DNA of 63,451 bases, filler included, from Welwitschia mirabilis (Eukaryota): NCBI GenBank assembly GCA_051453625.1. It is 9 parts of one record of this genome, joined end to end, with 100 filler letters (N's around TTAATTAATTAA, not from the genome) between each part and the next. Parts side by side here need not be neighbours in the genome. Positions count along the whole stretch, not along the records: positions 20,097 to 30,957 come from JBOZIK010000001.1; 8 more parts are not named here. The stretch is one strand, 5' to 3'. This document shows, one piece after another, positions 1 through 63,451 of this stretch. Within the stretch, counting starts at the first letter, position 1; every line of letters begins with the position of its first letter. The notes under the pieces are model-generated. The model was not told where the DNA came from. It searched no databases and saw only the letters and a list, made by a program, of their open reading frames with translations. The position numbers and the translations under genes are program-made.

Positions 1-1340
1 AACATAAGAAAGTTTACATTTAATCCTATCAAAAGCAAGCTGACAAGATTCATTCCATTTAAATTTAGCTTCTTTTTCTAGTAATGAGTGAAGGGGTTTA
101 CAATGTTTTCATAATTATGAATAAACCAATGAAAAAAATCAAAATAACTAAGAAAGGATCTAACTTGTTTCATATTGGTAGGAAAGTTAGGTTTTGAATG
201 ATACCAACTTTTTTAGGATTCATCCTAATCCTCTTTTTTCAAAATACGATAACCTAAAACAATTTGACTCTCAATTAAAAACAAAATTTTCTCCCAACTT
301 AACTAGAAGCCACTAGAAATGCATCAATTACTAATCTTTATAAGATTTATTTAAATTATTTAGCATAAATAGAGAAGTAGTCCATAAAAATTTCTATTTA
401 GTCATCTAATATATTAAGAAAAATACCCATCCTAGCATGTTCAAAAGTACTAGGAGCATTATCAAGTCCAAAAGGCATGCATTGACAAGCAAAAGTACTA
501 NNNNNNNNNNNNNNNNNNNNNNNNNNNNNNNNNNNNNNNNNNNNNNNNNNNNNNNNNNNNNNNNNNNNNNNNNNNNNNNNNNNNNNNNNNNNNNNNNNNN
601 CATCTAATATATTAAGAAAAATACCCATCCTAGCATGTTGAAAAGTACTAGGAGCATTATAAAGTCCAAAAGGCATGCATTGAAACGCAAAAGTAATAAA
701 AGGTAAAGTGAAAGTACTTTTAGCCTAATTCTCATTAGCAATACAAACCTGATTGTAACCATTATATCCATTAAAAAAATAATAAAAAGCATGTCCTTGT
801 ATTCTATCAAGTATCTAATCGAAAAAAGGTAANNNNNNNNNNNNNNNNNNNNNNNNNNNNNNNNNNNNNNNNNNNNNNNNNNNNNNNNNNNNNNNNNNNN
901 NNNNNNNNNNNNNNNNNNNNNNNNNNNNNNNNGGAGCATTATAAAGTCCAAAAGGCATGCATTGAAAAGCAAAAGTACTAAAAGGTAAAGTGAAAGTACT
1001 TTTAGCCTAATCCTCATTAGCAATACAAACCTGATTGTAACCACTATATCCATTAAAAAATAATAAAAAGTATGTCCTTGTATTCTATCAAGCATCTAAT
1101 CGAAAAAAGGTAAAGGATAATGATCTTTTTTTATTAATTCATTTAATTTTTTGAAATCAATGCACATCCTCGATTGCCCATCTTTCTTAGGCGCTACCAT
1201 TAAAGAACTAATCCACTCACTATTAGCTAGGAATAAATGATTCTAGCATCCATTAATTTTATGATTTCATCTTTAAAAACTTGGTTAAGGCTAGATTAAG
1301 TCTAGATTATGGTTGCTTAACAAGTTTTGCATTATCCTCA
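1..1340 (-). pseudogene. Degenerate Gypsy reverse transcriptase (copy A)
   Basis: Translated motifs RMCIDFKKLN, KDHYPLPF, MPFGLYNAPSTFQ and IFMDY (decayed FMDD), with stops and frameshifts. Confidence 0.9.
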
Positions 1341-1609
1341 AGGTATATTTTATGTCAAACAATTTATATAGGAATGGCTATAAAATCTTTATGGGACTAA
1401 GCAAACACATTTACCTTAGATTGTAAAAGTAAGATTAAGCTTGATTCTTATTAAGGGAAAAGATTTTCATTAATTATTAAAGGTTTATTCTAATCATTAT
1501 ACAAAAAAATGTATTTTAATCCATTGGGTAAAGGTTTCGGATTTAGATTGGAATTTAAATTTTTATTTTCTAATAAATTTTCAAGAAAATTCACTGTTGT
1601 TTTAGACTG

Positions 1610-4600
1610 TTATCTGGATGTCAGTAGTGGATGACCACCCTTAAAATAAAAAATATTAATTTTACTTAGATCATTAACTTCTGCACAATTCAAAAAGTTT
1701 GTCTTTATACTCTCTAGACCAAAGTAATCAATTTCTAAATGATCAACATTAAGTTGATCTTCATCAAAAGTGTTCAAGTTGTCTACTTCAAGTTGATGAT
1801 TAAGCAAAGTTAGTTTATGAATCATTGACTATCTTTCTTTAAATGAATGATGCTATAAAAATAAAGTTGGTTTCATTTCTTTTTCCACACTCAAATCATC
1901 ACCTAAATCGTTTTTAGCTACATCAAATCCTCTTATTAAAAACTTCTTATTCCATAAATAACATGCCATAAATTTTCTTCTGGTATCTACAATACAATGG
2001 GTTTTTGCATAAAAATCTCTGCCTAGGAGTAAAGGATAACCATCATTATGTTTAACTTCTATCATAACCACATCATTGGGGTAGAATTATTCTTTAATCT
2101 GAATGACTAAATCCTTAATCATGCCTAAAGATTTCTTAACAAATGTATCCACCAATTCAAGGACAATACTTATAGGCTTTATTATATTTTCTAATTCAAG
2201 TCATTGATAAATGTGTAAAGGTATAATGTTGACATTAGCTCTAATATTAGTCAAGGCTTTTTTTATTCTTCTATTTTCTTCTAAAGTAATACTAATAATT
2301 ACTACTCCTAGATCTTAAAACTTTAANNNNNNNNNNNNNNNNNNNNNNNNNNNNNNNNNNNNNNNNNNNNNNNNNNNNNNNNNNNNNNNNNNNNNNNNNN
2401 NNNNNNNNNNNNNNNNNNNNNNNNNNAGATTTCTTAAAAAATGTATCCACCAATTCTAGAATAATACTTATAGGCTTTCTTCTATTTTCTAATTCAAGTC
2501 ATTGATAAATGTGTAAAGGTATAATGTTGACATTAGCTCTAATATTAATCAAGGATTTCTTTGTTCTTCTATTTTCTTCTAAAGTAATACTAATAATTAC
2601 TACTCCTAGATCTTAAAACTTTAAACATTTCTGTAAAACTAAGTTATTAATGGATTGAGCTAGGAAGACTTTACTAGGAATGGTTCATTTTTTTTTCCCC
2701 TAATCAGGTCTTTCCACAACTTAGAATACTTAGGATTTTCTTATAAAAGTTTCCAAAATGATAAATTCATGCTTATATTTTGCATTAAGGATTTTAAATA
2801 TTCATCAAATGTAGGATTTATGTTCAATNNNNNNNNNNGAAGCCAAGGAATAGTAGGTTTTTATGAGAATAATTTTACTTTTTATTTCTTTAAGGAGAAG
2901 GGAAATAATGATTTTCTAAAATTTCTTTGTCCTCTTCTTCATTATTTTTATCATTTTAAGATGTTAAAGCCTCATAGGTAGAAGGTTTTATCTCATTTTT
3001 ACCCTTTATCATAACTTTACAATCTTTTTAACTTTATTTAGGTTTGGTAGAGGTTATGTGCCAAGTAACTCTTATGGTTTTTGATTACCAAGCATGGTTT
3101 ATTGCAAAATACTCATTAGAATTTTAATGTTGAAGTTTATTATTTCTTGGATTTTTCTCAACTCCTCAATGAAATTCCTAAGTTGATCACTTCAGTTTTA
3201 TCAGTTAGATAAGCTTGCTTGATTATTTTGGGGTGTTTGATTAGAAATTTACATTTTTAAATATCTTTTTAAATGGCTAGAAATTAGGATGATTTATTTA
3301 AAAATTTTTGAAATTAGGTTGTCTATTCATCCTAGGTTGAAAATTGTTGTTATTTTGGATTTAACTTTTGTATTGGTTGTGATTAAGGTTTAAAGATCTT
3401 TGGTTAAAAGCACATATGTTTTCATAAATTCTTTCTCTATATGTTGGAAATAAAGGACAATATTTCATCACATGATAGTTGTCATCAAATAAATCACAAG
3501 TTCAAGCTACAACTACGCTCTTTTCTATTTCCACCTTTGCATTTAAAATTATTTGAGTGTATTTCTCTAAAGTTAAGGTGAAATCCTTAATGACATTAAT
3601 TGGTTCTTTTTCAAATTTTACTTCTTATTTCTCTTGTTTAACCTTCTTAAGATCATTAACANNNNNNNNNNNNNNNNNNNNNNNNNNNNNNNNNNNNNNN
3701 NNNNNNNNNNNNNNNNNNNNNNNNNNNNNNNNNNNNNNNNNNNNNNNNNNNNNNNNNNNNNNNNNNNNNNNNNNNNNNNNNNNNNNNNNNNNNNNNNNNN
3801 NNNNNNNNNNNNNNNNNNNNNNACTATAAAGTAGTCTATCAATTCTTTTTGATAAAAAGGATCTATAGGTTTTAATTATAAACTAATGAAAAATTTCTTA
3901 TAGGTAGAGGCATAATCTTCATTAGGCTATTATTAGAAGTTAGTTACTTCTTTCTTATGGTTTCTAATTGTAGTTTTTCTTATGAATCTCTTAATAAAAT
4001 CTTTTTAAACTTGACTTTATGTTTTTAGACTCTCATGTCAAATTGTTCTTATNNNNNNNNNNNNNNNNNNNNNNNNNNNNNNNNNNNNNNNNNNNNNNNN
4101 NNNNNNNNNNNNNNNNNNNNNNNNNNNNNNNNNNNNNNNNNNNNNNNNNNNNATAAAATCTTTTTAAACTTGACTTTATGTTTTTAGACTCTTATGTCAA
4201 AGTGTTCTTATCAAAGTTTAGCTTTATCTTTTAAAGTGATGGGAAAAATGACCATGTAAGGTCTATCACTTATTATTTTCTTACCATTTGTTGAAGTGAG
4301 CACTAACTATTTAATGACAGCAATGTATTGTAAAGAATCTTCATAATGTTTACCACTGAAAATGGGATAATCGTTTAAATTCTTAAGTTTGACATCATCA
4401 CTAGAAGGTAAATTAAAAGGGATTTAGATTTTACATTTTTTATTAATAATAAGTTCTCTAAGGATGACATTGACATTAGAGTCTACAGTTGTAGTAATAG
4501 GGATTCCAATAACAAGGAGCGGATTAGGTGAAGAGACTTGCTTTTACTTTTGTGATGAAATAGACATATTTAAAAAATGATTTGCTTCTAAACTATCATT

Positions 4601-4760
4601 AAAACAATCTTCTAAAAAATTTTCTTTCACAAAATCAGATTCTGAAGTAATAAATGAAAAAATTTCTAGAATTTTTAAACCTTGCATACATTTAGCATAC
4701 GTACTTGAGTTAACTTTGAAGTTAATCAAATTTTTTCCTCTATGAAGATTCATTCTCTTT
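1610..4760 (-). pseudogene. Degenerate gag, aspartic protease and linker (copy A)
   Basis: PLLLGRDF protease tail at ~2030; decayed zinc knuckle CDLFDDNYHV at ~3460-3500; gag motifs YPIFSG, MVIFPITLKDKAK and EDYASTY. Confidence 0.85.
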
Positions 4761-5242
4761 AATATTTCTCTTTCTTATTAGATTTTACCATATCCCAGCA
4801 TGCTCAATTTTGATGTTTAGTATGTGTCATCCTTATAGTCATCTAGACGTTATGTCTAGATGATAGGAAATACAAAAAAAATAAAAAAACAAAAAACATA
4901 AAAAATAGGAACACAAAATAAGAGACATAAAAAAACACAAAAAACTAACTTTCATCCTCTTGAGTTATCTAGATAATAGATGGAATGATAGAAAAATCCT
5001 AAAAATATTTTAAGACAGAAAAAAAACTAAAAATCTCAAGGGACAAAGGCCATTGTCTTTGCACATCATTTGGATGATAAAGTGGATGACAAAGATTTTA
5101 TTTCGGAATGCAAAAATAAAAACTATGGAAAGGAAAACCTATGCTACTATAGCTAAAAATATAATGCAAATGTATGAAAACATCCAAACTGAAATTCAAA
5201 TACTTACTTGAGCAATGACAACTCTTAAACTCTAAGTAGCAT

Positions 5243-5260
5243 TCCCTAGAAATGACACCA
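5243..5260 (-). promoter_or_regulatory. Primer-binding site, tRNA-Asp type (decayed)
   Basis: Minus strand reads TGGTGTCATTTCTAGGGA, 3 nt inside the LTR end. It is a decayed form of TGGCGCCGTTGCCGGGGA, the complement of the plant tRNA-Asp 3' end typical of Athila. Confidence 0.75.
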
Positions 5261-5263
5261 AGA

Positions 5264-6329
5264 TGTTGTAATACATATTTGTATAAATGATTACACTTAA
5301 GAAGATCTTATCATTTATAGATAGATATAGATATTTTACATAACACAATATACTAATATAGATGGGAATAAATCCAAATGTCATAATCCATCAAAGGCCT
5401 AGGCTAGAAGAAAGAGAATTAGTTTTTGGAAGAAACACTTATGTATTCTAGTAATAGAAATAGAATGTAATGTAGAAAATAACAATGCACCTAAACTAAT
5501 AATACTCAACCTTAACAAAGGCTACCTTCATAACCTATATCACTTAAGAAGCTATCAAAGAATTAGAAGCAATATAAACTATGAGAGATAAGTAACACAA
5601 TAAGCATAGGAAAATAGAAAAGAGTTCTTTATATTATTCTTGAGCCAACATCTGTGTTATAAAGCAACCACACCTTAATGGAGAAAGCATAATCCAACAC
5701 CAAGAAAGATGTCTATTTGTAACTATACATGTTGGATTTTTGGCCTTTTAATCTCTTATCATAAGAATTTTTGATGTAATTAAAGAATAGTGGGAGTTGA
5801 GGCTAGAGTCGATACTTATTGATAAAAAACTCATAAAGTAACAAACTAGATAAACAAGCACAGGCACAATCCTAGCAATCATGCAAGAGAAATAAAGAGA
5901 AATGGCAAAAGGTAGGTGAAGTTCAGTTTAAGCATTATAACAGATGTCATCTTGCTAGACATCCATAGATATAGGGGACGATGCCACTTCATAAAAATTC
6001 CATATCATCTACCAAATTGGTTACAATCAACATCCTTCTTGGCTTTAATTATTCCATTATCTGTGTAGTCATCCAAATGGTGAGGTAGATGATAGGATTC
6101 TTATAAGTATTCATGTAATGTATCAGCCTCAATGTTTGCAAGGAGTTTACTTCAAAATAGGAAATATTATAAACTACTCTAAATGCTGTAAAATGTTATG
6201 GAGATTGCATGTTTTCATATCTTTCATCTCAGCTTTTCATTATTGTAGAAATCTAGCATAAAATTATCTAATATCTTGCAAAACTACCTAAAACACCTTA
6301 TTAAATACATGTAAGTTGGTAGTGAAACA
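5264..6329 (-). repeat. 5' LTR of copy A (~1.07 kb)
   Basis: Starts TGTTTCACTACCAAC and ends TATTACAACA on the minus strand; aligns with LTRs at 36176-37248 and 40682-41777. Confidence 0.88.
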
Positions 6330-8602
6330 AGTACTTGTATTTGCTAATGGTCACATCAATTGTAGATATCTATACTTAAGGTATCTCTGCCTCTTTTCAA
6401 ATTTGAATGTCCATATCCCATAGGAAACAAGCTAAAGTCTGAAGATGTATAAGTTGATGCTTGCCACAAGCTTCTAGTATATCAAAGCATCTAAATAGAG
6501 CTGAGAGGAGGTATGAATATCCTAGAGTGTATATGTGATGGACCTTAATCATCGACTTAAGTCTCCTCTAAATGAATGTTGGTAGATCCATCTACTTTTT
6601 TTGTCTAAACATCACCAATATCTACAAATGTGCTATCATGACATGACTATTTTGGAAGGAAAGATTAATGTTATAGATCAACCCTTTGTATATAGTCTGA
6701 TAGGTAGGTGATAAATATACCACCAAAACACCCTGCTTGTCATTAGTAACATCAGCTGAAATATCTAATATTACACCATAAGCATGATGCTCCTTTATAT
6801 TACTAGTTGAATAAATGTATGTATTTCTAATACCATCTAAGTCAGTGAAACATAAATGTGGCTCAAAAGAATATATATCTTGTACCAGTGAATTGTAGCT
6901 ATAATCATGTCAACTAAGTGGTCATGTACATCAAATCACCTCTCAATGTGCATGGTGTCATAGAACTCTCTAGTCTCTGAGGCATAATAAACTTTATGTG
7001 CATTTATTATTCATATAAGCTATAAATATGTCAATATTTGATCTACCTCTAGCTTAACACTTCTTATAAAGTCTTCAAAATGTATCTCTACTTAGATAGA
7101 AGCTCATTGAATAGAGAGCATTTAAGCTTATCTAGGTAGTGGATGCATAAGCTCTACATNNNNNNNNNNNNNNNNNNNNNNNNNNNNNNNNNNNNNNNNN
7201 NNNTTAATTAATTAANNNNNNNNNNNNNNNNNNNNNNNNNNNNNNNNNNNNNNNNNNNNCTATAAATATGTCAATCTTTGATCTACCTCTAGCTTAACAC
7301 TGCTTATAAAGTCTTCAAAATGTCTTTCTACTTAGATAGAAGCTGATTGAATAGAGAGCATTTAAGCTTATCTAGGTAGTGGATGCATGAGCTCTACATG
7401 TACAATCACAAGTGGGACTAGTAAGCCAACATCTTGCTTTGATTCCTTAGCCTCTACCTTAACCTCAACTTATCTAACTTGTCATGTACATGGCCTAATC
7501 AATCACAAATGCAAAGTGCATCACATGAGATCAAGTGAAAATTGCTAAAATNNNNNNNNNNNNNNNNNNNNNNNNNNNNNNNNNNNNNNNNNNNNNNNNN
7601 NNNNNNNNNNNNNNNNNNNNNNNNNNNNNNNNNNNNNNNNNNNNNNNNNNNNNNNNNNNNNNNNNNNNNNNNNNNNNNNNNNNNNNNNNNNNNNNNNNNN
7701 NNNNNNNNNNNNNNNNNNNNNNNNNNNNNNNNNNNNNNNNNNNNNNNNNNNNNNNNNNNNNNNNNNNNNNNNNNNNNNNNNNNNNNNNNNNNNNNNNNNN
7801 NNNNNNNNNNNNNNNNNNNNNNNNNNNNNNNNNNNNNNNNNNNNNNNNNNNNNNNNNNNNNNNNNNNNNNNNNNNNNNNNNNNNNNNNNNNNNNNNNNNN
7901 NNNNNNNNNNNNNNNNNNNNNNNNNNNNNNNNNNNNNNNNNNNNNNNNNNNNNNNNNNNNNNNNNNNNNNNNNNNNNNNNNNNNNNNNNNNNNNNNNNNN
8001 NNNNNNNNNNNNNNNNNNNNNNNNNNNNNNNNNNNNNNNNNNNNNNNNNNNNNNNNNNNNNNNNNNNNNNNNNNNNNNNNNNNNNNNNNNNNNNNNNNNN
8101 NNNNNNNNNNNNNNNNNNNNNNNNNNNNNNNNNNNNNNNNNNNNNNNNNNNNNNNNNNNNNNNNNNNNNNNNNNNNNNNNNNNNNNNNNNNNNNNNNNNN
8201 NNNNNNNNNNNNNNNNNNNNNNNNNNNNNNNNAAATGTGATAAAAATTGAAAAGTGTAAAATAAGTGGGCCTCACAAAAGGTTAAAAATGAAAGTACTCA
8301 AATCAAAAATCTAGTTTAGTAGAAACCTAGACTTCATTACACTGATTAATTTACCTATAAAAACCACTAAGTTTTGGCTAATGGTTTTCGAAAAAATAAA
8401 TTTTAAAGACAAAAAACCTAATTTTACCTTGTATAATGCACAAAATTAGATATATCATTAAATACTTAATGAAAATTATATGTGCAAGTACCAAATCAAA
8501 GAGCACAAAAAACTAATTGATCTAAGTGAAAAATACATACTAAAAGCTTGAAAAATATGAGAAAAAATTCAAAATAATAAGGGATAGAAAAACATACCTC
8601 AT
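6330..8602 (-). pseudogene. Accessory (env-position) gene of copy B, putatively spliced
   Basis: ATGAG|GTATG at 8602-8593 and acceptor TAG|GCCA at 7497-7491; translation aligns with 21972-22900. Cut at 6330 by copy A. Confidence 0.75.
7204..7215. other. Artificial scaffold linker TTAATTAATTAA inside a ~100-nt N spacer (also 20041, 31002, 39847, 44266, 48301, 52817, 60984)
   Basis: Identical 12-mer with stops in all six frames, centred in N runs eight times. Confidence 0.95.
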
Positions 8603-11029
8603 TTTAACAAATGTGATGATGTCTTGCAATCTAGGATGTAAAATTAGCTGGTGCAATATCCAAAACATCCGTGGACCCTAACATGTCATATGGCGCATGA
8701 AAGAATAGACACAAATCGCTTAAGAATGAAGAAAAATAACAGAAAAGAATTTTAGTCATGGTTTTATCACACTATCATCCATCACGTCATCTAGATGACA
8801 ATCCTAGGATGACTATAAAAAAAATCTCATTTATCATCCTCCTTATTATTTAGATCACTAGATGGATGATGGAATTTTTAAAAATTCCAAAAAAAATGAA
8901 AATGTGAGTTGAACAAGTTATGCTTAAATATTAGTGTGAAAGTATCAGAATTTATCAGAAAATCCAAAATATGGAGAATGGTGAATAATCGTGATGAATA
9001 AATATAAAAAATGGAAAAAAATCCAAATAATTAAAAGATAAGATGATGAAAATGTCCTAAGTAGGATAAAGCATAATAAAGAAAACTAAACAATTATGCC
9101 TAAATTGGAAAATGGTCATAAAAATATGTAAAACTCTAAAAGATTCAAAGGAATAGCATGAAAAATTGTAATGAACATCATCTAATCAAAAGAAAATATT
9201 AGCTAGTCAAAATGCTAAAAGTAAGTTAACTNNNNNNNNNNNNNNNNNNNNNNNNNNNNNNNNNNNNNNNNNNNNNNNNNNNNNNNNNNNNNNNNNNNNN
9301 NNNNNNNNNNNNNNNNNNNNNNNNNNNNNNNNNNNNNNNNNNNNNNNNNNNNNNNNNNNNNNNNNNNNNNNNNNNNNNNNNNNNNNNNNNNNNNNNNNNN
9401 NNNNNNNNNNNNNNNNNNNNNNNNNNNNNNNNNNNNNNNNNNNNNNNNNNNNNNNNNNNNNNNNNNNNNNNNNNNNNNNNNNNNNNNNNNNNNNNNNNNN
9501 NNNNNNNNNNNNNNNNNNNNNNNNNNNNNNNNNNNNNNNNNNNNNNNNNNNNNNNNNNNNNNNNNNNNNNNNNNNNNNNNNNNNNNNNNNNNNNNNNNNN
9601 NNNNNNNNNNNNNNNNNNNNNNNNNNNNNNNNNNNNNNNNNNNNNNNNNNNNNNNNNNNNNNNNNNNNNNNNNNNNNNNNNNNNNNNNNNNNNNNNNNNN
9701 NNNNNNNNNNNNNNNNNNNNNNNNNNNNNNNNNNNNNNNNNNNNNNNNNNNNNNNNNNNNNNNNNNNNNNNNNNNNNNNNNNNNNNNNNNNNNNNNNNNN
9801 NNNNNNNNNNNNNNNNNNNNNNNNNNNNNNNNNNNNNNNNNNNNNNNNNNNNNNNNNNNNNNNNNNNNNNNNNNNNNNNNNNNNNNNNNNNNNNNNNNNN
9901 NNNNNNNNNNNNNNNNNNNNNNNNNNNNNNNNNNNNNNNNNNNNNNNNNNNNNNNNNNNNNNNNNNNNNNNNNNNNNNNNNNNNNNNNNNNNNNNNNNNN
10001 NNNNNNNNNNNNNNNNNNNNNNNNNNNNNNNNNNNNNNNNNNNNNNNNNNNNNNNNNNNNNNNNNNNNNNNNNNNNNNNNNNNNNNNNNNNNNNNNNNNN
10101 NNNNNNNNNNNNNNNNNNNNNNNNNNNNNNNNNNNNNNNNNNNNNNNNNNNNNNNNNNNNNNNNNNAACAACAAAAAAAAAATAGAATGAAAATGGATAA
10201 CTAGGAATATGAAAAAGATAGCATACCTATCCTAAATTATAACTTAACAAATCTCCTTAGAAGACATCATAAAGCTACTTGAGTAAAGATGTATGATAAA
10301 ATGTATTAACTTCATAAAGTTCCATTTGATAATGTAATGATTATGATAATACTAAAGATTAAATGCTCTAAATAATAAATAATAAGATTAAAAGCTACTT
10401 GAAAATGAACTCACTTTGCTCAAAACCCAAACTACATCTAAATTCTTAAAAGTAAAATAATCATGTGGGAGTACTAGGAGTCTAGGAAATAAGAGATTCC
10501 TTTGATAACACGAAGAACACCACTGATTCCCTAGTATTAGAGTGTTATTATTACTTTTTATGATGAGGGGAGTGCAACCATAGTTAAAGACATAAGAACC
10601 CACAAAGCATGGCCAACAGACCCACTAGTGGAGTTTCCATAGCCACTAATACTATCAAACATTTCTTTTAGAAAAATTTACAATAGATCATCATCATTAT
10701 TCTTTTCTTTCTCTCTTTTTTTAACTTAAAATAACTCCCACATGATCACAACCTAAGAAAATGAAGGTAAAGAAGTAGGATAAAAGACAGAAAGGAATAC
10801 ATTTAAATGACCAAAGACCTTACACCATTGATAAAAATGCAAGAACCAAGACATCTTACTTTGAAATAAAGTTCACAGATATGTCAATGTCTTAAGATTA
10901 GGTAAATCTAATCTTATCACTATAAAATGCTTAAGTATGAATCCTAGTCATGGAAACTTCATAAAACAAATACATAAGTCAAGTTAAAAATGATTAAGTG
11001 ATATCCTAACATCCACTAAAGGAATTAGC

Positions 11030-13725
11030 TAAGAGAGACTTCAGACAATGGTAGGAAGGAAGCCCTTCTCATTGAAGGAAACCTTCAAGATAATTACTTT
11101 TATCATGTTCAAGGTTATATCAAAATGTTTTTCATATATTTTAAACCTTTGTCCATTAAGTTTTTGAATCTGCCTAGTATCTAAGTTGGAAATTTCAATG
11201 GAGCCATTAGAATATACTTTCTCTATAAGATAAAGATCTAACTATTTAGATGTCAACTTCTTGTATAAAAGATGCACTCTAGCATTGTATAAAATAATAA
11301 CATACCAAGTTTAAACTTTTCATAAAGTAACTTTTTATCATGTTTGAACATAGCTTGGGCTTTGTAAATGAGTTGACAACATATGACATGTATACATTTT
11401 TCATCTAATTAATTAAGTTGAGCTAATCTATTTTTAAGATTTTCATGAAGGTATATAAGATTAAGTTAATGAAAAGGACAATAAGAGTTATAAAATACAT
11501 CAACTAGTAAAAACTAAACTTTTTCATATATAAGTTTATAAAGTANNNNNNNNNNNNNNNNNNNNNNNNNNNNNNNNNNNNNNNNNNNNNNNNNNNNNNN
11601 NNNNNNNNNNNNNNNNNNNNNNNNNNNNNNNNNNNNNNNNNNNNNGTCATGGAAACTTCATAAAACAAATACATAAGTCAAGTTAAAGATGATTAAGTGT
11701 TATCCTAACATCCATCAAAGGAATTAGCTAAGAGAGACTTTAGACAATGGTAGGGAGGAAGCCCTCCTCATTGAAGGAAACCTTTAAGATAATTACTTTT
11801 ATCATGTTCAAGGTTACATCAAAACGTTTTTCATATATTTTAAACCTTTGTCCATTAAGTTTTTGAATCTGCCTAGTATATAAGTTGGAAATTTCAATGG
11901 AGCCATTAGAATATACTTTCTCTATAAGATAAAGATCTAACTATTTAGAGGTCAACTTCTTGTATAAAAGATGCACTCTAGCATTGTATAAAAGAATAAC
12001 CTACCAAGTTTAAACTTTTTATAAAGTAACTTTTTATCATGTTTGAACATAGCTTGGGTTTTGTAAATGAGTTGACAACGTATGACATGTATACATTTTT
12101 CATCTAATTAATTAAGTTGAGCTAATATATTTTTAAGATTTTCATGAAGGTATATAAGATTAAGTTGATGAAAAGGACAATAAGATTTATAAAATACATC
12201 AACTAGTAAAACATGAACTTTTTCATATATAAGTTTATAAGGTGAAAAAACAAAGAGAATTATGCCTAGTAGTACAGTAAGCCCAAATAATATAATTAAG
12301 CTTAGAAGCCTAATATTTCTTATTAACAGGAACAAGTTTTTAAAGCATTGTCTTTATTTCTCTATTTTCATTCTTAACTTAACTATTTATTTATAGATGA
12401 TAAGCACAAGCTACTCAATGTTTAATTCCACTAGATAAAAGAAGTTTCCTTAAAAGATGATTTGCAAAATGAGTTTTTTGATCACTAATAATAATTCTAG
12501 AAAAACTAAAACATTAAAAAATTTGAGTTCTAATAAAATTACAAATAGTTCAGACATCATTCATAAAAGTAGGAATGGCTTCAATCTAGTTAACATAATT
12601 AATAGCCACTAACATGTAGTTATTATTAGTAGAAGGTGATTTAATAGGGCCTATAAAATTAATTTCCTAATAACCAAAAGGTTTACATTCAAAAATAGGT
12701 TTAAGGAACATATAGTAAGAATGAACAAGGTTACCATAACATTGACAAGCATCACACCTTCTAGCAAAATCAAAAAGGTCTTGAAAAAAAAAAAGGCCAA
12801 TAAAGACTAGAGTGAAGAATTTTCATTGTTGTTTTCTATCCACTAAAATAACCTCCACAAACATTATGATGGGAAAGATGAAAGATGTCTAATTTTTTCC
12901 ATTCAAGAACATATTTTCTCATGATTTGATCTTTGCACCTATTGTAAAGATGTGGCTCTATCCATTCATAATAATCTAGCTTATGAGAAAATATTTTGAT
13001 TATGACTCTAATTTTATGGTGTTTTTATAGTAATAAAATAATTAACTATGTTATCATAACAAGGAGGAGGATGAGTAGAAAATATAACAAAAATGTTATT
13101 CATCTAGAAAGGAATCATCAATCATAAGATCATCAAGAGAAGAAGTAAGATGTGAAAAATGATTTGCTATACTATTATGTTTTCCTACTTTATCAATGAT
13201 GGTAAGACTAAATGCTTGTATGAAGAGGATCCATGTAATAAGTCTAGCATTAGAATCTTTTTTGGTAATAAAGAATTTAATAGTTACATGATTGTTATAA
13301 ACATTTATATGAAAAACTAAAATATAATGTCTAAGTTTATCGAGGCAAAAGATTATGACCAATATTTCTTTCTTAGTAGTAGTATAATTTGATTGAGCTT
13401 TAGACAAAGTTTTGCTATGATGATATATAACTTTAAAATCATTTTCATACTTTTATCCAAGAACTCCAAACATGACAATATTACTAGCATCACACATTAA
13501 TTCAAAATCTTTATTCCAATTGGGTCCTATTACAACATGTGCAAAAGAGATTTTATTTTTAAGTATTTCAAAAGCAAGCTAACAATATTTATCTCATTCA
13601 AATTTAGCTTCTTTTCTAAGTAGCAAGTGAAAGGATTTATAGACTTTAGCACAATCCTAAATGAAATGATGATAAAAACAATAATAACCATGGAAAGATT
13701 AATCTTCTTTTACATTTATTATTAG
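11030..13725 (-). pseudogene. Degenerate RNase H and integrase (copy B)
   Basis: Motifs CDAS, NYTTTKKEIL, ARLITWILFIQ, CDACQ and NFIGP. The C-terminal ~600 nt is duplicated across a gap. Confidence 0.88.
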
Positions 13726-13779
13726 ATTTACTAGAAGATGAATTATCACTTAGGAAATAAAAAGGGAGATGATAAGATT

Positions 13780-16700
13780 TTTCAAATGATACAAGAAATA
13801 GAATGATGGGGTACCACTTAGGAAATAAATAGTTTACTATTATAGTTTTTGATACTACTTAAAAAGACCTAGATTATAAGTGGAATGTTGAAAAATAAAT
13901 TATGCCAACATTATTTTTACAGGATTATCCACTTAAAGATAAATGGTTAATGCTTTACTAGCCTACCTTGTATGATGATCCAGTTGAAGTACAAAACTTG
14001 AAAGCTTTTAATGATGATGAACTCAAACTATGCACATGTTGCAACTGACTAATTTGATTAGGAAATGAAGAAATTTAAACTATAACATGTGAAGAAGTTC
14101 AACATCTAAAGATAACAGAGATTTCATATTTTGAGGGAGATCATCCACCCTTGTCATTCGAATGATTGTTAGATATGATAGTTAACTCTAAGAAAAAATT
14201 AGTAGAAATTAAAAATCTAAATTTAAATCTAAAACCTCTACCTAGTGGACTAAAATATATTTTTATATATAATGATTAGAATAAACTATTAACAATAAAT
14301 CAGAATATTTTTTCTCAAGAAGAATTAATCTTAATCTTNNNNNNNNNNNNNNNNNNNNNNNNNNNNNNNNNNNNNNNNNNNNNNNNNNNNNNNNNNNNNN
14401 NNNNNNNNNNNNNNNNNNNNNNNNNNNNNNNNNNNNNNATAAATCAAAATATTTTTTCTCAAGAAGAATTAATCTTAATCTTACTTTTAAATTCTAAGGT
14501 TAATGCATTTGCTTGAATCCATAAAGATTTAATAGCCATTCCTAGTTTCATTGTTTAACATAAAATCTACCTTGAGGATAATGAAAAACCTATCAGGTAA
14601 CCCTGATTTAGACTAATTTAACTCCTAAATAAATCATAAAAGATGAAACCATTAAATTAATGGATGCTAGAATTATCTATGCCATATTTGATAGTGAGTG
14701 GATTAATCCTTTAACACTAGTATCTAAGAAAGGTGGAAGTGGAGAATGTGTATTGATTTTAGAAAGATAAATGATGTAATAAAGAAAGATCATTGTTTTT
14801 TACCTTTTCTTGACTAAATACTTAATAGGATCTATAGACATGCTTTTTGTTGCTTTCTTGATAGGTATACTGGTTATAATTAGGTTTATATAGCTAGTGA
14901 AAATCAAGCAAAAACAACTTTCACTTCATCTTTTGGAACATTTTCTTGTAGATTCATGTCTTTTGGTGTTTGTAATACTCTTGGTAATTTTTAACATGCA
15001 ATGATGGGTATCTTTTGTAATATTTTAGAAGATTCAATTAAAATTTTTATGGATGACTTCTCAATATTTGGTAAAAACTTTAAACAAATCTCAGAAAGTG
15101 TAGAGAAAGTCCTTAATAGATGCATTAAGAATGGCCTACATTTAAGTTAAGAGAAGAGTTTCTTTTTAGTTGATAATGGAATTGCCTTAGATCAATACAT
15201 TTCTAGTAAAGAAATTAAAATGGACTTGAAAAAGTAAGTATCATTAAAAATCTTAACTCCTCTAATAAATTTAAAACAAATTTGAACTTCCCTTGGTCAT
15301 TATGCTTTTTATCATCATTTTATTTAGGATTATGCTAAAATTTGTAAATCCTTCACTCATTACTTAAAAAAGAAGCTAAATTTCAATGGAATAAATCATA
15401 TTAGCTTACTTTTAAAACACTTAAAGATAAAATCTCTTCAGCACCCATTGTAATAAACCTAGTTAGAATAAATATTTTCAATTAATATGTGATGCTAATA
15501 ATATTACCATGACAGGGCTCTTGGATAAAAGTATAAAAATGATTTTAAAGTTATATCTTATCATAACAAAACTTTATCTAAAGATCAATTGAATTACACT
15601 ACTACTAAGAAAGAAATATTAGCCATAATATTTGCCTTGATACTCTTATATGCTATCTTTTAGGCTTTTATATAAATGTTTATATTGATCATGTTACTAT
15701 TAGATACCTCATGGATAAGAAATTATAGTACTAGACTAATTAGATGGACCCTTTTTATGCAAGAATTTAATCTTACCATAATTAATCAAGTAGGAAAATA
15801 TAATAGTGTAACAGATCATTTATCACATCTTTCTTCTTCTTTTGATGATCTTATGACTAATGATTATTTTTTGGATGAACAAAGTTTTATCATATATTCT
15901 ACTCATTCTCTTCCTTAGTATACTGATATAGTTAATTATCTTATTACCATGAAAACACCATAACATTGGAATTATAATTAAAGAAAATCTTTTCTCCATA
16001 GAATAGGTAATTATGAATGAATAGAGCCACATATTTACCATAAGTGTAAAGTTCAAATCATGAGAAAATATGTGCCTAAATGGGAAAATCAGACATCCTC
16101 TGTCTTTATCTTAGTAATGTCTATGGAGGTTATTTTAGTAGACAAAAAATAGCAATGAAAATTCTTCACTCTAGTTTTTATTAACCTGGTCTTTTTCAGG
16201 ACTCTTTTGATTTTGTTATAAGGTCTGATGCTTATCAATATTATGATAGTTATATTTATTCTCATGATATACCCCTTAAAACTATTCTTGAATGTAAACC
16301 TTTTGATTATTAGGGAATCGATTTTATAAGCCCTATAAAACCACCTTCTAATAATAAGAACTACATTTTAGTAGTTGTTAATTATGTTACTAAATGGGTT
16401 GAAGCTATTCCTATTTTTATGAATGATGCCTAAATTGTTTATACTTTTGCTAAAACTTATATATTTTTCAACATTTTGGTTTTTTTATAAGTACTATTAG
16501 TAATCAAAAAACACATTTTATAAATCATCTTTTTAGAAGACCTTTTTAATCCATTAGAATTGAACATAGAGTAGCTTATGTTTATCATTTACAAGTCAAT
16601 GGTCAAGTTGAAAATGCAAATAGAGAAATAAATAAAATGCTTCAAAAACTTGTCTTTATTAATAAGAAATCTTGGGATTTTTTGCTTAACAATGTTCATT

Positions 16701-17102
16701 GGGCTTCCTATACTATATGGTGTAATTGTCTTGCTTTTTTACCTTATAAACTTGTATACAAAAAAGTTTGTATTTTACCTATTAATGTCTTATCATTATT
16801 CCCATCAACTTAAACTTGTAGACCTTTATGATAATATTAAAAATAGATTAGCTTAACTTAATCACTTACATAAAAAATGTACTCATGCTATGCATCATCA
16901 ACTCATTCACAAAACAAAAGCTAAGTTTAAACATGATAGAAAGTTACTTTATTAAAAGTTTAAATCTTCTCAAATTATTATTTATACAATACTAGAGTAC
17001 ATCTTTTACACAATAAGTTGACATTTAAATGGTTAAGTCCTTATCTTATAGAGAAAGTACATTTTAATTGCTCTATTGAGATTTTAGATGAAAAAGACAT
17101 CT
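13780..17102 (+). pseudogene. Degenerate pol of Athila-like copy C (post-protease linker, RT, RNase H, integrase)
   Basis: WRMCIDFRKIN at ~14740, IFMDDFSIFG at 15043-15072, NYTTTKKEIL at ~15590, NYVTKWVEAIP at ~16380, KWLSPY at ~17027. Confidence 0.92.
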
Positions 17103-17202
17103 NNNNNNNNNNNNNNNNNNNNNNNNNNNNNNNNNNNNNNNNNNNNNNNNNNNNNNNNNNNNNNNNNNNNNNNNNNNNNNNNNNNNNNNNNNNNNNNNNN
17201 NN

Positions 17203-17427
17203 TGTTTGTAAGATAGAGAGTTGATAGAGTTTTGTGAGGCATTCTTGCCTAAATATTATTATTGCCTTGAAGCCTATTCTTGACTTGTAATCTTTAAGAA
17301 GATAATAGAACTCTACACAGTTTTCCTATGGTTTTTTCCCTCATTGGGGTTTTCCACGTAAGCCCTTATCTCTTCGTGTTCTCTTTCTACATTATTTACT
17401 AGCTTTGCTATATGTATTTTCATAATA
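17203..17427 (+). repeat. 3' part of a Ty1/Copia-type LTR inserted in Gypsy pol
   Basis: Contains CCTATGGTTTTTTCCC...GGGGTTTTCCACGTAA, resembling the U5 motif of Tnt1/Tork-like LTRs. Ends CATAATA (decayed CA end), immediately followed by Gypsy IRPDWNKYF codons. Confidence 0.6.
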
Positions 17428-19690
17428 ATAAGACCTGATTGGAATAAATATTTCAAATTAATATGTGATGCTAGTAATACTATCATGGATGGGGTTCTTA
17501 GACAAAAGTATTAAAATGATTTTAAAGTCATATTTCATCATAGCAAAAATTTTTCTAAAGCTTAATCGAATTACATCACTATTGAGAAAGAAGTGTTAGC
17601 CATAATGTTTTACCTTGATAATCTTAGATACTATCCTTTAGGATTTTATGTAATATTTATACCAACCATGTAGTTATTAGATACCTTATGATCAAGAAAT
17701 ATTCTAGTGTAGACTCATTAGATGGATTCTTCTCATTTAATAATTTAATCTTATTATCATTGATAAAGTAGGAAAATATAATAGTATAGTAGATCATTTC
17801 TCACGTCTTTTTTCTTCTTTTAATCATCTTGTTATTGATGATTCTTTTCTAAATGAATAACCTTTTGTCATATCTTTTACTCATCGTCCTCCTTGGTATA
17901 CTGACATAGTTAATTATATTATTATTATAAAAATACCACAACATTGGAATCATAATTAAAGAAAATCTTTTCTCCATAGAATAGGTGGTTATGAATGGAT
18001 AGAGCCACATCTTTATCATAGGTGCAAATACTAAATCATGTGAAAATGTATGCCTAAATGGAAAAGTTTAGACATCCTTCATCTTTGCCATGGTGGTATT
18101 TGTGGAGGTCATTATAGTAGATAGAAAATAGTAATTAAAATTTTTCACTCTGGTTTTTATTGGCTTAGTCTTTTTTAGGATTCTTTTGATTTTGCTAGAA
18201 AGTGTGATGCTTATCAACATTATGGTATTCTTATTCATTCTCATGATATACCCTTTAAATCTATTCTTAAATGTAAATCTTTTGATTATTGGGGACTTGA
18301 TTTTATAGGCCCTATTAAACCACCTTCTAATAATAAGAACTACATTTTAGTTGCTATTGATTATGTTACTAAATGGGTTGAAGCTATTCCTACATTTATG
18401 AATGATGATAGAATTATTTACAATTTTATTAGATCTTATTTTTTTAAATGTTTTGATTTTCCTAAAATTATCATTAGTGATTAAGGAACTTATTTTACAA
18501 ATAATCTTTTTAGCAAACTTCTTTCATTCATTGAAATTGAACGTAGATTAGTTTATTCTTATCATTTAAAAACTAATGTTTAAGCTAAAAATGCAAATAG
18601 AGAAATAAAGAAAATGCTTTAAAAACTTCTTTTCATTAATAAAAAACTTGGGCTTCTAAGATTAATGATGTTTTTTGGGCTTATTATATTACTTGTGTGA
18701 TTCTCGTAGTTTTACACCTTATAAACTAGTGTACAAAAAAATTTGNNNNNNNNNNNNNNNNNNNNNNNNNNNNNNNNNNNNNNNNNNNNNNNNNNNNNNN
18801 NNNNNNNNNNNNNNNNNNNNNNNNNNNNNNNNNNNNNNNNNNNNNNNNNNNNNNNNNNNNNNNNNNNNNNNNNNNNNNNNNNNNNNNNNNNNNNNNNNNN
18901 NNNNNNNNNNNNNNNNNNNNNNNNNNNNNNNNNNNNNNNNNNNNNNNNNNNNNNNNNNNNNNNNNNNNNNNNNNNNNNNNNNNNNNNNNNNNNNNNNNNN
19001 NNNNNNNNNNNNNNNNNNNNNNNNNNNNNNNNNNNNNNNNNNNNNNNNNNNNNNNNNNNNNNNNNNNNNNNNNNNNNNNNNNNNNNNNNNNNNNNNNNNN
19101 NNNNNNNNNNNNNNNNNNNNNNNNNNNNNNNNNNNNNNNNNNNNNNNNNNNNNNNNNNNNNNNNNNNNNNNNNNNNNNNNNNNNNNNNNNNNNNNNNNNN
19201 NNNNNNNNNNNNNNNNNNNNNNNNNNNNNNNNNNNNNNNNNNNNNNNNNNNNNNNNNNNNNNNNNNNNNNNNNNNNNNNNNNNNNNNNNNNNNNNNNNNN
19301 NNNNNNNNNNNNNNNNNNNNNNNNNNNNNNNNNNNNNNNNNNNNNNNNATACATCCTTAACTCTTTTACAAAAATTAAGCTAAGTTCAAACAGAAAAAAC
19401 TTACTTCATAAAAGGTTTAAACCTAGTCAACTTATTCTTTTATACAACACTAGAGTACATCTTTTACACAACAAGTTGACATCCAAATGATTAGATCCTT
19501 ATCTTATAGAGAAAGTACATTTTAATGGCTCTATTAAGATATTTGACTTAGACACTAAGAAGATTCAGAAAGATAATAGATGAAGGTTGAAAATATATGA
19601 AAATGTTTTTGATGCAATCTTGAACATGATAGAAGTGATTATCTTAGAGGTTCCCCTCAATAAGAAGAACTTCCTCCCTATCATTGTCTA
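17428..19690 (+). pseudogene. Degenerate RNase H and integrase (copy D)
   Basis: ICDAS, NYITIEKEVL, HLCHGGICGGH...KCDAYQ zinc finger, WGLDFIGP, DYVTKWVEAIP, ISD*GTYF; no chromodomain recognised. Confidence 0.92.
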
Positions 19691-21416
19691 AATTTTTTCT
19701 TAGCCAATTCCTTTGATGGATGTTATGATATTAATTAATCATCTTTAACTTGACTTATGTATTTGCTTTATAAATTTCCACAACTAGTATTCGTACTTGG
19801 GCATTTTATATTGATAAGATTGGATTCACCTAGTCTTAAGACATTTACATGTTTATGAACTCCATCTTAAAGGAATATGTCTTGGTCCTTGTGTTTTTTT
19901 CAATGATGTGAGGTATTTGATTATTTAGGTATGTACTTTTTTGTCTTTTATCTCACTTCTTTACCTTCATATTTTTGAGTACATATTCATGTGGGANNNN
20001 NNNNNNNNNNNNNNNNNNNNNNNNNNNNNNNNNNNNNNNNTTAATTAATTAANNNNNNNNNNNNNNNNNNNNNNNNNNNNNNNNNNNNNNNNNNNNACAC
20101 ACACACACACACACACACATAAAGAATAATGAACATGATCTATTGTATCTATGCGAAAATACATGGTCACCATGATGTCCTATCATATTGGAATAAATGT
20201 TTTCTAAAAGGAATCTTTGATAATATTGGTAGCTATGGGAACTCCACTGGGGAATTAGTTAGTCATGCTTTACATGTCCTTACTTCTTTGACTATGGTTT
20301 CACTCCTCTCATCATGAAAAGTAATAATAATACTTTGAGATTATGGGATTAGTGGTGTTCCTAGTATCATCAAAGGAATCTATTATTTCTTAGACTCTTA
20401 GTATTCCCATATGATCATTTTACTTTTGAGGATTCATTTGTGTTTTGGAGATGTGAATAGATGAGTTCATTTCTAAGCAACTTCTTATCACTCATTGTTT
20501 TGAGCACTTGATATTTGGTATCATCATAATCACTGCTTTTTTGTGTGCAACTTTATAAAGTTAATACATTTATCATGCATCTTTACTTAGGTGGCTTTAC
20601 GATGTCTTCTATGGGGGTTTTCTAGGTTAAAATTTAGGATAGGTATGCTATTTTTTTTCATGATCCTAGTTGTCCATTTTCATTCCTTTTTTTTGATTAT
20701 TTGATTTATTATTTTAAAGTTATTTTCATAAGTTTTTATTATCATTTTTAAGACCTCATCATTCAATAGTTTTCTTATTATTAATTTTACTTTTACTTAA
20801 TTATTTTATCAATAAATTTAATTTTATTTTAGAATTTTAATTAGCTAATGTTCTTTATGATTTTTATGATGTTCCTTTAAGTATTTTTAACTTTTACATA
20901 TTTTCATAATTATTTATCTATTTGGGCATATTTGTTCAGTTTTTTTATTAAGAGTCATCTTACATAGTGCATTTTCATTATTCTATTTTTTAATCTTTAA
21001 GTTTTTCTCTTTTCTTATTCTTATTCATCATAATTATTTACCATTCCTATCTTTGAGTTTTTTAAAAAATTCTAATACTTTCACATTGATATTTGAGTCT
21101 AACTTATTCAACGGATATTTTCATTTTTATGAAAATTTTCAAAGTCCCATCGTCCACCAGGTTGTTTAGATGATAAGGCTGATGATAGCTAAGATTTTCT
21201 GAGAGTCATCCTATGGTTGTCATCTAGATGACGCAACTAGACAATAGTGTGATAAAACTATAATTATGTTTCTTTTCCATCATTATTCTTCATTTCTAGG
21301 TCATTTTCATCCAGTTCTTTGAGAAATGATCATCACGCTAGAGCTTATCAACATGTTGGATCTTTCACCTGTGAGTTTAGTACCCCAGATTATGAGATTT
21401 AAGCGAATTTGTAAAA

Positions 21417-23200
21417 ATGAGGTATGTTTTTATCTCCCTTATTACTTTTTTGTCCTTTCCATTTTTAGCCTTTCAGTTCATAGCTTTCATGTATATTATT
21501 TAATTTTTCAGGCTTTTTATTTTGATACTTATCAATTTGATTTTTCCCATGTATTTTCTGAGATATTTGAATTTTGTGTATTTCATGAGATATAATTGGG
21601 TTTTTATCTTTAAACATCATTTTCTCAAAGTCCTAAGTTGAAACATAGTTGTCCTTATAGGTAAATTAATTAGTATGATGAGCTCTACACTTCTACTGAA
21701 TTAGATTTTTAATTTGAGCACTTTCATTTTTGATCCTCTGTGGGGTCCACCACCTATTTTACACTTTTTTATTTTTATCATGTTTTGCACTTTTTATTCA
21801 CACAATTAGGCAATATGAAATGTATTAATTCTATTAAGAGGGGAGAAAGATATATTTTCATGATTTTTACACTAAAAATCAATTTATGAGATTGTTTAAA
21901 GCTTTTAGGAAATACATTTAGCAATTTTCACTTGATCTTGTATGATGTGCTTTATGTTTATAAATAATTAGGCAATGCACACAATGAGCTAGATAGGCTA
22001 GGGTAGAGTCTAGTGATTTAGAGTAAGATATGGGCCCATTATTACCACTTGATATTAAGGATGCAAAGCCCATTCATCCTCCACCTCATCAGTTTCGTGA
22101 TTCCATTCTATTAGACAACCTATATCTGAGTTGAGAGGTACTGTAATGATTTTATGATCCAATTAGAGTTGGAGGTAAATTAGAGATAAATTTTTAGCTC
22201 AGGTGGATTTTGAATGCACATAAAGCTCATTACAACTCAAATACTAAAGAGTTTTATGGCACTATACACATTGAGAGGCGATTTAATGCTTGTAACCATC
22301 TCATTGATACAATTATAGCTACCATTTGTGGCTATGAGATATCTATTTTCCTGAGCTACATCACTACTATTATTAACTTAGGTGGCATCAAGAATACACA
22401 CATTTACTTAGTTAGTGGTATTGAAAATCACCGTGCTTGTGACATATCACTAGAAATACCAGCTAATATTACGAGTGATAAGTAGGGAGTTTTGGTGATA
22501 CATTTATCACCTTCCTATAAGATTCTTCACATAGGATGAATTTATAACATCATTCCATCCTTTCATAATAGTCATGTCATGGTAGCTTATTTACACATCT
22601 TGGCAGTATTTAGGTAGGAGAAGGAGATGGACTTATTGACTTTTATTTGGAGGATACTTAGGATGATGATTAAGACTCGATAGCTATAGATTCTAGAATA
22701 TCCATGTCTCCTCTTAGTTATGTTCAGGCACTTTGGTATACTGAGCATATAGGTGAGTAAAGATTCACAAGTCTATAGATATTAGCTTGTTACCTATAGG
22801 ACATGAGCATCTAGATTCCAGGAGTGGCAAAGAGACTTTAGATATAGAGATTTATAGTTGGTATCATCACTAAGTAGATTCAAGCTCTCCTGGTTAACAC
22901 AACATAGGGCCCTAAAGAGGTTGTAGACCAAGGCTTTATTGAACTATAACATAGGATACCCATTATTGAAAAGACATTTAGAATAACGAAGACTAGTTGA
23001 CTAATGTGAAATAGTACATATTACGCATTGAGCATAGTGTAACAGTTGACATCCTAAAGTTAGGTAAAGTATAAAGAGATGAGACTACATACTCCATAAT
23101 AATAGTTCTTGATCATAATTTCCCTATATATCTTGAGCACTCTCAATCTTATTCACCTATACTTGAGTTGATTACACATCAGAAATTTATTTTGACATGA
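21417..23200 (+). pseudogene. Accessory gene (~410 aa) with Transposase_32 (PF20167)-like domain; exon 1 21417-21421, intron 21422-21971, exon 2 21972-23200
   Basis: Motif string KEFYG...ICGYEISI...LSPSYKILH...NIIPSFHNSHV...MDLLTFIW...LEYPCLLLVMFRHFGI resembles Athila-lineage extra-ORF proteins (judged by eye). Splice sites are conserved in three copies. Confidence 0.75.
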
Positions 23201-23713
23201 TGCGGAAAGTGATTTATTATGTTGTATTATATACCTTCCCTTTATGGATTGTATTAAAAAATCATGATTTTATATAGACATCATTTTTGTAGTATTATTA
23301 TTATATCCATTTTTCATTTTTAAGATATTATTGCACATCATATTATTAAGACATTTCATGATGATAAATGTTTATGTTATACATAATTATTTTCCATGAT
23401 ATACTATACATTTAAATGAGGGGATACTAATTCTATTAAGTTTTAATATTCATTTTTCTAAAAAGCTTTTTGTAGGCTTCTATTTTTTAAGAATAATTTT
23501 TGAGCCTGTTGTCCCTGACATCATCAAGTTGGCCACTAGAATAATAGTAAGGTTACTTACTCTGCATAGATGAATTAGCTCTTTTTGACATTTTTATTCT
23601 ACATTGTGAGATTTTTGAAATTATATTAGAGTTATTTTACTATTTCCTAGTTAATTTATCTTTAGTTAGTTTGGCTGAAAATCATGGTTCTTTACTTGAT
23701 TTTATTAGGAATT

Positions 23714-23735
23714 GATAAGACTAAGTGGGGAGCTA
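23714..23735 (+). promoter_or_regulatory. Polypurine tract of copy D
   Basis: GATAAGACTAAGTGGGGAGCTA directly precedes the TGTTGC LTR start; the same arrangement occurs at 40660-40681 and 61952-61970 (minus). Confidence 0.8.
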
Positions 23736-24935
23736 TGTTGCACTACCAAATTATATTATTTGATAGGGTATGTTGAGTATTTTTGTAAGACATTAAATAG
23801 GTTTATACTGAGTTTCAACGATAATAGAGAGCTAAAGCAACTATCATGGAAATATGTAATCTTCGTTACATTTGATAGCATTTTAGAAAAATTACAACAC
23901 TTCCTATCTGAAGTAGTGATCCTATAATTAAAGAGGCTGATCTAACATAAAAAATATCTATACAAAATCTGTTGTCCACTTTATCATCTAGATAATAATA
24001 TAGATGACAAAAGAACTTATGTTGCCTAAGACACTTATTGAACTAATTTAGTAGCTGATGTAGCATCATCCCTTGTGATGTCTAGAAGACTAACAGGATG
24101 ATACCTCACTACAGTGCTTCACCAAACATCACTAAACTTTTGCCATGTGTCTTGTACCTTCTTACGTGGCTATTAGGATTTCACCATATTTGTTAATATT
24201 TTCTATTTTTAGAGTTTTTTTTTTGTAATAAATACCTCTTTTTTCCTTGACCATGAATTCATTTTCTTTAGAACCAAAAATTATTGTGATAGGAAATCGA
24301 AGAACAAGAAATTCATCCTTTATTATTACAGAGAGATGTATTCCTTAGTGTTTGGCTATGTATCCTTCATTGAGATTCTACCATTTTGTAACATGGATGT
24401 TGGTTCTAATATAATCAAAACTCTATTTTTCTTTTCATATCTTTTTTTATGTGCATCTCCCTTATGGTTTATATTGCTTAAGATTTTGTGACAGCTTCAT
24501 CTGTGATATAGATCACAAGGGTAACCTTTATTAAGTTTGATATTTTTAGTTTAGGAGCATTGCATTTCATTTTCTAGATTAACTTTGCATTGTTTTCATA
24601 TTTTTTTAATGCACTTAGAAGCTTAGGTTAGTTTTGGTCTAGTGAGAGATTTCCCTGATTAATCTAGATTATATAGGACTAGTTCCTATGATAAGTTAAT
24701 TTGGTAATTAAATAGATGTTGCATTTAAAATAGATTTTGCATCTAATTTACATAATGAATTTAGTTGCATTGTTTACTTTGCGTTATTATTTTTTTCTAC
24801 TTAAAAAGTGCATAAGTATTTTATTTTAAATTAATTTTCTTTTTTCTTACCAGTTCCTTTAATGGAATTACAACATTTGCATTCACTTTTATCTATATTA
24901 ATGTGTTGTATTATGAAATATATTATAAGATCCTC
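23736..24935 (+). repeat. 3' LTR of copy D, missing roughly its last 35 nt
   Basis: Starts TGTTGCACTACCAA; homology to the other LTRs ends near ATAAGATCCTC. Confidence 0.8.
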
Positions 24936-25407
24936 ATTTTTTAGTAACCAAAAACTTCATGTAATGATGCTTTGATATCAAGATGTAAAACCCACTCTTT
25001 TGAGTTTGAAAGATATTACTTTTGAAGATGTAACATCCATATTTTCAAAATTGAAAAATATTACTTTACTTAATATGGCATATTTTTCAAGTAGTGATGA
25101 ATGTTTCCTCTATTTTAAAGTAACCTAGAAAAATTTCAACATTTGCAAAGAACTACAAATTTCATTTCAAGATAAATTCTCAAGATTTTTTTTTTGTAAG
25201 AGAATCATAGCCAAAATTCATATTTCATTAAAATAATATCTCAAGAAATATGTACATAATCCAATATTTAATGTATTTTTAAGCTAATCATAATATAATA
25301 AAATTCAACATTTTCAATAGGTATACAAGTCTCACTCTAAATAATTTTACAACATCAACCTTATGGTTATGAAATGAGAATAATCAATATTTTTCTCATA
25401 TTTCAAT

Positions 25408-25585
25408 TACTTCACTGCCTCATTTGGTAATCTGTGATTCTCATATAATATTTTCACATTTTACTTATTTCATTACCTCATTTGGCAATCTGTGAAGCCA
25501 CTGCCTCATTCAATAATCTGTGATTCTCATGTATGTATGTGTGTATATATATCACATCTCATTCACTTCACTACCTCATTTAGAT
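25408..25585. repeat. Short degenerate tandem repeat, unit core CACTGCCTCATTTGGYAATCTGTGA, about 4 copies
   Basis: Copies start at ~25413, 25471, 25499 and 25569 (last one partial). Confidence 0.8.
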
Positions 25586-25876
25586 TACAAGAATCGGAAT
25601 TTTCGATGTGGTTGAGACTATTGAGCTAGTAGGATTTTCTCATCACTCTGCATACTGATGTGTCATTCTCAAGCTTCTTTTAGTAGTTGGTCCTTGTGTG
25701 ATGGCGTGTCGTAAGCTCATTGGGTCTTGTGTAGTGGTGTAGCTTTTTCCTTTTGCTCTTGCGCAGCGTCGTGATGTGTATTGAGTGACTTTATTTCTAG
25801 TCGCTTTTTAAATTTAGCTTTTTTAATTAATCTGGCTATTAGCATATTTTTAAGTTTATGACAGCAGACTTCTAGC

Positions 25877-27428
25877 ATGGCAGTGGTCTCTTTTTATTCC
25901 ATGCGGATCTTCATACATCCTTTTATTTTGAGCCTTATTTTCAATGTTTTCATGAGCCTTCTATTCAAAATGAGCAGCTCTTTGATCTTTCAGCTTCTGT
26001 ATGCATGAAAAATCGCTAGATATTTGCATGCACTAGAGAGATTAGAATACTAGTAAAGCCATTGACAGATCTTTAAAGGAATTCTATGCATGCATGTTAC
26101 TTCTCCATGAAAACCCTACATGCAACAACCTCACATCTTTTTTTAGAAAAGTTTTCTATTTTTCATACTTATCTCATTTTTTTAAATATCCTTGCATATA
26201 TTAGATTTATCAACTTCAAAAGCTTATTCTAAGAAATGAAAAGTAGAAATTTCTGAGATTCCTCTTAACTCCACGTCAATAGATGCAGATAATGATATGG
26301 CTTGTGTTATTGTAGATTTAGAGTTTCCTTAAGATTTTTTTTTACAAAATTGTTTGCACCTTTGAATAACTTTATACTATCAGTTTTTTTATTGCTAGAA
26401 TTCCTTCTTTCTCTATTCTTATTGACTAGATCTAAAAAAATTGGGTTAGCAAGAACATTAGAACCTTTGTCATCTTAATATGATCAAAGGTTTCTTCCTC
26501 TTTGATTTTGAATCTAAAAAAATGATGAATTAGGTAAAACAACAATAGTTTGAAATATTTTAGGAACTTATCTTATTTTGTAGCCATGGTTTAAAGTCTT
26601 TGATTCAGAAAAATCTACATAAAGTACTATTCCAATTTGAATTGAATTCCCAAATCTTCCAATTAATTTTCTTTCTCATGTTGATGTATTGGCTGCTAAA
26701 ATTAGATATGTTATTAAAATGGAGACCTTTTCAGGGTTATGTGCCTAACCCACAAGGAGAATTTGTGTATCTGTTAATTTAAACAAACCGTTACTAAAGG
26801 TTATATGATTATCAGTAGATGGAGCTATTATTCTCTAAAATATTACCTATTTAGCTTTGCCAAATTTATATTACTATTATAAAGAGTCTAACCATGTGAG
26901 GGCATGTTGTCCTAAAATCCTAGCCAAGATGGAAGCAGATAGAGTTTTAGCAGATAGAGTTTTAGCAGAAGGTAGCCAACGAACTCCATTAATATAAGCT
27001 TATAAGGGAAAATATCAAAACTTCTCATGAAGCAAATCTTAATAATCATACTACTCAAAAACCAGTCGACTCTAAGATCAATAAATCTAACACAAAAAAC
27101 ATAGATAAAGGTTCTCAAAAGTCTACAGAAGAAGTTCACACTGCTAGTTAATAGGATAATCAAGTAACTCCTTAATATTCTAAACCTCTTAGTAAGGATA
27201 ATGAAATAGATTAAGGACGAAAAATAATTAGTAAAAAATTTATGCTCATATCACTAGAATCAATCCCTTATTTAGTCCTTCTAGGGCTACAAATCATATG
27301 ACTAAATCTAGCAGTGATATCATAAATCAATTTAAAAGTTCAAGCAGATTAGTAGCAAACAGTTTTAAGTCTACAAATTCATGGCAGGTCATTAGAAAGG
27401 GATTCAGGTCTCCTATCAACCTCATGTC
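25877..27428 (+). pseudogene. LINE ORF1 (DUF4283-like region plus zinc knuckle), degenerate
   Basis: KGFFLFDF, PWFKVFD, IPI*IEFPNLP, CVSVNLNKPL and YYYYKESNHVRACCP (decayed CX2CX4HX4C). The start position is uncertain. Confidence 0.75.
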
Positions 27429-30400
27429 ATGAATCTCATCTCTTAGAATGTTTGAGGACTCTCAGACCCCTGAAGAAAATAAATTATCTGAGATTATATA
27501 GCAAAAAAGAATTTAGATATAAGCTTTCTTTAAGAAGTTAAAATTTAAGGTTTTCAGCTTCAATCTTCTTGTAATAGCATCATTCCCAAGAATTTCTCTT
27601 ACATTTCTTACCACTTTAGAGGCAGAGGAGAAGCAATTATTCTCCTTCATTAGAAGTTTAATAATCACATTATTAATCATGATCTAGATCCTGAAGGCAA
27701 TTGTGTTTTTTCTTAAATTGGAATAACTCCATAACTGGTATGGCCAATATTTATGCTTCTCTTCTAGCACATCTTGCACATCAGATAGATGTGCTCTTTG
27801 GAAATGGCTCCATGAATATCTTTCAGAAGCTTCTTGTATCATTACGGGAGACTTTAATATGATCGAAAATGTCAAAGATAAATGAGCTAGTAATAAAGAT
27901 GGTCTAGACATCAATGAACTCAATAGTTGGATGTCTCTTAAAAACAAATTTCAATTATATGATGCTAATGCTGCTACCAAAACTAACTCTGTTAAGGGAT
28001 GGTTTACTTGGTCCAATGCCAAAGTAGGGTTAAGTTTTATTACTTCTAAGCTTGATTGGATTTATTTGTCTTCAAATACAAATATTATTATCTCTCATCA
28101 TATGAAGCTCCTAGTTTCAGTAGATTACACTTAGGTTTTATCTGATCATTTCATCATTTTATGATCTAAGTCTCTTAATATGCAACATATCAAAAAAGAT
28201 TTTTTTATTTTTAACATTTCTTTCCTTTAGAATAAAAAGATGTGTTCTCTTCTCATGCACATTTAAAACCTTGTTCCTCATCTGGTTAACAATGATAGAT
28301 GGATTAACTGGTGGAATAATAGTATTTTATGTACTTAACATTTTGCCAAACATGTAGGAAAACTTTTAGTAGCTAATATAGCCTTTATCAAAAAAGCCTC
28401 ATGTCTGAAGTAGAATTTTATCAACTAAAAGTTAACTCTAGGTACTCCAGTAACTAGGATTTTAATTCTTTGAAAATCTATAAAGACTGTTTGATAAAAG
28501 TTGAGCATTACAAGGCCCAAGGTGCCACCTTCATGCCTACTCATCTTGGCTCAGAATAGGAGATCAAGTCTTTTCTTATTTTTTCAAATTTTTAAAAGGT
28601 AAATACTCTTTTCCTCATATAAAAGCTATTAAATATGGAAATGTTATTCACACATCCAAAGAATAGATTCTTCAAGTGTTTTTATAACCATTACTCTCAG
28701 GTTTTCTCTGCTCCTCTAGTCGATGATGTATCTATTAATACTTGTCTTACTAATCTGCAACCCTTTAATCNNNNNNNNNNNNNNNNNNNNNNNNNNNNNN
28801 NNNNNNNNNNNNNNNNCTATACTCTGCATTATCTTAAGGATGATAAAGCTCCAGGTTTGAATAATCTTCTAAGATAATTCTTCTCCAAATTCTGGCACCT
28901 AATTGGTATATATGCTTATAATGTTTACAAGGAGGCTTTAAGCAACAAGTCCCTTAGAAATTATCTTAACACAGGAATAGTTAAACTTCTTTTTAAATTA
29001 GGGGATTCTCATAACACCAATAATTGGAGACCTATTACTCTTTTAAATGTGATTTATAAAATTATTACTAAGGCTATGGCTAATAAACTAAAGAAATTTT
29101 TTCATGATCTCATCTGTATAGAGCAAATAAGTTTTGTTTATAATAGGTACATCCTAGATAATGTTATAAATATAGTCGAGTCTATGCATTGGGCTAACAA
29201 TCCTTTCAATAAGCTATTCTTTTAAATCTTAATTTTGTAAAAGCCTATGATAGACTTGATTGGCATTTTCTTACTAGAATTATTTGTCATCATAAATTAG
29301 GAGAAGTTATCATCAATTAGGAGAAGTTTTCCAAACCCATGTTTAGATTCTTCTTGCCGATGCCACTTCTATGATCTTCATTAACGATATCTTCTCTCAT
29401 CCCATCTCTCTTCAATACTTAGTTAGATAGGGATGTCCCTTAGCTCTTTACCTTTTCATCATAGTAGAATATGCTCTTGAAATTCTTATTAAATCTCAAA
29501 AGTCCATCAAAAATATTCATGACGTTTACCTTCACAACAGTAACATAGTTTCTTATAGTCAATTTGTGAATGATAACTTCCTCTTAATCAAAGAAACTGA
29601 ATTATATTTTTAGAAGGCTATTGATACTCTAAACATTTACTATCAAGCTTCAGGTTCTCAAATTAATTGAAGCAAAAATGATGCCATTCATTCCACCTTT
29701 AGTGGAAGGCCTTCCTAATCCTACCATTTTAATATACGATGGTTTTCTCCTATTGATCATTTTAAACTTCTGGGAATCCCTATTACTCTATTAGATACTT
29801 TTTCTAGTATGTGGTAGATAGTTATCCACAAAATTAAAGAAAAAGATCTCAAATGATCCGGTAAGCCCTTATCCTTAGCTGGAAGGCTTATTTTTTGCAT
29901 TCATATTATTAGCACTTTTCCAATTTATTATGCTTCCTTCATGGTATCCTTCACTTCAGCTTATAAAACTATTAACAAAATTGTGCAAAGTTTTTTATGG
30001 AAGAATACTTCAAGTGATAAAGTTTTTCATAGAGTGGCTTGGAGCATGTGTCACCATTCTAAATCCTTAGGCAAATTAGGGATTCCTTCCTTAGAGCATA
30101 AAGGTATTTTATTAGCTTCCAAATGGATTATTCATTTCTCAGATGATGATGAGGCCTAGAAGATTTTATCCAGACATTATTTCTCTAATACTAGCATGAG
30201 TTCAAATCATTTATGAAAAAATCTTCACTTGAGTAATTCCATTTTCTCTAATATGTTTTCCAGCAAAGTTTTAAGGCTTAACACAAAATCAAACACTTTC
30301 TTCATTGGCATTAGGTTAAACTAAGTCACAAGCAGTTAGTAACTTATTCTCCTTGGTGATCTTCTATCTTTCAGATAGCAAATAAATTTTTAACTTCTTA

Positions 30401-30957
30401 CTCTTTAGTTAGATTTCATAGATTGGCTAAAGCATGGCTTCTTAAATTAGACCAATTTATTACTCTTCAAGAAAATTATATCAAAATCAATTGGTTTCAT
30501 CTTAAAACCAAATGAAAGGTTTAAAATTAGATCTTTCTATCATCAGACATATTGAAGAAGTGATTTATAAATTTAATTGACATCATAGCAACCTGAACTG
30601 ATTGGATGATTTGTTTTGGCTTGATGGAAAAAATATTACCCAACTTTTTCTTTCTTTAGCTGCATGTGATTTCAAACTTCAATAGTTTCATAAAGAAGCT
30701 AAACTCCAAATGTCATTTCAACTAGATGAAAGACAAATGGAAATAATTTTTCAAGGAAGTTTGAAGGATTAAATCTCATTCTAAAATCAAACTTTTTTTT
30801 TGGTGTCTCATTCATCAAGGGATTTCTATGGCTCATTACCTTTAACTTTTGGGAGTGTCTCATCCTTTGTGTCCTTTATGTTAAGATCTAGAAACCTTTC
30901 AAAATACTTTTTAGAATTGTTGCATTGCTAGTCAAGTTTAGGATTTGATCAAAAGTA
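27429..30957 (+). pseudogene. LINE ORF2: AP endonuclease, reverse transcriptase, zf-RVT; degenerate
   Basis: MNLIS*NV*GL start, GDFN, SKLDWIY, SDH, KAPGLN, NWRPITLLN, KAYDRLDW, R*GCPLALYLF, QFVND (from FADD), LGIP, and C-terminal CPLC...NC. Confidence 0.93.
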
Positions 30958-31057
30958 NNNNNNNNNNNNNNNNNNNNNNNNNNNNNNNNNNNNNNNNNNN
31001 NTTAATTAATTAANNNNNNNNNNNNNNNNNNNNNNNNNNNNNNNNNNNNNNNNNNNN

Positions 31058-32273
31058 CTAACTCAAGGATAAGGTGAGATAATTCATGTCATCTATAAGA
31101 AGTTAAAAGACCCCTCTTAAAACAACATGTGTATGGAAGGTTAATCAATAATTACACTAAGATATTGGGCATAACATCACATGTAATACAACACCATGCT
31201 ATGTTGGAAAAGGTCATGTGCTCAATTCTAAAATGATCCTTAAGAAAGTTTGAAAAACACTTCTACAAATAAGAGTCTTAAGAGGTGATGTAGAAAATCA
31301 TTTTCTTGGGATACTAGCAATCTAAGAAAACATATATTTATCTAGCCAATCTAGATCTGATAAAATAATATTCTCTAAATTGAAACACATAACCTCACAT
31401 TTGTTATGTTAATGCCACTGTGTTTACCATATGAGCTATGACTGGAGTTAAAATTTACAAGATCTTAAAGAAGGCAACTACATATGGATAAAAATGAAGG
31501 ATCTCATCAAATGTTGCATCATCAAAACTCTGATTCATAGGAGCAAGGAGAAATCTTGGTAGGATAGAGACAACTTAGACATATGTTGAAGAGACTATAG
31601 CATGGATGTAAAGAAGTTCTTAGTTAGCATGACAAATAAGGATACANNNNNNNNNNNNNNNNNNNNNNNNNNNNNNNNNNNNNNNNNNNNNNNNNNNNNN
31701 NNNNNNNNNNNNNNNNNNNNNNNNNNNNNNNNNNNNNNNNNNNNNNNNNNNNNNNNNNNNNNNNNNNNNNNNNNNNNNNNNNNNNNNNNNNNNNNNNNNN
31801 NNNNNNNNNNNNNNNNNNNNNNNNNNNNNNNNNNNNNNNNNNNNNNNNNNNNNNNNNNNNNNNNNNNNNNNNNNNNNNNNNNNNNNNNNNNNNNNNNNNN
31901 NNNNNNNNNNNNNNNNNNNNNNNNNNNNNNNNNNNNNNNNNNNNNNNNNNNNNNNNNNNNNNNNNNNNNNNNNNNNNNNNNNNNNNNNNNNNNNNNNNNN
32001 NNNNNNNNNNNNNNNNNNNNNNNNNNNNNNNNNNNNNNNNNNNNNNNNNNNNNNNNNNNNNNNNNNNNNNNNNNNNNNNNNNNNNNNNNNNNNNNNNNNN
32101 NNNNNNNNNNNNNNNNNNNNNNNNNNNNNNNNNNNNNNNNNNNNNNNNNNNNNNNNNNNNNNNNNNNNNNNNNNNNNNNNNNNNNNNNNNNNNNNNNNNN
32201 NNNNATAGAATTAGCATGAAAAAGAAGAGTATTTGATTAATACATGAATAAGCATGAAGAAGAAAAATTAGAG

Positions 32274-32309
<36 letters not shown>

Positions 32310-34944
32310 GAAAAGAGAAGACACAGGTGCAGGACATAACAGAAATGGACTCGTGGAAATGGCTAGCAATGCACCCAACTCTTAAAAATAAAAAAGTTGC
32401 AAGTGATGGCATATGGTACTTAACCTCAAATACTACTCCAAATTTCCTCGCTAAAAATAAATTTGATAGCTAAACTATAACAAGGAATTTCTTCTACATA
32501 CACTTGTGATTGTGCTTCAATGTATGAATGTGGAATCATTTATATAGTCAAATTGAAAACATAGTAAGACTTGAAAATGAGCAGCATTATTGTCAACCAT
32601 ATTTTTCTTGTTATCATAAATAATGTTCTCATATCATCTTATAAGGATAATCTTTAATTAATGGATTTACCAAAAGAATTCATGATTTTCCCTTGTCTGA
32701 CATAATTAGTGATGTTATTGAAGACTAAGGAAAGGCCTTTCTAAAAAGACCTTTATTTTCTCTAAATAGGGGTAAGTATTGGTAGGAAGTCAATTTTTAT
32801 AAGTCTAATGAATTATTCTAAAAAAAAATTGGTTTCAATGGTGATTCCATATAATGCCCTTATAGGTGATGCATCATAGTCTAAAAAAGGCTAAATTATG
32901 TAACATCTGAGATTTTTTATATCAAATAATAGCTTCAATATCAAATGTTACCAATTAACATCTAGTTTCATTAAAAGTAAGATAAGACTAGACCAAACAG
33001 AACACTAAAATAGCATCTATAGATTCTTCACTAAGATTGAAGATGATTTCATGTCAAGAGAAACAAAATGCCTACCAATACCAGTTTACAAACCCTAAGA
33101 GCTTACGACTAAACAGACACATAAATTAACTAGTCTGTGTGAGTCCTTAAGTAATCAAAATTAGATTCACTTTCAATCTTATTTTACAAGCCTTAAGAAA
33201 TATAACCAATCTCTAATAAATTCTCTACATATAGGGCCCATGACTATGATAATGAAACTGAAAACTAAAAACAAAGAACCTGTGGTTGATTTAATATACT
33301 TAGAAATTATCATTAGTGTACTAAAATTTAGCATGCAATCTAAATACAATTATGTAAGAACAAGTAACTCATGTGGAGAAGAAGAACTGATAACACAAAT
33401 AAATAACATCTTAACATTGTGAACTCACATGAAACTCAAGCTTTTTAAGTGAGCTCCATATCTCGAAGTCCTACTTCCGATGAATAAATAGAATAGCCCA
33501 TTGAAGTCAATACATAGATGATACTGAAGAATCTTTAAAAATAAAAAGATAAGACATTCATAATATTTCCAATGTCTTCCTACACATTGCACCAAAGAGT
33601 AAGAATTAAGAAATCTTTTAAAGAGGTAAGACACTCACGTATTTTAAATGCTTTGCTAAACATGTTATGAAAAGGAATTTAGGATAAAATCCTAGAGTAC
33701 TTTCAATATCTTCCAATAGTTCTATATCATGTTCAAAAATGGGTAAGGCAGCGAAAGAGGAAATTTAGTTCAAGAAAAAGCTTACAGTAAGATGAGGGGG
33801 GACTTTTCAAGTATGGGATATGTTTCCTGCTCAAGTCTTTTAAGTTGAAGACCTTTATGTAAAAGCCCTTGTAGGAATCTAGGATTCTGAGATGCATCCT
33901 TGAGAATGTCAATTACAGTCTTATCTATCAGAAATTTGAGATAATACAAAACAAATGGTCTTGCCTTAGTTAGCACCCAGAAAACAGAAGCTACTGTGAC
34001 TCTATTGGAGGTAAAAAAAAATCTTATAATGCTTTTATCTCCTAGAAGAAGACACTTGATTATGATATCGTTAGAGAGATGGACATACCTAGAGATGTAA
34101 AGATGCTTAAATGATTTTCAAAGATTAAAAAAAAAAGGAAGTCATATCATAGCTCTTCCTTTCTGATATGATTCTTTAGTACCCAAAATGAATTATCCCC
34201 ATAGTATCATGAAACAGTTCAACTTCCTATGTTTATTTTCCTCTATTGATGTAAAGAAAGTTTTACAGTAAGCATGATGACATAAGATGGTATTTCCTTT
34301 TAAGGAAGTACAAAATGGATTTTTTAAATTTTCTAAAAAAAGGTTCTTTCTTCACAGATTTCATAGAAAAAATGTTAATGCCTGAAAATTGCTTTTTTAG
34401 TTTGTATTTAAAAAAAAAAAAAGCATTTTACTTCAAAAAGATTCCAACTACCAATTTCTTGAGGCTCTTGCAACAACTTGAAACATAACTAGAAATGCAG
34501 AAATCAAGTATTAGTGAAAAGCTAGGGCTGAAATAGAATTAAAACATTCCATAAGAAAAGGAATAGATCTTCTGAGTTCTTAAGATATCAAAGAAAAATG
34601 AAAAGATTTTAACCAATAAGAAAATTCTAGAAGTTCAGATACACAGGTTTACAGATCTACAATGGAAATCCTGAAGTTTAGAGGTCAATTTTAAACTTCA
34701 CTCAACTTAAATAGTCTCAATACATTCCAAACAACTTTAATAACTCAAACTACCTTCAGCTTCTAATACAAGGGTTTTAAGACAATAGAAATCTGAGCTA
34801 ATTTTATTTAAAAAAAAAAAAAAAACCTCTATCAATTCGGATGCAGGTGTGGTAAAGACTCTATAAACAACTTCATCATCTAGCGTACGATAGATTTCTA
34901 TAGTTGCATTTGAGACCCTACCTACTCTTTAAACCAGAATAACA
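31058..34944. other. Unidentified segment, probably part of another retroelement, ending in an LTR-like AATAACA
   Basis: No similarity seen to the rest of the window; protein-like interrupted frames on the minus strand; abrupt junction into copy E near 34944. Confidence 0.3.
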
Positions 34945-36175
34945 TTGCATAGATAATAGCCTGATTTTTATGTTAGTTGTCCTAGGGCTATAGTCTGAAT
35001 AATGCAAGAAGACAATAATGTGATAAAACCATAGCCCAAATCTTTTTCCTCATTTTTACTCATTTTCTTATTGTTTTCCTTCATTCTTTTGAGAGACAAT
35101 GACCCCTCTGTCTAGTATTAGCATTTTAGGACTTGTCCTGTCTGATTTCATTACCAGATTCACAAGATTTATTTAAATTTGTAAAAATGAGGTATGTTTC
35201 TCTCTCCTCTTGATTTTTCCCTTTTTTCTCTCGTTTTTTAGCCTTTTGACGCATAGGTTTGATGTATATTATTCATTTTTTCGCATTCTTTATTTTGGAA
35301 CTTATGGAGTTGAATTTTACTATGTATTTTTTGAGTTTTCATTACTTTTGTGTATTATAAGGTATTTTTAGGTTTTTAATTTTCACACTCATTTTCTCAC
35401 AAACTGTAAGTCGAATCATAGTGATCTTTTATGCAAAATTGATCAATAAAATGTGCTCTATGCCTTTACTAGATTGGATTTTTCATTTGAGTAATTTGAT
35501 TTTTCATTTCTTATAGGGCCCACTACATACATAGTTTTTGGACGTTTTCCATTTTTATCCATTTTTTCTCCCATGATTAGGTAATTCAGGACATATTACA
35601 TCTTTTTTGGAGGCAGGACATATTTTTCGTATTGTTGATAAGCTTTCATCAATTTTAGGGGTCATTGTTATGCATTCATGTGATTTTTTTGACTTGTTTA
35701 TCTATTTTCGCATGATAGGTTTATGTTTGTAATTGAGTAGGCCACATACATGTAGAGCTAGATAGGCAAAGGATTTAGCTGATTCTATAAAGTAGGAGGT
35801 AGACCCTTTAATTGAGCTTGAGATATAGCATGTAGAGCCCACACACTTACCACCTCAACACATATGATCTTTGAGCATAGAAACAACTAGCATTTATATC
35901 AAGAGATACTTTGGAGATTTCATGAGTTGCATAGAGTCAGAGGTTAATCAGAGATTGATAGAATTATGGCTTAGATAAATCAAAAATGTGCATGATGCAT
36001 ATTATGGTTCTAAGATAAGAGATTTCTATGACACTATGCATATAGAGAGACGACCAGATACTCATGGTCAACTACAGGATATAATCATTATGTACATTCA
36101 AGACCACAAAAGATCTATTCTTGCATCTCACATTATAGTCATCATAGATCTTGGAGGACTTAGAGTCTTGAATAT

Positions 36176-37248
36176 TGTTATGCCACTAACTTACATGTAT
36201 TTGATAGGATATTTTAAGTTATTTTATAGATAAAATAGTAGATAAATGCTTAGTTTCCATGATAATGGAGAACCAAGATGAAAAGGATGGAAATATGTAA
36301 TTTCTAGATAAATTACAAGAATTCTATGCAAATATGAATGAACGGTATTTTAGATGATAATTTCTTGCAAACAATAAAGTGACTGGACTGATTGAATATC
36401 CATTAAAAACCACTATCCACCTACTCATTCAAACATCAGTGCAGACGATCGTGCCAATTGGATGATGATAGGTCTCATAGGTAGTCAAACTAGCAGCAGA
36501 CAAGGATCTAACTATCAGTCAACATCATCTCCTATATCGTTTAGACAACCAGATGAATGACACTGTTTTGTAATGCTTGCACTACATGATTACTTGAGAT
36601 TTCGTCACTTATTTTGATTTCTTCTTACATGGAGTTAGGGTTTTTCCTATGACTTTCTATTAGTTTCATTACTTGTTTTGAGTCCATAAGTAAAGGTATC
36701 TCCCTTGACTCCTGATCATCTTTGATAGTCCCTGACATACTCGTGATAGGAGATCGAAGGACTAAAAAACCATTTTATAATTTCAGAGAGACGTTACCTT
36801 GGTATTAAGTGGCATTTCCTCCATTGAGAAAGGCTACTTTGTAATATGAAATATTTTTTTTTGTGTTTAAATGTATAAATAATATTCTTCCTCATAGTTT
36901 ATGTTATTTAGGATTCGGTGACAATTTTCTTTTATGATATAGATTATGAAGACAACATTTGTCAAGGTTGTGCTTAGTTAGTTTAGGTGCATTGCTATTT
37001 TATTTCTTAGATTAGTCTTACAAAGTGTGTTTTATTTCATTTCCATGCATTGCAAATTATTTTTGTAGATTAGGATTACCATATTTTTATCTTAAAAGTA
37101 ACTCTTTTATTTCCATATTTTAGTCTTCAATAGATTATGACATTCGGGTCATTCCCATCTATATTAGTGTATTGTATTTATGCATATTATTTGTGGTTAA
37201 TATGATTCTAATTAGGACATAAACATTGCATAAATATGTATTACAACA
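36176..37248 (+). repeat. 5' LTR of copy K
   Basis: TGTTATGCC...TATTACAACA; direct repeat of 40682-41777. Confidence 0.92.
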
Positions 37249-37251
37249 TCT

Positions 37252-37269
37252 TGGTGCCATTGTCGGGAA
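37252..37269 (+). promoter_or_regulatory. Primer-binding site, tRNA-Asp type
   Basis: TGGTGCCATTGTCGGGAA differs from TGGCGCCGTTGCCGGGGA only by transitions. Confidence 0.85.
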
Positions 37270-37599
37270 AGACTGCTTGAAGTTTGAGAGTTGTCATTGC
37301 TTTGGTAAGTATTCCAGATTCTTGTTGCAGCAGCAGTGTAATAATATTAGTAGTGACGTGAGTTTTTTTGTTTTAGTTTTTCTACTAAAAATTTTATAGT
37401 GTTAGTATCATTATCCCTCTGTCGTCTAGATGACACTGGTGGATGACAATCTATTTTCTCAACCTTTCTATTATAAAGTCATTTTTTGTTTCTCTTTTTA
37501 CTTTTTCTTTTCTTGTATTTTCTATGTTTCTCTCATTCAGGTTATCATTTAGACATCATACAAGATGGTACTTTTACAGATCCAAGACAAAGTATGAAT

Positions 37600-39802
37600 G
37601 GTTAAGTCTAGAAAAAAGGAANNNNNNNNNNAGGAAAAATATTAGAGAGAGTGGATGTTAATTACTGAAAACATCAAAAAAGGTTTGATAAATCTTGAAG
37701 TAAAAATAAATCAAAATAGTGAAGGTATGCAAGATTTTAAATTTCTTGCAATTTCCCCTTTTAATTCTGCAGAGTCTGATTTTGCTACCATGTTGACCTT
37801 AGAACAAAGACTTAAACAACCTATCCCTATAAGTCCATCCCCTATCATTGGATCCCTTACTTCTACTCCTTCTCAACCTAATATTCATGCTATCTTACAA
37901 GATCTTATAGCAAACAAAAAACATGAAATCCAAAATTCTTTTAACTTACCTCCCAGTGATGATGTAGAACTTTGAAATTTGAATGCTTACCCTACCTTTA
38001 GTGGAGAGACTGATTAAGATCATTTATAATACATCATCAAAATCGAATAACTTATCCTTACCTTCAGAAATGGTAAAAAACGAATAAGTGATAAAACTTA
38101 CATGATTATCTTTCCCATTACCTTAAAAGATAAAGCAAAACTTTAGCATAGAATAATTCCCTATAAGAGCCTTAAATCTTAGAGTTAANNNNNNNNNNNN
38201 NNNNNNNNNNNNNNNNNNNNNNNNNNNNNNNNNNNNNNNNNNNNNNNNNNNNNNNNNNNNNNNNNNNNNNNNNNNNNNNNNNNNNNNNNNNNNNNNNNNN
38301 NNNNNNNNNNNNNNNNNNNNNNNNNAAACCTTGTAAATGACTTTTTAGAGGTAGAGTTAATTGACTATTTTTATAGTGGATTGAATAGTCATATTAAGTA
38401 ATTCATAGATTTTTCTTATGGAGGCAACCTATTAAACCAAACCTTAGAAAATGTTTGTAAGATATTAAAAGATTTGATGCAAGTAAGTCAAACTTGGCCT
38501 AAACCCTCCTTTAGAGAAAACCAAATATTAGGCCAAATCATTAAGGACCTAAAAAAGTTAAACATAAGAAGAATAAAATAAAAATAGAAAATGAACCANN
38601 NNNNNNNNNNNNNNNNNNNNNNNNNNNNNNNNNNNNNNNNNNNNNNNNNNNNNNNNNNNNNNNNNNNNNNNNNNNNNNNNNNNNNNNNNNNNNNNNNNNN
38701 NNNNNNNNNNNNNNNNNNNNNNNNNNNNNNNNNNNNNNNNNNNNNNNNNNNNNNNNNNNNNNNNNNNNNNNNNNNNNNNNNNNNNNNNNNNNNNNNNNNN
38801 NNNNNNNNNNNNNNNNNNNNNNNNNNNNNNNNNNNNNNNNNNNNNNNNNNNNNNNNNNNNNNNNNNNNNNNNNNNNNNNNNNNNNNNGAAATTTCCAAAC
38901 ACATCATCCTAACTTTTAGCCTTTCAAAAATATTATAAGGTGATGAAAAAGAGTGCAAATGACACAACTCATGAGGCTTAAACTTCCTAAAATGACAAAA
39001 ATGATGAGGAAGAGGATATAGAAATCTTAGAAATCCATTCCTTCCCTTCCTCACTTAGCAGCAAAAAGAAATATTCTTCATAAAAGAAACCTGCTACCCC
39101 ATGGCTTGATAGGTTTAACATAAACCCCATCTTTGATGATCATTTGAAAGTCTTAATGCAAAACATAAGCATCAACTTACCTTTTTAGAAACTTTTGCAA
39201 GAGAATCCAAAATACTCTAAGCTATAGAAGGACCTAATAAGAAGGAAACAAAAATGAACCATCCCTAGTAAAGTATTCCTAGCTCAATCCATTAGTAACT
39301 TGGTTTACAAAAAGTGTCTAAAGTTTAAAGATCTAGGGGCGGTAGTCATTAGTATCACTTTAGAAGAGAACCATAGAATTAAGAAAGTCTTTATAGACAT
39401 AGGAGCTAGTATCAATATTATGTCCTTGCATATTTNNNNNNNNNNNNNNNNNNNNNNNNNNNNNNNNNNNNNNNNNNNNNNNNNNNNNNNNNNNNNNNNN
39501 NNNNNNNNNNNNNNNNNNNNNNNNNNNNNNNNNNNCTTTATAGGGAAACCATAGAATTAAGAAAGTCTTTATAGACATAGGAGCTAGTATCAATATTATG
39601 TCCTTACACATTTGTCAATGTCTTGGATTGGAAGAAAGAGTAGATCTTACACATATTATCTTGGAGTTAGCTGATACATCTGTAAAGAAAACTTTAGATA
39701 TGATCAAGGACTTGATCATTTAAATAGAGGAATCTTTGTATCCAATTAATGTAGTTATTTTAAAAGTTGAGCATTATGGTGAATATTTTCTACTTCTAGG
39801 TA
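37600..39802 (+). pseudogene. Degenerate gag and aspartic protease (copy K)
   Basis: YPTFSGE, MIIFPITLKDKAK and KFKDLG; protease active site DIGAS at 39396-39410. Confidence 0.88.
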
Positions 39803-40681
39803 NNNNNNNNNNNNNNNNNNNNNNNNNNNNNNNNNNNNNNNNNNNNTTAATTAATTAANNNNNNNNNNNNNNNNNNNNNNNNNNNNNNNNNNNNNNNNNN
39901 NNCATTCTTTGAGCAGAGAGTTAAGCAGCAGATCCTATCTATTAAAAAAAGAGTATAGCACACAGAGGATCAGATTGTGGACATGCTTCTATGCATTATC
40001 TCCATTTAGCAGAATGTGACTGCAGACATTCTAGAGTCAGTATGTATACAAGGCGATGAGACAGGTAAGTCTATTATAACATCTCTTGATGATTGTATCC
40101 CCGTAGATTTTAATCATTCTCCTTTCTCTTCCCTTGCTCCTGAGCCAGTTACTGAACCAAGATTCATCATGCGTAGATGAGGGAAATGATTTTACATTTT
40201 GTATCTCCTCTTCTATAATTTTTTCCTCTTGTTATTATATATACATATCATTTCGTTTCAGCATGGTGTATTATTTCTGTCTGATTTTTTTTACATGATT
40301 ATCTTTCACTTTTTATGATGAGGACAATTCTTTATATTTGACTGTTTATCACAGTAGGGGGTTACTTATCATGATTAATTAATCAATGTAGAAAATTGAT
40401 TTCTATCATAGGTTCTAGTTTTGAAAATCCTCTGTAGAAGCCTATCGCCATCTCTATCATTTGAATGACCATATCAGATGACCAATCTTTAATGCTTTAT
40501 AAGTATTTATGGTATTGTTTTAGATTTTCTACAAATCAGTCTATCTTTGAAATATTCTTCCAATTTTTTTCAGAGAATTTCTATAGATATTTGAGTTGTT
40601 TTTATTGTCTAAAAAGTTAGCTCATAAATGTGGTTTATCCTCTGGTTTTATTAGGGACTGACAAGGCTAACTGGGGGGCTA

Positions 40682-41777
40682 TGTTGCACTGCCAATTTAT
40701 GTGTATTTGATAGGATATTCTGAGTTTTTTTATAGATAAATTAGTAGATAAATACTTAGTTCCCATGATAATGGAGAACTAGGATGAAAAGGATAGAAAT
40801 ATGTGATTTTCAGATAAATTACAAGAATTCTGTGCAAATATGAATGAATGGTATTTTGGATGATAATTTTCTACAAATAATAAAGTGATTGGACTTATTG
40901 AATATTTATTAAAGACTATCGTCTATCTAATTATCTAGATGTCAATGCAGACGACCATGCCAACTGGACAATGACAGGTCTCATAGTCAGTCAGACTGGT
41001 AGTAGACAAGGATCTAACTATTAGTTGGCATTATCTCCTATATCATCTGGATGACCAGATGGATAACATTATGTTGTAATGCTTACACTGTATGATTACC
41101 TTAGCTTTTGTCACTTATTTTGACTTCTCCTTGCATGGTGATTAGGGTTTTCTATGCACCTTTCTATCAGTTTCATTTCTTGTTTTAAATCTATAAATAA
41201 TGTTCTTCACCTCAATTCTTGATCATCTTTGATAGTCCTCGATATACTCGTGACAGGAGATCAAAGGACCAAAAAACCATTCTATAATTTCAGAGAGATA
41301 TTATCTTGGTGTTGAGTAGCATTTTCTCCATTAAGAAACGACTACTTTGTAATACGTACACGGTGTGCATTTTTAATATGAAATATTTTCTATTGTGTTC
41401 AAATGTATGAATGATCTTCTCCTCATACTTTATGTTATTTAAGATTTAGTAACAAGATTTTTATAATACAGATTATAAGGGCAACCTTTGTCAAGTTATG
41501 CTTAGTTAGTTTAGATGTATTGCTATTTCCTTTTCTAGATTAATTTTGTACAAGTGTGTTTTATTTCATTTCTATGCATTGCAAATTATTTATATAGGTT
41601 AGGGTTACCATATTTTTATCTTAAAAGCAACTCTTTTATTTCTTTATTTTGGCCTTCAACGGATTATGACATTTGAATCACTCCCATCTATATTAGTGTG
41701 TTATGTTTATGCATATTATTTTTAGTTAACAGGATTTTAATTAGGACATAAACATTACATAAATATGCACTACAATA
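40682..41777 (+). repeat. 3' LTR of copy K
   Basis: Follows PPT AAGGCTAACTGGGGGCTA; reads TGTTGCACT...ACTACAATA (terminal CA decayed to TA). Confidence 0.92.
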
Positions 41778-43040
41778 GATATTCATTTAGTTGGTGGAAT
41801 AGAGGAGCATCGAGCTTATGGAACCATTTTAGACATTCTAGCTAATTTGACCATTGGTCAACGAGGGGTAAATGTTATCCATCTAATCCCCATGTATAAA
41901 GTTTTGCACAGATGACTGATTCATAACATTAGTCCATCATACTATGATAGTCATGCTATGGCTGCACGTTTTTAGATTCAAGTAGCTTTCTATTAAGGGG
42001 AGTAGATGGATTTATCTACTTTTATCTAGAGGCGACCCAGGTTTATGATTAAGACATAACATCTATAGACACTTGATTATCCATGCCTCCTCTTAGCTTT
42101 GTTTAGATGATTTGGGATACTAGAGCCCATAAGTAAGTGATGTATCTTACATATTCAAACTTCTGTTTGCTATTTATAGGATATAGGTATACAGGTACCA
42201 AAAGAGATAGAGAGACCTCAGGTATAGAGACTTGTAGTTTGAAGCTTCATTAGAGTAGATTCAGGCCATTTTAACTAAGACTACCAAGATCCTTAGAGGT
42301 TTTGTTAATTAGAGGTTCTACGCCTTCAAGCATAGAGTTGAGTAGAGAATCTTATCTATCAAGAGGAGAGTACAACACATAGAGGACCAAATGATGGACA
42401 TGTACCAGCATATTGTCTTCATTTTGCAAAGTGTAACTATAGATATTCTAGAATTAGTATGTGTCTAGAGTGATGAGACTGTCAGGTCTACTATAGCATC
42501 TCTTAATGTCCATCTTCTAGCATACCTTGAGCATCCTCCTCCTTTATTCCCTACTCCTGAGCTAATTACTGAACTAGAGCTCATTATGCGTATATGAGGG
42601 GAGTGATTTTGCATTATATTTTTTTATCTCCCCTTCTACACTTTTTATACTAAAAGATCTTATTATTATATAGAAATATCATTTCTTTTTAGCATGACAT
42701 ACTATTTCTATTTGACTTTTACATGATTATCTTTCAATTTTTATGATGAGGATTGCATTTTAGTTAGGGTAAAATCTTTATATTTGACTATTTATTATAG
42801 TGAGAGGCTATTTATTATGATTAATTAATTATCTAAGAAAATCAATTTTTGTCGCAAGTTCCAGTTTTAAAAATGCTTTATAAAGCCTGTCGTCCTTTAC
42901 ATCATCTAGATGACTGTACCAGACGACCAATCTTTAATGCTTCATAGGTGTTTATGTTCAGTGTTTCTAATTTTTCAAAAATTTAGTCTTTCTTTGAAAA
43001 TATTCTTCAAATCTTTTTGAAATAATTTCTAAAAATTTAG

Positions 43041-43291
43041 TGGCATACTATGTACTTTAATTAATGATATAAGAATTTATGAAGCCTACATTGGTAGTGT
43101 GACATCCGATACAATTTCAGGTCTGATGATGTTAGTATGATATCAACAGTTTGGCATTCTATAGTAATCTAATTAATGATGTCAACATTTAGAAAGCCTA
43201 CATTAGTAGTGTAAACCCTATACGTTTTCAGATCCAATGATGTTAGCATGATATTAGTAATGTAATGTCCTATAGTAATCTAGTTGATGAT
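43041..43291. repeat. Tandem repeat with ~111-112 nt period, ~2.3 copies
   Basis: AGCCTACATT at 43083 and 43195; TATAGTAATCT at 43160 and 43271. Confidence 0.85.
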
Positions 43292-44221
43292 TATTGTAAT
43301 GCGTATTTGTACAAATGTTATATTCCTAAGAAGATACCATCAATCATAAATAAATATAGATTTTGCACAACACAACACACTAATATAAACAATAGTGGAC
43401 TTGAATGTCATAATTCATCGAAGGTGCATGCTAGAAGAAAGAGAATTAATTTCAAGAGAAATACTTACGTATTCTTAATAGTATAAATAGAATGTAAAGT
43501 AGAAAATAATAATGTAAATACACTTATGCAAAGTTAATCTAGGAAAGGAAAAATAATAATGTACCTACNNNNNNNNNNNNNNNNNNNGACAAAGATTTTC
43601 TTCATAATCTATATCACTTAAGAAGTTGTCATCAAATTAGAAGTATCATAAACTATTAAGGGATAAATACACACTAATCATAAGAAAATAGAAAAGAGTT
43701 CTTAAATTAGTATGGAACTAACATTTGTATTAAAAATTAGCCACACATCAATGAAGGAAGCACAACCCAACACTAAGAAAGATGTCTCTCTGCAACTATA
43801 AGGGATAGATCTCTTATCCTTCGATCTCTTATCACGAGAGTTTCTAATGCCTGTGAATACAAGTAGAAGTCGAGGGTAAAGTCCATACTTATCGATAAAA
43901 AAACTCACAAATAAATAAAGATAGATAGAAATAGCAAAACCCTAAGTACCGTGTAATAAATACAAAGATAAATGGGAAAAGTTAGATGAATTTTTGTAAA
44001 GTGTTATAATAGTTGTCATCCTACTAGTCATCTAGATGATACAGGAGATGATGCCTTCTCATAAGAATTCTATATCGTCTATTAAATTGATTCTAGTCAA
44101 CATATTTATTGGCTTAATTATTTTATCATCTATATAGATGTCTGGACAATGAAGTATATGATAAGCTTTTTATAAGTGTCCATGAAATGCATCAGCCTTA
44201 ATATTTGCAAGACATTTACTT
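43292..44221 (-). repeat. Athila-like LTR (3' or solo), running into a gap
   Basis: Homologous to 5264-6150; ends ATTACAATA on the minus strand with no PBS following. Confidence 0.85.
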
Positions 44222-44321
44222 NNNNNNNNNNNNNNNNNNNNNNNNNNNNNNNNNNNNNNNNNNNNTTAATTAATTAANNNNNNNNNNNNNNNNNNNNNNN
44301 NNNNNNNNNNNNNNNNNNNNN

Positions 44322-47300
44322 AAAAAGAGGGAAATTTAAAACCTATTTAACCTATCCCCTGGAAATGATGTGGAGTTAAAAAACTTGAATTCTTATCCTA
44401 TCTTTTTTGGAGAAACTAATGAAGACCCATTTTAATACATAGTTGATATTGAAAAACTCATTTTTACCATAGAAAATGGGGAAAATAGAATTTCATATAG
44501 GACCTACATAATAGTCTATCCATTTACCTTAAAAGGAAAAGTAAAGAATTGGCTGAAAATCATTTCATATAAAATTTTTAAGTTATAGAATCATATATAA
44601 GAAGTCTTTATCAAATGGTTTATGAATGAAATAGTCATGAAAACAAGAAGAAAAGAAGTAAAAAAATTTTAATAATACACTCATGAAGATTATTCCTCAA
44701 CATATGAAAGATATTTAATTGTTGTGTTATTCAACCTAGTGAATGAATTTGAAAAACAAGAACTTATTAATCATTTCTATAGTGAATTAAATAGTCAAAT
44801 TAGATAAATGGTATATGTTTCATGTGATAGAGATTTACTTAATTTAACCTTAAATAATGCTTGAAACGTATTAGAATACCTTATGAAAAGAAGTCAAAAC
44901 TCGTTAAAACTACATGTAAAGACACTAGAACTATAGGTGAAATGCTTAAAGACTCAAAAAACGTGTAATATGAAGAAGAAAAACCAAAGGTTAATTCCCT
45001 ACTTAGTAATCTTACTATCACATTAGAGAGTTACAAAAAAGCTTTAATTGATGCAAAATTGCTAAATCAACTTAGCCATTGTGAAATATGTGATGAAAAC
45101 TATCACTTTACCAAAGAATGCCCAGCATTACCAACTTGTAGAAAGGCCATGTTCAATGAAGTTTATGCATTCAATCAAAGGACAAACAACTTTTAAGGCA
45201 ATTAATAATATCCTCCAAGAAATAATGAAACTTTAACATCTTTCCAACCTTCATTTGATAACAAATGCAGAAGTCATAACTCTCATCCCACTTTTTTCAA
45301 CTATAATAAAAATGATTCTTATAGAGAAATGATGGAGGAACTCAAAAAGACATAAGATACCATCAATAAAATTTTAAAAAATTAGAATAAAAACTTATAA
45401 AATTTGATTGGCTTCCTTTGACAAAACATATTAGAAAATTAAAGACCTCAAGGATTATTTGCCAATCAAACTTTTTTGACCCCAAATGATGTAAAGAAAG
45501 ATTGAAAAGTAGTAACCAGAAGTGGAAATAATGCTACTAATCATAAATAATCTTTAACTTTTATCCACAAAGAAAAGTAAAAACCTTAAGAATATGATAT
45601 TGAAATTCTTGGTCAACTGAACTTTCCTAAATCTAATAATAATCAACTTCCCAAAGAGAAGACTATCCCATGGCTAGAAAAATTAAATAACAATTCAACT
45701 TAGGATGAATTTTGAAAGTAATTATGGATGATGTTACTATTAACTACACTTTTGGAAGATCCTTTAAGATAAACCCAAGTACAATAAAATTTGGAAGGAC
45801 TTAGTTACAAGAAAACAAAAAAGAGTAATTCTAAGTAAAGTATTCATTACACAATTTCATTTCAATCTATTTTCCGAAAAATGTCTTAATTTTAAAGATC
45901 TAGGGGTACTCACTGTTGGTGTTATTTTGAAAGAAACGAAGAAAATTAAGAAATCTCTAATAGAGATAGAAGCAAGTGTCAATATTATACCTTTATACAT
46001 TTACAAAAAGATTGGATTAGAAAGAAGAATTGAACCTATCAAAATAGTGTTGGAATTGGCTAATTCATCAATTAAAAAATCTATAAGAATAATGACTCAA
46101 ATTAAGGATGCTTTCTACCTTATATATGTGGTCATAATTGAGGTTAAAGATAATGGTGGATAGCTTATACTTTTAGGAAGAGCCTTTTGTGCAACAACTC
46201 ATTATGTCGTTGATACTCACACAGGGAGGTTGGAATGTCATATAGGCAATAAAAAGTTTAGTATCAGAGTATTCAATGTTGCTAAAAAGGATGTGAAAGA
46301 TGAACTAGACATAGAAGAAAATGTTAGATCATCCATATTAGTTGAACATCATCCTTTGGAAGAAAGGCTCCTCTCATTACATAAGTCTATCTTATTTGAG
46401 AATGAGGAAGAATCTTTTATTATTCTTAAATCTTTAAATTTCTCCAATCCTTAAAACTTCAATCCAAATATTTAATCACTATTTTAATAATAATTTTCAT
46501 AAGGACTTTGAACCCATACTTGATCATTATATCCAACATGTAAGATCCATTAAAAATATTTTACATCAAGATGGGTGTTCTACAACTATGAAGGATGAAA
46601 ATAATCTTCAACTTAAAGACTTACTCAATGGCTTGAAATACATGTTGTTAAATAATATTTCTAATAAGCCATTGATCATTAGTTTTCAACTTCACCCTCT
46701 CTAAGAAAAAAACCTTACTTAATCCTACCATTAAGCTAATAGTCAAGGATAAAATTTCTAAACTTATAAACATAGGTCAATTTGTGATTTTGCATAATAA
46801 TTGAGTAAATCCTATACATAACAAGATAACCTCCAAATGGATTGATTCTTATCATGTGAAAAGGGTATATTCTAATGGTTTATTAAGATCTCTAATATTC
46901 AAACTCAAGAAATCCAAAGAGTAAATGGACAAAGATTAAAATTTTATACATCTCCAGATGATTTTTGCTATATCATATACATGATAAAAGCAATTAACTC
47001 CTCTTTGTAAAAAGGAAGATCTTCCCTTGGCCATCTACTAGATTCTTACTTAGCTTTATTCCTTGGTTTAAGTTATAAGACTACTTGATCATCTTTAACT
47101 TAATTTATGTTTGATGTTCATAAGTGTTACCATGATTAATTAATTCTTCACTTTGGGTTTTCATGTGATAAAGATTGAATTTAGCCAATATCAAGATATT
47201 CCAATATCTACAATCAATCTCCTTGGTTATTTTATGGCAAGATATCAATTATATTAATTTGATGCTTATTTTTAGTCATATACTTTTTTGCTTTATCATT

Positions 47301-48256
47301 TCAAAATTAATTAATGCTATAAAACATGGAAATTCTAAGTCAATGAAAAAGAATCAAAAAAAATAAAAAGAAAGAGACAAATATTAAAACAAAGGAAAAA
47401 GAAAAGAAAGAAAGAAAAATAAAAATAAATCACCCTTTTGTAATTGTACCATGATGTTCTATCACAAGCATGCCAGGGTAAATTTTCTTGAGAGGGGTCT
47501 TTGGTTATATGATGTGGTAGTTATGAAAACTCCATTAGAGGATTAGTTGACCATGATCTACCTTTAACTTATGGATCCTTATTCTCTTGATAGTGATTGC
47601 ACTCCCCTCATTATGATGAACAGTGTTGTTCAATACCCCATTGGCTAAAACTCCCATCACTCTAAAGCACAGACTTCATGAGCATATGATTATATTAATT
47701 ATTGGATGATATCTTCTCAAGGTACTATGATTTTCATAGCTAAAGAGGGATTGAATCATAGTCCAAACATGATTTAATACCTTGCTAAATATGATCAGTG
47801 GATATTATCATCATCACTGCCCTTTCAAATGATATTCTATAGTGTTCTACATTGAATCATGCATTTCTATATCAAGTCTCTTTATAACCTTACTAGGAAA
47901 TTTTTACTAGGTTTGAATTTTAGGTAAAAAGTTAATCTTCTTCATATTCTCTCTTATCTATTCTCAAAGTCATTTTTCTCACCTCTTCTAAAATAATAGT
48001 TAGGACCTTTTTATTTTCTAATCTACTTATTACATTTTTCATTACTTGATTATTATTCATTAAATCAAATTCACCTCTGCTTGACCATCCTTTTACATGA
48101 TAGTATTGATATTCTGCTTTCCTTTAACAATCTTCCTTTTTATAACCTCTTCTCTCACTTAACCTTGCAATCATGAAATTCTTACCCTACTTTACCTTTC
48201 CTTCATGACTTATGTAACTTTTTTATGATGTTAAACTTAATGATTTATAATATACA
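44322..48256 (+). mobile_element. Athila-like copy F: gag-protease retained; RT, RNase H and integrase core deleted
   Basis: gag with CEICDENYHFTKEC at ~45080-45121; protease ASVNIIP...ILLGRAF; then LNPTIKLIVKDKISKLINIG fused to QFVILHNN...SKWIDSY; then 3' noncoding region. Confidence 0.85.
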
Positions 48257-48355
48257 NNNNNNNNNNNNNNNNNNNNNNNNNNNNNNNNNNNNNNNNNNNN
48301 TTAATTAATTAANNNNNNNNNNNNNNNNNNNNNNNNNNNNNNNNNNNNNNNNNNN

Positions 48356-48718
48356 NTGGAGATGGGAATGAGGTCCAAGATAGAACTACGTGTGGTCTGA
48401 TCTCCTTTGGATGAGGATACATAGGCATGGTTGCTTGGCTGTGGATGCAATCAACCATTCAACCACAACTCACACATCCTTTTGGTGTGTTCCTAAATAA
48501 CCATAAGATGGAATGTGATGATAATCAGGTGAGCTATCCCCATATAGTTTTCCTGAGGTGTATTCAGTGGGTAATTGAAAGGTGGTTATATTAGTTTCAA
48601 ACTAATTGATCCACTGTAATATTTAATCATGTCTTGTAAGCTAATTTTATTTAACCAACACAAAAATTCCCATGGTATTTCATGCTTCTTAAGTCTAGCC
48701 TAATTGTGGGTTGTGACA
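48356..48718 (+). repeat. 3' end of an LTR from a different (chromovirus/Tekay-like) Gypsy family, inserted in gag of copy G
   Basis: Ends GGGTTGTGACA, resembling the GGGTCGTGACA terminus of plant chromovirus LTRs, then switches abruptly to antisense gag. Confidence 0.55.
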
Positions 48719-51158
48719 ACTACTATAGAGAAATATTCATAAGTAGAGGCATAATCTTCATTTGGTTTTTGTTGGAATTTTATTACCACTTTTTTCTTTC
48801 TCTTATCATTTCTTTACTCATGAATCTTTTTACAAAGGTTTTTTAGACTTGTTTAGATGTTTTTAATCTTTTGTGGGATATAGTTTTTAGTTAAAGTTTT
48901 TTTCTATCCTTTAATAGGTTAAAATGTATTTGAATTTCTCTTTTCTTATTGGCTAATAATTCCCTCAAGGTAAGGTTTGTATTAGGGGTAGAAGATCCTA
49001 TAACTTGTTTTTGTTTATGGGAGGTACTCGATATTGTAGATTGGTTCTCTCCTTCTATAGGTTTTTCATTAATAAAATCTAATTCCAAAAAAAAATTATA
49101 AGGAGATTTGAGCGTAACTGGAGATTGCTCTTTCGATTTATTTTCTATTCCCACTAGTCCTTCTTTGATGTTCTTTTCTATTAGCTACCTTTCTTTCAGA
49201 TATTTCTTCTTTAAGTTGATCATATCCCATCATCCTACAAATAGCAAATAATATAAAATAGACTAAAAAAATAATAGACTGTCATCCTGTCTATCATGGT
49301 AATGATAAAAGAGATGATGCACACAGAAATAGAAAGCAAAAAATATAGAAAAATGTCTGTCGTTCACCTGGTCATCTGGATATCACAAGAGACAACAAAA
49401 AACTAATTTATTTAGAAAAATCATAATCCAAAAATAAAACCAAAATAAAAATAGCACATTATCATCTTGACTATTATGGAGATGATAGAGGGAATGACCA
49501 CACTTTTTATAAAAAACTGAACTGAAAAATTGAGACTACAAAATAGCACATAAAAAACCTACAGCTCCTAATAAAATACAACGTCGTACAAATAAATAAC
49601 CAAACAGAGGTCTGATCTACTCATCTGAGCANNNNNNNNNNNNNNNNNNNNNNNNNNNNNNNNNNNNNNNNNNNNNNNNNNNNNNNNNNNNNNNNNNNNN
49701 NNNNNNNNNNNNNNNNNNNNNNNNNNNNNNNNNNNNNNNNNNNNNNNNNNNNNNNNNNNNNNNNNNNNNNNNNNNNNNNNNNNNNNNNNNNNNNNNNNNN
49801 NNNNNNNNNNNNNNNNNNNNNNNNNNNNNNNNNNNNNNNNNNNNNNNNNNNNNNNNNNNNNNNNNNNNNNNNNNNNNNNNNNNNNNNNNNNNNNNNNNNN
49901 NNNNNNNNNNNNNNNNNNNNNNNNNNNNNNNNNNNNNNNNNNNNNNNNNNNNNNNNNNNNNNNNNNNNNNNNNNNNNNNNNNNNNNNNNNNNNNNNNNNN
50001 NNNNNNNNNNNNNNNNNNNNNNNNNNNNNNNNNNNNNNNNNNNNNNNNNNNNNNNNNNNNNNNNNNNNNNNNNNNNNNNNNNNNNNNNNNNNNNNNNNNN
50101 NNNNNNNNNNNNNNNNNNNNNNNNNNNNNNNNNNNNNNNNNNNNNNNNNNNNNNNNNNNNNNNNNNNNNNNNNNNNNNNNNNNNNNNNNNNNNNNNNNNN
50201 NNNNNNNNNNNNNNNNNNNNNNNNNNNNNNNNNNNNNNNNNNNNNNNNNNNNNNNNNNNNNNNNNNNNNNNNNNNNNNNNNNNNNNNNNNNNNNNNNNNN
50301 NNNNNNNNNNNNNNNNNNNNNNNNNNNNNNNNNNNNNNNNNNNNNNNNNNNNNNNNNNNNNNNNNNNNNNNNNNNNNNNNNNNNNNNNNNNNNNNNNNNN
50401 NNNNNNNNNNNNNNNNNNNNNNNNNNNNNNNNNNNNNNNNNNNNNNNNNNNNNNNNNNNNNNNNNNNNNNNNNNNNNNNNNNNNNNNNNNNNNNNNNNNN
50501 NNNNNNNNNNNNNNNNNNNNNNCTTTTTATAGAAAACTGAACTGAAAAATCGAGACTACAAAATAGCACATAAAAAACCTACAGCTCCTAATAAAATACA
50601 ACATCATACAAATAAATAACCAAACAGAGGTCTGATATACTCATCTGAGTAACAAAAACACATGTACTTCTCAATAGACTTCTCCCACAATGGTGCTAAT
50701 TTTTTACTGCGTGTATTTGTACAAGCTTTACATTCAAAGAGATCTTATCATTAATAATCAAAATAGATATTTTGCACAATACATCACACTAGTATAATGG
50801 AAGATAATCCAAAACATCATATTCTCATTAAAGTCTATGAGTATGAGACTCAGGTTGCTTTGCAAATGAATAGGGACCAGAAATAAATAATAATGCAAGA
50901 AATAAAAATACAATACAACATTCAAGATGCAACTATTCTAAATGAAAATGCAAAATGAACTAACACTACTTTCTTTCAACTTTAATAGAGGCTGCCCTTA
51001 ATAATCTATATCACCTAAGAAATTATCATCAAATTAAGGGCAAAATAGGCTATAAGGGTAATTACAAAATCTATAATGTAAACATGAAAAGAAAACCAAG
51101 ATTTTTATTAAAATAGTAATAAGCACATGGGTTACAAAATAGCTAGGTCTCAATGGAG
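48719..51158 (-). mobile_element. Athila-like copy G: partial LTR (50705-51158), PBS (50681-50698), leader and internally deleted gag start
   Basis: PBS TAGCACCATTGTGGGAGA; gag LRELLANKKREIQIHFNL and EDYASTYE. Confidence 0.8.
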
Positions 51159-51258
51159 NNNNNNNNNNNNNNNNNNNNNNNNNNNNNNNNNNNNNNNNNN
51201 NNNNNNNNNNNNNNNNNNNNNNNNNNNNNNNNNNNNNNNNNNNNNNNNNNNNNNNNNN

Positions 51259-52489
51259 CTTGCCTATCTAGGGATAACAGAGGGAATGACCACTAATTTT
51301 TATAGAAAACTAAAAAACAAAACAAAACTAAAAAACTATACATATAAAATCTATAGTTCCTAATAACTGCATAGATAAATAATCAAATAGAAGTTCGATA
51401 TACTAACTTGAATGATGACAACCCTTGTACTCCTTAATAGCCTTCCAAAGCCAAAATATTGTGGTGTATATTTGTATAAGTTTTTACATTCAAAAAGATC
51501 TTATCATTTATAATTAAAATAGCTAGCTTACATAATACATCACACTAGTATAGTGGGAGTTAACCTAAAATGTCATATCCATGTTAAATTTTTTAAGTAC
51601 AAGACTCAAGTTTCTTTACAAATAAAACTAGAAACCAAGAATAAATAATAATGTAAGGACATAAAGACACAATGAAAGATGCAATCTAAACTAACATGCA
51701 ATACAAAAATAACCCTAACTCTACTTACCTTTAGCCTTAACAAAGGATTCCCTTGATAATCTATATCATCCAAGAAATTTTTACTAGATTAAGAGCAATC
51801 ATAAACTATAAGGGTAATTAGAAAACTTGAGATGTAAACATGAAAAGAAAACTAAGTTTTATATTAAAAGAGTAACAATGTTTGGGTTACAAAATAGCTA
51901 GGTCTCAATGGAGGATACACAACCCTCCACTAAGTGCTCGTCTTTCTGTAATGCTCAAGATGGACCTCCCACCCTTTGCTCTCCTATCAAAAAAATGTCT
52001 GGTGCAACGAAGATGAAAATGAGAGTCAAGGGAGGTCTTATTTATAAGAAAATACAGCAGAAAAGGATAAACAATAGGTGTAGTTAGGTATGAAAATGGT
52101 CAAGGAAGTCTGTTCAAGTTAGTTACATGATAGTGTCATCTGGGCTATCATCCGAATGACATTAGGGATGACAGAATATTCTTGAAATGATGACTTAATA
52201 GTCCACATCAGTAGTCATCATCCTAGCTATTTTGGGGACAAATAAGGGGATAATGGTCTTCTTTGATTATTTTCTTAAGGAGAAACTTATCACTTTTATC
52301 ATAAATCCTTCTTCAAAGCTATGTGCATCAGAAAGTGCGTTTAATGTATAAATTTAGATAAGAATCACACTTTTCCTAAATTTCTTCTTGTATCTCCAAA
52401 ATCCTTATAATTGCACCTAAACCTATATAAAAGCCCTACAAAACAACTCATAAAACTTCATCAAATAACTATAAATTGATAGCGCAATA
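51259..52489 (-). repeat. Second LTR (51457-52489) plus start of leader, same subfamily as copy G
   Basis: Paralogous to 50523-51158; both termini are decayed (TA...TA) and the PBS is largely eroded. Confidence 0.8.
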
Positions 52490-53675
52490 CCTATCTTAAT
52501 TGAAATTTAAGTGACATGAATTTGTAATTGAAATAGATTATAAGGATCAATCTAGATGACAATAGATTATAAGTTTAATTAAATTAATTGCATTAGAATT
52601 ACACTCATTAAATTCCATTCCATTCCATTCCATTGCATTGCATTCCATCTTCATCTTTGTGTTGTTTAATTTTATTTTCTTGAAAGTAAAAGTCTAAAAT
52701 ATTTATTCTTCTCTTGATGAAAGCAATTTTTCATATTCTCTTTCGATAGTCTTCTCTAAGTGTATGACAATTNNNNNNNNNNNNNNNNNNNNNNNNNNNN
52801 NNNNNNNNNNNNNNNNTTAATTAATTAANNNNNNNNNNNNNNNNNNNNNNNNNNNNNNNNNNNNNNNNNNNNTTAAAGCTCTTTTTATTCTTTTATTTTC
52901 CTCTAATGTGATACTAATGGTTTCTATTCCTAGATCCTTAAATTTTGGAGATTTTTGTAAGACTACATTGCTTAGGGATTAATCTAGAAAGACTTTGATA
53001 GATATAGTTTGTTTTTGTTTTCTTCTTATTAAGTATTTCCACAATTTATAATATTTTGAATTTTATTGCAAAATTTTATAAAATAATAAGTTTATGCTCA
53101 TATTTTGCATCAAGGCTTTAAGATAATCATTAAAGGTTGAATTAGTGTTTAGCCTATCAAGCCAAGGAGTAGCAGGTTTTTTTTCTTTTTTTATGAACAA
53201 ATTTTCTTTTTAATTTTATCATTTAAAGGAAAAGAAAAGTTACGATTTTCTAATATTTTGATGTCCTCTTCTTCTTCATCATTTCTTGTGTTGTTTTGGA
53301 AGGTTGAGGCTTCATAAAGAGGAGGGTTTATTTCATTTTCACTTCTTATCACAACTTTACAATCTTTTCTTACTTCATTAGGATTCAGTAGAGGTTTTAT
53401 TGCTAATAATCTTTGTGGTCTTTGATTTGTGAGCATGGTTTATTGAAGGACATTCACTAAATTTTCAATGTTAGAATTTATCTTTTTTAATATTTTTAAA
53501 GTTTATCTATAGAATTTCTAAGTAAATAATTCTAATATTAAAAGTTTGATAAACTTGGTTGAAAGATTAAATTTTCAAATCTACTTTTAAAAGGTTGTGA
53601 ATTAGTTTTAAAATTTTTCAATTTGTTGTCAAAGGTCTAAAAATTAGATTGTGCATGCATTTTAGGTTGGAACTA

Positions 53676-53738
53676 GTTTTGGTTATAATTTTGGTTTTGG
53701 TTATAATTTTGATTTTGGTTATAATTTTGGTTTTGGTT
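53676..53738 (-). repeat. 18-bp tandem repeat in gag encoding (NQNQNY)n
   Basis: GTTTTGGTTATAATTTTG repeated ~3.5 times. Confidence 0.85.
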
Positions 53739-55845
53739 TCTTAAGTTCAAAGATTTTTTATCAAAAGCACAAGCTTCTTCATAATTCTTTCTTTATAGTT
53801 TGGTAATAAGGAACAATCCTTAGTTATGTGATAATTGTCTTTACATAAGTTACAAGTTTGTACAAAAATCATTTCAATTGTTAGTTTTGCATTTAAAATC
53901 ATCTTAGTATATTTTCCTAAGGTTCTTGTAAAATCTCTAATCAAATTTGCAAGTTTAGTTTCTGTTCTTTCTATCTCATTTTCTTGCTTTACTTTTTGTA
54001 AATCTTTAATAATTTAGGCCTACAATGTAGTTATCTCTAGATGTCGATTTCGGCCATGTTTGACTCACTTCAACAAGTTCTTATAATGTTTTCCAAGCAT
54101 TTTCTAATGTGAGGTTCATTAGGTTTCCACCATAAGAAAAATATATGAGTTGTTTTATTTGATTATTCAATTTACTATAAAAGTAATCTATTAATTCTTC
54201 TTATGTAAATGTATCTATCAGATTAGAATGGATTGTGATAAAGAATCGTTCATAGGTGGAAGCATAATCTTCATTTGGTTGTTATTAGAAGTTAGTTATT
54301 TCTTTCTTTCTCTTGCTAATGGTTGCTTCACTCATAAATATCTTAATAAAAACTTCTTTAATTTGATTTCATATTTTTAAACTCTTATGGGGTATAGTTC
54401 TTAATCAAAGCCTTTCTTTTTCTTTTGACATAATAGCAAAAATAACCATATAGATATGATTACTAATTATTGTCTTTCTATTTCTAGAGGTAGGAACTAA
54501 CTTTTCAATGTCAGCAATGTGTTGAAAGGTATCTCATCGTTTTTGTCACTCAATATGAGATTAGCATTTAAATTTTTTAATTTAATATCGTCACCTAGAG
54601 GTAAATCAAAAGGGATTTGTATTTCATGTTTTCTATTTGCTATTAGTTCTTTAAGAGTAATATTTGCATTAAGATGAGTGTTTAAAGATCCTATGACTTA
54701 TTTTTATTTTTGCATAGTATTCAAAATTTTAAAAGTATCTTATTCTAAATTATTTTCTAAAAAATTTTTCTTCACAAAATTATATTTTGAAAAGATAAAT
54801 TCAGATTAGATGTTATACATACTTGGGAATTGCATACCTAATTCTAATTTGAAGTCAATCAATCTTTCTTTAATATTTTGTTCTATCAATATCTTCTCTC
54901 TCTGAGATTTCTTCTTTGAATTAATCATATCATAGCATGCTTAGTTTTTTTCTTTTCCTTGATTGTTATCTTCTTCATTGTCTAGATGATATCTTAGATG
55001 ATAGCAATACACCAGAAAAAAAAAATCAAAAAGAAAACATTAAAAGACAAAAGTCATAAAATAACAAAGAAATAAAAATTAACAATCATCTTTCTTATTA
55101 TCTGAATAGTTGAGGGGATAACAAGAGAACCTTTATTTTTATTACTAACAAGCATTAAAAAAATTTAATTTGAATTATCATCTTTCATATTGTCTGGATG
55201 ATAGGGGGGAAGATAAAGCCTTATTACAGACTGAAAAACCAAAAACTATGAAAATAAAACCTACAATTCTAACTAAAAATACAAATTGTTTGTAATGAAA
55301 ATTCTTGAACTTCTCAGCAGCCTTCCCTTGCAATGGCACCAAGTTATTATGATGTATAATTTTACAATCCTTTATGTCTTATTTAATCCTGTTAATCACA
55401 AATAAATATATTGCAAACACAACATACTAATATAGATGGAAGTGATTTAAATGTCATAAATCCATTGAAGGCATGTGAAATAAGAAAGAGAATTAATTTC
55501 TAAAGAAATGTTGTATATTTTAGAATATAAAGAACAATGTAAGAAACAATACAATGAGTCATACTTATGCAAATGCATATGTAATCTATTCTAGATGAAC
55601 ACCTATCCAATTACCAAATTGACTTATCAAGATGATTAATCTTATAAAAACTAAATTAGTTAGAAAAACTATCATTAACTAAGACTACCTAAAGCTATTA
55701 GGTAAGTTGAATAGAATATAATGCAAGTTAACCTTAAAAATACACCTAAACTGATGTCATCAACCTTAACAAACGTTACCCTTAAGACCTATATCATAAG
55801 TGAAACTGTTATCGAATCAAGAATAATATAAACCATAAGGAAAAT

Positions 55846-57249
55846 TATTGCGACACCAACTTAAGTGTATTTGATAGGGTATTTTGAGTTGTTTTTGCAG
55901 ATAAACTAACAGATAAATGCTTAGTTCTTATGACAATTGAGAATCTAGGAGCACAAGATGAAAACATGCAGTTTATCAGATAATTCATAAGGATTTTATA
56001 TAAATATGGATAAATTGTATTTTTGAATAATTATCCCTACAAACAACAAGATATCACACTAACAAATAATGAATAGAAGACTATCATTCCCTATGTNNNN
56101 NNNNNNNNNNNNNNNNNNNNNNNNNNNNNNNNNNNNNNNNNNNNNNNNNNNNNNNNNNNNNNNNNNNNNNNNNNNNNNNNNNNNNNNNNNNNNNNNAAAT
56201 ATGGATAAATTGTATTTTTAAATAATTATCCCTACAAACAACAAGATATCACACTGATAAATAATGAATAGAAGACTATCATTCCCTATGTCGTCCAGAC
56301 GATAGTCAGGATGACAACCCTAATTAGACATATGACAGACTTATTTTCAGATGACTTACAGTTGAAGTGAAGATCTTATTATTAGACCTCATTGTCCTCT
56401 TTATCGTCCAGACGACACCAGTGGATGACATCCTCAGAACCAGTTGATAGAACTCCGCATGCAGATCATAGATAGTTAAACTAGAACCTAAACAGATAAC
56501 TCATTGTAAAACCTTGTCATCTCCTTTATTGTCTGGATGACAATATGGAAGACACTGTCCTCTTATACTTTTACAGATTGTATTCCCAAGTTATCGCCTG
56601 TTATTTGCGACTTTCCCTTGTGTGTTAGCTAGAGTTTCTCTTATGCTTTTCTGTCAGTCCCTTTTCCCTTTCTGTCTATAAATAAAGGTCTCTCCCTTGA
56701 TTCCTAATCATCTTCGATAGTACTTAACNNNNNNNNNNNNNNNNNNNNNNNNNNNNNNNNNNNNNNNNNNNNNNNNNNNNNNNNNNNNNNNNNNNNNNNN
56801 NNNNNNNNNNNNNNNNNNNNNNNNNNNNNNNNNNNNNNNNNNNNNNNNNNNNNNNNNNNNNNNNNNNNNNNNNNNNNNNNNNNNNNNNNNNNNNNNNNNN
56901 NNNNNNNNNNNNNNNNNNNNNNNNNNNNNNNNNNNNNNNNNNNNNNNNNNNNNNNNNNNNNNNNNNNNNNNNNNNNNNNNNNNNNNNNNNNNNNNNNNNN
57001 NNNNNNNNNNNNNNNNNNNNNNNNNNNNNNNNNNNNNNNNNNNNNNNNNNNNNNNNNNNNNNNNNNNNNNNNNNNNNNNNNNNNNNNNNNNNNNNNNNNN
57101 NNNNNNNNNNNNNNNNNNNNNNNNNNNNNNNNNNNNNNNNNNNNNNNNNNNNNNNNNNNNNNNNNNNNNNNNTTGTATTTTGCATCTTATTTATAATTAA
57201 CAGGATTGAAATTGAAGTGTGAAACATTGCACAAATACACACCACAACA
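55846..57249 (+). repeat. Probable solo LTR inserted antisense into the LTR of copy H
   Basis: Starts TATTGCGACACC (TG>TA) and ends CACCACAACA; contains two gaps; flanks AAAAT and TACAT match only partly. Confidence 0.7.
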
Positions 57250-58269
57250 TACATGTAAAGTATTAAAGAAACAAAAGAGAAATAGAGTTTATATTAAGTG
57301 AACTAGTATTCAGGTTACAAAGCAATCACACCTCAATGGAGGATGCACAACCCAATACTAAAGAAGGCATGTCTCTGCAATGACAAAGAATGGATCTCCT
57401 CCCCTTCGATCTCTTATCACAAGAATTTTTTGTGCATCAAAGATTGGTAGAAGGATTAAGCGAGAGGTTTATTTATACAAAAAGAAAAGTCTAACCATCG
57501 CTCAACATGTAATAGCCACACTAGAAATGCATTTAATCCTACGAAAAAAATGGATAAAATAAATGAAAATTAGCAAGCCATTTCAGTGTTGTCCTATGTC
57601 ATGGGGACGACACTGAGGATAATGCCCCATAATAATAGATAAGTCATTAACTTCTAGCTTCATAATCAGTTCCATAGTTGGCTCCAAATGTGTTGTCATC
57701 CTACATGTCATGGGGACAACACTGGGAATGACACCTCTTTAGAAAAAAGGAATCATTGGCTCCTAGCTCTAGTTAACGTCCACATCCAAATATCTAGTTG
57801 AGTACTATCATCCTTCTTATCATGGGGATGATAGTGAGGACAATAGTATTTCTTATCTTTCTAGCTTAAGAGAAATTAGCCTTTTGCATCATTAATTTTC
57901 CTCTAAAGGACTAAGTATCAAAATATGCCTGAAATGCCTCTAAATATGTTAAGAATCATGTGTTTCTGTGATCACTCCATTGACTCTCCATAATCATCAA
58001 GATTGGATCTAAACTTATATAAATGTCTAACAAAATAACTCATAATACCCCATCAAATACACATAATTTGATANNNNNNNNNNNNNNNNNNNNNNNNNNN
58101 NNNNNNNNNNNNNNNNNNNNNNNNNNNNNNNNNNNNNNNNNNNNNNNNNNNNNNNNNNNNNNNNNNNNNNNNNCTCCATAATCATCAAGATTGGATCTAA
58201 ACTTATATAAATGTCCAACAAAATAACTCATAATACCCCATCAAATACACATAATTTGATAGTGCATCA

Positions 58270-60137
58270 TACCCAAACTAGTTTCTTTTATCTTTCATTT
58301 TGTGTTTTTCTTTTTCTTCTAATGGTATGCACTTGTCCTTTTCCAGTGAAACCCAAAGTAGTCCAAATTATTGAGTTTAATTTTCTTGAAATTTTATTTA
58401 TACATCTAATATTTCATGTTTTACATCTAATGAATTTCTTGTAGATGCAACTAAAACCGAGATCATAAATAACAAAAACTAAACTCTAATGATTTGTTTT
58501 TTATGTGTGTTGTGCTTCTATGCTTTTTATAAATTTTTGTAAATTTTTTACTTCTATTCAATTTTGTTTTTGTTAAAATTTTAAGAAAGTTAAAATTTAT
58601 AGGATTTATCTCCTTAGGTTGTATTTTTTTATAAATTTATAGTTCATTTAGTTTTCTGCTAAAATTTTTTAACATCCCATAACATAAACCTATCATATAG
58701 ACTCGAACAAATGGTCTATGTTTTCTTGATTTGATCTACCCTAGATAACTAGTGTTACCATCTTTTCTAATTGGCACAAATAGTATTTTTTCTCAGAAAC
58801 CTATATTAATTTAACTATAACCTCTCCAAAAGTCTTTAAAACCTTTTAGAAATTAGGCTTCCACTAAAACTATAAAAAGATAGAAAACATAAATTGTAAT
58901 CCATTTGAAACTTGATAATGAGTTAGGCACCTCACCTATTCAAAACACCTTATAAATTATACTCTATCTACTTTTTAGTTTTTAAAATCATGATCAATTA
59001 AAATAAACTATAAAAGACTTCATTCAATCTAAACAAACTCTAGGGAACTAACTTTAATAAAACTCATATCATCCTTAACCCCTTAATCCTTTAGACAATA
59101 AATAAACCTTTAGAGAGTATCTTCAATCTTAACCATACATAGATCAATCTCCTTATAATATTGAATTTTAAAATCCATATACCAAACAATAGGATTTTTA
59201 TTACATATCTTCCATTATCCTTCACAACCCTTATCCTTCATCTTCCTATTCATATTCGTTGTCCTTTGACCCTTACCCTTCATCTTCCTTTCAATATTCT
59301 TCATCATTTGATTAATACATGTTATCCTCTTATACTTAAAAAACCACTTTACCTTCCTTTGAAGATATCTTTTAAATATTTTTATAAGATGCTTCCAACA
59401 TGTTTCNNNNNNNNNNNNNNNNNNNNNNNNNTTATCCCCTAATTTTTCAATGCTATTCCATGTTATTATTATCCATAGATCATGTATTTAAGACAAAACC
59501 TTATTGATTGTAATAAGTATGTAATGGTGTTATCTTCTATGTTCATTTTCTCTATCCTAAACAACCACCTTTTAAGGCTTAATTTTAACATATTTCTTAT
59601 GAACATGGAAGAAATCCTTAAAGTAACCCACAACAAAACCTATGAAGAAAATCAAAAGGACCTCAAATTTACACATGCCTTAGAGAGTGAACAACTAAAA
59701 TCATGTAAAATGAACTTTAAACTAAGATTAGGTACATATAACAAGGGGTAATCCATAAAAAGTAATTAGATGTTTAAAGAAGACTACAAACTAGAAAGCT
59801 ACACAATAGAGGATGAGTCAACAAGTAACATCAATAAGAAAAACATTGGATCACCATCATTATTACTTAAGCAACCACTTGAGGAAGAATCCACTAGTAG
59901 CCTTAATTAAGATGAAAACATTAGCAAAGAGTCCATTCAGGATTCACTCTTTAAAAAATATTTTTCTCAACAAATTCTTAAGCCAATCATGTCACTATAT
60001 TTTAAGTAATATTTAAATCTCAATGACAAAGAGAAATCCTTCATATATTTGGAACCATTTTTTGTTAATTTTCTCAATGATCATTTACTTTCTTAAATGG
60101 TTTCCAATTTATTTTTATCTTCACCCCAAAATAATGA
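58270..60137 (+). mobile_element. Highly decayed retroelement internal fragment (leader-like, then gag-like)
   Basis: T-rich leader-like start and weak resemblance to the gag of the other copies; no diagnostic motif. Confidence 0.3.
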
Positions 60138-60939
60138 TGTTGCAATCCCAAATTGTCATGTTTTAATGGTGTAATTGACGATGTTTTGCAGGGAACAAGA
60201 ACTCAATGTAGTCATTTTCAGGTATTTTGTCATAAACTGATCTAACAATCTAATTATGACCTTAAATGCCATATTTTCATATAGAAAAGAAAAAATTCAA
60301 ATAAGGAACAAAGTGGAGCAAAAAGTGGAGGAAAATACCAACAAAATAATTATCGTCCCCTTTGTCGTCCCCACGACATAGGGCATGACTACATGGATAA
60401 AGGCATTCAAAGGAGGTTGGCTTAGGCTAACTTGACAAGGCCATTATGGCTTGCTGGCATGGCTATTATGGGGGCTATCATCCTCAAAACACAAGAGACA
60501 ACATAGTTGTTGATTTTCAAATTCAAATACCAATGAGATTCTGATGTGATGGGTTGTGATTGGATGATGAAGGGGTGTCATGTCCTTTGTCGTTCCCATG
60601 ATGATAGTAACAAGACAGTGTCATAACCTCCTTGACCCATAACCACCTTAGGAAAGCTATAAAAACCTCCTTTTGGCACCATTTAGGCATCTTTTTGACA
60701 TTGAAGGATTGGTTACAAAGGCATCTAAGGAGTCAAAGGTCTATTTCAGTAGAGGAGATATCATTCTTCGTGATTAGGCTATGCTTCTGACATTGAGGAG
60801 TCACTACTTTCCCGGGGTGTTGTAAGACATTTAATTAATTTAATAAAATATCTTTCTTTCTCAAATCTTATGATTTCTCTTATGGTTTGTGTTGAAGTTC
60901 AATTAATACTATTTTATTAGATTAATACTGAATTAGACA
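60138..60939 (+). repeat. LTR of a related, more distant subfamily (5' part)
   Basis: Starts TGTTGCAATCCCAAATT; carries GTCGTC/GACGAC-type motifs, TATA-like CTATAAAAA at ~60657 and the shared CATTGAG box; no PPT in front. Confidence 0.7.
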
Positions 60940-61039
60940 NNNNNNNNNNNNNNNNNNNNNNNNNNNNNNNNNNNNNNNNNNNNTTAATTAATTAANNNNN
61001 NNNNNNNNNNNNNNNNNNNNNNNNNNNNNNNNNNNNNNN

Positions 61040-63451
61040 TTAACCTAACACTAAGAAGACCCCTTTCTGTCGCTCTGGATGAACCTCTTATCCTTCAATC
61101 TTCCGTCACAAGTATTAGGTATAAAAGATGGCCTAGAAATAAAGGATGAAAGGGTATTTATAGTTTTTCATTTAAGGTTATAGAAGTAAAACTCTAAAGA
61201 TAGGAAATAAAAATCCTAACTACCCACATAATCATTTGACTCCATTTACAAAGATATTTCTTCCAAACATGCAAAAATAGTTGTCATCCTGTCTATTATT
61301 AGGACGACATAGGAGAAGATGCCATGTATCACCTATCTCCATGTGTTCCACATATTGCTGTCATCTCCATAGCTTTTCTATCCATGTTAGCAGTATCGTC
61401 ATCCTACCTATTATAGAGATGACATAGGAGATGACACCATGTGTCACATGTCTCCATGTACTCCATGTGCTGTTGTTAGCCTAGTAGCCTCTGTCCATGC
61501 TAGTAATGTTATCATCCTGGATGTTGTGGAGATGATGCAGGGGATGATGGTTTTCCTTTTTTCCAATTTCAAAGGTAAATCAGTCTTTTGTATAATAAAG
61601 TCCTCCTTCCAAATATGTAGTATCAAAATATGCCTAAGAAATTGCCAAAAATGCTAAGGATCACATGTTTTACTGATCATCCTGTTAGATCTCCATAGTC
61701 ATTAGTATTACATCAAAACCTATGTGAATGTTCTACAAAAGCACTCAAAATACACCNNNNNNNNNNNNNNNNNNNNNNNNNNNNNNNNNNNNNNNNNNNN
61801 NNNNNNNNNNNNNNNNNNNNNNNNNNNNNNNNNNNNNNNNNNNNNNNNNNNNNNNNTCCATAGTCATTAGTATTACATCAAAACCTATGTGAATGTTCTA
61901 CAAAAGCACTCAAAATACACCATCAAATTCCTATAAGTTGGCATCACAACATAGCCTCCTACTTAGTCTTTTAGTCTCTGACAAAGCAAGTGATCAACTA
62001 GATTGTGAGCCAATTTAACTAAAATAAAAATAGTACTTAAAAGAATGTAAATTAAGTTCATAAAATTATGTCAGAAAATGATATCATNNNNNNNNNNCTA
62101 AAGAATTTTCCAAAGCCCCCTACTTAAGCATGTTACTATAGAATAAATGAATGCTATACACAGACAGAAATCATAAAAATGTAACTTTAATGGCTTATGA
62201 AATGAAACTATATATGCGTATTATAGAAACAGTGATAATGGACTATCGTGACAGGATTAAGTAGTGCTATTTTCTAGAACATGATGTCTCTAAATTCATT
62301 AATATTGTTAAAAAGGCAAAGGAGAAAAGTGGATATAGCATAATTTAGATGATCTAAAAACATGGCTATGGCAAAACATGTCAGTGTGCTACTGGATCTT
62401 GCAAAATAAAGTTCATGAATTCTCCAAAATTTATTCAAATAACATGAAAAACTCATCTAAACAACCCATCATAAAGTTAGATTGTAAAAGCTCAAAAATT
62501 AAAAAAATTATGTTGATAAGTATATATTAACTCTTATAAAGGTGTTCTACTCCTCCTTCTTCCTTTTCCACCCCCCCCACAAGAGAATCAAGACATCCCA
62601 AATTGCACAAGGAATAGAAGAGAAGTATCATCCCCTTTGTCATTGGGATGACAGAGATGGGATGATGGTTATCAAACTAGCTGTTTAGAGAGGAAGATGA
62701 AGCTACATAAATTCAGAAAACTAGAAAACAACAAAAAGAAGATAGCAAACAGGGGAAAAGTGAAGAAACATCCTTAAAAAAAACCACATTATGAAGAAGG
62801 GGAAAGTGATAGTAGAGGAAAATGCATTAAATTGGAAGAAGTAATGCTCAAAGATACCTCAAATGTGCCTGAACTCATGGAAAACTAAAAATTATTAGAT
62901 TATGGAAATCTATCAGAAAGAAACAACAATCCTCTAAAAAAATTATGGATAAATAATAAGAAACTAGAAAATGATTAGATCCACAATATCATGCTAAAAA
63001 AGTAAGAAGAATAACTTTGAAAATCTAATGAAATAACTAAAGAAAAACAAAAATGAACATTAACAACTAGGAACATGAAGAAGATTACTTTCTTACCCTA
63101 AATTCTAACTTAACAAATTTTCTTAGCAACAATCATAAAATCGCTTGAGAATTATGCATGACATAATATAAAAATTCAGAAAGTTCCACTCAAATAGGCA
63201 ATGATTATGACAATGTCAAGTATTCTAATGTTATTAAATAATAAATAATAAGATAAAAAGTTCTTTAAAATAGAAACTTACAAGCTACAATATCAAATCT
63301 AGCACTAGAATCTAGAAAGTAGAGTGATCATGTAGAAGTACTAGAAATAAATAAAGAAAACAATTTATTTTTCCAGGATGAGGGGAGTGCAACCACTGTC
63401 AAAGGAGTAAGGACCTGCGTAGCATGGCCAACTTAGTCCCTAGTGGAGTTT
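61040..63451 (-). mobile_element. Athila-like copy J: 3' noncoding region, PPT (61952-61970) and 3' LTR (61040-61951)
   Basis: Minus strand AAGACTAAGTAGGAGGCTA then TGTTGTGATGCC; conserved post-pol block at 63372-63451. Confidence 0.85.

Follow-up and report, generated by a model that had tools for sequence, protein, structure and literature searches.

Three decayed copies of an Athila-type Ty3/gypsy retrotransposon in Welwitschia mirabilis share, about 550 nt ahead of an extra open reading frame (ORF), a donor-like signal that carries an ATG, and this arrangement suggests, but does not prove, that the accessory gene was read from a spliced message. All three copies lie in the window, i.e., the stretch of 63,451 nt analyzed here, which comes from assembly GCA_051453625.1 and consists of nine joined parts of one record (positions 20,097 to 30,957 correspond to JBOZIK010000001.1). 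Copies D and E are on the plus strand and copy C on the minus strand, and all three are dead members of the family. They were compared over a three-way alignment of 1371 columns, which takes in the exon-1 side, the 5' portion of the spacer and the N-terminal and middle regions of the ORF, and in which pairwise differences amount to 0.32–0.40 (Table 1). The case rests on these three dead copies, with no transcript, and is a lead rather than a result.

Table 1. Coordinates of the features discussed, counted along the window
Feature	Copy	Position	Strand	Remarks
Pol remnants upstream of the ORF (RNase H, integrase zinc finger, integrase core)	D	17440..18547	+	Pfam on stop-read-through translations: RT_RNaseH E=2e-13, Integrase_H2C2 E=0.0018, rve E=5.8e-07
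Second pol piece		14599-17100	+	Pfam RVT_1 E=7.3e-12, RT_RNaseH E=5.9e-07
T-rich non-coding spacer after pol	D	19700..21160	+	Scaffold joint at 19997-20096; start (~19700) read by eye from translation
11-nt invariant TGTGATAAAAC		21248..21258	+	Second longest invariant run
Hypothetical mini-exon	D	21300..21421	+	Ends ATG AG; 5' limit a guess
Conserved 22-nt block	D	21408..21429	+	A-rich start context, ATG 21417-21419, AG, donor-like GTATGTTT, GT 21422-21423
Conserved block	E	35178..35199	+	ATG 35187, GT 35192
Conserved block	C	8590..8611	-	ATG 8602-8600, GT 8597-8596
Candidate intron	D	21422..21971	+	550 nt, U-rich, ends TTAG
Candidate intron	E	35192..35740	+	549 nt
Candidate intron	C	7495..8597	-	Interrupted by 681 N (7552-8232), hence no true length
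Decayed accessory ORF	D	21972..23277	+	28 stops in first 410 codons, local frame shifts
Accessory ORF, part 1	E	35741..36182	+	Cut by nested LTR element; tblastn with D residues 1-147
Accessory ORF, part 2	E	41784..42255	+	tblastn with D residues 146-302
Accessory ORF	C	6342..7494	-	tblastn; N gaps 7160-7259, one frame change near 6850

Reverse transcriptase, RNase H and integrase lie upstream of the ORF on the same strand. The additional archaeal-type RNase H that marks the sister Tat clade gave no match in the scanned pol pieces, which are decayed and interrupted by N. The env position that the first-pass annotation gave to the ORF is supported; the ORF follows pol in the same orientation, and its likeness to Pfam Transposase_32 is weak but collinear. 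Residues 83–257 of copy D align with positions 11–176 of the 177-position profile (E=0.043, 14.1 bits), and the second part of copy E with positions 94–176 (E=0.0012, 19.2 bits), so that PF20167 (Transposase_32) was matched by two of the six pieces scanned, both far below the 45-bit cut-off and with collinear profile positions; PF03078 was not matched. Judged by these profiles, the extra ORF appears to resemble, weakly but collinearly, the Transposase_32 or 'Athila ORF-1' type. Its identification as the gag of a following element was rejected, because no pol comes after it and because domains PF03078 and PF20167 are described, in the part of the source consulted, as marking the extra ORFs of Athila (PMC6317226).

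On visual inspection, the translations of D (about 23212–23260) and E display a hydrophobic, aromatic-rich segment close to the C-terminus. Protein searches with the 410-residue read-through of copy D gave 845 word candidates, none of them at E<=0.01, and a search of longer proteins with a 123-residue piece of copy C gave 37 candidates, none of which was accepted; phmmer returned nothing at E<=0.001 among 1.84 billion representative proteins, and pol peptides found no relative in viral contigs. Elsewhere in the window, a Pfam scan of the three plus-strand frames of 52874–54975 gave no match; Rfam at gathering scores likewise gave none, and a tRNA scan gave no gene.

The conservation of the donor block exceeds chance. 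Direct reading and pattern search both place ATGAGGTATG at three positions in the window (21417 and 35187 on the plus strand, 8602 on the minus strand), where a splice-like donor motif kept in three diverged copies had been claimed. The longer pattern TTTGT[A/T]AAAATGAG|GTATGTTT likewise occurs three times, at 21408+, 35178+ and 8611-; written as TTTGT[AT]AAAATGAGGTATGTTT, it is found at the same places, the minus-strand copy with one mismatch. Over the 1371 aligned columns the longest run invariant in all three copies is the 16-nt AAAATGAGGTATGTTT, followed by runs of 11 and 9, and the maximum within the coding domain is 9, below that of the donor block. The block forms a textbook donor, AG|GTATGT, and since conservation extends 14 nt into the exon side, over the A-rich context of the ATG, a donor alone is an insufficient explanation. 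When invariance flags were permuted within base classes (5000 trials), a run of at least 16 arose in 42 trials and 22 invariant columns out of 23 in 4; when they were permuted within CG, CHG and CHH context classes (10000 trials), the corresponding counts were 94 and 12.

These counts bear on the possibility, in our judgement improbable, that the block is no splicing signal at all and survived by chance or as a mutational cold spot in related copies decaying neutrally, which may partly descend from one dead copy via segmental duplication; the combination of GT...AG and ATG would then be a product of pattern-seeking. The top strand of the block is free of cytosine and its five bottom-strand cytosines all belong to the least mutable class, CHH (invariant share 0.39, against 0.25 for CG and 0.17 for CHG), copies C and D lie head to head as inverted neighbours in a gap-rich scaffold, conservation is higher in the T-rich spacer than in the ORF, and a stop common to the three copies, described below, would fit an ancestor that was already dead. 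With only three copies, all of them old, full independence is moreover doubtful. However, even the context-matched shuffles rarely reach the observed run or the 22-of-23 window, the copies differ by 32–40%, copy E has other surroundings, lacking its 5' end and enclosing a nested LTR element, and donor, start context, U-rich body, acceptor and frame all coincide. A further candidate, that the block is a polypurine tract followed by an LTR start, was rejected on the grounds that similarity among C, D and E continues across the block into the ORF. Searches with the 22-mer gave no match in genome contigs, none in viral contigs and a single one in metagenome contigs, which was dismissed as chance, its contig being AT-rich, coding and bacterial-looking.

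Between the donor block and the ORF, all three copies carry a T-rich spacer, with a T content of 0.465–0.485, compared to 0.29–0.32 in the ORF and 0.37–0.38 in the island that precedes the donor. The end positions of the acceptor-like TAG|GC (21971, 35740 and, on the minus strand, 7495) agree with those first reported, as do the lengths of the spacer in D and E. A YAG|G acceptor stands just ahead of the extra ORF in all three copies as a sequence motif only; taken alone, with its five to seven invariant bases, it is unremarkable. Both D and C have a YTRAY-like TTGAT about 36 nt ahead of the acceptor AG, and in both the 48 nt leading up to the acceptor are free of AG. The invariant share is 0.574 in the spacer and 0.50 in the ORF, and conservation of the spacer is thus not specific to an intron. 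A direct joint of island and ORF is seen in none of the copies in the window, and since the spacer is kept in all three, the segment, if an intron, was retained in the RNA that was reverse transcribed; of the earlier claim to this effect, the retention stands, whereas the status of the segment as an intron is still conditional. We place the likelihood that the 550-nt segment is a real intron just short of even.

The acceptor may instead have been joined to a distant donor in the 5' leader by classical env splicing, as in Bagy-2 and Athila, in which case the block, instead of supplying a start codon, would act as a decoy or alternative donor, as a binding site or in exon definition. The window lacks the 5' leader of this family, where such a donor would be placed. 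The roughly 2 kb of non-coding sequence that separates pol from the ORF fits what Wright and Voytas reportedly described in 2002, and upstream ATGs in the island count against simple scanning to 21417. Splice acceptors are moreover predicted ahead of the env-like ORFs of Bagy-2 and Athila, according to the portion of PMC2829016 consulted. Distant splicing would, however, leave unexplained why conservation in the 1371 columns peaks at a perfect donor that precedes the acceptor by 550 nt, and would leave the ORF without a shared start codon; we regard it as unlikely.

The region upstream of the donor has a layout of its own. In copy D the spacer that follows pol has a T content of 0.456 over 20100–21160, reaching 0.50–0.57 in 20600–21099, and is collinear with that of copy C; the island is flanked by T-rich stretches in all three copies. 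The invariant TGTGATAAAAC sits 174, 173 and 174 nt before the donor in D, E and C, respectively, and is possibly a branch-point or promoter element ahead of the mini-exon. It is followed by a tract with a pyrimidine share of 0.73/0.78/0.67 in the three copies, and the first AG comes at +51 in D and +52 in C. A candidate acceptor CTAG|G at 21298–21299 in D aligns with TTAAG|C in C and is missing in E. Within 101 nt upstream of the donor the island contains three ATGs in D, one in E and four in C, one of which is aligned in all three copies, 96, 93 and 92 nt from the donor. Fusion of an upstream frame to the ORF across the intron was ruled out, no frame being open upstream in all copies.

Joining donor and acceptor in silico yields MRQCTQ*AR*AR, MRPHTCRAR*AK and MRPCT*QVR*VE, exactly as first written. 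The accompanying statement that the joint lands in the coding frame each time needs correction: the phase does fit, but because the junction letters are identical in all copies this is one event, with a chance of 1/3, and not three. Base frequencies give a probability of about 0.02 for an ATG standing in phase at precisely this offset. The ORF had also been described as lacking an initiator near its start and having a stop just upstream in D and E, and the latter extends to all three copies, with an in-frame stop three codons before the acceptor (TAA, TAA and TGA); D and E differ there by 1-nt gaps. No in-frame ATG is common to the three copies within ~60 codons of the junction. About 61 codons in, two of them have an ATG at one aligned place; that of E (35922) is in frame, that of D (22154) has lost the frame through local indels, and C has ATA.

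In the spliced reading, all three copies meet a stop at the ninth codon (TAG, TAG and TAA). It falls within the 8-nt invariant run TAGATAGG, in the stretch that ranks second in conservation around the junction. The simplest reading is that the shared stop is old, so that the ATG would open only a nine-codon frame; parallel decay in the three copies is possible. By their synonymous shares, the ~30 codons that follow the junction lack a coding signature. The first 60 codons, too, carry none in the ORF frame: among their changed codons 17/136 are synonymous in that frame, the lowest value of the three frames (30/139 and 21/139 in the others), as opposed to 46/162 and 95/332 further on. Between E and C, codons 1–30 are alike across frames and the signature emerges from about codons 31–50, where 6/17 and 8/18 changes are synonymous in the ORF frame and at most 3/18 in the others; in the ORF of copy D it is seen from about codon 31–60 onward.

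The shared stop and the absence of a signature in codons 1–30 would both fit a real intron whose ATG opens nothing more than a short upstream frame, with the ORF starting further on, at a lost ATG or a non-AUG codon, and the mini-frame tuning translation; the ATG aligned in two copies about 61 codons in points the same way. On the other hand, the coding signature begins before that ATG, with no shared in-frame ATG between, and stops in parallel are common where coding is certain: of the ten stop-bearing codon columns in the middle of the ORF, five have stops in two of the three copies, although none has them in three. Overall, this reading has a low probability. Splice-gated translation from a donated ATG, the central proposal of the first-pass annotation, is only partly supported, being favored by donor conservation, the U-rich spacer and the lack of a shared internal ATG, and weakened by the ninth-codon stop, the first ~30 codons without a coding signature and the upstream ATGs.

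Reads spanning the junction, the expected trace of such splicing, did not appear in RNA-seq. Mapping at 80% likeness of four raw-read runs carrying the same species label placed 91, 64, 32 and 29 reads, none of them at least 95% alike; 86% to 100% of these continue for at least 20 letters unlike the stretch, and all lie outside the donor, the spacer and the ORF start. Over bins 20768 to 22604 all four runs have zero depth, apart from a single bin with 0.22 in one of them, and the mapping gave no joint and no read covering donor, spacer or ORF start. Part of the stretch is contained in 12 of the 24 sequencing runs listed (two organism codes, three studies), with no RNA run listed among the 12.

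The order of elements, i.e., pol, a long U-rich spacer, a less U-rich island, the donor GAG|GTATGTTT, a U-rich segment of ~550 nt, TAG|G and the ORF, lends itself to the following scheme. In active relatives, the extra ORF would most likely be expressed from a spliced subgenomic RNA from which the 550-nt segment has been removed. The island would act as a short exon, itself probably spliced to a leader exon farther upstream. Removal of the segment would bring the ATG that precedes the donor by five bases into the frame of the ORF, where it could initiate the protein. The unspliced RNA would be the packaged and copied form, and because of this the genomic copies would keep the intron. Motif positions and their conservation, the contrast in composition, the frame relation at the junction, the gene order and the retention of the segment in three of three copies are read directly from the DNA, and the use of the splice sites, initiation at the ATG and the existence of an upstream exon are what we infer. 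Taken as a whole, spliced subgenomic RNA with an island exon and a donated ATG is the best explanation, held tentatively and with rather less than even confidence. Start-codon donation in its full form seems to us unlikely, and we are similarly doubtful of a multiply spliced RNA like that of complex retroviruses, in which an internal exon with its own acceptor and the conserved donor donates the AUG and the 550-nt intron, retained in the genomic RNA, lets splicing gate translation of the accessory gene.

Little has been described of the translation of Athila-type extra ORFs, and the scheme, if true, would provide a concrete and testable expression mechanism for them. The junction sequence could then serve as an mRNA marker in RNA-seq data, a further parallel would be drawn between plant 'endogenous retroviruses' and complex retroviruses, and annotators would be cautioned that ORF finders miss or truncate such genes.

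The separate ingredients are already known, i.e., spliced env-type RNAs in Athila and Bagy-2, retained introns in Ogre and EVADE, and start-codon-donating exons in HTLV-1. In Athila (Arabidopsis) and Bagy-2 (barley), the sections consulted describe an env-type ORF expressed from a spliced subgenomic RNA, a retrovirus-like intron being spliced from the full-length RNA, and the unspliced RNA serving as genome (PMC7197481, PMC2829016, PMC7264820); the part seen of PMC3276544 holds nothing on Athila splicing. The Welwitschia copies are likewise Ty3/gypsy elements with an extra sense ORF after pol and an acceptor, here a motif only, just before it, but differ in having a local second donor 550 nt before the acceptor, carrying an ATG. 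The active sunflower Athila_14, which Table S1 of its description places at NC_035446.2:160,763,243-160,776,610, is reported to have a single 487-aa ORF after pol with Transposase_32 (PF20167) at 133–312, and the description of that ORF, as far as seen, mentions no intron (PMC11728184). By this description only, the sense ORF after pol has a domain of the type that the ORF here weakly resembles, and the N-terminus before it is longer than the 83 residues in copy D.

Plant LTR retrotransposons are usually said to be intronless, with Ogre and EVADE as named exceptions whose functional introns are kept in genomic copies (PMC12786077, excerpts), as is the candidate intron in three of three copies here. 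In the excerpts consulted, partial splicing in Ogre and EVADE/BARE1 decides which protein is made (PMC12786077, PMC6317226); the Ogre intron lies between gag-pro and RT and the alternative splicing of EVADE/BARE1 serves gag. Both introns are inside gag-pol and set the ratio of Gag to Pol, whereas the candidate intron would lie after pol and gate an accessory gene. Finally, exon 2 of HTLV-1 holds the start codons of Tax and Rex and, judging from primers in the part of PMC4488940 consulted, ends in ...ATGG|. As in the arrangement proposed here, the ATG thus stands only a few bases from the end of a small internal exon, and the following exon encodes the body of the protein. HTLV-1 is an animal deltaretrovirus with demonstrated doubly spliced mRNAs, in contrast with a sequence pattern in dead plant elements, and the likeness is one of mechanism, not of family.

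The putative intron is shared by three decayed copies of one retrotransposon family, C on the minus strand and D and E on the plus strand. Upstream of copy D and on its strand, Pfam detects RVT_1 with RT_RNaseH, and RT_RNaseH with Integrase_H2C2 and rve, in the Ty3/gypsy order. Self-comparison shows C and D to be collinear, with pol followed by the spacer (the candidate intron) and then by an accessory reading frame in env position (the extra ORF); copy E begins only about 220 nt 5' of the donor-like site, and its ORF is split at 36182/41784 by a nested LTR element (LTRs 81% alike) that has a short interior crowded with N and, by eye, a possible 5-bp target duplication, AATAT/GATAT. Weak but collinear Transposase_32 matches occur in the ORF of D (E=0.043, residues 83-257 on profile 11-176) and in the second part of that of E (E=0.0012, profile 94-176), the four other pieces of the six scanned giving no Pfam match. 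The same domain type is reported from an active Athila of sunflower, in its 3' extra ORF in sense orientation (PMC11728184), and a related domain, 'Athila ORF-1', is reported to mark extra ORFs in 16% of Athila elements (PMC6317226), which makes an assignment of the copies to the Athila lineage reasonable, if not proven. Near its C-terminus the extra ORF has a hydrophobic, aromatic-rich stretch (23212-23260 in D, about 43000-43060 in E) that could be a membrane segment as expected of env-like proteins, and the ORF of D therefore runs beyond 23200, where the first-pass annotation had ended it. A fragment of the ORF C-terminal part from a fourth copy is 44-54% identical in amino acids to the second part of E (tblastn).

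Direct reading and pattern search place ATGAGGTATG once in each copy and nowhere else in the window (n=3), within a wider block, TTTGT[A/T]AAAATGAGGTATGTTT, that does not differ between D and E and carries a single mismatch in C. The donor reads GAG|GTATGTTT and the acceptor YAG|G, the latter preceded in D and C by a TTGAT motif and 48 nt free of AG. The spacer is present in all three copies (550 nt in D, 549 nt in E, 681 N inside that of C), with a T share of 0.465-0.485, as against 0.37-0.38 in the 260 nt before the donor and 0.29-0.32 in the ORF; copy D is very T-rich again (0.50-0.57 in 20600-21099) 5' of the island, a less T-rich stretch directly upstream of the donor. The motif positions, spacer lengths and joined readings first described are all borne out. 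The accompanying statement that splicing lands in frame each time holds as a frame match but not as three independent cases, since the junction letters are identical in all copies and the match is one event with a chance of 1/3.

Positions of the sequence features in the window
Feature	Copy	Position	Strand
Donor block ATGAGGTATG	D	21417	+
Donor block ATGAGGTATG	E	35187	+
Donor block ATGAGGTATG	C	8602	-
Acceptor-like end TAG|GC	D	21971	+
Acceptor-like end TAG|GC	E	35740	+
Acceptor-like end TAG|GC	C	7495	-
Invariant TGTGATAAAAC	D	21248	+
Invariant TGTGATAAAAC	E	35019	+
Invariant TGTGATAAAAC	C	8771	-
Palindrome GTCATCTAGATGAC	D	21219-21232	+
Palindrome GTCATCTAGATGAC	C	about 8799-8786	-
Nested LTR element	E	36176-41783	
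LTRs of nested element	E	about 36188-37246 and 40694-41775	
ORF C-terminal fragment	fourth copy	39908-40503	
pol 3' halves		15451-16770 and 17426-18745	+
Linkers TTAATTAATTAA		e.g. 7204-7215, 20041-20052, 31002-31013	
LINE-like element		about 26500-30900	+
Tandem repeat, unit CAGATT(A/G)CCAAATGAGG(C/T)AGTGAA		25400-25600	-

Aligned three ways, the copies show pairwise differences of 32-40%. Among 1371 aligned columns (exon-1 side, 5' part of the spacer and two ORF parts) the longest invariant run is the 16-nt AAAATGAGGTATGTTT, followed by runs of 11 nt (TGTGATAAAAC) and 9 nt. When invariance was shuffled within base classes, a run of at least 16 arose in 42 of 5000 shuffles and 22 invariant columns of 23 in 4 of 5000; with cytosine context classes added, the counts were 94 and 12 of 10000. 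The donor-like block is therefore conserved more than composition explains, and the conservation of the acceptor alone, in the three copies, does not go beyond composition. The motif observation is thus confirmed and the block truly conserved. Its most likely explanation, which we hold tentatively, is that it forms the 5' splice site of an intron that genomic copies retain 5' of the Athila-type extra ORF, this ORF being expressed from spliced RNA.

Whether splicing also supplies the start codon, through the ATG that stands five bases 5' of the donor, is a separate matter. An in-frame stop lies three codons 5' of the acceptor in all three copies, extending the earlier observation in D and E, and D and E differ near it by single-base gaps; the ORF is therefore not a simple upstream continuation through the acceptor. 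No in-frame ATG is common to the three copies within its first ~60 codons, and no upstream frame is open in all of them 5' of the donor. The spliced reading itself stops at the ninth codon in all three copies. Parallel decay is a possible source of this shared stop, because 5 of the 10 columns with stops in the ORF middle, a certain coding part, have them in two of the copies; none of the 10 has a stop in all three, and parallel decay is not the simplest reading. Synonymous among changed codons number 17/136 in the ORF frame over the first 60 codons (other frames 30/139 and 21/139), 46/162 over codons 61-146 (18/164, 24/165) and 95/332 in the ORF middle (46/328, 53/340), the three frames of the spacer control giving 31/225, 38/211 and 46/229. 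By these shares the stretch next to the junction (first 60 codons) lacks a coding signature, and between E and C the ORF frame becomes distinct only from codons 31-50 on (6/17, then 8/18 synonymous). An ATG inside the ORF, of the kind that the first-pass annotation named as refuting a donated start, is aligned about 61 codons in (in frame in E, out of frame after local indels in D, ATA in C), but the coding signal begins 5' of it. Further ATGs lie in the island 5' of 21417, one of them at an aligned place in every copy, 96/93/92 nt 5' of the donor. Given the early stop common to all copies, the lack of a coding signature next to the junction and these upstream ATGs, we rate start-codon donation lower and consider it unlikely that the ATG at the donor begins the extra-ORF protein.

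The TGTGATAAAAC run lies 174/173/174 nt 5' of the donor in D/E/C and is followed by a pyrimidine-rich, AG-poor tract (pyrimidine share 0.73/0.78/0.67), after which an AG follows in D (+51) and C (+52) but not in E. From its sequence, this arrangement looks like a candidate second 3' splice site, which would make the island an internal exon of ~120 nt in a multiply spliced mRNA; alternatively, TGTGATAAAAC with its pyrimidine patch is possibly a TATA-like box. Just 5' of it stands the 14-nt perfect palindrome GTCATCTAGATGAC, decayed in E.

Raw reads from four RNA runs that bear the same species label (two studies, about 1.7-1.9 billion letters per run) were compared with 20100-25100 at 80% likeness, placing 91, 64, 32 and 29 reads. 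Of these, 86-100% continue for at least 20 letters unlike the window and none is at least 95% alike, and the bins from 20768 to 22604 have zero depth throughout, save for a single bin at 0.22 in one of the four runs. The junction reads proposed earlier as a check were looked for and no splice joint appeared over 20100-25100, a result uninformative on splicing with the region itself uncovered: neither copy D nor a relative with 80% likeness or more is visibly expressed in the four sampled runs. No sequencing run recorded as RNA contains this stretch. The reads that match in part at 20100-20430 and 23440-24600 show mostly A>G and T>C changes relative to the window, and expressed look-alikes with G/C where copy D has A/T fit deamination decay of the window copy. 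Searches for relatives of the ORF, block or pol in protein and contig collections poor in plants gave only blanks or chance matches, which are no guide to rarity because few plant sequences were searched with a heavily decayed query.

The window has 29% G+C (N runs excluded) and CpG at 0.18 of expectation with no TpA excess, and its composition is therefore that of methylated plant-type DNA rather than of repeat-induced point mutation in fungi. The draft scaffold contains 43 N runs, and its self-comparison reveals nested old repeats that are 65-83% identical, plus one pair at 96%. Linkers of TTAATTAATTAA between 44-N runs are found repeatedly along the window and mark scaffold joints, one such joint sitting between pol and spacer of copy D, and both sides of the gap 7160-7259 repeat the same part of the copy C ORF. 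Within 5400-24600, C and D stand head to head around 13750-14400, and two pol 3' halves, 80% alike, succeed one another across a 100-N gap; the cause is either an old duplication, inverted or in tandem, or an artefact of scaffolding. The putative LINE-like non-LTR element shows, in translation by eye, a GDFN motif of endonuclease type together with stretches that resemble reverse transcriptase, and the short tandem repeat has AAATGAGG in common with the donor block by chance.

Plant LTR retrotransposons are described as generally without introns, Ogre and EVADE being exceptions (PMC12786077; Ogre also PMC6317226). Both Bagy-2 and Athila have predicted splice acceptors (PMC2829016), and splicing of Bagy-2 has been reported (PMC7264820). 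Our literature search returned no account of a start codon donated across a short local intron 5' of an Athila extra ORF; as the primary Athila and Bagy-2 papers (Wright and Voytas 2002; Vicient et al. 2001) lay outside it, novelty is not firmly asserted. In HTLV-1, exon 2 is reported to carry the start codons of Tax and Rex and to end in ...ATGG| (PMC4488940), and the start-codon model, if true, would fall within kinds already known.
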